Shown: positions 1 through 64,000 of the stretch, in pieces
How positions within the stretch are numbered: position 1 is the first letter of the stretch
Layout of the letters: every line of letters starts with the position of its first letter
NCBI GenBank assembly: GCA_964187785.1
Contig: OZ076409.1
Span: 25,980,001-26,044,000 of the forward strand
DNA length: 64,000 nt
From: Amphiscolops sp. MND2022
Taxonomy: Eukaryota
Direction: 5' to 3'
Position numbers and translations under genes: made by a program
The notes under the pieces: generated by a model
What the model was told of the DNA's origin: nothing
What the model saw: the letters and a program-made list of their open reading frames with translations, nothing else
The model's database searches: none

Positions 1-1169
1 TGTTGAGAGTAACAGATTATATTGACAAAGACAACATTTTTGACGAAGAATATTCTGCGGCTTTTTATGACTCAACATGGTTGACAATTTTTGAACTATC
101 AATTCTTTATTTTTATGATTTGGCACGATTAACAGGAAAAATGACGGAAATTCACGGAGCACACCATGTCAACTTCACGTTCTTTCATGTTCTAAGTGGA
201 GATGTTTTGTACTTCCCGTAACTTTACGCAGATTTTTTTAAACAATTATTGTATGAAACTATAAATAACTGAAGTAGTAACTTTCCGACCACTTCGCCTA
301 GTAGCTATTATGTGATGCCTGGAAGCGGGAGCCGTATCTTCGATTCCCACAGACTGTTTTCATGTTTGCAAAGCTAGATAACAACACAGGGTGAACCCTT
401 TAGATTTGTTTGAGCTCTGCGACTTTTTTTGAATTTTAGAGCAAGAGTCCTCGTTTGTTTTTTTTCTCATTTTCTCGAGGAACAAAAAGTTTCAACTTTT
501 CTGCCTGAAACTGCAAGTTGATGCAGGAAAACGGAAAGCACTTTAGATTTACGTAGCCTACTATGATGATGATAAAAATTTCTTGAAGATTGTTTTTGAG
601 CATATTTGAAAAGTTTTGTATTTATTGAACCTTCGCTGAATAGTGCCGTTCCCACTTGTTTCGAACTTAACTTAATACCAAATTATTAAAGTTTTTCCCG
701 ATTAGGCTTTGACAAAGAGAAGATAGCTGAAATAATTTCCAAATTGTCAGTTTGGAACTCTATTGCATGATTTTTGAAGAGGTATTTTTTTAGTTAGGAC
801 AATTTCTTTGTTCGAGAAGCCACTATTTGCTGGCCATGATTCACATGTATGATGAAATATAAAAGCACAGTTAAAAAATTAAAGATAATTATAAAATAAA
901 ACACAGTTTTATTCTGAAAAAGACTTTCTGAACCAAACGTTTACTTTTTTCATATCGGCAAAGAGAATGAAACCATTGGAAGAGTGGGCAATTTTGTGAA
1001 ATGAGGTATATCCGAGGCAGTAGGATATGAAAAGGGGTTCATCGACATTTCAGGCAGATTTCTATGAAGATTAGAAAACAATCATTCTGCATCAAAAATT
1101 CTAAACAAATTTTCATCTTATCGGTTTGTTATGCTTTCAGAAACGAGAACAGACGTAGGGGCTTGGGAC

Positions 1170-1715
1170 GTGGGCACAAACTACGATCTAAGGAATAAGA
1201 TCGAAACGCACTTCTGTAACTAAGATCTAAAGAACTAAGATCTAAATGTCATTTTTCGTAACTAAGATCTAGAGAATGCCAGCTCCCGAATCGTACCGAA
1301 AGTCTAAATTTCAGACGTTATTCCCGTTTTAATTTCCGTTATTCCCATTTTTTAGATGTTACGGTAAAGTATAAAATGCTTTAAAGTATAAAACGTGCCT
1401 CAGATATGTCCCAATTTCCTCTAGTGCCCTGCGGCCCCTTGGGGCCGCTTATGTTCCCATCTTGCTAAGCGAGGTCGAACAGGAGCAAAGACCTAGCGGG
1501 AACGGAGATCGCGAAGCGATCGTAGTGGGAGCTGGTCTTTGCGACGGTGAGGGCGAGCGTGCATACACCGTATATGACCCCACATTATTCCTTAGACGTT
1601 ATTTTAATTCAATTTAGACCTTAGTTACGGTGCATGCTTTTTAGATCTTAGTTCTTTAGATCTTAGTTACGAAATTTCTTTAGATCTTATTCCTTAGACC
1701 TTAGTTGCGGTCCCC
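1170..1715 (+). mobile_element. Foldback/MULE-like MITE, arm family A (TAAGATCTA repeats), copy 1, carrying the conserved core
   Basis: Imperfect TIRs gtgggcacaaactacgatctaaggaataagatc / gatcttattccttagaccttagttgcggtcccc; 9-bp TSD gcttgggac at 1161-1169 and 1716-1724. Confidence 0.8.
1421..1585 (+). repeat. Conserved ~165-bp GC-rich structured core, candidate ncRNA; other copies at 3535-3698, 4586-4749, 6657-6821, 7762-7925, 8671-8833 and a half copy at 1976
   Basis: Near-identical ctagtgccccgcggccccttggggccgc...gcatatgccccacat set inside different arm families; several stems; upstream TATAAAA. Confidence 0.85.
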
Positions 1716-2390
1716 GCTTGGGACGTGGGCACAAACTACGATCTAAGGAATAAGATCGAAACGCACTTCTGTAACTAAGATCTAAAGAACTAAGATCTAA
1801 ATGTCATTTTTCGTAACTAAGATCTAGAGAATGCCAGCTCCCGAATCGTACCGAAAGTCTAAATTTCAGACGTTATTCCCGTTTTAATTTCCGTTATTCC
1901 CATTTTTTAGATGTTACGGTAAAGTATAAAATGCTTTAAAGTATAAAACGTGCCTCAGATATGTCCCAATTTCCTCTAGTGCCCTGCGGCCCCAAGGGGC
2001 CGCGGGGCACTAGACGAAATGGGGACATATCCGAGGCACGATATATGTAATATATTTTTTTTCCGTAATTTTTCGATCTTATTCCATTCGATCTTATTCC
2101 ATTCGATCTTAGGCGATGAACGATTTCATTCGATCTTATTCCGTTCGATCTTATTCCATTTTCGTATTTTCGATCTTATTCTTTCGATCTTATTCCGTTC
2201 TCCTAGCAGGAATAACGTCTAAGGAACAACGTCTAAGGAATAACGTCTAAAGCCAAGTCATGCTCAGTCATGCTTATTCCCAATCTTAATACATTGGATT
2301 TTAGACGTTATTCCTTTAGACGTTATTCCCGAAACACTTTTAGACGTTATTCTTTAGACGTTATTCGCGCCCCTAAGGGGAGCGGAATAA

Positions 2391-3189
2391 ATGGGCTACA
2401 TCAGGGCTGCCCAAAAATTAATTGATTGAAAATTAATTGCAATTAATTGCTAGAAATTAATTGATTGCTAGAATTTGCAATTAAAATTAATTAATTTTTT
2501 CGTTCCAATTAATTGCAATTAATTGGTGTAATACATGTATTTCATGCATTTGCAACTTGCAAGTGAATCTGCTGCATATTCATTCGGTGATTTCCGTCAA
2601 AGTCTGCTACCAATGAATTTGGAGATGCAACTTTTCCTAAAGATGAATAAAAGATTTTGGGACGAACAAATTCTTGCATCAATTGTTGCTTGAATTCATT
2701 ATTGTGATTAATAGTTTTGTTGTTACTTAATAGAGTAGAGATACAATTAACTGCAATTAATTGCAGTTAATTAATTTTTCAGAAGAGCAATTAAAATTAA
2801 TTGATTTTCATTGTTGAAGTGGCAGCAATTAATTGCAATTAATTTTTGGGCACCCCTGGGCTACATCATGGCCTCTGCCGAAAAGAAAACTGTTATGGAC
2901 CCCAAGATGATGAACACCCCTGTACTTGTGATGAATGCGGAGAAAACTGTGAGAATCCCAATCATTTGGAAGACTGCTCTGGGCTTAATTCATCAGATAC
3001 CCTCAAAAAACTGCGGCTAATCTACGATAAAATAGAACCCAGGAAAATACCAACCGATTAATTTCATTTTAGTTTAAATAGTTTACGCTCAATGCATACT
3101 GTATATTTATGCACGTGCTTTATGTTATTTTATGTTCTTCCTACAAGTTGTCTTTATAAAGACGTGAATTCAATTGTTCTGTTCTGTTC
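2391..3189 (+). mobile_element. 5'-truncated non-LTR retrotransposon 3' end (Cys/His C-terminal domain plus 3' UTR), interrupted by the hAT MITE
   Basis: 15-bp TSD aggggagcggaataa at 2376-2390 and 3190-3204; ORF ...HHGLCRKENCYG...CTCDECGENC...NHLEDC; tail ataaagacgtgaatt..(gttct)n. Confidence 0.72.
2402..2858. mobile_element. hAT-type MITE
   Basis: TIRs cagggctgcccaaaaattaattg / caattaatttttgggcacccctg; perfect 8-bp TSD ggctacat at 2394-2401 and 2859-2866; internal AATTAATTG repeats. Confidence 0.88.
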
Positions 3190-3887
3190 AGGGGAGCGGA
3201 ATAATATGTGGGCACAAACTAGGGGAAACGGAAATCGGACTGAGGAAATTGAACTAATGGAATTAGGACTAACATGCTCAAAATTTCTGAAACGTTCATG
3301 TGAAATAGAACTAATTTCGTATTTTTTCAAACAGGAATTTGATCTAATTTGTTACGGGAATTGGAACTAAAAACAGGAATTAGAACTAATTTGTTACGGA
3401 AATTGGAACTAAAAAAGTGGGAATAAGACCTAAAATGCTGAATGAGACCCAAGGGGAGAACGGAATAGTATCTAAAGAAATAATATCTAAAGTTTTTCAA
3501 AGTATAAAAGGTGCCTTTGAAATTTTCCTTTCCTCTAGTGCCCCGCGGCCCCTTGGGGCCGCTTATGTTCCCATCTTGCTAAGCGAGGTCGAACAGTAGC
3601 AAAGACCTAGCGGGAACGGAGATCGCGAAGCGATCGTAGTGGGAGCTGATCTTTGCGACGGTGAGGGCGAACGTGCATACACAGCATATGCCCCACATTG
3701 AAATTTCGCTTTCAGAAAGTCCACATGTATTGAATTTCCCTTTTTGTTTGTTTTGATGGTCCAGTAAATATGTCCTTCGCATTTTAGACCTTAGTTACGG
3801 TGCATTCTTTTTAGATCTTAGTTCTTTAGATCTTAGTTACGAAAATTCTTTAGATCTTATTCCTTAGACCTTAGTTTCGGTCCCCGC

Positions 3888-4230
3888 TTGGGACACCATG
3901 GTTTATGTCAGAGGAAAGGATGTTATGGGGCAAACAGAGACGAGGAGATATGTATATGTGAGCTGTGTAGTCAAAACTGTGGGGATGACAACCATTTAGA
4001 GGAATGCCCAAGCTTAAATGACACAGATTTCTTCAAAAAACTGCGCTATGTTTACGCAAGAACATTATCTATATGACAGTTTACTTTATTTCTTTTTCAA
4101 TACTGTACTTTTTCATTATTGCACGTGTTATATTTTAAATACTTTCTCACCACTTGAAGTACCCAACATTTGTACACTTTATCTTTCAGTTGTCTTATGA
4201 ATAAGACGTGAATTTATCTTATCCTATCCT
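3888..4230 (+). mobile_element. Second 5'-truncated non-LTR retrotransposon 3' end; its first 7 nt lie at 1163-1169
   Basis: 15-bp TSD aacagacgtaggggc at 1148-1162 and 4231-4245; ORF GHHGLCQRKGCYG...CICELCSQNC...NHLEECP; tail ataagacgtgaatt..(atcct)n. Confidence 0.72.
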
Positions 4231-4238
4231 AACAGACG

Positions 4239-5186
4239 TAGGGGCGGGAATAACGTCTAAGGATTAACGTCTAAAGGAATAACGTCTAAATTTTACTCAT
4301 TTTTCGGGAATAACGTCTAAAGATTTAGACGTTATTCCCATTTTTTTAGATGTTATTCCCGATTTTGAAATATTGTTTCTTGTGCTGAAAAGTTCTTCCC
4401 TTGGTCTAGTTTTCAGGTAATAACGTACAAAATCCAGAAAAAACGCCCAAAATATCCGAAAGTCATCGAAATACGACTGAGAAACAGGAAAAACAAATTA
4501 AATTGGAAAAAATAAATCGTTTCAGATCTAAAATTAAAAAGTGATATATAATATAAAACGTGCTTCGGATATGTCCCCATTCCTTCTAGTGCCCCGCGGC
4601 CCCTTGGGGCCGCTTATGTTCCCATCTTGCTAAGCGAGGTCGAACAGGAGTAAAGACCTAGCGGGAACGGAGATCGCGAAGCGATCGTAGTGGGAGCTGG
4701 TCTTTGCGACGGTGAGGGCGAGCGTGCATACACCGCATATGCCCCACATTTTGATTTTTCGCTTTCAGAAAGCCTTTTTCGAAACAGGAATAACGTATAG
4801 AACTTTAGACGCTAGTCTCAAAAAATGATTTATTTTAGACGTTATTCCCGTTTTATATTTAGATGTTATTCCCCAGACGTTCTTCCCGCTGCCACGTATT
4901 TTGATGATTTTTTTGCTATTTTAGACGTTTTTGCCAATCTTAGACGTTATTACCGTTTTCAAACGTATTTTGATCGTTTTTTGACATTTTAGGCGTATGT
5001 CGTTTTTAGACGTTATTCCTCTTTTTAGACGTTATTCCGCTTTTTAGACGTTATTCCACTTTTTAGACGTTATTCCCGTTTTTTTAGACGTTATTCCCGT
5101 TCATTTCAGATTTAGATGTTATTCCTTTAGACGTTATTCCCGGTGGACTTTTAGACGTTATTCCTTAGACGTTATTCCTGTTCCCC
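4239..5186 (+). mobile_element. Foldback/MULE-like MITE, arm family B (TAGACGTTATTCC repeats), copy 1, carrying the core
   Basis: Left arm (GGAATAACGTCTAA)n, right arm (TTAGACGTTATTCC)n; 9-bp TSD gaacagacg at 1147-1155 and 5187-5195. Confidence 0.8.
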
Positions 5187-5209
5187 GAACAGACGTAGGG
5201 GCGGGAATA

Positions 5210-7286
5210 GGGGAAACGGACCCATATCAAACATACCTGTCCATATCAAACTGATCGATATGTCCAAAGCATTTGACAATGTATGTCGAACCTCGCTCAA
5301 AGAAATGTGCAAATGTATTATGGATGACACCAGTTTCACTCTCTTAGAGCTCCTACTCGACCGCATTGATGTAAAAGTGCGAGTTGGAAACCATCACAGC
5401 AAAATTTTTACGACGAATAAAGGCGTGCCTCAAGGGGATGCTCTCAGTCCCATACTGTTCATTTTATACCTGTCGAACACACTAGCAGGAGTCTTCATAG
5501 CCCCAGAAGAGCGAGATCATGACTACGGAAACCCAGGGATTCGGTTCTCAGATGACCCCTCTTTGTCAGTGATCACTCTCCAATATGCTGATGATATCGC
5601 ATATATCGACCGAGACCTTGAAAAACTAAACCAAAAAATGTATAAGGACTCAAAAAATCTTGCACGAGCTGGCTTGACCGTTAATCACAGCAAAACAGAA
5701 GTTAGAACCTTCGTTTCAGGGCAACTGAGACCTCCCAACCTCAAATATTTAGGCTCCCACATCGACACAGACGAAGACATCACGAATCGACAGCGATTAA
5801 CATGGGCTGCAATGGCAAAATTGAGACAAATACGAAAAAATGCAGACATACCAACGCTGGAGACAATTTGGAAATCGCTATTAGAACCTATTTTTCTCTA
5901 TAACAGCGAATTATGGTCACTGACCAAAACCAGAGAGAAAAAAGTCGATGTCATGCAACGAAAGTTCATTAGAATACTCCTGTCAATAAAGCTGATAGAC
6001 AAAATCAAGAATGAGGAATTGTACAGACGATTAAATACAGAGCCATGGTCGTCAGCCATCCAAAAACGACGGCTGAGATTCTTTGGGCACATAACTAGAC
6101 TCTCATCTGAAACCCCAGTTCGAAGATGTCTCCACCAAACATCAACCAGATGGGGCAAATCAAAGGGAGCAGCCCGACTGACATGGAAGAAACTTATTAC
6201 AACCGATTTGGCGCCATATGATATCAACCCAGATGACCAGACAACATGGGAGTCGCTGAGGAAGAGAAATGTAAACTTCTGATCTGATTGAATGAACAAT
6301 GCCCTCGGGCGTATATGTTAATTAGATGATGATGATGATGAGGGGAAACGGAAATCGGACTAAAGAAATTGAACTAATGGAATTAGGACTAACATGCTCA
6401 AAATTTCTGAAACCTTCATGTGAAATAGAACTAATTTCGTATTTTCTCAAACAGGAATTAGAACTAATTTGTTACGGGAATTGGAACTAAAACAGGAATT
6501 AGAACTAATTTGTTACGGGAATTGGAACTAAAAAAAGTGGGAATAAGACCTAAAATGCGGAATGAGACCCAAGGGGAGAACGGAATAGTATCTAAAGGAA
6601 TAATATCTAAAATTTTTCAAAGTATAAAACGTGCCTCTGATATTTCCTCATTTCCTCTAGTGCCCCGCGGCCCCTTGGGGCCGCTTATGTTACCATCTTG
6701 CTAAGCGAGGTCGAACAGGAGCAAAGACCTAGCGGGAACGGAGATCGCGAAGCGATCGTAGTGGGAGCTGGTCTTCGCGACGGTGAGGGCGAGCGTGCAT
6801 ACACCGAATATGCCCCCACATTAGAAGGGGAAAGTACTGAAAATTTTGTGAGTCATTTACGAAACATAAAATTTTATTCTTCAATAAAATGATTTGAGAT
6901 CTGACTATTTTATAAAATCAATGGAAGGAGAAAAATAATGATTGTATCAATTTTTTATTGATCAATTGTATTACGTTACTTTTGTACTACTTTCATTGTA
7001 CTACCACAAAATTTGAATTTTGTACCATGTTTTTATCCGCTTCTGCGTTTTTTTTGTTGTACCTTTTTTTATGTTGGATGTTTACAATTGAACATGTCGT
7101 GATTTTGTCAATTCGATCTACGTAATTGCAAATTTTCCGTGCCAAAAGTTGTTTTAGTCCTATTTCAATCAGTCCTATTTCCATTAGTTCTAAGGCGGCA
7201 CTAAAAAAGAATTAGTCCTATTTCCATTAGTCCTATTTCAGTTGTGATTATTAGTCCTCCTTCATTAGTCCGAATTCCTGTCTCCC
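5210..7286 (+). mobile_element. Foldback/MULE-like MITE, arm family C (GAACTAA/GGACTAA repeats), carrying the core and interrupted by an RTE LINE
   Basis: TIRs ggggaaacggaaatcggactaa / ttagtccgaattcctgtctccc; 9-bp TSD gcgggaata (5201-5209) / gcggtaata (7287-7295). Confidence 0.8.
5221..6340 (+). mobile_element. 5'-truncated RTE-clade LINE; RT C-terminal half with an open 340-aa frame at 5260-6282
   Basis: DMSKAFD, GVPQGDALSPILF, QYADD, KYLGS, RRLRFFGHITR; (GAT)n tail; TSD aggggaaacgga at 5209-5220 and 6341-6352. Confidence 0.9.
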
Positions 7287-8399
7287 GCGGTAATAACGTC
7301 TAAGGAATAACGTCTAAAGGAATAACGTCTAAATTTTACTCATTTTTCAGGAATAACGTCTAAAGATTTAGACGTTATTCCCGTTTTTTTAGATGTTATT
7401 CCCGATTTTGAAATATTGTTTCTCGTGCTGAAAAGCTCTTCCCTTGCTCTAGTTTTCAGGAATGAACTATGTAACAATCGAAAGCCACGGAATACGAGCA
7501 AAAGTCTATGTGTCTGATGGGTATTTGTACCTAAATCGACAAACAGGCCAAAATATTTAAAAAAAACTATGTAAAAACGTCCGAAAAAAAGGAATAACGT
7601 ATAAAATCCAGAAAAAACGCCCAAAATATCCGAAAGTCATCGAAATACGACTGAGAAACGGGAAAAACAAATTAAATTGGGAAAAAAAGAAATCGTTTAA
7701 GATCTAAAACTAGAAAGTGATATTAAATATAAAACGTGCCTCGGATTTGTCCCCATTCCTTCTAGTGCCCCGCGGCCCCTTGGGGCCGCTTATGTTCCCA
7801 TCTTGCTAAGCGAGGTCGAACAGGAGCAAAGACCTAGCGGGAACGGAGATCGCGAAGCGATCGTAGTGGGAGCTGGTCTTTGCGACGGTGAGGGCGAGCG
7901 TGCATACACCGCATATGCCCCACATTTTGATATTTTCGCTTTCAGAAAGCCTTTTTCGAAACAGGAATAACGTCTAAAACTTTAGACGCTAGTCTCAAAA
8001 AATGATTTATTTTAGACGTTATTCCCGTTTTGTATTTAGATGTTATTCCACAGACGTTCTTCCCGCTGCCACGTATTTTGATGATTTTTTGACATTTTAG
8101 ACGTTTTTGCCAATTTTAGACGTTATTCCCGTTTTTCAGACGTATTTTGATCGTTTTTTGACATTTTAAACGTGTGTCAGTTTTAGACGTTATTCCTCTT
8201 TTTAGACGTTATTCCGCTTTTTAGACGTTATTCCACTTTTTAGACGTTATTCCCGTTTTTTTAGACGTTATTCCCGTTCATTTCAGATTTAGATGTTATT
8301 CCTTTAGACGTTATTCCCGGTGGACTTTTAGACGTTATTCCTTAGACGTTATTCCTGCTCCCCGAACAGACGATGGGAACGGAATGGGAGAGGGGAATG

Positions 8400-9140
8400 G
8401 CGAAACGGAAATCGGACTAAAGAAATAGAACTAATAGAATTAGGACTAACATGCTCAAAATTTCTGAAACGTTCATGTGAAATAGAACTAATTTCGTATA
8501 TTCTCAAACAGGAATTAGAACTAATTTGTTACGGGAATTGGAACTAAAAAAGTGGGAATAAGACCTAAAATGCGGAATGAGACCCAAGGGAGAACGGACT
8601 AGTATCTGAAGGAATAATATCTAATGTTTTTCAAGGTATAAAACGTGCCTCTGATATTTCCCCATTTCCTTTAGTGCCCCTTGGGGCCGCTTATGTTCTC
8701 ATCTTGGTAAGCGAGGTCGAACAGGAGCAAAGACATAGCAGGAACGAAGATCGCGAATGAGATAGCGATCGTAGTGGGAGCTTGTCTTTGCGACGGTGAG
8801 GGCGAGCGTGCATACACCATATATGCTTCACAATAGGTGGGGAAAGTACTGAAAAATTTTGTAAGACCTTTACGAAAGTTTTATTTTCTTCTCAAATAAA
8901 ATGATTTGGGCTCTGACGATTTTATAAATTATAGAAATCAATAATTGAGAAGTTTGTAATTGAATGTTTATTTGTGTGGATTACCTCAATTCCATCAGCT
9001 TGAGATTTGTTTCTGAAGATTTGGTAATAAATTCTGGCTTCTAACGTTCCCTGGAAAACGATTTTTTAGGTCTTGTTCAACTAGTTTTTGATTTTAGGTC
9101 TTATTCCTTTTGAAACTTTAGGTCTTATTCCCGGTTACCG
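8400..9140 (+). mobile_element. Diverged family-C left arm, core, and a different right arm (TAGGTCTTATTCC repeats)
   Basis: Homologous to 6343-6920 on the left and centre; right end differs; boundaries approximate. Confidence 0.65.
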
Positions 9141-9421
9141 GACGATGCGAGCTGGAAGGGAGAACGTTGTAAAATATAATTCCCAGAATCTAATTCATTA
9201 AGATTTTAAAAAATAACACTCAACGCTCAAAAAAGGACGTAGATCTTAGGAATTAGATAAGATCTAAATAATAATATCTAAAACTGGGGAGTAGGAAAAA
9301 CGTCTGAAGGAGTAACGTCTAAAATTCAATGTAAAAAGATTGGGAATAAGCATGATTGAGCCTTGGCTTTAGACGTTATTCCTGCTCCATCTGTCATGCT
9401 TATTCTCCAATCCTAATACAT

Positions 9422-9568
9422 CTTGTTACTGGTCTACTGGTATAGTGGCTGGTATGGGGTTCCCTACTTTCGTTGCAGACCACGGGTGTGTGTCTTCTCC
9501 CCCCAAAATGATGATACACATGGCACTTGATTGATGACGAAGATCCATGATATCTGATAGAGGAAAAA
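9422..9568 (+). mobile_element. Short A-tailed retroposed insertion in a family-B mini element
   Basis: TSD aatacat at 9415-9421 and 9569-9575; the empty site taatacattggatt is seen at ~2288. Confidence 0.6.
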
Positions 9569-9792
9569 AATACATTGGATTTTAGACGTTATTCCCGAAA
9601 CACTTAAAGACGTTATTCCTTAGACGTTATTCGCTCCCTAAAAATTTTTGACTTCGAAAAGGGGAATAAGATCCAAAATTGACTTTAAAAAAGATCCAAA
9701 CTTGCAAAATTGAAAAAAAAACATGATCAGTTCTCAAAATCTATATTAATTAAAGTTCAGTTGAGTGTGATTTCAAGAATTAGACGTCATTC

Positions 9793-10470
9793 TTTTTAGT
9801 CGGCGTTTTCGAAGAAAATGCACGACTCTTACTGTGGTTAGTTTTTTTCCTCAGTTCAACGCGATCAGTCCACTTTTTCTGTTCATTTGTTCAACTCCTT
9901 CGCCAACTAATTTTCACACTTTCAGAAGCAGGAGAGCGGGGTTCGAGTCTCGCACTGAACCACAAGTTTTTTAATGTTTCCAAAAGTAATGGGTAGACGA
10001 AAGGGTCCCCTTTGGTTTTTTTCGGCACTATGCGACTTTTTTTCTGAAAGTTTTTGTAACATTCTATCTCACTTGGACTCATTCCATGTCACGATCGGAA
10101 TGCTGAAAGCAAAGTCCAAGTGAGATAGAATGTTACAGTTTTTGAATTCTATCAAAGGGTACCCCCTTGATTTTTTTGAAGTTGTCGGTTTTTAAAAAAG
10201 GTTTAATGTGCCTAAAGGGTCCCTTTTTGGGGTTTTTTGGCATTATGCGACTTTTTTCACCAAATACTTTTTTAAAAAAATTTAATTTTTCTCAAAAGCA
10301 AATTAGTTTTTTTTCTAGTGCAGAAAAAAACTTTTCGAGTTTCGGGGAAAACCCTTTCGGGATTTTTCGGCACTGTATGATAAATGAAAAATTTCACAAT
10401 AGGCTGAATTTTTCCTTGAATATTTTTGAGCCTTAGATATGACGCCGATTTGGGCCGTTCCCGGCCTGTT
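9793..10470 (-). mobile_element. Helentron/DINE-1-like non-autonomous element
   Basis: Reverse complement of the AACAAG..GGGAACGGCC..AGTCGGCG start and AGTCG..CGCCGACTAAAAA palindromic end shared with other copies. Confidence 0.65.
10055..10137. mobile_element. 83-bp mini-element with 25-bp perfect TGT..ACA TIRs
   Basis: tgtaacattctatctcacttggact / agtccaagtgagatagaatgttaca; 5-bp TSD gtttt. Confidence 0.75.
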
Positions 10471-12232
10471 ATTTCTAGATCATTCCCGATTTTAGACGTT
10501 AATCCCGTCTTACTAACAATGAAGTTTCGAGTCTCTTCGAGCCCAAATAGCATTATAAAGAGTGGATTCAGGAATAGTGAATAGTGTAAACAAGAAGTTT
10601 GAGCCCAAGACAGTAACAAATGTGAAATTGATCCGGTCCATTCAAATGTTTCAAAGGTTATACTAGTTGCCAAGACGGTTGTGAGAGCCGTAGGCCAGAT
10701 CATTACTTCTTCCTAAGATTACTAAACAAGGACAGAGATTACAACTCAATACTGTTTTTTTTTCAAGTGAACCTCAAAAAGATCGGTAAGGTTTATCTCG
10801 AAGCCTCAAAGAAGCAATTTCATGAAAATACGTCCTGTTCAAGGACGTGAAATATAAAGCTGGAACAGATATAGTTTTGTGAAAAACCATAATGACATTT
10901 ACTGTGTTTATTTTGTATTGGAGCAGATGGGCTGCAAATGTCTATATAAATATACAGTCGAGTTAGATCATATTGCCGATTGAATTCTAGATTTTTTAAA
11001 TACTAATCCTTAGACACAGATCGTCGTCAAAAAATCTCGTACTACGTTGGTGATCATAAAAGGAGGAGATGGAACTCACAGGTGGTCTGTAAAACGAGGG
11101 GAAGCATTCACGGAAAATGTCAATCGAAAGACTAAATACTCATGCTAGCCACTATCCCAGTAGACCGACTGAGCTAAAATAACTAAAAATCCAGAATATC
11201 TATCGCGAAAAATGATGTTGCCAGTTGCAGCCAAGAAAAATACTAAAACTCTCCGTCGCTCACTGTTGCATTACCAACCTAAAAAGTTATTGGAGCTATG
11301 TTGCGTCAAGAACCTACCGGCTCGCTGCCCGTCGCGCAAACGACAGAGTTTTTTACGAAGACGTGTTATGAAAATTTAGCTACTTTCTGTCAAATTTTGT
11401 GATTCAGGTTTTCAGCTTGGGAAATACTTGGGGTTTCATGCACCCTTTTCAAGTGAACGACGCCTGAATTGAACAAGTATCTGGTTTGTAAGTTGTACTA
11501 GGGAGGTACAAGGAGGGACAGTGTTCACTGAAGGGCACTCAACACACCTTATTCACAAAGGCTGCGAGTCTCCGTTAGAGTTGAATTGGCGCATTTTGTA
11601 TGGACCCATCATTTTCATAGGTTACAATTGACCCAGTTTTAAGACGGAAGGCTCGAGACACTTAGGAGCGTTACACCTTTTACTGTTTTTTTATGAATAA
11701 TTTACCACTTTCAGGAGTAGCACATTTAGTTGTGAGACAAACTCCTCTTACTGGAACAAAACCACAAAACACTTCAATACCTTTGGTTTAAAAAGGTTTG
11801 GATGTTTTGTATTCAATTGGATAAAAACGGAATGAAACAGAGTCAGAGATATGGCAAATAGTTTTAACATCTCAAACTACCAATTCATCGCCGTATCTGA
11901 AGATATTCAACAAGCCGGTCTCAATAGTCATGCTAAAGTCTTCAATTACTTTTCCTGGTCCCTGAGGAATAACCTTTCGAAACCCTGTTTTTGGGCGTTA
12001 GTCGTCAGTACAAGCTGCAAGGAAAAGAATCTAAATTGTAAATTGTAAACTATAAATATAAAATGGTTATCACTTACATTTAATTCCCTTCTTGTGGAAT
12101 AATATTCTCATTTCAGTTTTAAATGGAATCACCGAAAAGTTTCAACATCTGTAGTTTGTCATGTCCTGAAGTGTCCTGAATCTGCCCAACAGGCTTGCTT
12201 GTGTGTGTTAGACGGTGTTGGGTGTTTTTATC

Positions 12233-12344
12233 ATGGCCATTTATGCCAAAGATGCGTCCAACGAGAACACACCTGTTCACACCTCCCACAGGTCCGTCCA
12301 GAGAGGCGACTCAGTCCAAGCCAAGGAGGGCAACCTGCTTAGCA
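12233..12344 (+). CDS. MOK: MOK putative first coding exon (MAIYAKDASNEN...GNLLS)
   Basis: ATG-initiated open frame ending at a strong GTGAGT donor in phase 1, matching the phase of the 13014 acceptor; no homology support. Confidence 0.55.
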
Positions 12345-15300
12345 GTGAGTGAAACAAATCAAACTTAAAGTCGTTTCTTAGTGTACTCAGAAATGTCAAC
12401 TGCTATCAGCATTGCGGAAAATTTCTGAAACCTGATGTCAACCTTCAATTTTCTATGCTTTCATAGTACTGGGTTATTACTAATTTTTAGTGGTAAGATG
12501 TACCATTCTGAGATTTTTCACGATTTCGAGTTTGTAGATAGAGGTGTAGTTTGTCCCATTAAGTTTACGAACTAAAATGACAGCTTTTTCGTACAGTCGG
12601 ACCTCTCTTTAACGCACATCTCGGGGAGTATCTCATTGATTACGTTAAAAAGAGTATACGTTGTTTCGAACACTTGTTTGTGTATTTGCTTTTGATTGGT
12701 TTAGAAATCAAATCGCTGTATTATGAGAAATACGTTGTTGCGATGGATGGCTCGTTATAGTGAGCTCCGACTGTACTTACCTTTTTACTGTTTCTCCGAT
12801 TTAATTAACAACAGTCCTTGCTTACCCGCATTACCTTCTGTAGAGTAGTCTGTTGTATTTTTTTTGAGGTAAAAAGGGAATAAAGGGGTGTGAAATCTAA
12901 ATTTAGTTCTAAAAAAACTAAACTCAAATGATGACTCTTTTAGGGGCTGATTTTGTTACCATCCGCACTGCTGAGTAATGGGCTCTATAAGGTTCTTTCT
13001 CTAACTGCCTTAGAGTACATGGTGATTTCGAAGAAAGGAGAAGGCACATTCTCAGAGGTGTTGGAATGTCGGAATCGAAACACTGACGAATCTGTCGCAG
13101 TCAAAAAACTGAAACAGAGATACGACAGGTTAGAAGCTGTCCAGGATTTTGGAACCGAATTTTAAATGAAACGGGTACTCAGTCATTTTAACATAAGTAT
13201 CAATTTATCATGGAGAGCAATTTTTGTTTGATACAAATAAACCTTCAGCGACTTCAATTAGTTTTTACTCAACTATTTTCTTGTTAAAACTGTCGACAGT
13301 TTTAACAAGAAAATAGTTGAGTAAAAACTAATTGAAGTCGCTGAAGGTTTATTTGTATCAAACAAAAATTGCTCTCCATGATAAATTGATACTTATGTTA
13401 AAATGACTGAGTACCCGTTTCATAACATGATCATAACATTCGACTATTTCACTATATTTTCCACCCACTGTTTTATCTACCTATCTATTGTACTGTATGA
13501 ATCGAACACCGATTGGTCAATAATCTGAGCAATAAATATAAGCTGTTCTTTAAACCGAATGGTTCAACTGGTAATTCAAATCAGTGGTTAAGTTGGACAT
13601 GACTGTTGTAAAGGACATCATTTGTTTGAAACACTTTTAACGCCTCTTCGATCATCAGATTTCAGAATCTTTTCTCTTTCCAGCATGTACCAATGCAACA
13701 AAATTCGAGAAGTACAAGCAATGCGAAAGCTCTCCAGCCATGCCAACATCGTGAAGCTGCGTGAAATGATTTAGTGAGTTGTCACTTTTTCAAAACTAAT
13801 CTTTTCCATTATCCAATAAAATATTATGTTTATCATCCCCTGAATATTTGTTCACTCGGGCTGTTTGTTTTCAGCGAACCCACTTCATGCACCCTGTACC
13901 TGATCCTTGAATTAATGGACATGAATCTCTATGAACTAATTCGAGGTAATTTTAGCCTATTTTTGCTCGCAATACTTTATACCTTGATATTAATCTTGCC
14001 GTCTTTTATAAGGTTTTTAAAAACCGTTTTTTTCATATGCCGATCCTTAGCTTGATTCTTGAATGAAACGAGCATTTTTGCCCAGGTTTGTAGATCATTA
14101 AGCTTGTTAAAAGATTCCAAGACAGTGAAAATTAGGCAAAATTCAAAACAGTGAGTGGCTTGTATTTGACGTACTATTTATTTGTATCAGAATTACACTC
14201 GATAATCCGTTACAAAGTTTTTCAAAATAAAATAACACGTTCTAATATAACGTTAACGGTATGGCTTGATCTTCGGACCAAATCCTTTCAAAAAAAGCTC
14301 AATCATTTTGAAACTGTTACTGAACTTTAGTAAATGTCCTAGTCTTATCGAACTCATGGTTGGATAATATTGCAGCAATAATGAAGGAAAACAAAAAATC
14401 AGGTATTTATGTAGAGAACTCTCTCAAAGCATTCATCCCATAGTTGACTTCATTCCTTTCACACTTTTCATAACATGTATTTGTGTGTCTCGTTGACCTT
14501 TCGTGTTCTTAGCTTGCTGAAACTTCGTGTTAAACTATCCTTGAAATGTCTCGTCATCGATGAGTCACCTTTGATCGATTACTGCAATTCCCTTTAGTGG
14601 GTCCTCTATGTCTTTAAACGAAGTGCCAAACAAACGACGCACCTAGAAGTTTGATATCCTTTTTCCAAATCTGAAAGTTTCCCATTGATGGCCATAAGAA
14701 GATGCCATCGAATTCCATGCCTTTTGATGCTAGAATGGGGTCTAATTACGAGTCATTTAAATTGTAGGCACCGACAACGAAATTGCCTACAATTAAATTA
14801 AAACCCTACTAAACTGTTAAGAATAATTTGGCCGCAAAGGGACTCCTAAACAGAACATCGTGGATGGAGGGTTCATGAATTGAGTTCCAATACTCACGTA
14901 TGGGCTAGTCTGTGGGCCAAGTTGAAATTCTCCATTTCACAGTCTCGCTCTACTAAAAAGTACAGTGACTTGTGTAACACTTTTTTGTCTCATTTGAAAA
15001 ATACATCCGATGAAAGGAAGAAAACGCTTCAGGTATCAAGTTGGAAAAAATGAAAATCTGAACTTTAAAAACATTTGATTTTTGGTAACTTTTACTTTCT
15101 ATTTAGGCTTGAATTAATAACTAATGGACTATACACAATGAATGCTAATAAATGGCACCAAGTCCTAATTTCATTTTTTGTGTCACTGTGATACTAATTA
15201 CACCAGATGCTGATACCAAAAGATTGGGATTTCGCTGATTTAGGCTCATATCATTTATGCAAGCTATGCAAAACATTGTTTCCGTATCTGGTTTTCGAAA

Positions 15301-18300
15301 ACTTCGTGATACCAAAATGGTAACTTTTTCGATCAACTTACCAGACAGACTCCAAAAAAAAACAAATTTCAGTATATCAAAAAATTTGTATCTTTGGTCA
15401 AATTACCAGATGGTCAATGGTCAAAATATGTTGGTCTAAAAATACCCTAACAGTCGGACAGGTTGATGCTGCGAGACGCTTTAATATTGACCTTGAAATT
15501 TAAAACCAGCCCGAAGTTTCCAATCCAATGAATGTCATCTTGATTGTCGCTTTTCTCTGTAGTTGTCATGGTTTGCTAGTTTGTTGTCAATGACTTTCTA
15601 TCATGCTGCTTCATTTTCCCCAATTTGACCCTAGTTTTTCAATCATCTGCGACTTTTTCAGGAATTATTAGTATAGCATTCAATTGTTATTTCCACCTGA
15701 ATAACAAAATTGTTCATAATATGCAACTTTTTGCTTATAGCCCGGAAAACTTGAAGTCTCATTAAAGAGAATCTTTGCCGACTTTTTTCACCAATCTTGT
15801 ATTCATAGAGACGCATCCAAGTAACAATATGTGAGATTTAACTTTCGAAGTAAATTTCAAAAAGCATGATTCGCGTGCTTTGATTATTTAATAAATGTCC
15901 ACATACGAACTGTCATGATTGTGAATTTTACAGGTAAACGGAATTATCTCCCAGAGAGCAGAATTCGCTTTTACATGTTGCAATTGGTCGATGCAGTTCG
16001 TCACATGCACAAGTAAGTTGTCTATTCTTGTGCCATACCTTGGGTTAAACTCAGTCATTCAACTAACTAATTCAACAGATGCTAATGGCAATCCAGACTT
16101 TGCTCAGTTACATACACCAGGGTACCGAAAAGCTGGAGACATAGCCGTTCAGTCGTTACAAGGCGAGAAATTCGATACTAAATCAACGAGCACTGAAAAC
16201 ATAGGCCAGGTTTGTCATTAAAGCAAACAGACTCTTTGACTCGAGATCTTGTCGAACTTTTTCAATTTAAAAATCTTCAACCCTTTGCTAACTTATGTGC
16301 AAAGCAAATCTAAGAAGCATACAAACATTGCTAAGCTTCAAAGAAACGCAAATATGAGCAACGCATCACAAATATCAAAAAAGCTCTTTCAAGCCTCTCT
16401 GCTTTGCGACTACAGGAGCCGGTGCCTCCGCAACAAAAATCACCACAATACTTGCGCACAATCTCAGAGAAAAAACCTCGAAGCCATACGCCTGTGTTGT
16501 AAGATACATAAGGTTTAAGATTAGTGTTTTAATTCTGAGGAGTTCGTATCTGTGTATTAGAGGATGTAGATTTCTGAAACGCTAGGTCACTCAGACCGAG
16601 TCCTCTATGAGCGCAATTGTCGGAGGTGAGGCTCTCAATAAATTGACGACGAGCAACATAGTCACGATACTTTAGTTTCAGACGAGCATTTACTTTGCGA
16701 TTCGGTGTTTTATTTTATAAATTAGTACTCTGTTTAACAAGGTTTCCCAATTTATCTTTACGGGACAGTCACTGGCGTTTTGAGGAGGCTCTGCAGCTTG
16801 CAGCGTAACCACACCATCCACGTCTGTTTGCTAGCAAGCCCCCTTTAACACAGGCTACATATTTAAATATCCCTTTTTGTTTCTTCGATGCGCATGGTCT
16901 TTATAAAATTAGGAAAAAGTCAGATTTTTACATATTCAATCGACACAAATGTCGCAGAGGCAAAGTTTTCTTGAATTTTCATCAGAATCGGAGGGCTATT
17001 TTTTGTTTTGAAATCGAAGAAAAACTGCAAACTTTTGACTCCAACACTTTTTCTGAAAACGTCGCCCTCAAAAAAATAGAGAGCAAATGATCACAAAACG
17101 CGAACACTCAAATTTTTACTCCGTAAAAATAATGTTTCAATGGAATTTCAACTGTTTTTGGCTGTTCCTTTTTCAAGAAAGCATTTTGAGAAAAACATTT
17201 TTTTATATATAAAAGGTAAATAACGGTGTCGAGTCTACAAAAGTGGCCGGATGGTTTTTCTTCCGACTAATTGTCTTTGTAATGAGGTTTTAAAAAGTTC
17301 AAAGTTCCCCGAAAGGCCATTTACCTTTTCAAATTTGCATTCGATTGCGAAACAAAAAAACACCATTGTAATTCTGATTAAAATTTGAGTGACTTTTTGC
17401 TTCTGAAACCTGTTTGTAACGAACAATTTCGTCTGCCAAATCGGGTGTCTTTAGCTTTTTGGTACCTTAGTATGCATGGAACCTTGATATTAGCGCAATT
17501 CTTTTCATGAGACTATATGGTTCCATGCATCAGAAAAACATGGTTTGAAACCACGACATGCAATACCATTATCTTATGGTTTTGAATGCATCATGATGAA
17601 CATTGACTGATCCTGATTTTTTCTGACTTTTCTCCCAATCTGAAATCTTTCACGTTAGCTGTTTGAGGCAATTTCCCCGGGCACTTGGAAGTGGTAATTT
17701 AATAGCTGCTAGATGTGTATCTCTGATGTTTCAAGTTTCGGAAATCTTTAGAAAAGTTACCTTGATATTACAGGAAAGGTAAAGAAGGTAAGCGATTTGA
17801 TATCTATGTGTTTTCATCATCTCGTTGCAGCATCATATCTTGCCGTTAAAGAGACATGGAGTGTGAAATTTAGAAAAAAAATGGGAAGAAAGGGGGCCTA
17901 ACTTTGTTCGAGACACATCACGAATTATTTTTAAAAATTACGATGTTAACTAAGATGGAGATTATTGTAAAATGTGCCACCGTTTTCAATTATGATGCTG
18001 ACACACCGAAGGTTTTTTCTAATACTTTCCACCGATTGGAATCTAAAAATATTTCAGTCTTTGGAAAACCACAAAAAAAAATCAGCGAGTTGCTAAATTT
18101 TGCTACCTTTCGAGTTTTGTAGAGACATTGTGATATGGCGATTTATAGAAGAGGCACAATGAAAATGAATTCGAGATTGTAAAGGGGGATTATATTTATT
18201 TATCTGTCTACTTTTAAAAGAAATCTTTTTGACGTGTTGTTTGATCAAAGAGTCATTTTGTCGCGCCAACTCCTTTCATTTTGTCGCTTTAGTCGTTACC

Positions 18301-21300
18301 AAATATGGAATTATCCCTATAGCTTGCAAATATATGTTGCATGTATCATCTCACTCGTAGGAAATCATCATCATCGCGTTTTGCTTTTTTCTCAATGGTT
18401 TTTCTCGCACTGGATCATTTTGTAAAATTTTAACAAGCCGGGAACGGCCAAAGTCGGCGCTATATCTAAGGCTCAAAAAGTGCAACATTTTCAAAATATG
18501 CTCATGACGTTTTTTATGAAAAACTCACTAAAAAGATTCACCCAAAGGAAGCCTTCCGTGCTGGGAAAACGCTTCAGAAGTTCGGATATAGCGGCTGGGA
18601 CAAATGCGAGCACTTGTTTTCGAACCTCCGCCTCCTCCTCAGCAAAACGGAATATACTTCGGAAATAACGTCAAAAATTCGGATATAGCGCTTTACTCCG
18701 GATATTACGTTCAAATTTCGGATAGTATTTAAAAAAATATTGGTGGATATGTATTGAGAAAACCTAATGTCCGATGAAAAATGACAATTTTGAACAGTCT
18801 CATAGTGCCGAAAAATCTGAAAGGGGGACCCTTTGGGATTTTCAAACATCTATTATGTTCTAAAATATCAAAAAATTGAAGGGGGGACCCTTTGGTACAA
18901 TCAAAAACTTTTCGAAACAAGTCTCATAGTGCCGAAAAAAATCCAAGTTAAAAACACCCAGATAGCCAAAGTGGGGATCCTTAGTTGTTTTCGAGGTTCT
19001 GGACGTCGGTTTTATAATTTTGGACGAGGTTCTGGGGTTTGCGGTATGTTTTGGTCAAGTTGAGCAAATGAACAAAAAAGTGGACCTTACGCGAGTAAAA
19101 AAACTACACAGTGTAAGAGTCGGGCACATTTTCTACTAAAATGCGCCGACTAAAAACAGTCAAATATTAATTCATTGAATCTGAGAATGAATTACCAGCA
19201 ATAGTTTTGGAAAAATTATTGTGTTCAGTTCACGTAGCCAAGTTTCTCGAACGCTTTTTCATTCTAAGAAAGTATTATCATAATTAAATCCATTTTTCAT
19301 TGCTTCTATTCTTATGAACGTTTCGACATCACTTTTTTAATTTTGAAATTAACGGTTTGCAAACAATTGACCGCCAAATCGTCGTTTTCGAAATCGCCCC
19401 CAAGATGAAAAACCTTTTCTGTAAACTACTGAAGTAAATTTAAAAATTGATTTCTATGAGAATTTCTTGAATTTTGTGAGTTTTTGAAATTTTTAGTATT
19501 GACTTCTTGAACAGAGGAGCCACCATGGATTTGTGAATTTTTGTTTGCCCTTGATAGTAATCGGTTAAGACATCGCTAAATTAATAGTTTTAAGCCGCTG
19601 TATGGCTGAACAAGCCGAGAACGGCCAAAGTCGGCGCTATATCTAAGGCTCAAAATTGAAAAGGGGGACCCTTCGGGCTTTGTGAAACTCCAGCTGGCTG
19701 CAAAAAATGAAAAAAAAATTGAAGGGGGACCCTTTGGGGACATGGAAAAATTTCCAAAAAATTTTTCAATGAGATTTTTTAACAGTGTCACAGTGCCAAA
19801 AATTGTAAAACGGGGGACCCTTTGGGATTTTTTGACATCCTTTGTGTTGCAAAATGTCGAAACAAATGAAGGGGGGACACTTTGGTGCAATCCAAAAAGT
19901 TTCAAAAAAGTCGCATAGCGCCGAAAAAAGTGGGGCTATGGGGGGATCCTTAGTGTGATTTCGAGGTTCTGGACGTCTGTGTTGTTTCTTCTTTTCGTTT
20001 TGGACCCGCTTTTGAGGTTCGAGTTGTTGAGGTTCGAAGTTGTTGAGGTTTGACATTGTTGAACAAATGAACAAAAAAGTGGACCTTATGCGTCTAAAAA
20101 AACTACCCACTGTAAGAGTCGGGCACATTTTCTACTGAAATGCGCCGACTAAAAACGGCGTCGAATCTTAAGTTGTGGCTCATTTGTTCCTGTAAAACAG
20201 TTCAATATTCATTTTGTGTTTACCATATTCTTCACGCATGAAAAGAAAATGAGTGATTTTGAATGCTTCGTTATTTTTGTGATTGAATGCGCAGTTTGAT
20301 TTGAACGTGAATGTGTAATGGTTTGAGTTTCCTGAAACCTGTTTCATCTCACCCTGTCATCGCTTGGATGCACCCTTGTTTCATTCAGCTTACTTTTGTG
20401 TTCATTTGATTTTTGTCATTCTTCGAAAGGAAGCCGCTTTAAGACATCACAAGAAAACAATAAAACCTATTCAATACCCAGTTTGATAACTCTTGAATTT
20501 TTCGATAAGAATCTTGCAAGAAAGATCTTCCATTGAAAGATTTTCCACGACTCCTGCCAAAAACTAAAGATTTTTCAAGATTTTGCCAATAGTTTCAAGA
20601 GAAAATTTATCAGAAGTGAGTAGAAATTAAACAAGACGGGAACGTCTACAGTCGGTGCTATATCTCGCAGTTTTTAAAATATGCGTAGGACGTTTTCATG
20701 AAAACTTCTTGTTTCCGAACCTCCGCCTCCTCCTTAGTAAAAAAACAAAATAGTTCGGATATAACGTCAAGAATTCGGATACAGCCGTTCTCGCTCCCAA
20801 CGAAGCTATCACGTCCTGAATTTCAATATTTTGTGTTATGCTATAACCAGGGATGGGCAACTTTCTTACACAATTTTCACCGGTTTCTCTCGGGAACAAT
20901 TATTGAGAACCATATGGCAAACTCGCATGGCCTGAGATCAACGTTAAAAATATAGAATATCAATCTAACATTCGTTGTAACGATGTTACTGTTGAATTTT
21001 ACCGGATAATGTTGGCATTGAAGCCTCAAACGCTCGTTTTTTCAATGTTTTTTACGCAATTTGTAACTCAACTTCGGCCTAATTATCATACACCTTTTGC
21101 TCTTCTCTGTCTATAACGAATAGTTCAAAGAATGACAGTGTAAACAATAAGGTTTGTTTTGCAAATTATTCATTTCTCGGGACTCTTGAAAGAATTTTTC
21201 TTAACAAGATTCCTTGTAAAAATTCAAGAGGTTTGTGTGAAACAAGAACAAACAAGATCTCATTAAATCTTCCAACAGGATACGGAAATACAAGAATTTC

Positions 21301-24300
21301 AAGATGTTTTGCACTGGGTAAGCAGGATTATATTAGTTTTTATTTTGCCACATGTTATCGTTATTACAGTGTATGACGTTGAAAATTTACCACACGACAT
21401 CCAAATTTGTTTCCCAAGATCGGCGTCTTTCATAATACCGCGTGTTTTCACGATTCCAATGGGCTAACTCCTGAAATTAGACAAATCGAAATTAACAATA
21501 GAGACTTTCAAGGTTAGCATATGCTATTATCAGGCTTTACTAAAAATGTAGGAAAAAATGAAAATGCTGCCTCGCATAGCCACCAAGGTCCTTGAAGCAC
21601 TAGCGACGGTACGGTGGTAGCCTTTCGTATAACCGAACGAGCTTAAGGAAAAATGAATATAAAGCCGATCCCAAATCCTATTGGACAAGGAAATAAGCAA
21701 ACTATCACCTTAATTTTCAATTACTCTGACCGGTTACATAATAGGGTGCCCTTGTAAGTTCGCCATATATAAGTTAGCCCGTAAAACTTAGCCACGTTCA
21801 AGTTAGCCACCATATAAGTTCGCCACGTTTATTTTCTCTATATTTAAGCCAATGGAAATTGAATGCGAACTGAAGTGGCTAACTTAAATGTGACTAAGTT
21901 TTACGGGCTAACGTATATGCGGCAAACTTAAATGGACACGACATAATAGTTTTATCATTCAAAGCTCACTGTCGAACGGAGTGACCAATTACAATTGAAA
22001 ACTCGATTTGGTTCCGCTATGAATTTATTCTGCATTATTACCATTCGGATATAGAACCACCTGGTCTATGGAGGTATTACTAAACTTGAATTTCAAATGG
22101 TAATTTTTGACTGTTGTTTTGCAAATTATCAACGTTCGTTAAGTTACTGTCCTTGTACAAAAAGGTTGTATTCGAAAAGTTTTCTTCATAATTTAAAAAA
22201 AATGACGATAATCTATAAAATAAAAATCAAAAGTTTTCCCGATATTTCTAATGGGGTGTAAGACGCATTCGTATGTTTGATGGAATTTGGCTCCTAGCTG
22301 AAAATACACCGATGTGATTCGGAGAATTATGGGAGGTAATAATATTTTAGAATATTGGAATATTTTATTGATTTAGGGTGCGGTTTAGAATATTTTTGCA
22401 TTTTTAATTGATCTGATTATGTCTCAATAAGCACATTTATGCAACTAAAGCAGTTAACATTTACATCATTAAACCATATTATCTGCCTAAGTAAAAAAAG
22501 CAATGCAGTCATTATCAGTCGTTCAAATTTCTCCCTTCGTTTTTTCTACAGATGATACCGTTAATTCATTAAAAGTTTTGAAATCTGTGTATCAATTTGT
22601 GGTTCTCTTTACTGATTTATCGACATGAAACTTGATGTTTTCGAAACATGAAATGAAATTCTTCGAGCCGTTCATCAAAAGTGAATGGAACTTATAACAG
22701 TTTATAATTTAATAACCATGTAGTTTTTATAAAATGTTTACAGGCATGGAATTTTTCACCGTGACGTGAAGCCAGAAAACATTCTGGTGAAAGGCGACCT
22801 GTTGAAACTGGCAGATTTCGGCTCATGCAGATCGCGAGAATCCAAACAACCTTTCACAGAATACATATCCACTAGATGGTTCGTAAATTTTTAACACCAA
22901 ACTTTAACAAGTTGGAAACAAAAGTCTTTTGATATGGTCAAAACTAACTTTTTCGACACCCACTGCTGTGAAAAGATAAATTCCAGCTGTTTATGAGAGT
23001 TTATAGTCAGTTCAATTTCTATATGTTAACCCCAATGAACCTAGTGATGCTTTAAAGCAGCCTACCTTTTTTTCCAAATTCTAATTCCTTTTGCCAGTAG
23101 CCCATTTTCTCTAGCACAGTTTTTTTTCAACAAGTAATTGGTACCTAGATTGATTTGAATGGCACAAGCATTAGAAAAAGGGAATCCATCTCCAAAGCTG
23201 AGAAAAATGGGTTTTTGGCACAAAAAAAGAGTTATATTTTCTCAAAATTCAGATTTTGACGAAATCCGGTTTTCTCAAAAGTCTTTGATCAATAGAAAAA
23301 ACCAACCACATACCCTTCCACAACAAGTCCTGGTGCAACAAACCCCTATAATATTCTGTTGTTACTACAAGCCCCCGCGCAGCGGGCCGCACGAAGTGCG
23401 GAACTGCCGCGAAGCGGCGGTACCGGAAAAAGAAGCTAAAATTCTGGAGAAAGGGGCGCGCGGCGACAGGAGCTCACCTGAGCAAAATGAAAGCCCAATA
23501 CCAGACCTTTCAAACGCGCTATAGTTTGTTTCTCTGGTGCGCGTAGTTGTGGAGATATTAATTTTTTAAAATTTTTATTCAAATTTTTTGAAAATTTTAA
23601 AAAACGCCCAGGTCGATTGGGGTTAAATTGTTCAAATTTTACAATTACCATATTAGATGGAATTCTATTTGGATTTAAATGGTAATTACCATTTGAAAAC
23701 AGCTTGAAAATATCGCACTGAGAATTTGCGTCTCATTTACCAATGATTGAAGAAGTTTGTGAAATTTGAATTTTTTCTTCGAAAATTTGAGAAAATTAAA
23801 GTTTTTGTGATATGAAGACCACAATTACGGTAACACTGGCTTTTCAGGTACCGTGCTCCAGAATGTTTACTCACAGACGGGTATTATGACTACAAAATGG
23901 ACGTTTGGTCTGTCGGATGTGTCTATTTCGAAATATCAACGTTAGCTATCAATCAATTATGACTCATTCATTTTTGATGTCTTGAATAATGATTTCTTTC
24001 ATGTATGTACTTCCTTTATAGACTGAAACCTCTATTCCCTGGTCAGAACGAAATTGATCAGATCGATAAAATCCACAAACTGTTCGGAACTCCGCCCTCA
24101 GAAGTCTTATCCAAGTTCAAGAGGTCTCGATCCATGAGCTTCAACTTCCCGCCTAGCGTGAGGGACGAACGTACCCTGACCCACCTGGTCGAACCCATGC
24201 CCTCAGACGGGGTTGACCTGCTCTACAAGATGCTGGAGTATGACCCCGCCAAAAGAATCACCATGGAGGAATGTTTACAACACCTGTACTTGAAAAACTT

Positions 24301-27300
24301 GAGGTTAGGGAAGAAACGTTTATTCGACTGGATACTAAAATACCATTTCAGGGACTTAAGGGCGATGACTTCAAGGGCCATTTTGCTCATTCCTCGTCTG
24401 TTTTGGATGTTCACTGATGGTAATAAATAAAGCCTAGTGTATTTTTTATATAATGTAACGTTTATGACATCCAAAAAAATAACTTTTTCATCATGCTTTA
24501 TAAAAGAAAAACTAAATGTTCCAGTCAGGAGAGAGGATGAGCTAAGTTAGTTCATTCAATGTTCCGTATTTCGGTATTTCCGTTTTTCGTATTTTTTGTC
24601 ATTCTGGGACATGCTATAACAGTGAGATCAATACGTTTCTGTTGATTCATTTTGGTAAAGTACACTCTCCATGCGACGTTCTGCGGCATTGTGAGACCAA
24701 AAATTGTATCGAGAACGTGTATTTTCTGTCATTTCTATCTCTGAATGTTGACTGACGTTTTAGTGAACAACTCAGATCTCAGAGAGAAGCTAAGCGGCAG
24801 CAACAAGCAGCAGCCTCTGCGAACATGGGCGGAGACAACGAGAAGACGATATCTAACTCCCCCGACAAAATGGGGCTGCAAAATTCATCGGCTGCCTCTG
24901 GCGAAAAGAAAGATAGTCATCGAAACAGTGTCGCACAAATTAAAGTAAGTTTGACCCTCTAACTTTTCTTCCAGTTGCTTTTTGCCCCAAAACTGTTCAA
25001 AACTCTCGTTGCAACTTTGTGCGACTAACATTCTTGGACGCTGTTGGAACCGCTGTTAAAAAGAAGTTGGCTTCTACGAAAAGCTTTCTTGGTTAGGTAA
25101 CTCTCTTTCTTCAGTTTTCCCCGAAATATTTTTCAATGCAAGTGTTGCGTTATAGTCTTTATTCCCCCGTGGGTCTTTCAACGAGATCTACCGCAATTCG
25201 TCCCTTGTTGTAAGTATTTCACTGTTACACTCCACCTTTGTTATCGAAAAACACATTGCCCCATCTTGCCAAATTCAGCAACAAAGTGGATGTTTTTTTT
25301 AAATTAGCTGGTACCAGTCAAAATATTAACGAGACAACCTCATGCACATTGATATATCAGTCTGATTTAACTATCGATTTGTTGATTTTGACTATCGGCC
25401 AATCAAAAGAATGGTTCTATTGACTAGTTTATTCGATTATTCGACTAGTTCACACGAAATGAATTATACATTTCTATCAATGCGTGCTTTTAATTGAAAG
25501 TTTTTTTCGCAATGCCAGAAGTTATAAAAACGAAGCATTCTCAAATAGAATCTGGGCCAAATGTTTCGCCTGACTAAAAAACATTAACACTATGAGGCTA
25601 CAAAAAAGCTTGCTCATGGATATTTTTTTTTCAGGATTGCTTTCTTCGGTAATTTTTCAGGATGATTTTCAGCGCAAAGCATCATTTTATTTCGGCCAAC
25701 TGAATTGAAAAGTTTGCAGAATATGCTGAATTTTCAAAAAAAAGTTTCGCACTGCTGGCAAAAATGAATTTTCGATCTCGCATAGATAATGTATAGCATG
25801 TGTCCAAGAATTGTAGCAATTACGCGACTGCTCTTATAAAATACTTGGAAAGATTTTGAACCAAGAACTCATCTATCTAGCGACCCTGAAAACAGCATCG
25901 GTACTGTAACCTTACTAAAGTGCACGCAGAGCAATCAAGTCACTGAGCAATCAGAATACCAGCAAAGGCACTCAATTGTTGCCTTTTAGGAACAATTAAT
26001 GTGCCATCTACAAATTTTTCCCGCCTGAATTTTTGTAGAGGAAACAGAGTCGCTTTTCATGGATTTCTCACCCTCTTGTCAATAAGTTGGTGTGTTTTGA
26101 AATGGCTTTAATTTTTTTGGAGTTTGTTGCAAATTTGGCAAAATGGCTGCAGAATGTTTATACACACACTTACCACATAGAACATGGTAGTCATCTCCAA
26201 ATAACCACAAGCAGCTTTAGAATGAATGTATCCATGTGTGTTTGTGCTTGTGCTTGTTCAGTCACTTACCAACTTGAAATACGGCACATTTCCCAGCTGC
26301 CTATCTATTCAACGTCTTTGTTGTCATTCATACCAAAAAGGTACTATTTTTGGACTTGCATGAACAGAAATACGTTTTCGCTTCGCCTTGGACATTAATA
26401 CGTTTTTGCTTCGCTTTCTACACTTCAAGTAACCTGCCTCAAGATTTGCGAAATCTTTTAGGGTTATAATATTCAAATAGAAAATACATATAGAAAATAT
26501 GTATTTGTTTTCTATTTTTATTTCTGCTTTAGCAGGAATATTATTGAAATCCCAAACCGTCTACTTTTTTTGTTCAGTACAATTCTTGTCGTGATACTGA
26601 ATAATTCAGATATTTTGTTCGGCAGTGCTGTAAGCGTGGGAATTAAATTTCTCAAGCTGCCGACGACATTTCAATTCTAGTGCGATGGACCTAGCGAGTG
26701 GTAATTATCCATTCGTATGCTGACGTCATTGAGATGAAGCGAGCGAATGTTCGTAATCGTGCTTTCGTTGCCCCGAGTTATTGAGATGAAGCGAATGAGA
26801 GTTAATTATTCGTTCGCGGAGAGCTTCGCCTGCATTCAAATGCGAATGCGAAACTTCGTCTACGCTTAGTAGTTATATTTGCTTTAGTCTGAGATTTAAA
26901 GGCGGTGTAAACTTGTACAGTGATTAATTGTGCGCTAAATAATGATTAAACAGGAGTGTATTGGTATTCTAGATATGATTCTTTTATTAATGAAAGATTA
27001 AAGCAGAAATAGTACTGAGCCCCGGAGGGGCCTATTTTAAATATACGATCTCTAAGGTTTAGGCACAATTGAACATGCCAGCTACAAACATTAAGATGTA
27101 GTCCCTAATATTTTTTCCAGGAAGGAAAATTCATCCAAATGAATGGTATGAAATAGAGACATCAGATTTATTTCAAAATTTTGAAACATTCAATTTGGAC
27201 ACGAGATGAGCCCTCGTGCGAAGTTAACCAGTTTTTCGAGTCCAATGAGGGCTACTTATATGAAATTTTATGAGAAAAACTGTACAACTTAGTGGGAACT

Positions 27301-30300
27301 TTCGATTTACCATTTTCAGAACGTAGTTTTTAACCGTGCGTGAAAGTGTTCTTGTATATCATTTGTAGTTCAAGCAAATATTAATATTCTTTATGCAAAA
27401 ATTTGTCCGAACAGAGCTCAGATTTGCGATGTCACACGGATGGGAGGTCAAACATTTTGAACCAGTTGTAGCATACTCTAATAGTCATTTTCAATTGATC
27501 TCCTCTTTGATACCGTTCTCCAGTACAGCGATGAATATAGGCCACATTGTGTTCTGCGAGCTTCGTAACTCAAAGAATTGCTAGCATCTGAAAGAATATT
27601 AACCGGTAAGTTCGCTCTCGTTGATACATTGACTGCTTGCAATAGTAATGTACCTTTCTATCACAGAAAATGAACATTTCAATTTTTCATTGCTGATTTC
27701 ATCGCGACCAGTACTTTTTAGTCGGCGTTTTAGAAGAAAAAGCGCGACTCTTACAGTGGCTCGTTTTTTTCGTCACTTCAACGCGATCGGTCCAGTTTTG
27801 TGCATTATGCACTTTTACCATAAGTACTTAGCATTTCATTTTGACGGCATCCAAAGCCGCTAACATGAAATAAAAAACCATTCCAAAGCAGAAGGGCCCT
27901 TTTCCACTTTTTTCGACACTATGAGACTTCCCCTCTTTTTTCGGCTTTGTGAGACTTTTTTCGAAAATTTTTCGATGTCTCCAAAGGGTCTCCTTAGTTT
28001 TTTTTCATAATTGGCAGCAGAATGGATGTTAAAAAAACCCCAAAAGATCCCCCTTTCAAATTTTTCGGCACTATGAGAGCGTTCAATTTTCTCACTTTTT
28101 ATTTCATTCGAAAATTTCAACTAGGTCTTCAGCGTAATAGCTTGAGATCAAGAATTGCTTTATATTATTGTGAGGGTGTCCAGAAGAACGCCCAAGTAAA
28201 AACATAACGAAATGCAGAAGCGAAACGGAGCGACGTGCCATTACTCATCCAGCGGCTGGTTTTGACGAAGACCGACCTTGAGAAGGAAGGCCGAGTCATA
28301 CAGCCAATATAAAAGTTATGGTTGATATGGGCCTTTTTCTCCGTGTGTTTCTTTCTTTGGACGTTTTTTCCTTGGGCGTTTTTCCTATAACCGGTTTTTA
28401 GCACCTGTTGTGTTGTATGTTGCGTCAAAAAATTCGGTTTGTAATGCGGAGCGTTGCAAAATTCGGGTCAATTCTCGTGTAGTAAATTAGTGAAAGGTGA
28501 AAGAAGCATCTTTTGATTTTTGATAAAGTGGTTTTCAGTTTTGATCTGTTAATAGAAGGTGTTTTGAGCCCTTAAGACGACTAAATAGTTCGTCTTACTG
28601 GAACGAAAATAGCGTTTCACAATGAAAATGACGAAGAACTTCTGTGAGAATCGTTGAGACTTTAAGCAAGTCTCTGTAATACTAGCGTTCGGGGCTTAAT
28701 AATGTTTAATCCGCTTAGTTAGTATCGCTAGGGACCGAATGAAATTGTGCGAATAATGAGAAATACGAATTAACCGGATAAAATTACGTTGGTAGTCGAG
28801 AAATGTGGGTCATACATACGAGTTAAACGAAGATCCGAATACGATTTAACCGGAGTTGAAGGTATTGCTCGATCAATTGATTTCGAAGATAGTTCTAAAA
28901 TCTATGCCGGAATGAATTTTGAAAAGATTTTGATACCTACTAGTGCCTTGTGGCAGTTCAAAGTTACAAAGTCTTGTTATCTTCCTTTTTCGTAAGAAAA
29001 AAACTTTCCCTTAAGTCTTTTTTCATCGAAGTTTGCTTTATAGTACTGACGAAAAATTGCTGTTCAATCTTATTAGTATTTTTTATTCCTTTCAACTGAG
29101 CAGAAATTTAATTCTGATATTTGAACATTTTTTATCCATAAAAACTAGTTTTTGTCATTGTTAAACCTTAAAGTGGTTGTAGCGATGCGTTATTGGATCA
29201 GTGCGACCGTTATCACCAGAAAAATTGTTCTAGAATTTCGTTTATCATGTTGAAGACGTACAGACGTATCATGTTGTAGTTCAATAATTCGCATGAAGTA
29301 TCATTTTAATTTATTTGTTCGTAATTTATTCTGACGGTTTCATACTTTCTATCAAAACGCAAATGCAATATTTGCTGCCAATTTTTGCAGCGCAGATTTT
29401 GAAACCATATGGCGTGTTTGTTTACGTGTCATTTATTGTCTATCATCACGAATCAAAGAAAAAAAGCAATAGTCCCTTTAGTATTGAGAGTGTCCCGTGC
29501 CCGTAATAGCAACAATGTTCATATCGAATTGTTTCACTAACGAAGCAACCAATAACACCATGTATGCGTAGTGATTTGCGATCTGTGTTTTAGTGTTTAA
29601 GTACCATTCCTTTTAAAAGTTTTTTCTATTTTATTTTTCTCCTGCTTAAGTTTTGATCCAGAACCAAATATGCGATGATTGATTTTGGAAAATATCCAGA
29701 TATGGATAATTGCCAAAATATTTTCCATATATGTTAACCAAGTTTCGAACTAAAATTGGAAATAAGTTTTCGGACGATTTTGGATGATTTATTTTTTTAA
29801 ATAAAAAAGACCCCGGTTGGGTTTTTCTGGCAATGTAAACTTTTTTTAAAAAAATTTTTTTGTATTCTTTTGGTTTGAGGGAAAAGGTTTTTTGCGTCCA
29901 AAGGGACCCCTTTTTAGATATTTATCGGTATCGTGAGATTTTTCTGAATTTTCATGAAAACAGTTTTTCAACGTATATAAAAGACTTGACGCTTTTTGAG
30001 CCTTAACCGGAGCGCCGACTTTAGGCGTTTCCGTCTTGTTAATGCGTTAATCAATTGTAATTTTTGTCATTTTCCATCTTAGCGGCATAAATATTTAGGT
30101 GTAACATCTACCGTGTGAATCCAATCGTAATATAGATGCTAAAAGAATCCAAAGTCTACACATTTTACTTTTTTTGGCACTCTAACGCTTTTATGCTTAT
30201 CGCCAATTTGTTGTTAAACTGACCTATGTACCTAACAGTGGCCGTTCAAAATCGACTAAGTTTTTTGCTCGTTTGTCATTTAATTTGCGGAAAATATACA

Positions 30301-30747
30301 TGTGTTAACCGAGCACCCTATTAAGTTTTCATTCGATACGTGCCATAAAGTTTTCTTAAAAACTGAATTTGCCAAAAACTGTTTCAGAAGAAAACGACCC
30401 GCAACAAAAGTGAGTTACAGCCGTTCATTGGGTCCAAATATGCCTCAAGCAACATTGCTGGCAACTACCAACCGAACAACAAGGGTAAACTCAGCCACAG
30501 TTTCCTCTCCCACTCATTCCACTCGCCCCTACAAGCGCCTCCTTTCTCCACCAAACAGACTGCTTCCATGGCCGCCCCTCCTTCCATCCTCTCTGGGAGC
30601 CAAGGAGCAGCCGCCACCGGATACCAGCTACCATATTTGGTCAACCAGAACAACAATTATCACGTGTCATACCAGAGGTACCAGAGCGACCTGAAAAAGA
30701 AAACGACCACTCTTCCCCAGTCAAATCTGCCCAAGATTGAAGGCTGA
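12233..30747 (+). CDS. MOK: MAPK/MAK/MRK overlapping kinase (MOK/RAGE)-like CMGC kinase, 10 coding exons, ~505 aa
   Basis: Manual splicing with GT-AG junctions keeps one frame. Exons: 12233-12344, 13014-13128, 13684-13773, 13875-13945, 15934-16012, 22744-22878, 23848-23940, 24022-24303, 24764-24944, 30388-30747 (1518 nt). Motifs [77 protein letters not shown] are diagnostic of MOK. First and last two exons are less certain. Confidence 0.88.
12594..12773. mobile_element. Tc1/mariner/pogo-type MITE in MOK intron 1
   Basis: TIRs cagtcggacctctctttaacg / cgttatagtgagctccgactg, flanked by TA on both sides. Confidence 0.75.
13014..13128 (+). CDS. MOK: MOK exon (Gly-rich loop, catalytic Lys)
   Basis: [37 protein letters not shown], flanked by tag / gttag. 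Confidence 0.92.
13166..13423. repeat. 258-bp perfect spacer-less palindrome in MOK intron 2
   Basis: Arms are exact reverse complements about the centre gtc|gac (13294/13295). Confidence 0.95.
13684..13773 (+). CDS. MOK: MOK exon (alphaC helix)
   Basis: MYQCNKIREVQAMRKLSSHANIVKLREMI, flanked by cag / gtgagt. Confidence 0.9.
13875..13945 (+). CDS. MOK: MOK exon (hinge)
   Basis: [23 protein letters not shown], flanked by cag / gtaat. Confidence 0.92.
15934..16012 (+). CDS. MOK: MOK exon
   Basis: GKRNYLPESRIRFYMLQLVDAVRHMH, flanked by cag / gtaag. Confidence 0.9.
18432..19156 (+). mobile_element. Helentron/DINE-1-like non-autonomous element
   Basis: Starts aacaagccgggaacggccaaagtcggcgc; ends agtcgggcacattttctactaaaatgcgccgactaaaaa (subterminal IR and hairpin); internal GGGGGACCCTTT repeats. 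Confidence 0.7.
19609..20155 (+). mobile_element. Helentron/DINE-1-like non-autonomous element
   Basis: Same termini as 18432-19156. Confidence 0.7.
20475..21320. mobile_element. MITE with TACCCAGT..ACTGGGTA ends and CTTG/CAAG-rich interior, containing a Helentron-like fragment at ~20630-20830
   Basis: Terminal inverted repeats with TA ends. Confidence 0.55.
21745..21940. mobile_element. Small MULE-like MITE (AAGTTAGCC repeats)
   Basis: 9-bp TSD acataatag at 21736-21744 and 21941-21949; inverted AAGTT(A/C)GCC / GGCTAACTT arrays. Confidence 0.75.
22744..22878 (+). CDS. MOK: MOK exon (HRD, DFG, TEY activation loop)
   Basis: [45 protein letters not shown]. Confidence 0.94.
23848..23940 (+). 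CDS. MOK: MOK exon (APE)
   Basis: [30 protein letters not shown]. Confidence 0.94.
24022..24303 (+). CDS. MOK: MOK exon (kinase C-lobe end)
   Basis: [24 protein letters not shown]...MLEYDPAKRITMEECLQHLYLKNL, flanked by tag / gttag. Confidence 0.92.
24764..24944 (+). CDS. MOK: MOK C-terminal tail exon (putative)
   Basis: Open in the required phase (EQLRSQREAKRQQQAAASAN...AQIK), ctgac..tttag acceptor, gtaagt donor; an alternative in-frame acceptor exists at 24776. Confidence 0.7.
27716..28140 (-). mobile_element. Partial Helentron-like element
   Basis: tttttagtcggcgtttt...gcgactcttacagtgg is the reverse complement of the family end; far boundary approximate. Confidence 0.6.
29790..30041 (-). 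mobile_element. Partial Helentron-like element (AACAAG end)
   Basis: gagccttaaccggagcgccgactttaggcgtttccgtcttgtt is the reverse complement of the family start. Confidence 0.55.
30388..30747 (+). CDS. MOK: MOK last coding exon (putative), ending ...QSNLPKIEG*
   Basis: 120 open codons in phase 0 after tttcag, coding-like composition, AATAAA at 30801-30806. Confidence 0.7.
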   Translation, partial: KKTTRNKSELQPFIGSKYASSNIAGNYQPNNKGKLSHSFLSHSFHSPLQAPPFSTKQTASMAAPPSILSGSQGAAATGYQLPYLVNQNNNYHVSYQRYQSDLKKKTTTLPQSNLPKIEG

Positions 30748-30800
30748 TTGATCATTGATAAGATTAATGATAATGATAGTGTTAATAATGACTCATACCC

Positions 30801-30806
30801 AATAAA
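30801..30806 (+). promoter_or_regulatory. Polyadenylation signal of the MOK gene
   Basis: AATAAA 53 nt after the inferred stop codon. Confidence 0.5.
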
Positions 30807-31859
30807 ATGATTATAACTTCTCCTTAAGGCTATGAATAGCATGGGAGTCATAGTCATATATATTTTCGATGCACAGAAAAGTTTCCAAATGTTGCAATTT
30901 TCCTTTTTCTATCATAGTTTATATCAATTATTGACGACATCTCAAGCAAGGCATCCATCCTACACTTAAATTCTTGCCTATTTGCTGGTTTGTTTTCAGA
31001 GTTGAAATTACCCCCAAATTGTTGTTTTCCTTTGAAAGAGGTGGTTATTAAGTCATACCGCGTAAAAAAGGGCCACCTGTTCAATTCATGCAACAAAGTT
31101 TTCGGCCAATCTGATCGAGAAGTACGAAAGATACACCTAGTTCAGGAATTTAAATCACCCATTTGACATTGAATTGTATAACCCCCTGCCCACTGTCTAG
31201 CTATTTTCAGTAGTCTAGTCGAGACTGCCACAACTTTTGATATGATGCAGTCTTGCGTACAGGGAAGTATCTATGAAAAAATGTTAACTGGCTATAAATT
31301 TGTATTACCCTGAAGATTCCACTATAGTAATTAAAATCAAAATTATCTGCCACTTCGTTACCGAAACCCATATCACGCTGTATTCACACTTTTTCCCAAC
31401 TACTAATATGATTTGATCACCGCTTCTTAAATAGCACCATGAAGATGACGCTAAATTGAAGTTTAGAACGTCATTGAGTTCACTTTCCATCAGACTGACA
31501 GTAAATTCAAGATTTTTAAAGCTACATTCAAAAATGCAACCGATGGAAAAGAAAACCTGCAAAAGTTCACATAGGGCTTCCAAGTTCATGAATCTTTTAA
31601 GCAGCTCGCTGAAAGTCAAGCCGAGTTCAAAAAAATTATTTGAGTTGAAAATTTAGGTGAACTTGAAAGATTTTTGGAAAATCAAGATAGTTAGCGAAAG
31701 TCAAAACCACGGTAACATTTCAGTTTGAACAAGATTTGTGTTTTTACCCTCATAGGGTTCATCTTTTTTCTGCCAATGACCAGGTTGAGTCACAGCGGAG
31801 TTTTAACGGCTCCAGGTGTCATGACTTTGCCCAGTCTCTCAAGAACTATCTCTTTGAAT

Positions 31860-34800
31860 TGTTCCGCCTATGGGGAAAACGTCTTGGGGAAGAAGCTGCA
31901 GGTATTTGTCAAAAGTCTTTTTTGTTTTCAAATCTGAACAATATTTGGGTTGCTACACAATTCCGATTTTCTATTTACCGCGATTAATGAATCATTGAAA
32001 AGTTAACTAACCACACTGCAACAAGTAAAAATCCTTCCAAAATGGCAATCAAATCAATAGTTTCATTGGTTGTTCATGACTTTTTGATGTATGAGTTGAT
32101 TCAATCAAATCATGAGTCATCTGAATGACACACTCCCGCCACTTCGTCTGATTGAGCAAATTCCTGTGGACAGTTTGACAGTTTAATTATCTCATCAACT
32201 TCAACGTATCAAGATTAATGTTTTCCAGTTAATCATTGTTCGTCTTTAGCAAGAATCAACACAAATTTTTGGATTGGCCTGGACAAACAAGTCTTAACTC
32301 CATTCTTTGCGACAATTTCAACTTCAACATCTCTCACTAATCCATCTCGTCCAGGATATACTTCTCGAATCCTTCCTAACTTCCATCATCCTCTTATTGT
32401 ATTTTGATCTTCCACTAACACTACATCATCCTTTTCAAAGTTCCTGTGAGTATCACGCCATTTTTTGTAGAAACACATCTGTGGCAGAAAATTTCTTTGC
32501 CATTTCTTCCAAAAGCTGTCCAAAACATTTTCGACTAGGTTCTGACGGGTCAAATTACATCCATTGTTTGTTGGAAACGGCACAGTTTGGTTTTGAGTAC
32601 GGCCGAGTAGCAGAGAATTGGGAGACAAGTAGAACCCATCATCAGGGTGAGTCGGATGTCTTCCAATGGGTCGATCATTCAGCAGGTTTGCTACCTCGAA
32701 CAAAGTTGTTTGCATTTCCATCAACGATAGGACTTGATTTCCAATAGCAAAAAACAAGCAATTTTTTACTGAGCTGATTAGCGACTCAGCGCAAGCTTGT
32801 CGCCATGGAGCACAGCCGGGTGCAAATTCCCACCGCAATCCTTTAAAGTTGAATTCTTTAATGAGGAAATCATCTTTCATAATCTTGAAGCTGCCTTGAA
32901 AAGCTTTGTTGGCCCCAACTAGTTGAGTACCTGAGTCAGAATGAATGACTTCAGGAAATCCGCGAAGTGAAACAAATCTCCTGAAGGTTTGCAGAAACTC
33001 CTTTGTCGAGTAATCCATTACTATATCCAAATGTGCTGCTCGAGAAAAAAGGCAAGTGAAAATGGCCGCATAAATTCTATAATGCGAAGTCTTTTTCAAA
33101 TTGCTCCTCACGTTGTATGGTCCCAACAATGGATTTACCCGCTCCTCAGTTGCAGAACCCATAAGTTGCGCAGCTTTCTTTGTTGTAAAGTCTACATCCA
33201 GTGCAAAACTTTAAAACAGATTTAATATTTCTTAGCAGGTTCGGTGACCAAAGTTTCGTACGAACTTTGCTTGCAGTCGCTAAAACTCCTAGGTGACCAG
33301 GTTGGTGTGCTTCTTTTATTGCCAGCTTCACCAATTTCGATGACTTTGGTAATAATGGCACAACTTCACTGATCCTCCGGCCAGCCATAATCAGCCTTTT
33401 CTCGTTTTTAAAAGCACCTAAACGTTCAAATTTTCCGCTTTCAAAACTTTGTTGAAGTTCTTTCTGCTCGTGTTTGACTATGAAATTCCATGCTTCTTCA
33501 ATTTCTCCTAGTGTCAGCATTTGAGCTAAGACTTTCAATGATCTTCGCGTTTTCAGCAATAAAATCCTTGCAATGGTTCTGATCAAAGAGTCTAAGGACT
33601 TAAATCTATCAACTTCGTAGTCGATTATTTCGCTGTGTTTTTCTTGAATTGAAAATGTCTTGCTTTTAAACACATCAAGTAAATCGCTCATAGAGTATTG
33701 CTTTTCTTGTAGTGGCCAATGCTGTTCTTCTAGCTGTAAAAAGGATGGACCGGATTGCCATTTCGACCCCAATTTAAGTTCAGCTGGTGAAGACCCTCTT
33801 GAAATGAGATCAGCTATGTTCAAGTCACCAGGTACCCAGAAGAAGTCTTTCGGGTTCTCTGTTTCTTGCATTTCACCCAAACGATGTCCTGTAAAAATAT
33901 TGAAACCGTAAGATTCCTTTTGGGTCATTGCTCGTACAATTGCTGAATCTACTAAAAACTTTACACTGTCGAAGTTCAATCGAGAATGTTCGAAGAGAAA
34001 ACTTTTGATCCTGACTGCCAATAACAGCCCGCGAAGTTCCAATCGGACATTGGAAATTTGACGTTTGAGAGCTAATCTGCTTTTAGCTAAAATTAAATTC
34101 GATACATGAGCTCCGTCCTCCACTTCCCACACAGCATAAGCACACGCACCAAAAGCTTCTTTTGATGCATCGCTAAAGACAACTAACTGAGGATTTCCCA
34201 CCGCATTTTTTGGTTTGATACAACGAGGGAAAGAGACATCTCTCATTTCAAAAAGCTCTCCAAAAATTGTAATCCATTCGGCAAGCAGCGACGGAGGAAG
34301 GCTTTGGTCCCATTCATCCGCCCTGTTGGCCTCCCAAGTTCTTCTCATAAGAACTTTTGCTTTAACTGTGAGGGGAGTTGCTAGTCCCAAAGGGTCGAAA
34401 ATCGAATTTAGTTGGCTAAGAGCTTGACGTCTTGTGAGACTCGCTGGGGGATCAGCTCTCAAATCGTTCAACTTTGTGTACTGCTTAGTAGAAACTTTTG
34501 TTTTTATAACTACTTTAGACTTAAACTCAAAAACATCTTTTTCCAAACACCAAGTCAATCCGAGTACTTTTTCGCTTTCTTCTGTATTAGCAAGGCAAAC
34601 TTCGGTTGTTTTCCCTCCTGAAAAAATCTAATTTTTTAATTTTGAAAGAACCAGCGGCAAGTATCGTCTCCAGATTAGTAGTGCGAGTTTTAGCAATATT
34701 CAAAGTTTCGACGCTATCAATTATGTCATCCGTACATGTAGACGTCTGTATAACTAATTTTTCTTCTTTATAGTCATCAGAAGCAAGTTCCGCTGTTCTC

Positions 34801-37800
34801 CTCGAAGCTAGGTGAGCAATTGTTGCTGCAGGTTCGGTCTCCAAAAGAAACCACTTGCATCATGTATTCGTCCGGTTCGTCCTTTAGACGATAATCTCGC
34901 CATAGGAATCTGTGGGTGTGCTGGTCTTCCAATGCCATTCGAATAGTGTGATACATCTTTCGAATATCACCAATGTAAGCCACATGGTTTTCACGGAACT
35001 TTACTAAGATACCCAATAAGTTTCCGAGAAGGTCTGGACCTTTCGCCCAATAGTCGTTCAGGACGTGGTTTTTGTAATTAGCAGATGCATTAAAAACAAT
35101 TCTGCAAGGCGTGGAAGCAGAATCCTGCTTCAGTACCTCATTGTGACTAATGTAATGCACCGGACCATTGTAATTCAAGTCTTCCGCATCCAATTTTTTT
35201 AGCAACACCGCGATCCAACATCTCTTGTATTTGACTTTGATAAGTTTCAGCTTGTTTCTCGTCTTTCAAAAGTCTCTTCTCTGTGTTTTGTAACTTGTGT
35301 GTGTTTTGTAGGATCTCTCGCAGTCCATACTTTATTTTCTAAAGATAATCCGTTATGAATTAGTTCCAATTCTCTTTTATCTTTGATGGAAAATTCTGAA
35401 GCTCCTAGTCCGCACTGACCGCATTTGCAATTACCACATTTTGGACTACATGAAATTCCAAGGTTTTCAATCTTGTAGAAGTCATCAACTGTAATTTTGG
35501 ATTGATTAAAATTGACTGTAGTAGACTGGATTGAGTTTGCTGTTGGATCTGTTCCCTTTACAAACTTTCCGAATGCATTTTCAAACAAGACAAAATTTCC
35601 ACAACATTTTACTGGTACAGGGTGATACTGTACAACGTTCAAACCCAAAAGTAGTGAAATAAATCCCCTTTTGTCCTGCTGATTCTGAAACTCCGTAGGA
35701 AAAATTGTTCGATGAGGTTCTGTACTGTATTCCTCAGTCGATATTTGATCAACACCATACGATTCAACGGGAACGAGATTGTCGTCTTGATCTCTTATAC
35801 TGAACATGAACAGTTTGTTTGCTTTCTTTTTGTTTGGCCGAGTGTTTCCATCACAATAGAAACAGCTTTGCCTGGAACTTCCAAGGTGTTTGCGACTGAG
35901 TTAAAAATTAAAGACACTGTAGAAGCTGAGTCCCAAAGAGAAAGAATATTCTTAGACTGGGTAGGAGTGATAATCTCTATTGACATGATTTGCAACAAAC
36001 ACGTTTCCCCTGCTATATTACACTTCGCAGAGAAACTGTTAGTCTGTTGGGTTGCTCTTTGAAAATGACTATCATGCAAGAGAGTGTGATGGTTCCTCCC
36101 GCATTCCTTTTGCTGGCATTGCTTCCTGCTTTTATATGTTCGCGATGTGTGCCCAATATTGAGACAATTAAAACACGCTCTTCTTTCTTTTACTAGATCC
36201 GATCGCTCGCGAACAGATTTGTCCATGAATAATCTGCATTCATCTGTCCGATGTTCTGATCCAGGATGCAAAAAACATTTCGGATTAGCTGGCATTGTCC
36301 ACTATCTCTTACCAGGTTCAGTCGAACATTAGCCTTTACTTCTTCTTTATTTCGTTTCAACAAATTCAAGTCATATTCAACTACCATTTTCCTCTCTAAC
36401 AAAAATTTTAGAAAACCGGGAAACTTATCGCCTTTGTCAATTGCACTATCTTTCTCGTAAATTCTTTCCATCCATTTTTTTCTCAAGTCGTCAGGCAATT
36501 TTTCTTCAATTCTTGAAATAATTGTACTGTTTTTAATTTCAGCCTCCCGCCAAGGATATTTCAATTCCATACTTGCTTTCTCTATGATGTCAATAAAAGC
36601 CAGGAGACGTCTTTCTTCGTTTTCTTTTATCGGTCGGAAATGTTTAATATCATTGAGAACAATTTCTACAATCTTGCCTTCATCGCCATACCTCTCATCT
36701 AACCGTGTCCACATTTCTTTGATATGAGACAGTTGACTCATCCACGATGACAGAAGAAACTTGTTTTTCGAAGTCTTTTTTGAACTGTGGCCAATCTCTA
36801 CAGTTACCACTAAACTTGGGAAATTTCATTTTTTCCATGTGCGTTAGCACTCGTTTTGCATCTACTGCATCTCCCCCATCGCACTCACTTTGGCACGTAA
36901 GAGAGTTCGACGCTTGGTAGAAGATAACATCAAATTTGTTAAAGATTTTTGTAAAAACATTTGAGTCCAATTCTTCTAGTTCACCCGAATCTTTCATTTC
37001 CGAAAAAGCCTCGAATAGCTCCGTAACTTCTTTAAATTGTCTTTGAAAGTCGCCTTTTACTGCTTTCAAAGTTTTATCGTTCGGCGCTGAAATGTTTTCG
37101 AAAGGTTGGCAAATGTTACTGAGTCTATTCAGTTCGATATTGTATCTGTCGTTCAATTTTCGACATCTTTCTCTAAGCTCATTCCTTTTCAAATCTTCCT
37201 CCTTTTCGGCAACTCTTTTAGCATTTTTTTTCAAAATTGGTTTTTTCTAAAGACATTGTCTTTTCCTTTAAAATCTTTTCGAATTGGCATTTTTTCGATC
37301 TTAATTCATGGAATTTGGATTCAGGTTCGTCTATCCACAAAATTTCAGCTTCATATGTATCCTCATTAACTGTTAACATGTAACGTTCATGTGCACTTTG
37401 GACATTGAACCATGTTTTTGACACATCTTGGAACATCTCTTGGTGCTCTTCAAAATCGGGATCAAAAGTTAACAAGAAGTTCTCATACCTTGTACATGCT
37501 TTATTGAAATTTCTGAGAGATAACGCCCTTGCTCTTTTTTCCATGATGCTGTGATTTGAATGTTCCGCCTATGGGGAAAACGTCTTGGGGAAGAGGCTGC
37601 AGGTATTCGTCAAAAGTCTTTTTATTTCAAATCTGAACAATATTTGGGTTGTTACACAATTCTGATTCTCTATTTACCGCGATTAATGAATCATTGAAAA
37701 GTTAACTGACCACACTGCAACAAGTAAAAATCCTTCCAAAATGGCAATCAAATCAATAGTTTCATTGGTTGTTCATGACTTTTTGATGTATGTGTTGATT

Positions 37801-37829
37801 CAATCAAATTATGAGTCATCTGAATGACA
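31860..37829 (-). mobile_element. BEL/Pao LTR retrotransposon, full-length but frameshifted
   Basis: ~270-bp TG..CA LTRs at 31860-32130 and 37561-37829; PPT ggcgggagtg; gag (KFPKFSG, CFNCLNIGH), protease (LWDSASTVS), RT (CRIVFNAS, GPDLL, GDIRKMYH), Pao RNase H (VFSDASKEAFG), integrase (HSDSGTQLVGA). Confidence 0.93.
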
Positions 37830-39870
37830 CACTCCCGTCACTTCGTGTGATTGAGCAAATTCCTGTGGACAGTTTGACAGTTTAATTATCTCATCAACTT
37901 CAACGTATCAAGATTAATGTTTTCCAGTTAATCATTGTTCGTCTTTAGGAAGAATCAACACAAGTTTTTGGATTGGCCTGGACAAACAAGACTTAACTCC
38001 ATTCTTTGCGACAATTTCAACTTCAACATCTCTCACTAATCCATCTCGTCCAGGATATACTTCTCGAATCCTTCCTAACTTCCATCATCCTCTTATTGTA
38101 TCTTGATCTTCCACTATCACTACATCATCCTTTTCAAAGTTCCTGTGAGTATCACGCTCTTCTTGCTTTTACTAGATCCGATCGCTCGCGAACAGATTTG
38201 TCCAGGAATAATCTGCATTCATCTGTCCGATGTTCTGATCCAGGATGCAAAAAACATTTCGGATTAGCTGGCATTGTCCACTATCTCTTACCAGGTTCAG
38301 TCGAACATTAGCCTTTACTTCTTCTTTATTTCGTTTCAACAAATTCAAGTCATATTCAACTACCATTTTCCTCTCTAACAAAAATTTTAGAAAACCGGGA
38401 AACTTATCGCCTTTGTCAATTGCACTATCTTTCTCGTAAATTCTTTCAATCCATTTTTTTCTCAAGTCGTCAGGCAATTTTTCTTCAATTATTGAAATAA
38501 TTGTACTGTTTTTTATTTCAGGCTCCCGCCAAAGATATTTCAATTCCATACTTGCTTTCTCTATGATGTCAATAAAAGCCAGGAGACGTCTTTCTTCGTT
38601 TTCTTTTATCGGTCGTAAATGTTTAATATCATTGAGAACAATTTCTACAATCTTGCCTTCATCGCCATACCTCTCATCTAACCGTGTCCACATTTCTTTG
38701 ATACTGTCACTCAGATTACGGACCAAACTTTTCGCATTGTCAGGCAACGCGTTTCGTAAGGCATATGAGACAGTTGACTCATCCACGATGACAGAAGAAA
38801 CTTGTTTTTCGAAGTCTTTTTTGAACTGTGGCCAATCTCTACAGTTACCACTAAACTTGGGAAATTTCATTTTTTCCATGTGCGTTAGCACTCGTTTTGC
38901 ATCTACTGCATCTCCCCCATCGCACTCACTTTGGCACGTAAGAGAGTTCGACGCTTGGTAGAAGATAACATCAAATTTGTTAAAGATTTTTGTAAAAACA
39001 TTTGAGTCCAATTCTTCTAGTTCACCCGAATCTTTCATTTCCGAAAAAGCCTCGAATAGCTCCGTAACTTCTTTAAATTGTCTTTGAAAGTCGCCTTTTA
39101 CTGCTTTCAAAGTTTTATCGTTCGGCGCTGAAATGTTTTCGAAAGGTTGGCAAATGTTACTGAGTCTATTCAGTTCGATATTGTATCTGTCGTTCAATTT
39201 TCGACATCTTTCTCTAAGCTCATTCCTTTTCAAATCTTCCTCCTTTTCGGCAACTCTTTTAGCATTTTTTTCAAAATTGGTTTTTTCTGAAGACATTGTC
39301 TTTTCCTTTAAAATCTTTTCGAATTGGCATTTTTTCGATCTTAATTCATGGAATTTGGATTCAGGTTCGTCTATCCACAAAATTTCAGCTTCATATGTAT
39401 CCTCATTAACTGTTAACATGTAACGTTCATGTGCACTTTGGACATTGAACCATGTTTTTGACACATCTTGGAACATCTCTTGGTGCTCTTCAAAATCGGG
39501 ATCAAAAGTTAACAAGAAGTTCTCATACCTTGTACATGCTTTATTGAAATTTCTGAGAGATAACGCCCTTGCTTTTTTTCCATGATGCTGTGATTTGAAT
39601 GTTCCGCCTATGGGGAAAACGTCTTGGGGAAGAGGCTGCAGGTATTCGTCAAAAGTCTTTTTTGTTTTCAAATCTGAACAATATTTGGGTTGTTACACAA
39701 TTCTGATTTTCTATTTACCGCGATTAATGAATCATTGAAAAGTTAACTAACCACACTGCAACAAGTAAAAATCCTTCCAAAATGGCAATCGAATCAATAG
39801 TTTCATTGGTTGATCATGACTTTTTGATGTATGAGTTGATTCAATCAAATTATGAGTCATCTGAATGACA
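37561..39870 (-). mobile_element. Second, internally deleted BEL/Pao copy in tandem, sharing the middle LTR
   Basis: Third LTR at 39600-39870; gag ORF 38172-39671; pol missing at the junction 38153-38157. Confidence 0.9.
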
Positions 39871-40385
39871 CAAATATTAGCAAAGTCCGGGTTGGTTGGT
39901 TAAATTTGTGTAGGTCTGAATCTGGCATCTCGTGCACCCTTTGCATCTTCAGATCCTATGCCTGGACCCAAAGACTGTAGTCCCCACGTGTATCTGTGGT
40001 ATCTCTAAAGGTGTTAAATGCTACCTGAATCTGAATATCATTGTTTGACCAGCAAAATCCTGCGTTTATGTCCCTATTTGTTTAAAGAACACGCAGTTTT
40101 TATATTGCAATGTTACTAAAAAAGAGTATCAGGTTCTCTGACTTTGAGGACGTCGCAATGACGGTGGTCTAAAAATAGCAATTGAAAAGCCGCGTGCCTG
40201 GCGTCACATACTTTAGGTGAAGTAAGGTATCAATGCAAATGTCAGTGTAAGCAAATTCGCTTTATATAATTAACTAGTCAACTGCGTACGCACCGTACTT
40301 AGAACGCGTTTCCTTCTAGTAAAATCTAGTGTTAAAAAATCTAGTAAAATATTCAACCTTTTGCGAATCTTGACATGCATACCTG

Positions 40386-40968
40386 CGCTAGTTTAGAAGA
40401 AATTGAAATCTTGCACTTATATTTTGCGAGCCGTTGTCAGTCTTGCGAGAATCTTGCAAGACCTTGCAAAGCTTGCAAGATGATTAATTAGATAGAATCT
40501 TGAAGACATCATATTTATGGTTGTCAAAGATGGTCTTTTTCACTAGTTTTTGTTCTTTTTTTTCCCAAGACAAAGTACACCTACGACCAATTTAGGTTCA
40601 TTCGGCCTACTTCTAAAGTGAAAACTTCGTATCTATCTAGCAGTCTCCACTAAGTCAATATTGAATGGAGAAAACTGAGGTGACTAAAGCAAGATTACTG
40701 TCTACGAACATCTTGTGACTAGCGGAGTTGATCATTCGGTGATGTCCATTGCAGAGAACACAACGAAAGGTTTTTTGGACACCGAGAATTCTCAGTTGAA
40801 GCATGCAAATATCTTGGTACTTTCTTTGCAAATCTCTTGCAATTTTGATTCATTTTTCGCAAGAAGTTTGTAAGAATGTTGCAAGACAGTTTGTAAGAAT
40901 AATGCATTATCTTGCAAGATGTCTTGCAAGATATTTTCAAGAATGATAGATGTTTTAAATCTAGGGAG
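40386..40968. repeat. MITE-like repeat with TCTTGCAAGA arrays at both ends
   Basis: Clusters of cttgcaag at 40440-40505 and 40810-40940; boundaries approximate. Confidence 0.45.
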
Positions 40969-41244
40969 CGAATAATATTGTATCATCTTTGCTCCCTTCA
41001 CTGCCTTTATTAATATAACGATAGCGTTTTATTTGAAAAGGAAGTTCAGTCTTTTTTATTCGTCAACTATCTGAAACAGTCAACTAAACGTCCATTGAAA
41101 ATGTGCAAATTTTTTCCTGTTGGCAAAAACAACGAGACCAAAAGGCCGCTTCGGGCTTTTTTCAACAATGGTCCTTTTTCTGGAGAAATTATTGTTCCAT
41201 TAGCAAACAAAGTTTCACAAAGATTTAAAATGCATCCCGGAACC

Positions 41245-44200
41245 TGTAAATGCCGATGGATAAATAAAAATTGAATTTCAAAGTAAGGTTTCGACAGTAG
41301 TGAGTTAACACGTACAATGTATCATCAGAGCATGCAATACAATCAACTGAATCTATCGTTAGCACAGGCACTAAATGTTCTACGATGAGAATGTTTCTAT
41401 GGCAGGTACTTTGAACTTAAACAATTGAAATGGCCATGTGAATGGTATCTTCTCCTCATTCCCCCTTCTGCAGTTAGGGAAACCAATCCTGATTCCCGGA
41501 GTGTTTCTTGTCGGATTGTCTGGCTTGCGTGTTCTCTTTCTTCAATTTTGGAAGGGGATTTGTAAGGAATCTTCGAAGTGGGCTGGAGATTGTTCCTAAA
41601 CGACCAATATTAGTAATATTCTACCAGCATTCGAATATTAGAAATTTTGAAACTCCGTGAATCGGTATTTTTACAAATTTGAGCCGTTGGCCATTTACTA
41701 AATCGGTCGACGGCCACCAAAATGTACACGTTACAGCGTGTCTTTGATTTTATTGGACCAGCGAAGTCCAATTGAAATTCTTGATATGGTTCAGACAAAA
41801 TTTCTAGTTTATTTTTCTCTGTGGACGGTAACTGTGTTACGAGATTCTTACCTGAAGCTCTGCAACTAGGACAATTTTCTACCTTTTCTCGAATTTCTTG
41901 ATAGATGCCGGGCCACCAAAATTCTGCCGCTAGTTGGTCCATCTTTGTCGCAGATGGGTGTCCTTGCTGAAGCAGAGCTATGACTGTTGTCCGCATGTTT
42001 TCGGGTATGATGATATTGTCATTGTATAAGAGAAGACCAAATCTGGCGGTTAGATGGCTTCTGTGTGGGCGATATATGGAGAATATGTCTTCTGGACGAT
42101 CTTTTTCTAGGGCGGCGATGGCGCTTAAAATCTTCACGTCCCTCGCTGTTTCGTCCACGAGCATTGGAAGGTCGAGAGCGAAGTCTTTCTCTGCCCTTTT
42201 GATGGTCTCCTCTGTGTGTTCGTTTTGGTTATCGTCCAACGTATTTGCTTTGACCGTCTGTTTCAGTCTGATTGGGTTGACGGTTTCGTGTTTCCGGAAT
42301 TTCTTGATTGCATTTGCAGGGCATTTCTCTTGTCGGACGTTGCGCTCCTGGCTCTCGCTGTCTGATGAGTTTTGAAAGATCCAAGTCTCATGGTTGTTTT
42401 GTTGGTATTCTCTCAGCGGTGTAGTTCCCAAAGTTTCACAATATTGAAAAAAAACGGTTATAAATTTAGATACTTAGCTCCACTATCCGCTTTCGTGCTT
42501 GTTGTGGGTGCCGATATTCTTGGAGTCGTTCGTGGTTGCTTCCCTTTCCGACTATTCTCGTCTTCTCTGATTTGAGAAGTCTCTTTCTCTCCGTCCCGAG
42601 TCGGTAGGTGTCTGGGGAATGGCCTCTCTTTTTAAAAATAAACTGCATATCGATACCATTAACTTTGTCCATTTTGCTATTTGGAGCGGATTGATCGAAT
42701 TTTAATAGTTTTGAAGTTGGATTAGCACCGTTCAATGGTAGTGAGGCTTCAAGCGAATGATTTTGTTTGTTCTGTTCACGCTTGCGTATGTCGTGCTGTG
42801 ATTGGTCAATTTTTTGTCCCGGTTTTATTCGTTACGTGAATCTCTTTATGCTTCCGTTCGTTTGGATGAATTTGAATAAGCCGTGTATTTGTTTTATCAC
42901 GAATTCTTCTTGGGATTCCGTTTCGGTTTGACCGCTTACGTCATTTTCCGTTTCGTTCTCAGCGGTGTTTACGATCGGATGTCGGCTTAAGTAATCCGTG
43001 AGCGGAATGTTTTTTCCAGCGGTATACTGTACGTTTGCATCAAAGTGACTCAATCTATCTAACCACTGTGTTAACCTAGCGCTATACTGCTTGTGCACCC
43101 TATTTCTTTTTAACAATGGTTGTAGTGCTTGGTGATCGGCTAACAAGTTGACTTTTACCGTAAACGTAGTATCTGAAATACTCTAATCCCCATAACGCTC
43201 CTAGTAGTTCTAGTTCAATAATAGCGTATTGCCTCTCTTAATCAGTGAGGAATCTACTAGCGAATGCAATCTGTCTGAAAATTTCGCCTTCTCTTTGCCA
43301 GAGTGTTGCCCCGAGTGCCGTGTTGCAAGCGTCTGTTGTCACGTAGTTGTCATTCTTTGTGTCGAAATGGGCGAGGCACGGTGATTCTGTTATCTCTTTC
43401 TTTAAATTCTCGAAATCACCATCTATTTCGGGCGTCCACTCCCAACGGGTTTCTTTTTTCAATAACCGTCTCATTCTGTCGGTCTTCTTGGACAAGTTAT
43501 TTATGAATTTTGACAAATGTTGTATCGAACCCAAAAAGGATTTTAATTCTTTGAGATTCTTTGGTGCGCTCAATTCGTTATTGCTTCTGTCTTGTCTTTT
43601 ATTGGTTTTACCCCGCTCTGGTTTATGTGGTAGCCCAGTCAGGTTAATTCTTGTTTGAAGAGTTCAGTTTTTTCTCTTGCTCTATATCCAGCGTTTTGAA
43701 ACCTGTTGAGTACTTCCCGTACTTCTTGTTCGTGTTCATCGATTGTTCCATTAGTTACACAGATGATGTCATCTAGCCACACTGGTGTTTTAAATTCTAG
43801 CACTTTGTCGATATGCTGATACTTTGCTGATTAATTCTTCCATGTTTGGCATTGCTGCCTTTCTCTTGACACATGCCTCATTCTGCTTCTTTGAGTCGAG
43901 GGCTATCTTCACGGATTTGTCCTTTTTTATGGCGATGACAGCTGGTGAGATAAAACAATTTTCCGTGGTTTTGTCTGCTTTCTCTAAGTGTCTTTTTTCA
44001 ATCAGCTTTTCTAGTTCATTTTTGACTGTTTTTTGAAAATGTATTGGTACTGGTCGTCCTTTTTGTTGTATTGGTTTCGTATCTCTTTTCAAATGGATAT
44101 CGATTGTCGGATCTTTGATTGTGTGACTATTTTTGAATAGGTCTTCGTATTCGTTTATAATCTTCTGTCGTCTTCCGTCAGTTTCGATGTGTCGGATAAA

Positions 44201-45758
44201 ATTCGTGTTTTTAATTCCTTGTAATCCGATTTCTTGTTTATCCAACCAATCCAATCCCAGTAAGGGTGGAATGTTCTTGTTTTCGGTAATTTGTATGGGT
44301 AAGACTTCTTTGCTTTTTTCCGTTTTCACTTCCACCATGGCTTCACCTTTGAATTTTATAGGGTTCTTGTTTACATCTACAAAGCATTTCGTGGTTTTGT
44401 GTATTTCTGTTGGACTAAATATCGGCGGTATTATCGTCACTGGAGAGTCGGTGTCAATGATGAATTCTATTGGCTGTCCCTGGACCAATAGTATCGTTTT
44501 GTAGAAGTCTACTCGGTTGATGCCGTTGACGGATTGGATAAGGTCGATATCTGGCCATGATTCTGTGTTGCAGTCCGTTGATGGTTCTTTCTGGATCCGA
44601 TTGACGGTCTTGGATTTGCACACTTTGGCTAAGTGTCCCATTTGTTTGCAGTTATTGCACTGTGCTCTCCGTGCTGGGCAGATGTGTTCCAAGGACCAGT
44701 TTGGTTTGCCGCAAAAGTGGCAGTTGCGGTTCGATAGCTTCTTCTTCCCAATTTCTGTTATCTTACGTTTCCGTGCTGGGTGTGTGTAGGCGACTTGTTC
44801 TTCGCTTGACGAGCTATCTGATGGGTGTTTTCTGTGTTTTTTGTTCGGCTTTTTGTCTCCGTATTTGCGATTGTAGTTGTCCTGTTCGATGGTTTCGAGG
44901 ACCATTTGGAGTTTCAGTTGCCCCTTTATGAATTTATCTCGGGCTTTTTTGTCATTGATAGTTGCTGCGATTTTGTACGTGATAATCTCTCCTGGTGTAA
45001 TTCTGTTGAATTCGCATTTTCTTTCGATGTCGACAAGTCTTTTCCATAGTTCATCTAATGTTTCGTTATCTTTTTGTTTGATGTTAAAGAATTGTGCTCG
45101 ACTGTGAAAAACATTTCGCGCAGCGATGAATGTTTCCTTAAATAGTTCCAATAGTTCTGATAGGTCCACATCTTTCAGCTCTCGGCCCCATTGACCCCTC
45201 ATAATTTCGTGTTTGGCTTCGGGGCCTAGTGCCGAGATAACATCTCCCTTGATGTGATTCACGGTGTGTGGGTCCATTTGATCAGCGCCTTGATCCATCA
45301 TTTCTTCTAGATGATTTCGGTTGTACGTAAGGTGTATCTACTCGGTAATTTGTTCCCACCACATTCGTGGGCTTATTTTTGTCAAATCGGTTTCTGTCCG
45401 AGAGGATTGGAATTTTGTATTTGTTTTTTTCCGTTCGGTCTGCTGTTGTCTGATTCATCATCGTCTGATTCGTGGCCAATTGGGCTGTTTGTACCGAAGT
45501 ATTCGGATCTGTTTGAATGTCCATTAGATTGCTGACTGCGCCATGTAAATGACCGATGGATAAATAAGAATTGAATTTGAAAGTAAGGTTTCGACAGTAG
45601 TGAGTTAACACGTACAATGTATCATCAGAGTATGCAATACAATCAACTCAATCTTTCGTTAGCACCGGCACTAAATGTTCTACGATGAGAATGTCTCTAT
45701 GGCAGGTACTTTGAACTTAAACAACTGAAATGGCCATGTGAATGGCATCTTCTCCTCA
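41245..45758 (-). mobile_element. Gypsy/Ty3 LTR retrotransposon, degenerate with internal deletions
   Basis: ~215-bp LTRs at 41245-41458 and 45544-45758; PBS TGGCGCAGTC (tRNA-Ser type); PPT agaagggggaa; TSD gaacc/gaact; gag CCHC knuckles, protease FIIDTDS, RT, RNase H (TTDAC..IAFASR), truncated integrase (QLDFAGP..VDRFSKW). Confidence 0.92.
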
Positions 45759-46859
45759 GAACTACCTTTGAGCCTCCAATTTACTTTTCGACAATTCTCA
45801 CCACTATTGAATATTGAACAGAGCAATTATTTTCAATTCACTGGACGGTCCCGTCTTTGTCTTGTTCTATAATTTCAGAACATCATTGTCGAAAGTCTTC
45901 TTGTATGTGAAATTTAATTATTCAGTGACTGTTAGGAAGAAAATCAGCGCAGCAGTGTTTTGATTGATCTTACCAATAGTTTAGCTGGTTTTGGCACTTT
46001 TTCAGTGTCAAGCTTGCTTCGTTTTCGTACTGAAACGTAATATCAAGATCGTTTTCTGGTATGAAATTTTAAGTATTGAATATACAATTTTTTGACGTTG
46101 ATTCCGACTTTTATTAAGTTTTGGCAGGATCAAGATGACTTCGATTTTAGGTGCTTTCAAACTTTGTTCATCTTTTCCAATTCAACCATTTCACAACTTT
46201 TATTCTGACATTTCGTTTATAACGATGAAAGATTGTAATTGTGTAGAATAACTTTGGCAAACCTCAAACTTTGAAGTTTATAGACTTATCGGTCCGAAAT
46301 CGATTTGAAACAGGTTGCCAATACATACACTCGCTGAACATCTTCGAGCCGTCCGAGGCAAATGCAAATTCTCTAAATCAAGCGCCAAGAGAACACGCGA
46401 GGTCTAACAATCTGGCGGTTTGGCTTTAAGAAAACTTATGATTGTTCTCACAAGTTTGCCCGTAACCTGTGGTCAAACTCACGGGATAATTGGATTCAAT
46501 AAATGATTTTTTGAGATTCCTAGTAGTCTAACAATTACTTATTCAAGTTGTCTAAATATAGAGATGAGTTTTGTTAAAGTGCTTCAGAGAAAGCAATGGC
46601 AGACCATTTGGCAACATCTCTGCCGCAACTTTGTAGGGTTGTTGTTTTGGTTAGTCTGAAAGAAAGAACGAAAGCTGGTGATTTCAAGTCATCTCTCTAG
46701 TTTTCGTTTTTCAAAAGGTTTTGAATCAGTTATAATGGATTGTCGTCTGGGAGTTTCGTTTTTGTGCGGTGCGGTGCTAGTAAGTATAGATGGAAAAAAC
46801 CAAGCGCGTGATGCTCCTAAGTGTCTCAAGATCACTGGCTTCATAGATTGGGTCCTTTG

Positions 46860-46967
46860 TCGTTTTTGAAAAGAATGGGTCTTCACCGAGACCGCTCATT
46901 TTAGTCACTATGATCATAGTGACTCAAATGAGCGGTCTCGGTGAAGACCCATTCTTTTCAAAAACGA
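46860..46967. repeat. 108-bp spacer-less palindrome with one mismatch
   Basis: Centre tga|tca at 46913/46914. Confidence 0.92.
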
Positions 46968-49399
46968 GGCTCGTATGAGCTTTCTAAATTCAATGTGATA
47001 CGTGCTTCTCAGTGAGCACTGTCGCTCCTCGTCAGAAATGCCATGTCAAACCAGATACCATCTTCAGTTCAGGTGTTGTTCACACGGAAAGAGTGCCAAA
47101 TTTATAAACCCAGAATTAGTGATAATTTTTCAAATCCTTAAAAAATTGATTTGTAATACATACAACCTGCTTCAATTAGTTGTTTCTTGGAAAACCTGCT
47201 TCGAGCGGATAAATGGTTGAAATCCTCATTTAGCGCCGTACTCCACAACCGTATTCGGGATGGCATACGTCAGAAAGATACTTGATAACTCAGAAAAAAA
47301 CGTAAAAAAAACTCAGACAAGTCTCAGAAAAGTGAGCAAAATCAACTGCTGCAACCATTTTGTACCAAATAAGATAAAGGCAAATTTGAAGCCATTATAA
47401 AACGGCCTTTGAGTGACAACAAATGTAGTTTTCTTTACCATCAAAAACCACAAAGACTTCATGCAAGAACATCCTGAGAGGTAAATGTGTTCAGTTAAGA
47501 ACTCTACAAGTGCTGATACTTTTCTGACGTCGGTATTTTTCCACAATTCACTCATGTTTTTACCTTTGGCTATAGTCCTAGTCTGGACTTCATTTTGCCA
47601 CTACTGTTGAAAAATCTGACCATCAAATCACATGGACTACAGGACTTGATTTTTCGAAAGCCAATCCGAACTTTTTGAAAAGGATTCTGAATGAAACGAA
47701 TCTGCTGATATTCGACTGTTCTTTTTGGAGCTAAAGTGAGTAAGCTTAGGAAGACCGATGATGCGTTCCCTTTTCTCATCGGCGACATTTTCTACTAGTT
47801 CTCTGCGGAAAATGCTGAATACCATGGCTTTGAGTTGCTTTACAAGCACGACACGTAAATTGCCAGAACAGTGCAGGTACAATGAGAGTCGGTGAGTTAG
47901 CATCACATGTTCAGCGAAGTGATCTTATGATGCCAGCCAACAAGGAGATTCCGAGTCTCGCTTTGCTATCCTTTGCCATTCAGGACTTGATTGTTCGAAT
48001 GAAGCCCACTTGATTATTGTTAAGAGGGATTTGTGGATATGCCACAAGGGAAAACTCGCATTTAAATTAGGGGCTCAGTACAAAAAACAAAAAAGGAGAA
48101 AAAAGTCAGATTGCAAGAATTGCTTCCAGCACAGTGATTGTTGAAAAATTTCTAAAGCGTTTTTATTCTAAACCAGTTAGAATCTGATTATTTGAATAAA
48201 ACCGAAAACGACATTTGGTGCGTCCATGACTCAAAATTGAGCAATGACTGCTAAACCATAATGAAAAACCTCGAAATAAACTGTCGAAGCAGAATAGAAT
48301 CTTGAGTTCAAAATCAAACCCACAAAATGCGGGTTGTTTTTTACGTGGCGTAGCAACAAAAAGCCTGTCCGAAACCTTTTCAAGAACTTTCTGCGCCAAT
48401 CTAAACACACGGGAGTCTCTGTACGGTCTTTTTCTCAACGCTCTTATAAAGCAGACGTTGGGGTCGTTCGACCTGCATTCATTGCCGGAATCTACTGGAG
48501 TGTTACAAACCGATGCCCAGATAGAGTTACCAAACTTAAAAAATTGATTTGAAAATTGGAGCCTAAATCGAATCCCCTTTGCTATTCTGGAACCACCGCT
48601 TGTGAAGTTGAATTGCACAAGAACGCAAAACACATCAAGTTGAGAATTTATCTTACATTTTTCCGATGCCAATTCACTGTGCGGAAAATGAATCATTCCC
48701 TTGAAAAAAAATAGTGCGGTATGAAATGTTTAGTTTCATATCAGCGATCAGTTTTGTTCTGTTTGTAACAACTCGGCTCTCCTCCTTCCAGAAGCGTTCG
48801 TTTCCCTCCGGGTCGGCCTTTGACAAAACCAGCCATCGGTCAAGTAATAACACGTCACTTCACTTCTGCAAACACACCGCTAGAGAAAAGTGACCAAAAC
48901 CGACTACGTTGCTTGAAACCTCGTATCTCATGGCTCTCCGCATTGCCATTACGGCACGTTTTCTAGGAACACTCTGCCACAGAGACATTTTCGCAAATAT
49001 TTAATGCCTTTGGTACCTCCTTTGTTGAATGTTCGCAGTTCGACGTAGTGCATCGCTGATGAAGTTTTCCGTCAGTTACGTCGACTGCGTGAGTGGCTGT
49101 CATGAGTAGTAGGAACTAGAAATTGCGTTTATTTTTCTGTTTATTGCGCAATAAAATTGCTCTCAAAAATTTTTTAATTGTGATCAAACTTGAATTTTCA
49201 AATGTAAAATCCACTTATTATAATAACTCATATGCAGCATTAACGTAAGCAATTGCATATTCTTTCACGTTTACACCAGCAAAATTTTGGCCTTTTGCCA
49301 ATATTTTCGTTCAATTTTGAGGATGAGTGTTCTATAATCGCATCGGATGAAGGACAATTCCGCAAGAGACACATTATTTCATTATTTCTGGACCGCAAT

Positions 49400-49930
49400 C
49401 TTCTGTGGGTTCCACGGCCTTCTTCAAATACAGGATTTTATTCAAACGAGATTTGAGATAAGAAACGATTTCAAATGCTGTGGGTTCGCGTTCAAAGTTT
49501 TTGATGAGGTCACATATTTTGCGATACCACTCCAACATAGTACAATCATCTCTTTCTAGATCTTGATCAAATCTGGTAGAACATGCATCATATATGCAGC
49601 TGCATCAGAAAGTAACAGAAGCATATAATTTCTCTCTATTTTCAATTGTCGTAGAACGCCATCCAGAAGGTTCGTTACAGAATCTGCAGTGGTATTTTCA
49701 ATTGGCTTTTGGCATTTTATCTGAGAAAATAGTGATAAAATTGATGAGAAGTACCTAATAATATAACAAAATCAGAATACGTGCTCGTGAAATGTTTAAT
49801 TTGGTCAAATAAGAAGTATAATGGCGTGAAAGAAACTTGTTTGCCTACTAAAACCACGTGTTGTACGTAAGAATTACCTAAATATTCTATCCAATAGGAT
49901 TTGAGAATGAAATTGCAGCTAAGCATTCAA
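49400..49930 (-). pseudogene. Degraded hAT-like transposase fragment
   Basis: Minus-strand translation VTNLLDGVLRQLKIERNYMLLLLSDAAAYM resembles the hAT-type 'LLSDAA.YM' catalytic segment; no long ORF. Confidence 0.35.
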
Positions 49931-50623
49931 TACAAGTAAAATTACCGTTATTGCACTTAATCCCTATGGTGCTGGCCGCAAATTGAAATGTCAGCTGTCT
50001 GCGCTGCATTATTCCGTCCGTTGCCATTCAATTTCCGTCGGCTGCTATTAATTCGTCCGCCAATCAAATTCAATCAAATCAACCACCAGTCCAAGTACGG
50101 GAAAATATATGAAAATTCTGATATTGAATCTGATGCAAATTTGGATTTAATTGAATTTGAATAAATATTTGTCAGCAATTTTGCCCGTTGTCCGCTCCCC
50201 TATGTCCGTTGTCCGCTTATAATGTCCGTGTCCGCAGCGGGCAGCACCTGAGCTTATTGCTTTTATTGCGTTTTGGTTCCCACTATAGTCATGAGTATCA
50301 AGTTTGCCAGCCTCTTTCCAGTAGATGACTCCCTTTGCAGTCAACGAGTATGTGCCACATCTTACCGTGGTGCTTAACACAACAATTTATATCCCTCAGA
50401 TGTTGTGATTAATATAATGAATAGTTTGAGAACAATGCCCAATACCAAAAATGCTTCGAGCAACAATGACAATGAGGACTCTACCCACATCATTGAAGGG
50501 ACGGAATGTTGTCAAAATAGAAGTGGTTGTAACGCTTGGAATCCGACTTGGCTCCCGAAAAATCTCGGAAGGCTCCACAAAGTTCACCTTTGATGTGTTT
50601 TTGCGCTGCTGCTGTGAAATAGA

Positions 50624-51000
50624 AACAAGCCGGGAACGGCCCAAGTCGGCGCCATATCGAAGGCTCAAAAAGACTCGAAAACCACTTTTTCTACAACTGG
50701 AGACAACAAAAGCTCTCAAAAAATTAAAAATTGAGAAAAAAAATTCCGAATTTTTTTTGAATTTTTTTTCGAAGTTTCCGGTAAGTCGCATAGTGCCGAA
50801 AAATGTAAAAGGAGGGACGCTTTTTATCTCATGTTAGACGCTTTGGATGCGTTGAAAATGAAGTACTTAGTACATATGGTAAAAGTTGGTAAATGTGCAT
50901 TAATTGCATTAATGCACAAAAAGTGGACGTTACGCGTTGAACTGACGAAAAAAAACTAGCCACTGTAAGAGTCGGGATTTTCTTCGAAAACGCCGACTAA
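50624..51000 (+). mobile_element. Helentron/DINE-1-like non-autonomous element
   Basis: aacaagccgggaacggcccaagtcggcgcc ... agtcgggattttcttcgaaaacgccgactaa. Confidence 0.7.
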
Positions 51001-53100
51001 CAAGATGATGTTCCAGAGCAGCTTTTTTATTAGAGGCAAATTTTAGGTTGGTTCAATGCTGGCGCAACTCAACAGTACTGAAGGCGAGACAACGTTCGCA
51101 TATTCGGGGTACAGCATGACCACAATGCGTATATCTACCACAAGTTTATCGACGTCGGAATTCTGCGTCCATTTGAATTTGATACACGATTTTCATTTTG
51201 ACAACCTAGAAAAATTGACAGACCCTTTCGAAATTGAAAAACCAACTGTAATTTGTTGTACTGAGTATTGCATAGATGACTGTTCAGTCAGTTACATTTT
51301 ATTATGGAATCAAATGCTCAATTAAAATTCAAACAGGGTGTAGCTAGAAACAAAGTGTAGCAACATTTGATAATGAATTGATAACTTTTGAATTTCAAAA
51401 ACTCAACATAGAAACAGACCTATGGAGTATTGGCCTCAAATGTACAATTGAAAACCATTCTATTTTTGTCGTTTTGTGTTGATGAACTTGTTGTTAGTCA
51501 TTAGGAAGCTTTTTCTGCAGCATTTGGAACTCCCTTTAGACCCTATACGTTTTGATAGGTGCAGTAAAAATCATTGGAGATCTGAGAGCTAAAGATGAGC
51601 TGAAAGCTATTATACGATGTTGCATTTATACGGATGCAGACAAGGAAGTGATGAACCGAGCCACGTCACACCTACTTCCTAATCACTAGCGGATCAAATT
51701 ATTAATATTGATGGTCAAAGGTCACTACACTACTTATGTTGATTTAGATACTCCGAAGTTCAAATCAACTCGTTCTCCACGAAGAAATGTCATACGAAAC
51801 ACTGACGACGAAAACTTTCGTTTGAATGTATTTGTTTCAATCCATGGAACTTCTAGATTTCACTCAGATCAAACTTTCGACAACTGAAATGTCGGCCAAA
51901 GCGGTTACGAAACCATTGAAGGCTTCCAGTTAAAAGAAACATTCGCAACATCAAGTTCCCAAGAATCCTTCGTTCCTGACGCAATTTTGCAATTCACAAA
52001 CATAAGCTCTATCGAAGCCGTCAAGGCAAACCAAGGTCTACGAAACTGAGAAATAAAACTTGCCAACACCTCCGGAATTCTAAACATGCACGTCATGAGT
52101 CGAAGCTCAATCGATACATCATTTTTCCAAGACGTTTTCTTTCAGAAACTGAAAAAAAATACGGCTAAAGCAGTGTAAAACACAATATTTGCTCATTTGC
52201 CATCAGAACTAATAAAAAGGAAAGGTACCATGGATTACGCTACTGTATCAGGCCTATTCTACTAAAATGCGCTTCAATCAGAAAAGTAGTTGCAAATGCA
52301 ATCGATGGAAGTGCCTTAACGTTTGATGTAAAACATGGTAACCATAAATCGTTTTTCTTTCATCCAACTGACAGTGATGATTATTTAAAAATTAATTTTT
52401 TTAAATAGAAAAAAGAAACCTTGATCATATATCACCAGTGCTCGACAGACTGCCTGTAGAAAGAAACGAAGTTGGTGCCCAAGTATTTTTTGATAAACTA
52501 ACTTTTCTCGTCAAACATTCTCTATAAAAATCTCGAGTATCCCCGAGGACCTCAAAGGTGCTAAAGCGGTGCAGATCTGGAAGCCCGTAAAAATCTTATT
52601 GTGAAAATTACCCAAGAACTATTTTTTGTGCTCTTTGAGCAAAAGCCTTGAAAAGCTGATATATATTACCGTTTATATATTTTTTTGGACAAGAGTTGCG
52701 TGTTTTATCCAAGACAATTTCAAAACATCCCAAATATTAGTTGTTTTTGACATTATGGAACTGACTCGAGGTAATTTTTATCTCAACATCTCCGCTATGT
52801 TGCTTGATCCACTGAAAAAGTTCATACAAAAGATCATCATGAACTATTGTTGCAACTAGGAGCAAATTGTGCCCGAGGCAAATTTGTGCAAATTGTGTTT
52901 GGATCGGTTCTGATCATAAGTGAACAGATGAACTCAGTCTGTTTAGATGAACGGTAAAGTCGTTAAACCGTCAATCAATGAGTGTGGTCTAACTCATGGT
53001 CCACTGTTTTTATTGTTTGTGCAATAATATTTCGAGCTCATGTAAAACATCGATCCGTTCGTTTTCGCTGACGTTACCAATAAAGTTCATGAGAGGACAG

Positions 53101-53935
53101 AACAAGCCGGGAACGACCTAAGTCGGCGCTATGCCTAAAACTCAAAAAACGCAAACTTTTCAAAATATGCTCAGGACGTTTTTTTTCAAATCAAAAACTA
53201 ACAAAAAAGTTTCGAAACTATCAAAGGGTGCTTTTAGTGCTCGGAAAACGCTTCAGAAGTTCGGATACAGCGTGCTGGGACAAATAGGAGCGCTTGTTTT
53301 TGAACCTCTGCTTCCTCTTTAGTGGAACACAAGACGGGAATATCTAAAGTCGGCGCTATATCTAAGGCTCGAAAAGCGCAGTTTTTAAACCTGTAAAAGG
53401 GGGACCTTCGAGCTTTTTGAAAATCCAGTTTGTTGCAAAATATCAAATAAACTGAAGGGGGGATCCTTTGAAGACAAAAAAAAATTTCGATATTTTTTCT
53501 TTAATTTCCGAAACAAAACGAAAAATGAGAGTTTTGAACAGTCTCATAGTGCCGAAATGCGTAAAAGGGGAGACCCTTTGGGCTTTTTGGCACTTTAGTT
53601 TGCTGAAAAATATCAAAAAAACTTGAAGGTGGGACCCTTTGAAAGTTTAAAAAATTCGAAAAAAAGTCGCAGAGCGCCGAAAAAAATTGAGAGTCGCACA
53701 GTGCCGAAAGAAAATTGCTCGAAAAAGTTTCTGGCTAAAGCAAGGACTCGAACCCGTGACCGCTGGGTTCACCGTAAAGACAGTGAAGACTGTACTGACG
53801 AGTATATGTGAATGAGTGAAGTCTGTAAAAAGTGGTACATACACGATGAGGTTTGTGGTCTGACGAAAAAAAAAGAAAAAAAACTAGTCACTGTAATAGT
53901 CGGGCTCTTTTCACTAGAAAAGCTCCGACTAAAAA
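53101..53935 (+). mobile_element. Two adjacent Helentron-like elements (partial 53101-53319; complete ~53329-53935)
   Basis: Two ACAAG..GGGAA..AGTCGGCGC starts and one palindromic CCGACTAAAAA end. Confidence 0.68.
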
Positions 53936-55324
53936 CAGCCTGTCTTTCAAAGGAAGTTGAACACATACTTCGGTAGGTACTTCTGTGGGTGGCTATGAAA
54001 AAGTTAAGTCTTCACTCTGATAAAACGCTTCTGTTACATTACTTCAAGATTCAGTACCCAACTCTTTCTATAGCAAACAATGAAACATACGGTGCGAATT
54101 ATTTAGAAAAGTTGGCTTTCCTACCTGATAAACGTTAAACCTTAGAATTCTACGTCGAGCGAGACCTAGACAATGCGGGCATAACAATGTTTCTCTATCT
54201 CGGGGTCGCGAAGGAAAAGCACAACAATGATAACCGGAAAAGAAACCAAACCGGATCGACAAACAAATAGAACTCACAATGCTCATAATCAAAGCAATCA
54301 AGGCTTCACAGATGTTTGGTTTGTGGTTCTAAGTTTCGTTAGGTGATCTTAATCTCGAATTATTCCACTTTCGCTGCCTATGTAGCTTGAATCAATAGCG
54401 AAAACAAATTTCCGCCTAAAACATGATCCGCCCCATTTTCCTGGTGCGATATAGACGTCTTTTTGCAAAAAACTTTTCTGAAACGTAGAGTTCGAGGTTC
54501 CTTCCCCACGCTGGGTTTCGCGACTGTACCTCATTACAGTGCATAGGCAAGCTATTTTGCTGCTTTTCGTGGAATACGGGACACGACAATTGAGAAAAGT
54601 CGTGGAATCCAGGACAAAAATTCCCTTTGATGTTGAGCGTGTCTTGGATTTCACGCTAATACTGCTGCTATAATGACGCTTTTGCCACTGCCCTCTGATT
54701 GGTCCGCTGATTTTAAGTGATCAATATTGGAAAGGCAGAAAAACTTAATTTAAATAAATTTTATATCAATGGAAATTGTTTTGATTGACACGAAAAGTCC
54801 CAAAGTAGAAAAAGAGATACTCATGACTGGCAGTATGTTCAAAACTGGACTAAACTTCGAAAAATACGAACATTTGTGTGATATTGGTGTGTTTGTCTGA
54901 ATCATTTTGAATTTATTTACGAAAAGTAGTGCATAATAATATGTTTGTTCAGTCATCCACTTGAATTTAATTCAAGAAGAGATGCCGCGAATCGCGTCAA
55001 GCACAAATTCGTGGAATCCAGGAAATTTATGATTTCTGCAATCTGATTGGTTCATTTTGCAAAACTTACTTTTTTGTGGAATCCGGGACACAGCGGCATG
55101 CCGACAGTGCGCACAGCTAAGCATTTGTTACTGGAATCCACGACGAAATCCGTGGAATCCGGGACTTATGACGTAGTTTGCCAATTTTGCACGATTAAAG
55201 GTATGGTCGTGGAATCCGAGGTATTGAAAGCACAAAGTTGCGCTTTGAGCAAGTTGAGCTTGCCTGTGCACTCTAAAGCTGTGTTGACTAAAGAATCAAT
55301 CTCAACGCTGCTGGAACACAAATA

Positions 55325-55356
<32 letters not shown>

Positions 55357-55589
55357 ATAAATTCCCAGTGCAGCTGGAGGAATCTCTTCCTATAAGTTCT
55401 AAGGTATCGAGCTCTTTCGACATTGTAGGCAGTGGCATGCATACTGCCAGGTACATGAATTGCTGTCGTTATAATGTCTACTTCAAAAATCGGAGATGAA
55501 TTCAGGAAGTCGAACTTTTAGTCCAAAGGATTGAAGAAGTCTACACTGTGAGGTCGGTTATTTGCGAGTCAGATTGTGATGATGTTTTC

Positions 55590-56257
55590 CATAACTTGAA
55601 GTCACTTTGTTAACTATGATAAATGTTGGAGAGTTACAGTAAATCAACTACTTGGAATAAGAGCGATAGAGGAAGCGTCTTTGTCTTTCATAGAAGTGTA
55701 TGATGACTTGAAGCATAGTCGTTCAGTGCCCATTTCAGTTCCCGTTTTCGGAATGCTTTAAGTTTGCTCATCGAAGTTTTGGTGAGCTGAAGGCACGAGG
55801 GGGCATAAATGATTTTGTGTAAGATTTTTCAAGACGCTTCAGATCCAGGTAAATTTTTAAATGGGCGGTAGTTGTGGTGATGAATTTGAAGTCGACGGCA
55901 AACAGGAGAGTCTAGGAGTTTTGAGGAATTTCTGGCGGGTCGTTTATAAAAATGCAAAACGAATAGACACAATGAAGGATCCCTGTGGTACACTGCTTGT
56001 TATATTCAGCGTTGATGATTGGATGTTGCCTATTCGGACAAAACGTTTACGATCTTTCAAATATTTTTCCAATAATCTGAGGAAGCAACCACCGACCGGG
56101 TTCTCCTAGAACGAATAGACACAATGAAGGATCCCTGTGGTACACTGCTTGTTATATTCAGCGTTGATGAGTGGATGTTGCCTATTCGGACAAAACGTTT
56201 AAGATCTTTCAAATATTTTTCCAATAATCTGAGGAAGCAACCACCGACCGATTCTCC
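55590..56257 (-). mobile_element. CR1/L2-like LINE RT fragment with a 152-bp tandem duplication
   Basis: LLEKYLKDLKRFVRIGNIHSSTLNITSSVPQGS; 55958-56098 is repeated at 56110-56250; left boundary approximate. Confidence 0.6.
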
Positions 56258-57439
56258 TTTGTAGCCCACTGGACCTGCGTTCCCCACGGTGAAATTGTTT
56301 TTCCCCTGCATACTTAGAGTAATTTGAATCGAAGAAAGTATTTTCTCGGCATTTGCTGTTGATATTGTATTTTGAATTTGAGAATTAGGGCTAGATTTGA
56401 TCAATTTCCTCGACATCTGGTGACAATTTCCTTCACAAATCATCATTGTAGTCTCTATTGTCATTTCACTATTTTCCCTACTATTGGTATTAAGGAGAGA
56501 CCTGAAGTCCTCTCCTACAATAATTGAACTTTTTTGAGGTCTGCCTGACCCTGAGTCTAAACTCAATTCATCTTCACTTTGATTATTTCTGTCCTCGTCT
56601 CTTGAGTAACAAACTATTATAATGTCAACATTTTCTACATCAGACATGATGTCCAGTTGCCTAGAGCGCTTTTCCTCTGCTTTCTGCTTCCTAGTTGAAG
56701 GCATTACAGAACAGTTTAACGTTTCAACAATGAATGGCTTGTTGTAACTGTCTTGAATAACTGAATTGAAAGAATTGGAGACTGGTACAACAGGTATTCA
56801 GTGGTAAACAATCACGATGTAACGTCTGATCAGGTTGATTACAACTAGCTGGTATCAAATTAGCATCAAATGAATGTGTCCCTTAGGACTGTCAGTCTCT
56901 CGTATTTATTGCCGTCAGGGAGAGACAACCCTAATTTTGCGCGTCATGTTGCTAATTTTAGACACGAAAAAACTAAAAATAGCACCTTTCCTGGGTTGCA
57001 TCATAGTGACGTCATTTTCTGAAAATATCAAAGCAAAGTCTAGCGGTAAGCTATCCCAGGTTGATTAACCGTGTTTGGGAGTTCCTTTAATACACGTAAA
57101 ACTGACCAAAACATTTCATGTTGTCTACATGTGGGACTGCATGCAATTTGTTGTATTTTAACTGTAGCGGACCTTTGGTCCGCGTGGCTACACTAATATA
57201 CCTGAATGAAGCACTAATGGTAGTAGCGTATTAATTTCACCGTGGCAGACATTCAACCTGCACAGCTACAGTAAATCCGAATAAGTACTGCACTCTGATT
57301 GGTCATTAAATTTGGTACAGCAAGTACATTTGGCTAGAGGAGTTCATTTGAACTCGTTTCCTCTACTGTGATTATTGCACTCTCATTGTCTACGTATTGA
57401 TTTACAACGATCGAATGAACAGCAATTGTAACGAATATC

Positions 57440-59425
57440 AAACTAATAGCAGGTTTCTAGTATAGGAGACACAAAATTGAATATTACATTAACATACTTC
57501 ATGTTGGTTAGAGAAATGTTTGTTGTGACTGTTCGGACTGAGTGTCCTAGCGGTTCAAATTCGGAGAACTCCTGGAGGGTGGTTGGTATTATCCCCTTCC
57601 AATAGGGTTTGATAGTATTTACCGTCACAGGCCGCAGCCTGTGAGAAATTTTGAGAACTTGTGACATGGTTCACAAACTGTCCTCACAGGGCTTCATACA
57701 TACATCTCTCAAATACTTTGCTCGAAAAATTCAGAAGGGTAACAGGTCTGTAGTTTTCGACAGTATGTTTTTTTGTGAATGGGTGTTACAGCTCCATTTT
57801 TGCATTGATCTGGCATCGTTTTGGTTTACTTGTTTGGTTTACAGACCAAATGCAGGGTGTGATTCTTTCGTTCAGCCACCTCGTGAAAAAATACACGAGG
57901 TATCGCTTCAGGTCCTTTAGGTTTGATAGTTTTTTCACGAAAAAGTATGATAATTTTGTTGAAAATGGAATTTTTCAATAGAGATACTCTTTGACGTGTT
58001 TCGGATTCAAAAATTTGCTGCAGGTTTGAGGGAATACACCGATTGGAAGTATCAGTTGAATATCTCAATCTTCTTCTGGACATTCGAAACAGTTTCCTCG
58101 CAAAGTCTCAGTTTATCTGGAATGGTAATCGATTTACCCAATGATTTGAAATGTTTCAATAGGGAAACAGTATTTCGACTCAGAAAAGTTTTTCTGTGGT
58201 ATTCTGATTAGTCCTGTTCAGCTTCTTCTAGTACCATCTTCTCCAGCTTCAAAAACTTCTGTTTTCTCAATGAGGTCCGTTTGCTTTGTACTGCTCACGC
58301 TGAGTTTGGATAGGTTTCCAAAGATGAAAGTTGTTCACAGAGTAGCAAATTGGTAGGTTCTGTCGATGTCTTGTTTTTCTGGGTTCAAATTGATTAATAT
58401 TACTGTTTCAGTACTCATTTTATTCAATATTCATCCTGTTGACGTTGGTGTGGCTGGTTCAAGTGGGTGTGTTTTCATTTATTCATGAATGGTATCGCAA
58501 TCAGCTGATCAAAAACAGCAAAAGCCGTCCCTTCTTGTCTTTTTTTTGATAAATTCGGGTTAATGGCTTATGGCTTGAAGTTAGTGACGTCATCAATTTT
58601 TTCAAAACTAGTGTCTACATTAAATTCTGCGCAGACATTATGAGCATAGACTATCTGCCATCAGTGGGAACATTTACTATCTGTTCAGCGTTAAGCTGTT
58701 TCAATATACATACCGTACCTGTTTCTTCCAGATCCGTGCTTCGGTTTGTGTTCTAGTTAATGTGGGAAAAATTAATTTCGCTGCATAGTATAAACGGCGT
58801 GTGCTTGTGAAGAAGCCAAAAAGTAGTTAAAAATGGAAAATTGGCGCTTGTTTGTCTGTATGGAGTATTTTTTGGAGGATTATAAAAAGCGCATGTAATA
58901 TTTGGCGTTCCTAACTGGAAAGTACTGCTACGCAACACATTCGAATTTTGACGTTCAATTTTGAAGAGGAAAGTGCTTGGTAATAGCCACTATTACTCCA
59001 CCATGATTTGACGAACCGTTTTTTGTGGGCTCTCTCTCACTACGGAAAAACTTGAAGTTATTCAGGTATAGTTTAGCATTAATCAAATCTTCAAGATGTT
59101 ATTCCTTTAGACGTTTTTCCCAATGAACCTTTAGATGTTATTCCTTAGACGTAATTCCCTACTCTAGTCAAGTCTTCAGGTAGACCCCGTACACGAATGC
59201 TTGATAAAACATTGTGAAGTTTCTCACAGATTTTTCCACCAATTTCTTTCGGAATGGCAGTTTGGGTTCAACTATTTTTTCGGTCACAGCATTTACAAAT
59301 TCTTCAATGCAACTTTCACATTTTTCAAAAACATTTTCGACTCTAGTTTCCATGGATTGTTTAAAACTCTGTTCTAGTGTATCCGGTTTTTCGTTCAGTT
59401 TGTTACTACAATGATTAGTGTCCAA
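57440..59425 (-). pseudogene. Degraded CR1-like LINE (ORF1, endonuclease and RT remnants)
   Basis: Fragmentary frames with RT N-terminal and endonuclease-like segments; second copy of 58069-58260 at 63810-64000; family-B MITE end at ~59090-59165. Confidence 0.5.
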
Positions 59426-59786
59426 TATTCAAACTTTTCTGGTACTTTCGACACAATCGTCGCATAACAAGGCGACACGACCACGTAGTTTTTTGATGTC
59501 ATTTATACCTCAATAACTCATGACGATCTATGTTGTTGGAGAGAAGAAAAATGGACTGTAACTCTGACTTCTGCCTCATAACTGTGAGTGTACTACAAAT
59601 AAAAAGTAGAAACCAAATCAACTAATCAAGGTGTTGCTTGTTCTATCAAGGTGATGCTGATTCTAAGTTGTACTTTTGTATTTCTTCTTTGACTGGAGCC
59701 ATGAAGCAGCGCGTTTCTCTAAAGAAAGTTTTTATTCGTACTCAAAAACCCGAAAAACACCTTAAATCAGAATAGTTCGACGATGA

Positions 59787-60946
59787 ATGCAACCGTCTCC
59801 TACAAAAACGAACAAAAGCTCCAAAACGCTACCAACGCCAAACTACTGCTATAAATTGGGAACAATACAAAAAGTTGAGATCCAAATTTTCAAACCGAAT
59901 AGTCAGAAAGCAATCAGATTACAGTTTGAACATGATGTAAACCTTCAAATTATCCAAAAAAGATGGATTTTTATGAACAATCTTCGCAATAAAGGTGTAA
60001 AAACCACGAATATCTGCTCTAAAGAAACATTTTTGAGACCTAATCACGGAAGACAAAAAGACCTATTGATTTATACTTTTTCGCACCTAAGAGATTACTA
60101 CGGACAAAAATTCCCAATCAAAATGGAAAACAAAACTAAACCCAAATTGTTTAGTAGTCGACCAGCCACCATGGAAATAGTCGTCAATGCCGGAACTTCC
60201 TTGAGAATCAATAAAACCCTAGGACCATGCTCTACACCAGCGTGGGCTCTTACAGACGGATTGACCGAAATTGTACCACGTCTCACAATGGTGATAATTG
60301 AATACATTAAGGAACAGAAAGTTACCTCGTTTCTGAAAAAAGGTCTCATTACCTGTCTATATAAAAAGATGATCCACTGAACCCTTCGAATAAACAGACC
60401 CATTACAATAACGATCGGTGTGTCGAAATCTTTGAAAAATTTCTGCAGAAACAAATTAATCATTACCTTTCATCATATACACTTCTAACTAATCTTCAGT
60501 TTAGCTTCCTCGAGAAAATATCAACACAAGATCCTCTCCTTTATTTCACCGAATCGATTCGTAAACATGTGGATCAAAACATTTCTGTTTATTCAGTTTG
60601 CATAGATTTTTCAAAAGCATTCGATTCCGTATACCACCTAATTTTGATGGACAAGTTGAAATTATTCGGCTTCAAACACGATGCTCTGAAAACAACTTTT
60701 AGCTTTTTATCAGACAGAAGCCAGCATGTCGTTATCAATAGTACGGTATATGACATCATCGAAACCCTTCAAGGTGTACCGCAAGGAACAGTGCACGGGC
60801 CATTACCTTTTAACATCTACTTCAACTATATTACAAAATACATCTCGAAAGAATGTAAAATTATTCAATACGCCGATGACTGTTTGATATACTCAGAGAA
60901 CCAGTCATCATCAGCAGGCGAAGAAAGTCGATTTGGAACATGCTGA
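59787..60946 (+). pseudogene. Degraded CR1/L2-like LINE reverse transcriptase
   Basis: CIDFSKAFDSV, FLSDRSQHV, GVPQGTVHGPLPF, QYADD; frameshifted; truncated near 60940. Confidence 0.8.
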
Positions 60947-60987
60947 GTGAGAAACAAAAACTTAAACTCAGAAATTTAGATGAATTA

Positions 60988-61556
60988 TTAGAGAAAAGTC
61001 GACCATCACAATTCTTAAAACCCGCCTCAAAAAAGTTTTCTCGAAGACTCTTAGTCATAGAGCCATGAAACTTGGCACACGTAAGCAATTACCTAGCACA
61101 AACACACTGGCTAAGTTTCGAAGTCATCCACCCACCAGAACCCCTTTACCCCTCACATGTGTGGTATTCAAGGTCATCAAGCTCAAAATGTAAACATTGA
61201 TATGTACCCCTATGACCACGTTAGAATGGAACTCTGTTGAATTTGATGATATTTACTTTGTGTACACATGCTTTAGAACCCACCTAACCACCATGCCAAA
61301 AGCATCACATAGTTTCTCTACATAGCCAATACCTTTGATAATTCACTTTAATATCATTTATTTATACTTCATATTTCAACTGAAGTTTGCTCTATATTTA
61401 CTGTAGAATTGCAAACGAGATGTATACCATTACTAGTTAGGCACAGATTGATTGGAAAACTGTGTTCAAGCTGGGTCCTAGAACCATTTCAATCCTCAAT
61501 TCATATCTTTGCCCTTTTCGACTTTTCGCCGAAGAATTGGGGCAACTACGTTAGTT
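60988..61556 (-). mobile_element. Helentron-like element of a second family
   Basis: Subterminal IR gaaaagtcga / tcgacttttc with an adjacent gcc..ggc hairpin and ..gttag end. Confidence 0.4.
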
Positions 61557-64000
61557 ACTCTCAACTTGTGGAGAGTTGGACGAGTTAAGAGACAAAAATG
61601 AAGTGCAGTTCGGGATCATTGGATCCTACTACGTCAAGAAACAGTCCTTTTAATCCAAGAAGCAAGCAGTCTTCGGTAACAATCCGCAGTGCCGAGCACC
61701 GAATTCAGGGCGGCGTAAAGTTTGGTCAAGTGAAGGGATCAAGCAAGAAAGTTCGATTATAAGAAACAACATTAGTCATTCCTGTGACGTTGATTATATC
61801 CGGCATTCACTGTATCATCTGGTTAATTCGTATTTCCTCATTTTTTTGTACTTTTTTATTCGGTCTCTAGCTATAAGAATTGATGGATTCAAATGTTAGC
61901 AAGATTCTTGTGACCAAAATTGTCCATTCAAAGTCAAGTATTCGTCAGTTACAACATGCAGTTGCAAAGTTTTGTTCCTTCGAAAACTTTTGAACCTTGT
62001 GTTAGATTTTGAGTGACCATTTCAGTTCGATTTGATAAAACGTAATAATTGTAACTTGAAGTTGAGTTTGGCTGATTTTGCTCACAAAAAGCTAAGTCAG
62101 TTCAAGTACTTTTGTAATTTTCACATCTTGTTCATTGGAGTCAAACTGAAATTACCGCAAATATATAGGTTTTTGTACTCTTCACCGTTTAGTGGCAATT
62201 CTCCAGAAGGATGCCTGATCAACCTCTCTTGTGCTCACGAAGCTGTTGTGAAGTGTTGACTCTTGTTTTGAATTTCAGAGTTTAGAAGCGAACACTGCCA
62301 CTGCTTGTTGAGAGAGGTCTCCCACTTCATCTTACAATGTCAATCAGAATCAACGTTTCGAGATTTTTGCAACTAGAAGAAACCAGATACCTCAAATATG
62401 TACAATTTCCTTCGTTTCTACAAATTTTCCTTCGTAACCTTTGTATGCATTTGACGCTTTGTTCAATGTTGCTCGTAAAGTGTGAATTCATCATTTTTCG
62501 GGTGATCAATATACTTTTTCTCAAGCTCAAGAATTTTATATTAACGAGAAACGTGATAAAATGGCCCTTGGACTAAGTAGACATTGAAACTCCTTTAAAA
62601 ACTCCTTAGGAGTAGTAATGGAGTAAAAAGTAGATTGTGAGGAATCTTGAACGGATAATGTTGTAATACAAAAGTTGAAAATTCGAAAATTTCAAACAAA
62701 ATTGCAATTTACAATAGTTGAAAGTTCCATCTTCGCTTCATGTTTTACTGCCTATCAACAGCACAATCATGCTTCTCTCCTTTCTGTGTTGAAGTTTCAA
62801 CATCGATCGATTTTTGCCATCAGTCGATTCAATTAGGGAAATTTCAAAAAAGCATTGTCTCAAGAGCTAATGTCCGAAATGATTCCAGCAAAACAGCTGA
62901 ATTTCTTAGGTATTAATCCTGTTTCGATTTTGAAATGCCTCGAATCCACTTGTTTTTCGAGTATCTGAGATTACAAAACTGTATCTTGAAAATACAACGA
63001 ATGTAAATAGTAGTATATAAATTGCTGATCATGGCCAGCCAGACCATCAAAAATCAAAAACAAGCATATTTGCAAGGCAAATCGTCAAAAATTAGCCATT
63101 TTTCACAACTAAAAAATAACAAAAAAATACAAGTTCGTCTAATCATTGAAAACAAGAATATTTTTAAGGCAAATCATCAAAAATTAGCGTTTTTTCGCAA
63201 CTAAAAAATTACCAAAATCAAAAATCACCAAAAAAAACTTCATTACGCAAATTGTGAAAATGTTTGTCACAAGGAAAAATTCACCAAACTCCATGTTGTT
63301 GTATAGTAATACAGATTATAGAAGAAATGAAAAGTGTAACATGAGCAGTTCATATCATTTGCAATGTGCAGTGAAGGGTCATTGACATTTCACACTCGAG
63401 AAACATGCGAAGCCAGCATTGCTGCATGAAAGAAACATCAAAGTAAATTTACTAAAATTTGTGCCAGCCTGGCAAAAAGTTTGTCAAAAATACTTTTGCT
63501 GGCAAAAATTTCGGCAAAAAATTTTCTCACTGCCATTTTTTTTTGAAGTTGTTCTAGTGCTTGTATATTATTAATACAAGGGAAAACATGATATGCTCAA
63601 TATCTCAACCGGAGAGGAGTTTAGAGAAAGTCCACAGAAACAAAAGTTGTAGATAATGAAAAGATACACACATTTTATTTCTGAACGTTATCTTTAAAAA
63701 ACCCCCTATTTACCAGGTGCCAAAACAGGTGTGAAAATTGGGTTTTTTCCATTTTAACAATAAAATAATTGAAATCGATGAAAAATAATTAGTACAAGCA
63801 AAGCTCTTCTTCTTCTTCTGGACATTCGAGGCAGTTTACTCGCAAAGTCTCAGTTCATCTGGAATGGTGGCCAATTACCCAATGATTTGAAATGTTTCAA
63901 TAGGGAAACAGTATTTCGATTCAGAAAAGACTATCTGTGGTATTCTGATTAGTCCTGTTCAGCTTCTTCTAGTAACATCTTTTACAGCTTCAATAACTTC

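Follow-up and report, generated by a model that had tools for sequence, protein, structure and literature searches.

Polar stacks of foldback MITEs and LINEs beside a short flank motif in the genome of Amphiscolops sp. MND2022

Nested transposable elements in Amphiscolops sp. MND2022 stand in polar stacks beside a short sequence motif. We analysed a 64,000-nucleotide stretch (contig OZ076409.1, positions 25,980,001 to 26,044,000, forward strand; hereafter the window) together with related loci of the genome. The motif is linked to the stacks, orientation is one-sided, the insertion distances form peaks, MITEs and LINEs use the same site, and the elements are ordered by age. Our preferred explanation, to which we give a probability of about 0.7, is that each stack grows at a landing site set by the motif 50-95 bp upstream, and that a putative host protein likely binds this motif and opens the adjacent phased DNA.

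A preliminary description had reconstructed the nest in the window from target-site duplications (TSDs). All of the TSDs it named were found, one of them with a mismatch, and the nest is real (Table 1). The sequence gaacagacg lies at 1147, 5187 and 8364, aacagacgtaggggc at 1148 and 4231 and also at 5188, gcttgggac at 1161, 1716 and 3886, and aggggaaacgga at 5209 and 6341 and also at 3221. A and B are each arranged as a dimer of the form TSD-X-TSD-X-TSD. C starts 14 bp inside B2, as described, with its TSD reading gcgggaata at 5201 and gcggtaata, one mismatch, at 7287. The RTE-type LINE had been placed 11 bp into C; its TSD does span the first 11 bp of C, but begins 1 bp outside it. A C arm (at 3222) does follow the initial 14 bp of an A-type terminus at 3208-3222, but this event occurred elsewhere, because 1725-3885 is a composite imported from another nest. 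Positions 2390-3885 match a locus on chromosome C7 (L289) at 1478 of 1496 bases, and within the composite, element F has been hit by element E at a right-type terminus (2205). Measured from the start of the motif regular expression at 1095, the B end stands at +61 and the A end at +75; a first B at +61 and later elements at +75 account for the 14-bp offset noted earlier. About 35 bp past the window motif, a second box reads TATG in place of CATG.

An assembly artefact or chance clustering is hardly credible as the origin of such nests. Some stacks adjoin N gaps (L036, L293), but a separate TSD marks every junction, and a divergence of about 5% and a deletion set B1 apart from B2. The layout is repeated at no fewer than 40 further loci, and a sister copy of part of the nest stands on C7.

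Table 1. Features of the nested cluster (window coordinates)
Feature	Position	Strand	Remarks
Flank motif CAAAAATTCTAA, stack anchor	1093..1104	+	PWM 16.6, maximum 18.1
B dimer TSD, 9 bp	1147..1155	+	further copies 5187-5195, 8364-8372
LINE1 TSD, left copy, 15 bp, spanning first 7 bp of B1	1148..1162	+	start 53 bp from motif
A1, foldback MITE, 546 bp, youngest and frontmost	1170..1715	+	TSD gcttgggac 1161/1716; 100% identity to other copies
Imported composite, A left end and A-like right end	1725..3885	+	TSD 1716/3886
E left arm, inverted, joined to A at core hairpin; inserted in F right-type terminus	1995..2204	-	
F, inverted short MITE lacking the core; right-type end broken	2205..2375	-	intact F copies elsewhere start GGGGAGCAGG
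LINE2 fragment	2376..3204	+	15-bp TSD 2376/3190 = first 15 bp of element G
MITE D, inside LINE2 fragment	2402-2858		CAGGG ends, 8-bp TSD
H: 14 bp A-type end, C left arm, shared core, A-like right arm	3208..3885	+	own 9-bp TSD at L289
LINE1, 5'-truncated non-LTR fragment, (TATCC)n-like tail	3888..4230	+	
B1 body, short B subfamily	4239..5186	+	99.8% to nearest copy
B2, older B copy, interrupted by C2 after 14 bp	5196..8363	+	96% to nearest copy
C2	5210..7286	+	TSD 5201/7287, one mismatch
RTE-type LINE fragment, (GAT)n tail, RT frame	5221..6340	+	Pfam RVT_1; 12-bp TSD 5209/6341
Short FLYWCH-like reading frame in B2	7462-7548		
Older distal stack part: short terminal stubs, C3, decayed arms	8373..9640	+	
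C3	8399 to ~8930		89% to nearest copy

Both ends and a TSD were present in 77 of the 120 focal copies, and the TSD was 9 bp long in 70 of the 74 unique ones. A, B, C and E have the 8-10 bp TSDs of Phantom/foldback MULE non-autonomous elements, and also the long TIRs with 14-15 bp subterminal repeats in both arms and the asymmetric tips that mark MULEs. The B peptide resembled the start of a FLYWCH+MULE reading frame at L092 (37% over 27 aa; E 8e-5 in a small set) and a sequence at L448 (50% over 22 aa), while the 29-aa peptide itself found no match in Pfam. No MULE with A, B, C or E terminal repeats appeared among the 50 loci (30 + 20) examined of 150 matches. A Phantom-type MULE transposase probably mobilises the MITEs. 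MITE D is presumably hAT-like, judged by its ends and TSD length.

The flank motif, CAAAAATTC[GT][AT], is often accompanied by CATG about 35 bp downstream. Genome-wide, it was found 40-110 bp upstream of 40/50 stacked sites versus 16/51 solo sites (p 1e-6), and in mirrored form at 2 of 109 sites; the 145 rows of this comparison were first cleared of 18 duplicates and of 18 copies whose stack start was not intact. At held-out loci the motif was present at 7/7 stacked versus 2/16 solo sites (p 1.5e-4). In the discovery set, a forward-strand motif lay 30-90 bp upstream at 30/57 sites and a mirrored one at 0/57 (background 0.7%), figures that are not independent because the motif was selected from the same 57 sites, which remained of 74 after leaving out 7 LTR-site repeats and 10 arm-flanked sites. 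The held-out set gave 9/27 (a tenth at 104 bp), with 2/27 mirrored and a background of about 1.2%. CATG occurred at +30 to +44 in 29/48 sites versus 9/145 background matches, and the box was present in 5/5 LINE sites checked.

The motif is neither necessary nor sufficient for insertion. Its regular expression was missing in 10 of the 50 stacks, three of which had a weaker PWM match and some of which were fronted by another insert or mis-called. All 9 held-out B copies and about two-thirds of the solo copies lacked it. When motif matches were sampled irrespective of insertions, 1 in 48 (about 2%) was occupied.

Several other anchors were considered. CATGCT alone was ruled out as a side marker, having the same frequency on both flanks. 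Targeting of tRNA genes was rejected, as aragorn detected no tRNA gene in the window or at L001-L211. Eight loci scanned against Rfam gave only weak miRNA-like matches below the cut-off. Targeting of snRNA promoters (PSE) was likewise rejected, the motif being upstream of 0/6 U2 and 0/13 U6 loci examined.

The Mutator/foldback-type MITEs were inserted 60-95 bp downstream of the motif with a phase of about 10.5 bp. Over 56 sites the distances peaked at 64-66, 74-77, 86-87 and 94-96 bp, and the 10.5-bp periodicity was significant against a smooth envelope (R 0.57, p 2e-4); in the 16 solo sites alone it was not (p 0.096). Such phasing may reflect a single helical face or a neighbouring nucleosome. 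The TSD consensus was weak, with G at positions 1 and 5 (G as first base in 34/70). Judged from sequence, landing would be determined mainly by a signal 50-90 bp away rather than by the TSD sequence, which shows little consensus.

The same site is used by LINEs. Two unrelated lineages were inserted mostly 53-63 bp from the motif, at MITE-free sites as well; the reverse transcriptase of the second is 28-32% identical to that of the first, the RTE-type lineage. The second lineage and LINE1 were found at 53-58 bp at L060, L189, L208, L211, L420, L421 and in the window. Relatives of the LINE at 5221-6340 encode about 1000 aa with APE and RT domains, and the fragment itself matches RVT_1; its RTE label follows the wording of the preliminary description and its short-repeat tail, which we take to be a family trait. 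Of 28 RTE-type matches overall, 12 were at least 93% identical and retained the 3' end. Nine of these lay either at a site with the motif or in a stack fronted by it, one probably did, and two adjoin assembly gaps. Several LINE1/LINE2-type copies had no motif (L063, L199, L210 and a tandem cluster on C5). Automatic LINE TSD calls were often false owing to tail repeats and subrepeats, and only TSDs checked by eye entered the counts. LINEs with sequence-specific targeting of the Tx1L type cut a target repeat at a single conserved sequence. This type of targeting was ruled out here, because the TSD sequence varies between sites at a constant motif distance.

A, B, C and the LINEs face the motif with their left or 5' end, and E, F and J are inverted. 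The inverted families were broken at their right-type ends (L135, L016, L152, L151, L161). Two held-out copies had the wrong orientation (L348, L352). Young A/E copies stood in front in 79 versus 5 pairs, and a young A/E copy came first in 26 of 29 stacks (11.9 expected), with age read from identity to individual reference copies, of which a few themselves lie in the stacks. A CATGCTC box is present on the motif-facing end of C, E, F and J, and not of A or B; it is a lead for what sets orientation.

The preliminary description had regarded the left terminus as a strongly preferred target and had proposed self-targeting by the transposase or a persistently open end. Genome-wide mapping bore out the excess for A, B and C: another element's end broke the left terminus within 25 bp in 7/104 scored copies and the right terminus in 0/93. 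Copies were chosen by inner sequence for this comparison, and the other flagged rows were, by eye, repeat-number variants or unrelated neighbours. Right-type ends are broken too where they face the motif, and the left ends as such are mostly not the cause. That a transposase sitting on the left end captures incoming elements, or keeps the end nicked, is improbable and in our rating largely refuted. The excess itself would agree with it, as would the repeated TSDs at positions 4-12 of B and 4-12 of A, and a B located 4-12 bp inside another B at L029 without any motif. But stacks occur almost exclusively where the flank motif is present, LINEs insert at equal distance where there is no MITE, the left ends of E were broken in 0/42 copies, C and E share an identical 13-bp right end yet face opposite ways, and young elements are rarely found in the rear left ends displaced from the motif. 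Across about 179 kb of the elements, internal insertions numbered at least 7 by script and roughly 20-30 by eye. There may be a minor residual preference for self-targeting or for G-rich local sequence.

Under our preferred explanation, a putative host protein on the motif would open the neighbouring phased DNA, and a new element would insert at a fixed motif distance in the orientation set by its family. Since the insertion leaves the motif intact, the next cut would fall at an equal distance, within a few bases of the preceding element's near end, on one side of it or the other. Older elements would be displaced outward, and an age-ordered stack would grow. A recurrent break hot spot, meiotic or derived from excision, with elements captured in repair, might also provide one window for unrelated enzymes, and the terminal stubs and small duplications in the stacks resemble excision footprints. 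This is very unlikely: MITEs have normal TSDs of 9 bp and LINEs of 11-15 bp, a sign that the elements' own enzymes were at work, and breaks would not predict a fixed orientation.

The motif also resides in the 5' part of abundant LTRs. A two-part pattern had 3025 genome matches versus 139 for a reversed control, and lay 69-77 bp into paired LTRs of 750-790 bp in the sense direction. Together with the CATG box, the motif may be a TATA-less promoter-like element. A role as a general gene promoter was not supported: the two-part motif was upstream and in sense in 1/52 Ras-family first coding exons, where 5' introns may hide it, and the plain motif within 500 bp of these genes was sense in 8 cases and antisense in 7. 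By analogy, the motif could instead bind a Sap1-like protein and act as a polar barrier to replication forks, with stalled forks providing the cut sites and the orientation. We consider this unlikely. It would suit the one-sided orientation, the lack of a general association with gene starts and the motif in LTRs, comparable to the Sap1 sites in Tf1/2 LTRs in the cited passages (PMC5371812). However, the fixed sense position in the 5' LTR part and the spaced second box suit a promoter at least equally, and the occupancy of about 2% needs explaining under both models. A wider reading, which we hold to be doubtful, sees the motif as a promoter-like element of the host and a universal, polar trap that would draw active DNA transposons and LINEs into a single phased window. 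Newest elements would be filed first behind the transcription start, as at a CRISPR leader; the host would gain dated records and possibly silencing RNAs, and LTR retrotransposons would spread the trap by carrying the motif.

In its operation, motif-directed stacking would resemble the targeting of tRNA genes or Sap1 sites. According to the passages cited, Ty1, Ty3, DGLT-A, TRE5 and TRE3 target tRNA (Pol III) genes, TRE5 LINEs insert about 50 bp from the target, and Ty1 inserts periodically in nucleosomal DNA (PMC5006619, PMC5911963). There, as here, unrelated elements lie at a fixed distance from a host cis-element; here DNA transposons take part too, anchoring is by a short motif with CATG, the stacks are long and age-ordered, and no tRNA gene was detected at the loci scanned. 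Sap1-directed integration of Tf1 in fission yeast is described as an orientation-dependent hot spot at a host binding site also found in LTRs, and the same review suggests that such a hot spot could account for nested clusters (PMC5371812). That case concerns one LTR retrotransposon and a known factor, whereas ours involves MULE-type MITEs, two LINE lineages and a putative factor. P-element and jockey dimers, like those of A and B, have tandem copies with a single TSD between them; as far as the cited text goes, the preference there is for the TSD itself, whereas here the TSD consensus is weak and the determinant lies 50-90 bp off (PMC5932611). MITE multimers of rice and maize likewise show nesting well above chance through self-insertion; compared with the cited passages, polarity, a flank motif and sharing with LINEs are given only for the present system (PMC5172404, citing Jiang and Wessler 2001). 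The Phantom/foldback MULEs Tm1 and Muta1 share the 9-bp TSD, a FLYWCH-like remnant, and asymmetric outer motifs after which come GGA and subrepeats of 14-15 bp; unlike for the present MITEs, the cited passages report no target sequence preference, and Muta1 may favour genic regions (PMC3169594, PMC5225508). In the literature searched, mainly open-access articles, we found no description of a motif-anchored stack common to MULEs and LINEs.

Position-specific integration is known mainly from yeasts and amoebae, in each case with a single retrotransposon and a single host factor. Here, in an animal genome, one short motif would determine where, on which strand and in which helical phase both cut-and-paste transposons and two LINE lineages insert. 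This makes a standing question testable, namely what causes a hot spot and how a DNA transposon gains its orientation. Where terminal repeats in nested clusters seem to target themselves, a flank signal may be the cause, and such cases should be read with caution; the stacks provide a relative chronology of transposon activity.

The nest in the window is a cluster of foldback MITEs with 14-15 bp subrepeats, target-site duplications (TSDs) 9 bp long and a core of about 200 bp in common, and three LINE fragments are interspersed among them. The TSDs named in the preliminary description were all found where it placed them, the C TSD with one mismatch. It overlooked that A and B are each a dimer with a single TSD between the units, that a second LINE is present, and that one segment came in from another nest as a composite. 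This segment matches L289, a locus on contig C7 (1478 of 1496 bases identical), at which these pieces can be resolved, each with TSDs of its own. Compared with L289, it is a composite transposon with the left end of one element and the right end of another, which moved a nest piece, with a LINE within, to a new site.

Features of the window, the MITE families and related genomic loci
Feature	Coordinates	Strand	Size or remark
Flank motif	window 1093-1104		
Foldback MITE A			546 bp
Foldback MITE B			about 1070 bp
Foldback MITE C			about 960 bp
Foldback MITE E			about 750 bp
Imported composite	window 1725-3885		
Second LINE	window 2391-3189		
Core copies	window 1372-1587, 3488-3699, 4531-4750, 6608-6823, 7707-7926, 8623-8825		about 200 bp
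Head-to-head fusion	window 1986-2046		
Terminal stubs	window 8373-8398		10-20 bp
Protein-kinase exon	window 23993-24430	+	
Two decayed LTR retrotransposons	window 32386-39692; 41610-45337	-; -	BEL/Pao-like and Gypsy-like by eye
LINE2-type 3' ends, tandem cluster (L416)	C5:30481000-30490999		period about 3.1 kb
U2 tandem array	C4:81044275-81083745		46 copies listed
Convergent pairs of U6 genes	C3:315168-319044		
MULE transposase frames, tandem array	C10:485821-504262		about 3.5 kb apart

The MITEs show Phantom/foldback MULE features, as described in PMC3169594 and PMC5225508. B retains a FLYWCH-like peptide similar to the start of FLYWCH+MULE frames in the same genome, and no exact autonomous partner was found among the 50 of 150 MULE hits examined. 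The core is 93-99% conserved and common to MITE families with very different arms; it occurs in many further contexts (68 left and 81 right variants) and close to 11 of 21 MULE loci. An Rfam search with it gave no match. Its GC hairpin adjoins CTAG, an arrangement which we take to resemble a Helitron 3' end. In the window and at L117, L135, L361 and L062, two inverted elements are fused head-to-head exactly at this palindromic hairpin, in at least 4 distinct forms, which likely arose by deletion between two hairpins within a stack. Short terminal stubs of several families lie between stacked elements in the window and at L005, L114 and L290, and some of them resemble excision footprints.

The insertion excess at left ends, which the preliminary description noticed in the window, proved to be general. 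The window belongs to contig C1 of a 1.07 Gb genome, in which searching with inner sequence yielded at least 182-699 candidates per family. Among copies picked in this way, 7 of 104 scored A, B and C left ends were broken within 25 bp by another element, versus 0 of 93 right ends. No E terminus was broken (0/37 left, 0/32 right). When all loci were pooled, including those fetched for being nests, reading by eye found about 22 broken ends among 197 left ends and none among 179 right ends. Insertions internal to elements were sparse (7 in about 179 kb by script, a lower bound).

Target sites were oriented by family, with A, B and C forward and E inverted, as the nests show. The motif [CG]AAAA[AT]TTC[GT][AT] was found on one strand 30-90 bp upstream of 30 of 57 sites, versus 0/57 on the mirrored side and 0.7% of background windows. 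Since it was selected from these same sites, the motif was fixed and 27 additional loci were then tested with it: 9 had it upstream, a tenth carried it at 104 bp, and 2 had it on the mirrored side; the held-out B copies, all solo, had it in 0/9. Motif presence tracked nesting. Among sites outside LTRs (109 of 145 copies used), 40/50 stacked versus 16/51 solo sites carried it (p 1e-6), and at held-out loci 7/7 versus 2/16. At 29 of 48 sites a CATG box followed 30-44 bp past the motif; among background hits this held for 9 of 145. A CATGCTC-like box also lies 50-70 bp inside the motif-facing end of four of the six families compared (C_L, E_R, J, F) and is absent from A and B.

The two-part pattern of motif and CATG box had 3025 genome matches, versus 139 for a reversed control. 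Most of the 100 listed matches fall in one repeat, an LTR of 750-790 bp that occurs as pairs on the same strand; of three reading frames scanned in elements with this LTR, one matches a protease family of gag type. The motif stands in sense direction, 69-77 bp into the LTR, and variants in other repeats retain both boxes. This position suggests a promoter-like role. Within this LTR lie 8 of 74 MITE target sites, and in a larger set seven LTR sites are 60-87 bp from the motif. Only 1 of 48 motif matches chosen regardless of insertions was occupied; the motif alone therefore does not suffice. It was not found upstream of the 6 U2 and 13 U6 loci examined, a tRNA scan of loci L001-L211 and the window gave no hit, and among 52 Ras-family genes only 1 had both boxes upstream. 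At L024, the LTR 5' end holds a second, reversed motif-like sequence, and one B copy is inserted on that side, at the very start of the LTR. A Rho-family gene has a five-element stack (L357/L266, contig C2) beginning about 490 bp upstream and pointing away from it.

Distances from the motif to the first element end peaked at 64-66, 74-77, 86-87 and 94-96 bp (n=56 sites), with phasing at 10.5 bp (R 0.57; p 2e-4 versus a smooth envelope); in the 16 solo sites alone it was not significant. In the window, B ends lie at +61 and A ends at +75; copy C2 would likewise have lain at +75 while B2 was the front element. LINEs also occupy motif sites. Among 28 RTE-type matches, 12 copies at least 93% identical kept the 3' end: the motif is 61-65 bp ahead of the TSD in 5, 4 are inside motif-fronted stacks, 1 is probable and 2 adjoin gaps. 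Diverged relatives are mostly without motif. LINE1/LINE2-type elements are a separate lineage (LINE2-type RT 28-32% identical to RTE-type), and seven copies lie 53-58 bp from the motif, all with the 5' end facing it and five without a MITE (L189, L208, L211, L420, L421). Copies at L063, L199, L210 and in the C5 tandem cluster have no motif.

Other cases for comparison include P-element hot spots within the ends of P elements themselves, IS911 end-targeting, and Tx1L. If left ends were the determinant, as the preliminary description proposed, insertions should strike any of the left ends in a stack; the age order says otherwise. Young A/E copies stood ahead of older elements in 79 pairs and behind in 5, and were foremost in 26 of the 29 mixed stacks, where 11.9 would be expected (permutation p 5e-5). 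When both members of a pair came from one family, the copy in front was nearer the reference in 14 cases versus 3, age being measured against single-copy references, a few of them inside stacks. Consistently, the frontmost copies in the window are most identical to their nearest relatives (A1 100%, B1 99.8%, B2 96%, C2 97%, C3 89%). Inverse-facing families were struck at right-type ends when these ends faced the motif (L135, L016, L152, L151, L161); the window shows the same for F. The left-end excess holds, but the left end as its main determinant is not supported. Against a pure flank model, at L029 a B copy sits 4-12 bp within another B without motif, and the TSDs show a preference for G at positions 1 and 5; thus G-rich tips may fine-tune the cut position.

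Most likely, a putative host protein on the motif would expose a phased stretch 50-95 bp downstream, in which MULE transposases and LINE endonucleases would each make their own normal cuts, as the normal TSD lengths suggest. The motif would outlive each insertion, so the next element would land equally far from it: into the same TSD, giving dimers, slightly outside the near end of its predecessor, or a few bases within that end. Fixed orientation would require an asymmetric cue, e.g. transcription, the direction of a fork or one end being tethered.

MITE multimers are already known (PMC5172404), and the dimers match double insertion as described in PMC5932611. The stacks work like tRNA-gene targeting (PMC5006619, PMC5911963), but with no tRNA found at the loci scanned, and, by analogy, like Sap1-directed Tf1 insertion (PMC5371812). 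A literature search, with most subscription papers outside its scope, gave no account of a motif-anchored, multi-class, age-ordered stack. In conclusion, the feature is real, and we regard it as a previously undescribed variant of host-directed position-specific integration.

Follow-up and report, generated by a model that had tools for sequence, protein, structure and literature searches.

Why should one internal core recur, almost unchanged, between foldback arms that differ from element to element? The question arises from a single window (the whole 64-kb stretch analysed here, positions 25,980,001-26,044,000 of contig OZ076409.1) in the 1.07-Gb assembly of Amphiscolops sp. MND2022. This window contains six complete cores plus two left halves that face each other, all between 1401 and 8833, and no core was found in the remaining 55 kb. 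The window cores are 85-99% identical to copy 5, which served as the reference. An earlier note on this DNA had described six full copies between differing foldback arms; they are present, as are all the stems that it named. What that note called a "half copy" is a fusion of two left halves, each from a different family, which meet in opposite orientation at an 18-bp GC palindrome. Likewise, the fifth of the five arm units said to flank cores flanks none as an independent family in the window, but it does occur inside the arms of family C. A fragment of this unit was also observed near 9095-9119. The features of the window are given below.

1170 to 1715, plus strand: complete foldback MITE of family A with a core; 9-bp target duplication at 1161-1169 and 1716-1724; same ends at loci L028 and L107.
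1401 to 1586, plus strand: core (cassette 1), copy 1, with its central part at 1431-1567.
1725 to 3885, plus strand: second family-A element, enlarged via nested insertions and recombination; the target duplication recurs at 3886-3894.
1956 to 2052, no single strand: two left half-cores, family A forward and family D inverted, joined at the palindrome 1986-2003.
2004 to 2204, minus strand: inverted left shoulder of family D together with its left arm, which is also found at L007, L008, L014 and L033.
3516 to 3699, plus strand: chimeric core copy 2, with a family-C left arm (from 3222) and a family-A right arm (3780-3885).
4239 to 5186, plus strand: complete foldback MITE of family B with core copy 3 (4566-4750); ends mapped, 9-bp duplications at L004, L006, L015 and L020.
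6342 to 7286, plus strand: foldback MITE of family C with core copy 4 (6637-6822); members of 972-979 bp at L008, L010 and L112.
7287 to 8363, plus strand: foldback MITE of family B, long form, with core copy 5 (7742-7926).
7462 to 7551, plus strand: probable 5'-end remnant of the parent transposase gene, 30 codons following a splice-acceptor-like site; the majority of 30 family-B loci contain this peptide.
7744 to 7771, plus strand: left border block of the cassette, partly common to cassette 2.
7772 to 7908, plus strand: central 137-nt constrained core.
7772 to 7789: palindrome in the central core.
7793 to 7822: stem in the central core.
7826 to 7883: long stem in the central core, enclosing a hairpin at 7848-7862.
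7886 to 7911: last stem of the central core.
7903 to 7926, plus strand: right border block of the cassette, partly common to cassette 2.
8400 to 9140, plus strand: degenerate family-C-type element with core copy 6 (~8651-8833); right end approximate.

Exact matches of one core 15-mer put at least 4,690 copies of the core in the genome and the reversed control gave 0, indicating an abundance far beyond chance. The first 30 matches on contig 1 placed the core between about 10 kinds of foldback arms, and 106 full copies fell into 38 left-flank and 35 right-flank classes in 51 combinations, 15 of them with two or more members. The core is carried by at least 11 families of foldback elements, whose target duplications are 8-9 bp long; most loci were picked via a core, which inflates the share of core-bearing families. 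Complete carriers (350-1,100 bp) are bounded by 8- or 9-bp duplications, followed by mismatched outer bases and then by tandem subterminal units; with their long modular inverted repeats and asymmetric outer motifs they show the Mutator/Phantom-type layout. For family E, 31 of 50 ends were bounded by an 8-bp duplication. A coreless short family-B-like form was seen at 2205-2384 of the window. Contigs assembled from sequencing runs X1-X3 cover core 1 and those from X1-X2 part of a second cassette (cassette 2), at a depth of 2-10 and with flanks partly resembling the families of this genome. Runs X4 and X5 had no match to core or cassette, viral contigs gave 0 core matches, and the 7 matches from a metagenome search all lay in unrelated GC-rich DNA lacking the rest of the core.

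A MULE-domain search of the genome returned 150 scored matches, and many of the 20 loci with long frames proved to be foldback elements of 1.9-2.7 kb; FLYWCH and MULE domains were found in 3 of the 3 frames tested. Five families (L167, L168, L166, L162 and L160) comprise a long coding element without its own core together with short core-bearing derivatives, so that these carriers have an autonomous partner with the same ends and a FLYWCH+MULE transposase. The sole core inside the L160 autonomous element sits in a nested MITE. The transposase frame of family E, in L167, is 528 aa long. For families A-D of the window no autonomous partner was found (0 of 30 loci for family B). The 30-codon stretch in family B, which has no Pfam match, is probably a remnant of the parent transposase gene. 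With this remnant included, core 1 and the parent transposase point the same way in 4 of 4 families.

For evaluation of how the core reached so many families, one member each of 11 core-1 families was compared. The whole centre was kept in 11 of 11, and for most family pairs the shared block reached 28-118 nt to the left and 13-132 nt to the right of it, with ragged ends. The longest blocks (left/right, in nt) were found for B-H (118/61), T-J (44/132), C-I (43/80) and E-F (47/45), while arm sequence was common to only 5 of 91 family pairs. In families H, T and F the additional common stretch contains parts of the partner family's interior or arm, which gives the direction of capture. Judged from these alignments, core-centred blocks with ragged ends show that families have captured the core from one another. 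The pattern would fit gap filling or fork template switching of the kind described for Pack-TIRs.

The genome holds at least two cassette types. Cassette 2 has a different interior of ~105 nt between the same border motifs, and its carriers are other families of Mutator foldbacks. The pattern of its left border matches the genome 3,447 times, and 99 of 100 among the matches listed are of the cassette-2 type, giving an estimated ~3,400 genomic copies. Among the four best-sampled families the centre of cassette 2 differs at two positions, to which apparent local-duplicate pairs add more. Cassette 2 resembles core 1 in the borders (global z 3.6), the interior scoring at the level of 108 in 1000 shuffles. 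It folds no better than shuffles (z +0.5 to +1.4), and one family took it up in the orientation opposite to that of the parent gene. As this unstructured cassette behaves alike, a stable fold is not needed for the phenomenon.

Two cassettes with common border motifs and differing interiors could also be expected if the core were a small mobile element in its own right (a Helitron end, a Crypton circle or a SINE) inserting into the centres of MITEs. A GC hairpin adjoining a Helitron-like terminal tetramer on the minus strand and short direct repeats at both borders point the same way. Nevertheless, sharing continues at least 28 nt past the supposed end and the boundaries are ragged, an empty-site search with one pattern gave 0 matches, and 10 of 10 copies with unique flanks on both sides show MITE-type flanks. 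We regard this origin as very unlikely. A Helitron 3' end was rejected since sharing runs past the tetramer and the ends of autonomous Helitrons are unrelated; near Helitron, Crypton and Merlin genes (20 Merlin loci) cores occur only as nested MITEs. A tRNA-derived SINE was rejected for want of A and B boxes and of a tRNA head. Two side roles were likewise set aside. CpG transitions exceed other C/G transitions only ~1.2-1.8-fold, in core and arms alike, which speaks against an anti-methylation role. As for the core being an insertion magnet, members of these families contained 18 of 69 insertion sites versus 15 of 98 control points placed 0.5-1 kb off, and nested insertions showed no preference for core over arms.

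The core might look conserved simply because it is young, that is, a recent filler passed on by chance. Pack-type capture requires no function, and the loci were partly picked by their core. We separated changes inherited by several copies, which mark founders that replicated, from private changes, which arose after insertion. In three polymorphism tests, all of which count alleles irrespective of the tree of copies, the central 137 nt carried 4-8-fold fewer inherited changes than the flanks, private mutation being equal. Between families (66 copies from 13 families, after removal of two local duplicate pairs), 22 inherited alleles were found in 48 border nt versus 7 in 137 central nt (p = 2.7e-6), with 40 private changes in the border and 102 in the centre (rates 1.1-1.4%); border sequence from the same capture events thus has ~8-fold more inherited changes. 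The same contrast appeared in two single-family tests, for which copies were picked by arm or end. For family B an arm segment served to pick them (28 of 30 loci used; one mis-oriented locus and one duplicate dropped), and inherited changes numbered 3 in 137 central sites versus 130 in 939 elsewhere (p = 0.006, or 0.064 when the threshold for an inherited allele was set at three copies). For family E, picked via the element end (46 of 50 copies used, four duplicate partners dropped), they numbered 3 in 137 versus 37 in 394, with equal rates of rare changes (p = 0.0066). Together with the centre being kept whole in every family compared, these contrasts have largely refuted neutral hitch-hiking, which we consider most improbable. 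The core is a conserved non-coding cassette of ~180 bp that many families of Mutator MITEs have in common and that selection on their replicating copies maintains. Across its 137-nt centre ~88% of the expected changes are absent, equally in loops and in stems. Such a depth of constraint exceeds what is usual for protein-binding DNA and fits structured RNA too.

Core-bearing forms dominate family E, which has 730 exact left ends genome-wide. Among 50 consecutive left ends, 47 had the core, 2 were cut at the core border by another insertion, and 1 belonged to a coreless form of 152 bp; all 31 of the 31 complete elements carried the core. The coreless form reached full length in only 4 of 40 scored matches, and this rarity may be an effect of size. 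The core is not essential, because coreless families of 215-260 bp exist. The view of the earlier note that the core is conserved beyond the arms and is a functional unit spread by these elements is borne out by the constraint tests, the capture blocks and the dominance in family E.

A recombination hub offers another route to a uniform centre. Palindrome and hairpins would stall forks or break, and repair would switch to other cores, homogenising the centre and seeding new families while leaving the rate of transposition unaffected. The frequent chimeras and the many left/right flank combinations agree with this, as do the ragged shared blocks and the junctions lying exactly at the palindrome (window position 1986; the reciprocal type at 4 loci genome-wide). 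Moreover, fork stalling and template switching have been proposed for Pack-TIRs in the available portion of PMC8277862. Against it, private changes amount to 1-2% in resident copies, the centre being no exception, and conversion from random copies would add founder alleles to such centres rather than remove them. Palindrome junctions are rare (4 against 4,690 copies), and cassette 2 has neither palindrome nor stable fold. We judge a hub of this kind unlikely.

A self-contained structured RNA or single-strand signal made from the element could also work to that element's advantage, for instance through recruitment of transposase or a block to silencing. The core contains four consecutive stem-loops, and its fold exceeds shuffles moderately on both strands (z -2.6 as RNA and -2.4 as DNA on the plus strand; -2.1 and -1.5 on the minus strand). 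Two G-U pairs can form on the plus strand only, and the very tight constraint and the common orientation with the parent gene in all four core-1 families agree with such a role. However, the covariation check found 0 of 43 pairs changed on both sides in 24 copies across families, where shuffles give 0.4, a comparison of low power at ~92% identity. Four inherited helix changes produced two G-U pairs and two A-C mismatches on the plus strand. The centre has just two common variants in a set of 198 copies (in 75 and 46 of them), and the change at 7794, present in 75 of the 198, breaks a pair in the stem 7793-7822 and another in the GTTCCC/GGGAAC pseudoknot that had been put forward as possible. 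This pseudoknot is 89% paired, with 1 of 6 pairs changed on both sides, in two decayed copies.

The proposal of a type-3 Pol III small RNA found no support, as TATA and T-run are not common to all carriers. A TATA heptamer had been reported upstream of every copy, and it does precede 6 of 6 full copies in the window, but a hexamer lies within 40 nt upstream of only 59 of 106 genomic copies. The TATA-like hexamer is missing from families E, G/K and D, and upstream sequence varies by family. Four or more T within 30 nt downstream were found for 76 of 106 copies, at varying positions in AT-rich flanks. Under the Pol III promoter rules applied here, the core contains no A box, full B box or Sm site, and only a six-base partial B-box on the minus strand. 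In Rfam the core had 0 matches at the gathering score, the one chance match (E 6.8) falling outside it, and ARAGORN gave no tRNA match. The suggestion of a ribozyme fared no better, with neither a compensatory change nor an Rfam match; HDV-like and twister folds, threaded by eye on their consensus, did not fit. An RNA role of the core thus remains unsupported by sequence comparison, in copies too similar for covariation to be expected or to have power, and without a shared promoter. With an unstructured cassette 2 behaving alike, we consider a structured RNA or single-strand signal rather unlikely.

A DNA-level function is favoured over an RNA-level one because loops are as constrained as stems, covariation is absent, and the unstructured cassette 2 is shared likewise and was once captured in reverse. 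The most likely reading, ahead of an RNA or single-strand signal and of recombination drive, is that the core acts as a portable DNA-level enhancer which would raise the amplification of a MITE by its family's own transposase; we give it a probability of about 0.5. A gap or stalled fork in a Mutator element would be filled by template switching onto a core-bearing MITE (the Pack-MULE route), creating a new family, and carriers of an intact cassette would then out-replicate others. The GC- and CpG-rich cassette probably serves as a binding site for a protein of the host or of the transposon, or makes chromatin more open, and may in this way help excision and pairing of the ends. The coreless families, the family-B value of p = 0.064, the depth of constraint and the uniform orientation count against the enhancer.

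The enhancer reading is supported by a precedent in rice, where an internal sequence of the Stowaway MITE Ost35 raises transposition and works with swapped ends, by experiment (PMC3660474, from the text available). Ost35 is a mariner system and a single family, whereas enhancement here is deduced from sequence evolution. The closest precedent is the CMITEs of Acropora corals, for which the accessible text of PMC2872659 describes MITE families whose terminal repeats differ, whose common interior is better conserved than their ends, and whose autonomous relative lacks that interior; a role in transposition was proposed there and left untested. As in CMITEs, the internal region here is more conserved between families than the ends. 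According to the same text, CMITEs are ~100-bp elements of piggyBac type with TTAA duplications, a 75-nt interior and a common terminal motif, whereas the present carriers are Mutator foldbacks of 350-1,100 bp whose arms are mostly unrelated and whose duplications are variable, 8-9 bp long and not TTAA. The cassette thus works like a CMITE interior without being a member of that group, and the CMITE interior as printed has no likeness to the core by eye. New here, relative to what that text covers, are the Mutator context, two alternative cassettes, traceable exchange between unrelated families and measured constraint.

Several Mutator systems share the framework of the carriers. Tm1-HH of root-knot nematodes (PMC3169594, in the sections available) is a Mutator/Phantom foldback with a histone hairpin in its non-autonomous copies; asymmetric terminal motifs, tandem subterminal units, 9-bp duplications, a FLYWCH+MULE partner and an internal hairpin motif are common to both. 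It is one family with a known histone hairpin, and those sections describe no cross-family cassette, whereas the core is shared across families. Muta1 and Phantom elements (PMC5499845, PMC6446971, in the parts available) likewise have 8-9-bp duplications, a terminal motif with subterminal repeats that bind transposase, and a FLYWCH+MULE transposase. The ends of Muta1 alone sufficed for transposition in yeast (PMC5499845), and the parts available describe no conserved internal cassette, unlike the situation here. In Pack-MULEs and Pack-TIRs, as the portion of PMC8277862 at hand has it, Mutator ends come to enclose captured filler when a gap is filled or a fork switches template. That cargo is host sequence differing between elements, whereas here one and the same cargo has been acquired again and again from other MITEs and has stayed whole. 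The literature searched contained no description of this cassette, with subscription journals and repeat databases outside the scope of that search.

Why MITEs reach copy numbers far above those of the transposons that mobilise them is a long-standing question, for which the precedents found are an internal enhancer shown by experiment (rice Ost35) and a conserved interior with a proposed role (coral CMITEs). This genome provides natural replicates, with the cassette in at least 11 families, purifying selection that can be measured, cognate transposase ORFs that look intact and coreless controls, so that the enhancer idea is directly testable. If the core works with unrelated transposases, it could become a general booster for transposon vectors. 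Tentatively, at least two portable 'MITE-maker' cassettes without ends of their own may pass between Mutator families and make each of them a high-copy MITE, cassette 1 possibly via a structured RNA or single-strand fold. If this is true, MITE-maker cassettes would be a parasite of non-autonomous parasites, selected only through the replication of their carriers.

A second cassette, with border motifs in common with the core, occurs outside the window (for example at genomic loci L103:3010-3160 and L083:750-895) and amounts to ~3,400 copies in the genome. It is unstructured, and five or more further families of Mutator foldbacks have it in common. A contig from sequencing run X1 carries the left block of this cassette and then diverges; it may represent a third type of cassette or the version found in a relative. 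In the core itself, inverted junctions fall exactly at the 18-bp palindrome, at loci L171-L174 and at window 1986-2003, and both left-left and right-right joins were seen.

Other repeats in the window are as follows.
2205-2384 and about 9290-9640: short element without core, arms family-B-like
2402-2858: AT-rich MITE without core, ends short and inverted, duplication of 8 bp
5155-6341: 5'-truncated LINE, reverse-transcriptase frame (PF00078) and trinucleotide tail
32386-45337: broken LTR-retrotransposon frames

The AT-rich MITE, presumably hAT-like by its features, is nested within the family-A element, and the LINE is an insertion into the MITE nest. By their motifs, we take the LTR-retrotransposon frames to be Bel/Pao-like and Gypsy-like. 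Elsewhere in the genome, Helitron-type frames of 2,200-2,600 aa are numerous (loci L220-L230), with a cluster at about 73-76 Mb of contig 1; a 1,320-aa family carries a long 5' region of tandem repeats.

CpG sites in the core-bearing MITE repeats mutate barely faster than other C/G sites, which suggests little repeat methylation in the Amphiscolops sp. MND2022 genome. A form similar to the short coreless element is present at locus L262, and this element, with its family-B-like arms, is a natural control of use.

Follow-up and report, generated by a model that had tools for sequence, protein, structure and literature searches.

The analysis presented here shows that a 165-nt block carried between the arms of foldback elements is barely changed between subfamilies, while the flanks and arms around it have diverged or been replaced, and that its copies mutate at near-equal rates in stems and loops. 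The block is constrained in the lineages that multiply and decays after insertion. A paired C-G to A-T change and a loop insertion in copy B3, the most decayed of the six copies in the window (the whole stretch of 64,000 nucleotides analysed), had been read as a mark of selection on secondary structure; they likely arose by chance or by hairpin-templated repair after insertion, in a decaying copy. The reading that we favour, with reasonable though not strong confidence, joins this chance or repair origin of the pair with a block selected in cis, within foldbacks that are likely of the Mutator type.

The elements carrying the block are likely non-autonomous, non-coding transposons of the Mutator/Foldback type, as assigned on their arms and target duplications. 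They are nested, having inserted into each other's left ends, and end-to-end alignments and periodicity reveal long composite inverted arms made of 14-15 bp tandem repeats. Element A1 (1170..1715), which consists of left arm, block and right arm only, is bordered by an exact 9-bp duplication at 1161 and 1716, with a third copy at 3886. Element B2 (5210..7286) lies inside the left end of C2, is in turn split by a truncated LINE (about 5220-6340), and has a 9-bp duplication with one mismatch (8/9; 5201 and 7287); both duplications fall within the 8-11 bp of Mutator/Foldback elements. C2 (5198..8363) is thus interrupted by B2, and C1 (4241..5186) has arms of 14-bp GGAATAACGTCTAA repeats; a word of 10-11 bp that recurs at 1148, 4231, 5188 and 8365 borders the C elements. 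B1 (3222..3885) joins a B-type left arm to an A-type right arm and is likely recombinant, and B3 (8399..9138, right end approximate) has a left arm of B type and no clear target duplication. At the centre of A2 (1975..2014), two left halves meet head to head inside hairpin 1 and the remaining block is absent. The window also has small foldbacks that lack the block and have arm repeats of C type, at 2205-2372, 9257-9383 and 9566-9640. No MULE transposase was detected in the 8 ORFs scanned among the 39 window ORFs of at least 100 aa.

The window has a G+C content of about 37%, as in animal-like DNA, and its ORFs include a truncated LINE, Pao/BEL and an integrase. Similar repeats may be present in the acoel Symsagittifera roscoffensis. 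The genome of that species has 36.7% G+C, as given in an excerpt of its description (PMC9911081). Three LINE-like fragments (1148-4245, 2376-3203 and 5209-6351) lie exactly at left ends of foldbacks, each with an 11-15 bp duplication across a terminal AGGGG, which suggests LINE targeting of foldback ends. The stretches 2864-3058 and 3885-4073 are homologous Cys/His-rich C-termini, matching nothing in Pfam and with truncation points only a few bases apart, and the third LINE-like fragment is an RT ORF. Inside the first LINE-like fragment sits an AT-rich element (2402-2858) that ends in CAGGG...CCCTG, contains AATTAATT repeats and is flanked by an 8-bp target duplication (2394 and 2859). Downstream of the nested cluster, an apparent spliced protein kinase gene extends over about 12230-24960, which by eye we take to be MOK/MAK-like; one of its introns holds a perfect 258-bp palindrome (13166-13423), either a real foldback or an assembly artefact. 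A GC-rich cluster of short hairpins at 23355-23480 has two GAA loops, is unrelated in sequence to the block and looks like the end of another element, and 31853-39872 holds the remains of a Pao/BEL retrotransposon with LTR-like repeats and internal duplications.

The six block copies all lie on the plus strand: A1 at 1420..1586, B1 at 3534..3699, C1 at 4585..4750, B2 at 6656..6822, C2 at 7761..7926, and B3 at 8670..8834, the start of the last being approximate. C2 equals the majority sequence, and folding predicts in it four plus-strand hairpins (7772-7789, 7793-7822, 7826-7883 and 7888-7923), hairpin 1 being a GC stem with a CTTG loop. As RNA, the plus strand folds with z of -2.6 to -3.6 (-3.1 in C2), below the minus strand in 6/6 copies, and the fold includes G-U pairs and purine-rich internal loops; as DNA, z ranges from -0.7 to -3.1. 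Ahead of the block on the same strand (7728..7760 in C2) stand a TATA-like word and a pyrimidine-rich stretch, moderately conserved between subfamilies; the word is found upstream of 6/6 window copies and is missing from two contigs assembled from sequencing runs. The best match in Rfam 15 scores 12.4 bits (E=1), below the gathering threshold of 50, and none of 20 weak Rfam matches in window 1-12000 overlaps a full block copy. The histone 3' stem-loop gives no match up to E=10 over 7715-7945. Among metagenomes, a loose pattern of the outer stem was run on 8 of 64 parts, and none of the 120 loci compared resembles the block or its region at E<=0.1; viral contigs gave 0 matches to a 19-mer, and prokaryote genomes gave 4 to a 21-mer, all of them 27 nt long or shorter. 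A sigma-70 promoter scan was set aside as irrelevant to animal DNA.

One reading frame stays open across the block (window 7740-7970), and through it many more copies can be seen in public protein collections. The frame search returned 881 protein clusters, of which the best 120 all come from ENA contigs and have no Pfam domain; a second protein library gave 323 matches, 150 of them used, and a B3-specific query gave 12. Amino-acid differences in 274 distinct proteins, none dropped, were back-mapped to bases, yielding 1,282 changes after exclusion of 99 codons without a unique single-base explanation. As a cross-check, a contig of sequencing run X1 with the flank of one protein-defined subfamily bears the allele of that subfamily, G7794A. 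The minus-strand frame gave 3 proteins only, so third-codon positions are mostly unseen. The 274 proteins are possibly derived from the same assembly as the window; they are score-chosen cluster representatives, and frameshifted copies such as B3 are under-represented among them. The block itself was rejected as a protein-coding exon: fixed B-C differences are 0/164 at any codon position, the starts and ends of the ORFs called by gene callers vary between copies, and 51 of the longest block-containing translations have no Pfam match. The spurious clusters that its frame has left in a public collection are a source of false protein families. The translations P0241, P0135 and P0242 each span two oppositely oriented blocks; the orientation of the block is therefore not fixed genome-wide, with all six full window copies on the plus strand.

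The conservation of the block stands out most clearly between families. Between the B and C subfamilies, fixed differences are found at 0/164 sites of the block, compared with 8/37 on the upstream side (p=7e-7) and 16/25 downstream, and within the block loops are as invariant as stems. Likewise, C1 and C2 differ at 1/166 positions in the block and at 33/775 elsewhere (p=0.02). Among 157 downstream flanks, 8 clusters with at least 4 members were formed, and an unchanged block haplotype is found with several of them; translations indicate that the block also occurs with apparently other arm repeats, and contigs of three samples carry it with unlike flanks. Samples labelled organisms B and C, of related species, contain parts of it, while run X4 yielded no contig, which has no bearing on expression. 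Alleles reaching at least 10% are present at five sites, of which three are unpaired, one lies at the base of hairpin 2 and one in the weak top of hairpin 4. None falls in the five main stems, which were set apart with the data already known, and no compensation is seen at any of the five sites. The inherited allele found most often, G7794A (115/255), disrupts a pair predicted for the plus strand, and its partner is unchanged where visible. Since the sites of heritable variation are five and none is compensated, selection on the sequence and selection on the fold are inseparable here.

Turning to copy B3, its block has 12 substitutions, an 8-nt deletion in hairpin 1 and a 7-nt insertion. What the preliminary description reported of hairpin 3 (8727..8791, plus strand) holds true. 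The paired change C8735A/G8783T is present, with GCAAAGACA at 8727-8735 and TGTCTTTGC at 8783-8791; the inner stem is unbroken (GATCGC at 8749-8754, GCGATC at 8765-8770), and the GAA loop has grown by 7 nt to GAATGAGATA (8755-8764). The copy at 4586 keeps a G-T wobble through C>T at 4651, and the 8-nt deletion has indeed removed half of the 5' hairpin of B3. The copies at 3535 and 6657 were credited with one uncompensated mismatch each; those mismatches exist (3649 and 6776), but three predicted pairs are broken in each copy. B3 has, in addition, two uncompensated breaks that had gone unmentioned, C8707G in the closing pair of hairpin 2 and G8819A in hairpin 4, and three other changes that preserve G-T pairs. 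The probability of at least one double that restores a Watson-Crick pair is 0.16 for B3 alone and 0.18 across the five window copies compared with C2. Private substitutions of B3 number 11/158 in the block and 8/270 in the left arm, a contrast inflated by the GC-richness of the block, where 30/34 changes are at G or C. As for the insertion, the 8 bases with which it opens, when counting begins where the loop does, recur at 8575 in the arm of the same element; a break at the hairpin tip followed by templated repair is plausible, if unproven, as its source. Template switching is able to produce paired changes without selection, according to the portion of the literature cited (PMC8794818). CpG decay was rejected as an origin of paired transitions, the window having a CpG o/e of 0.98, with no depletion.

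In the five window copies other than C2 together with the two sequencing-run contigs, 23/34 substitutions hit stem positions, where the null model predicts 23.0 on average; of the stem transitions, 7 leave a wobble and 7 break the pair. A second compensatory pair, 7851/7859, is seen in a contig of low depth (2.1), contig 1 of run X1, which has 15 differences, 11 of them inside the block; at least two pair-restoring doubles over seven copies have P = 0.04. The preliminary description had named paired changes no commoner than chance across many copies as what would refute its reading, and within the power of the sample this is the outcome: in the 274 copies, whose changes are mostly private, 4 pair-restoring doubles were observed against 4.1 expected. 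This test covers 33/52 predicted pairs and more than 7 doubles are needed to exceed its 95th percentile; only an excess of about twofold would show, and stop-making and silent changes are invisible to it. Permutation of the pair-restoring doubles gives a mean of 3.6 (P=0.49, 274 copies), sliding the partners by 1-3 bases gives 2-6 of them, and doubles of all kinds number 12 against 13.0 expected. The two B3 changes are found singly, C7834A (B3 8735) in 11/270 copies and G7875T (B3 8783) in 4/271, and jointly in 0/267 scorable copies; neither is present in three copies having B-type downstream flanks. The rate of transitions at G/C is 0.018 for stems, as against 0.020 for loops (p=0.52; 274 copies, 1,282 inferred changes), and transversions are slightly rarer in stems than in loops (0.0078 vs 0.0101, p=0.03; 0.0049 vs 0.0072, p=0.02). 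Together with the second pair and the lack of common alleles in the five main stems, this transversion deficit hints weakly at a role for structure. A scan of allele pairs over 153 alleles has subfamily markers as its top links, with 0 of the top 20 corresponding to a predicted pair, and by inspection the neighbours of the top complementary-looking links form no helix.

With doubles at expectation and the pair absent from the other scorable copies, the B3 pair and loop insertion provide no evidence of selection. The earlier claim that selection acts on secondary structure thus loses these two supports and keeps one part: the block is under selection, as judged from its conservation between subfamilies. 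The result is a useful negative, since in a repeat copy that is decaying one compensatory change is to be expected by chance.

Other explanations of the pair and of the block deserve to be weighed against this, the foremost being a DNA docking site and homogenisation by conversion. The strong form of the earlier view, in which fold selection on individual inserted copies made the B3 pair, can point to a real pair, an insertion placed in a loop, the three B3 changes with G-T pairs, the P value for two pairs in seven copies and the slight stem transversion deficit. It has to face a B3 that lacks half of hairpin 1, has two other pairs broken and has changed more in its block than in its arm, and the missing excess of doubles in 274 copies; such selection is largely refuted, and we hold it to be highly improbable. 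A block homogenised by hairpin breakage and gene conversion, which also swap arms between families, would call for no selection at all. Rearrangements do end at hairpins, as seen in the A2 junction at hairpin 1, in the B3 deletion and insertion, in a sequencing-run contig that departs from the block at 7852, and in P0278, whose translation indicates that the sequence between the tip of hairpin 3 and hairpin 1 has been deleted; the arms of B1 are unlike, all four allele combinations are present for 9/10 pairs of common sites, and Mutator clades of maize recombine, as stated in the part of the source cited (PMC10401008). Against this, block haplotypes follow the downstream flank type (14/25 in one cluster, 8/12 in another), which argues for mostly vertical inheritance, and old copies such as B3 stay unrepaired. 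We regard homogenisation without selection as unlikely.

A role at the DNA level is doubtful, yet deserves a hearing. Either the transposase or a host protein would use the block, as a place to dock or as an enhancer of transposition, the hairpins being extruded or simply reflecting dyad-symmetric sites, and B3 would still be a decayed copy. The invariance of loops between B and C, which matches that of stems, is in favour, as are a TATG..CCCA-like word present in three direct copies (about 7744, 7791 and 7914) and the fold that the block can adopt as DNA. However, near-invariance over 165 nt exceeds what protein sites usually need, the G-T pairs of the plus strand and the internal loops rich in purines are suggestive of RNA, and the window has foldbacks without the block. 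The tip hairpin, a GNA loop closed by C-G, again favours DNA, being of a type reported as a stable DNA loop (PMC3201870). Finally, the block may be thought of as the captured end of a non-autonomous Helitron, whose minus strand would bring a GC hairpin just before CTAG, and hairpin 1 followed by CTAG is in fact what the minus strand has. A Helitron end consists of a 3' hairpin followed by CTRR, with TC at the 5' end, and insertion takes place between A and T. In the window CTAG is followed by A, not T, in 6/6 copies (B3 having CTAA), about 35 nt past it are common to the subfamilies, and neither a fixed 5' TC at the other end nor an empty site is present; moreover, such an origin alone is insufficient to explain continued conservation. 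A canonical Helitron end was accordingly rejected on the following A and the lack of a fixed 5' TC, and a captured end of this kind is very unlikely.

Under the favoured reading, a chance or repair origin of the B3 pair together with a cis-selected block, selection would act only on lineages still being copied and inserted copies would decay freely. The block would for that reason be an advantage in cis to the element, and it probably helps the elements to spread, acting in cis. How it might do so can be modelled tentatively: once transcribed, either from the TATA-like site ahead of it or through read-through, the block would fold as plus-strand RNA and in that form end or cleave transcripts between the two arms, thereby limiting the fold-back double-stranded RNA that triggers silencing. 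Of the ways in which the block might act, we consider this RNA step the best candidate, and possible rather than probable. It agrees with the plus-strand folding, the G-U pairs, the upstream TATA-like word and the parallel of the Tm1-HH hairpin, and fold-back RNA of long MULE inverted repeats has been tied to siRNA silencing in the section cited of PMC6446971. The uncompensated G7794A, the two contigs missing the TATA-like word and the small foldbacks without the block speak against it. A bolder version, in which several unlike-armed families of animal foldbacks share one 165-nt RNA module of undescribed fold, possibly self-cleaving, that cuts or ends transcripts between the arms, lets the element escape hairpin-RNA silencing and is a functional counterpart of the Tm1-HH hairpin, seems to us quite unlikely. 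Should the block be a signal for RNA processing or against silencing, it would explain the persistence of elements with long inverted arms.

The elements are of a known kind, and their conserved block is a feature apparently undescribed so far, no description of it having been found in the literature searched, which consisted mostly of non-subscription papers, Repbase and Dfam lying outside the search. Non-coding DNA transposons are thought to need their ends only; in the present elements it is the interior that varies least between families with unlike arms. The nearest likeness is with Tm1-HH of root-knot nematodes, which, in the parts cited of PMC3169594, is non-coding and about 0.5-1 kb long, has composite inverted arms in which the number of the repeats, of about 14 bp, varies, makes 9-bp target duplications, inserts in nested fashion and has a conserved hairpin motif between its arms, the function of which its authors left open. 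The motif of Tm1-HH is a 24-nt histone stem-loop, whereas here a block of 165 nt with four hairpins is accompanied by various arm repeats; likewise, Tm1-A encodes a Phantom-type transposase and none was found here (PMC3169594). With the block, the question posed by the Tm1-HH hairpin becomes testable in a second animal lineage. The MULE groups Phantom and Rehavkus also resemble the present elements in their target duplications, of 8-11 bp, and in their long terminal inverted repeats, although MULE membership is defined by the transposase and the elements here are known from their ends and arms alone (PMC6446971, as excerpted). Foldback-like arms occur as well in Galileo, with a P-type transposase (PMC3169594, in the same parts). 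In maize, heteromorphic Mu elements have acquired unlike arms of different clades through recombination, to which B1 may be compared; while maize Mu, as far as the cited portion of PMC10401008 goes, combines conserved arms with diverse interiors, in the elements studied here it is the interior block that is conserved and the arms that differ.
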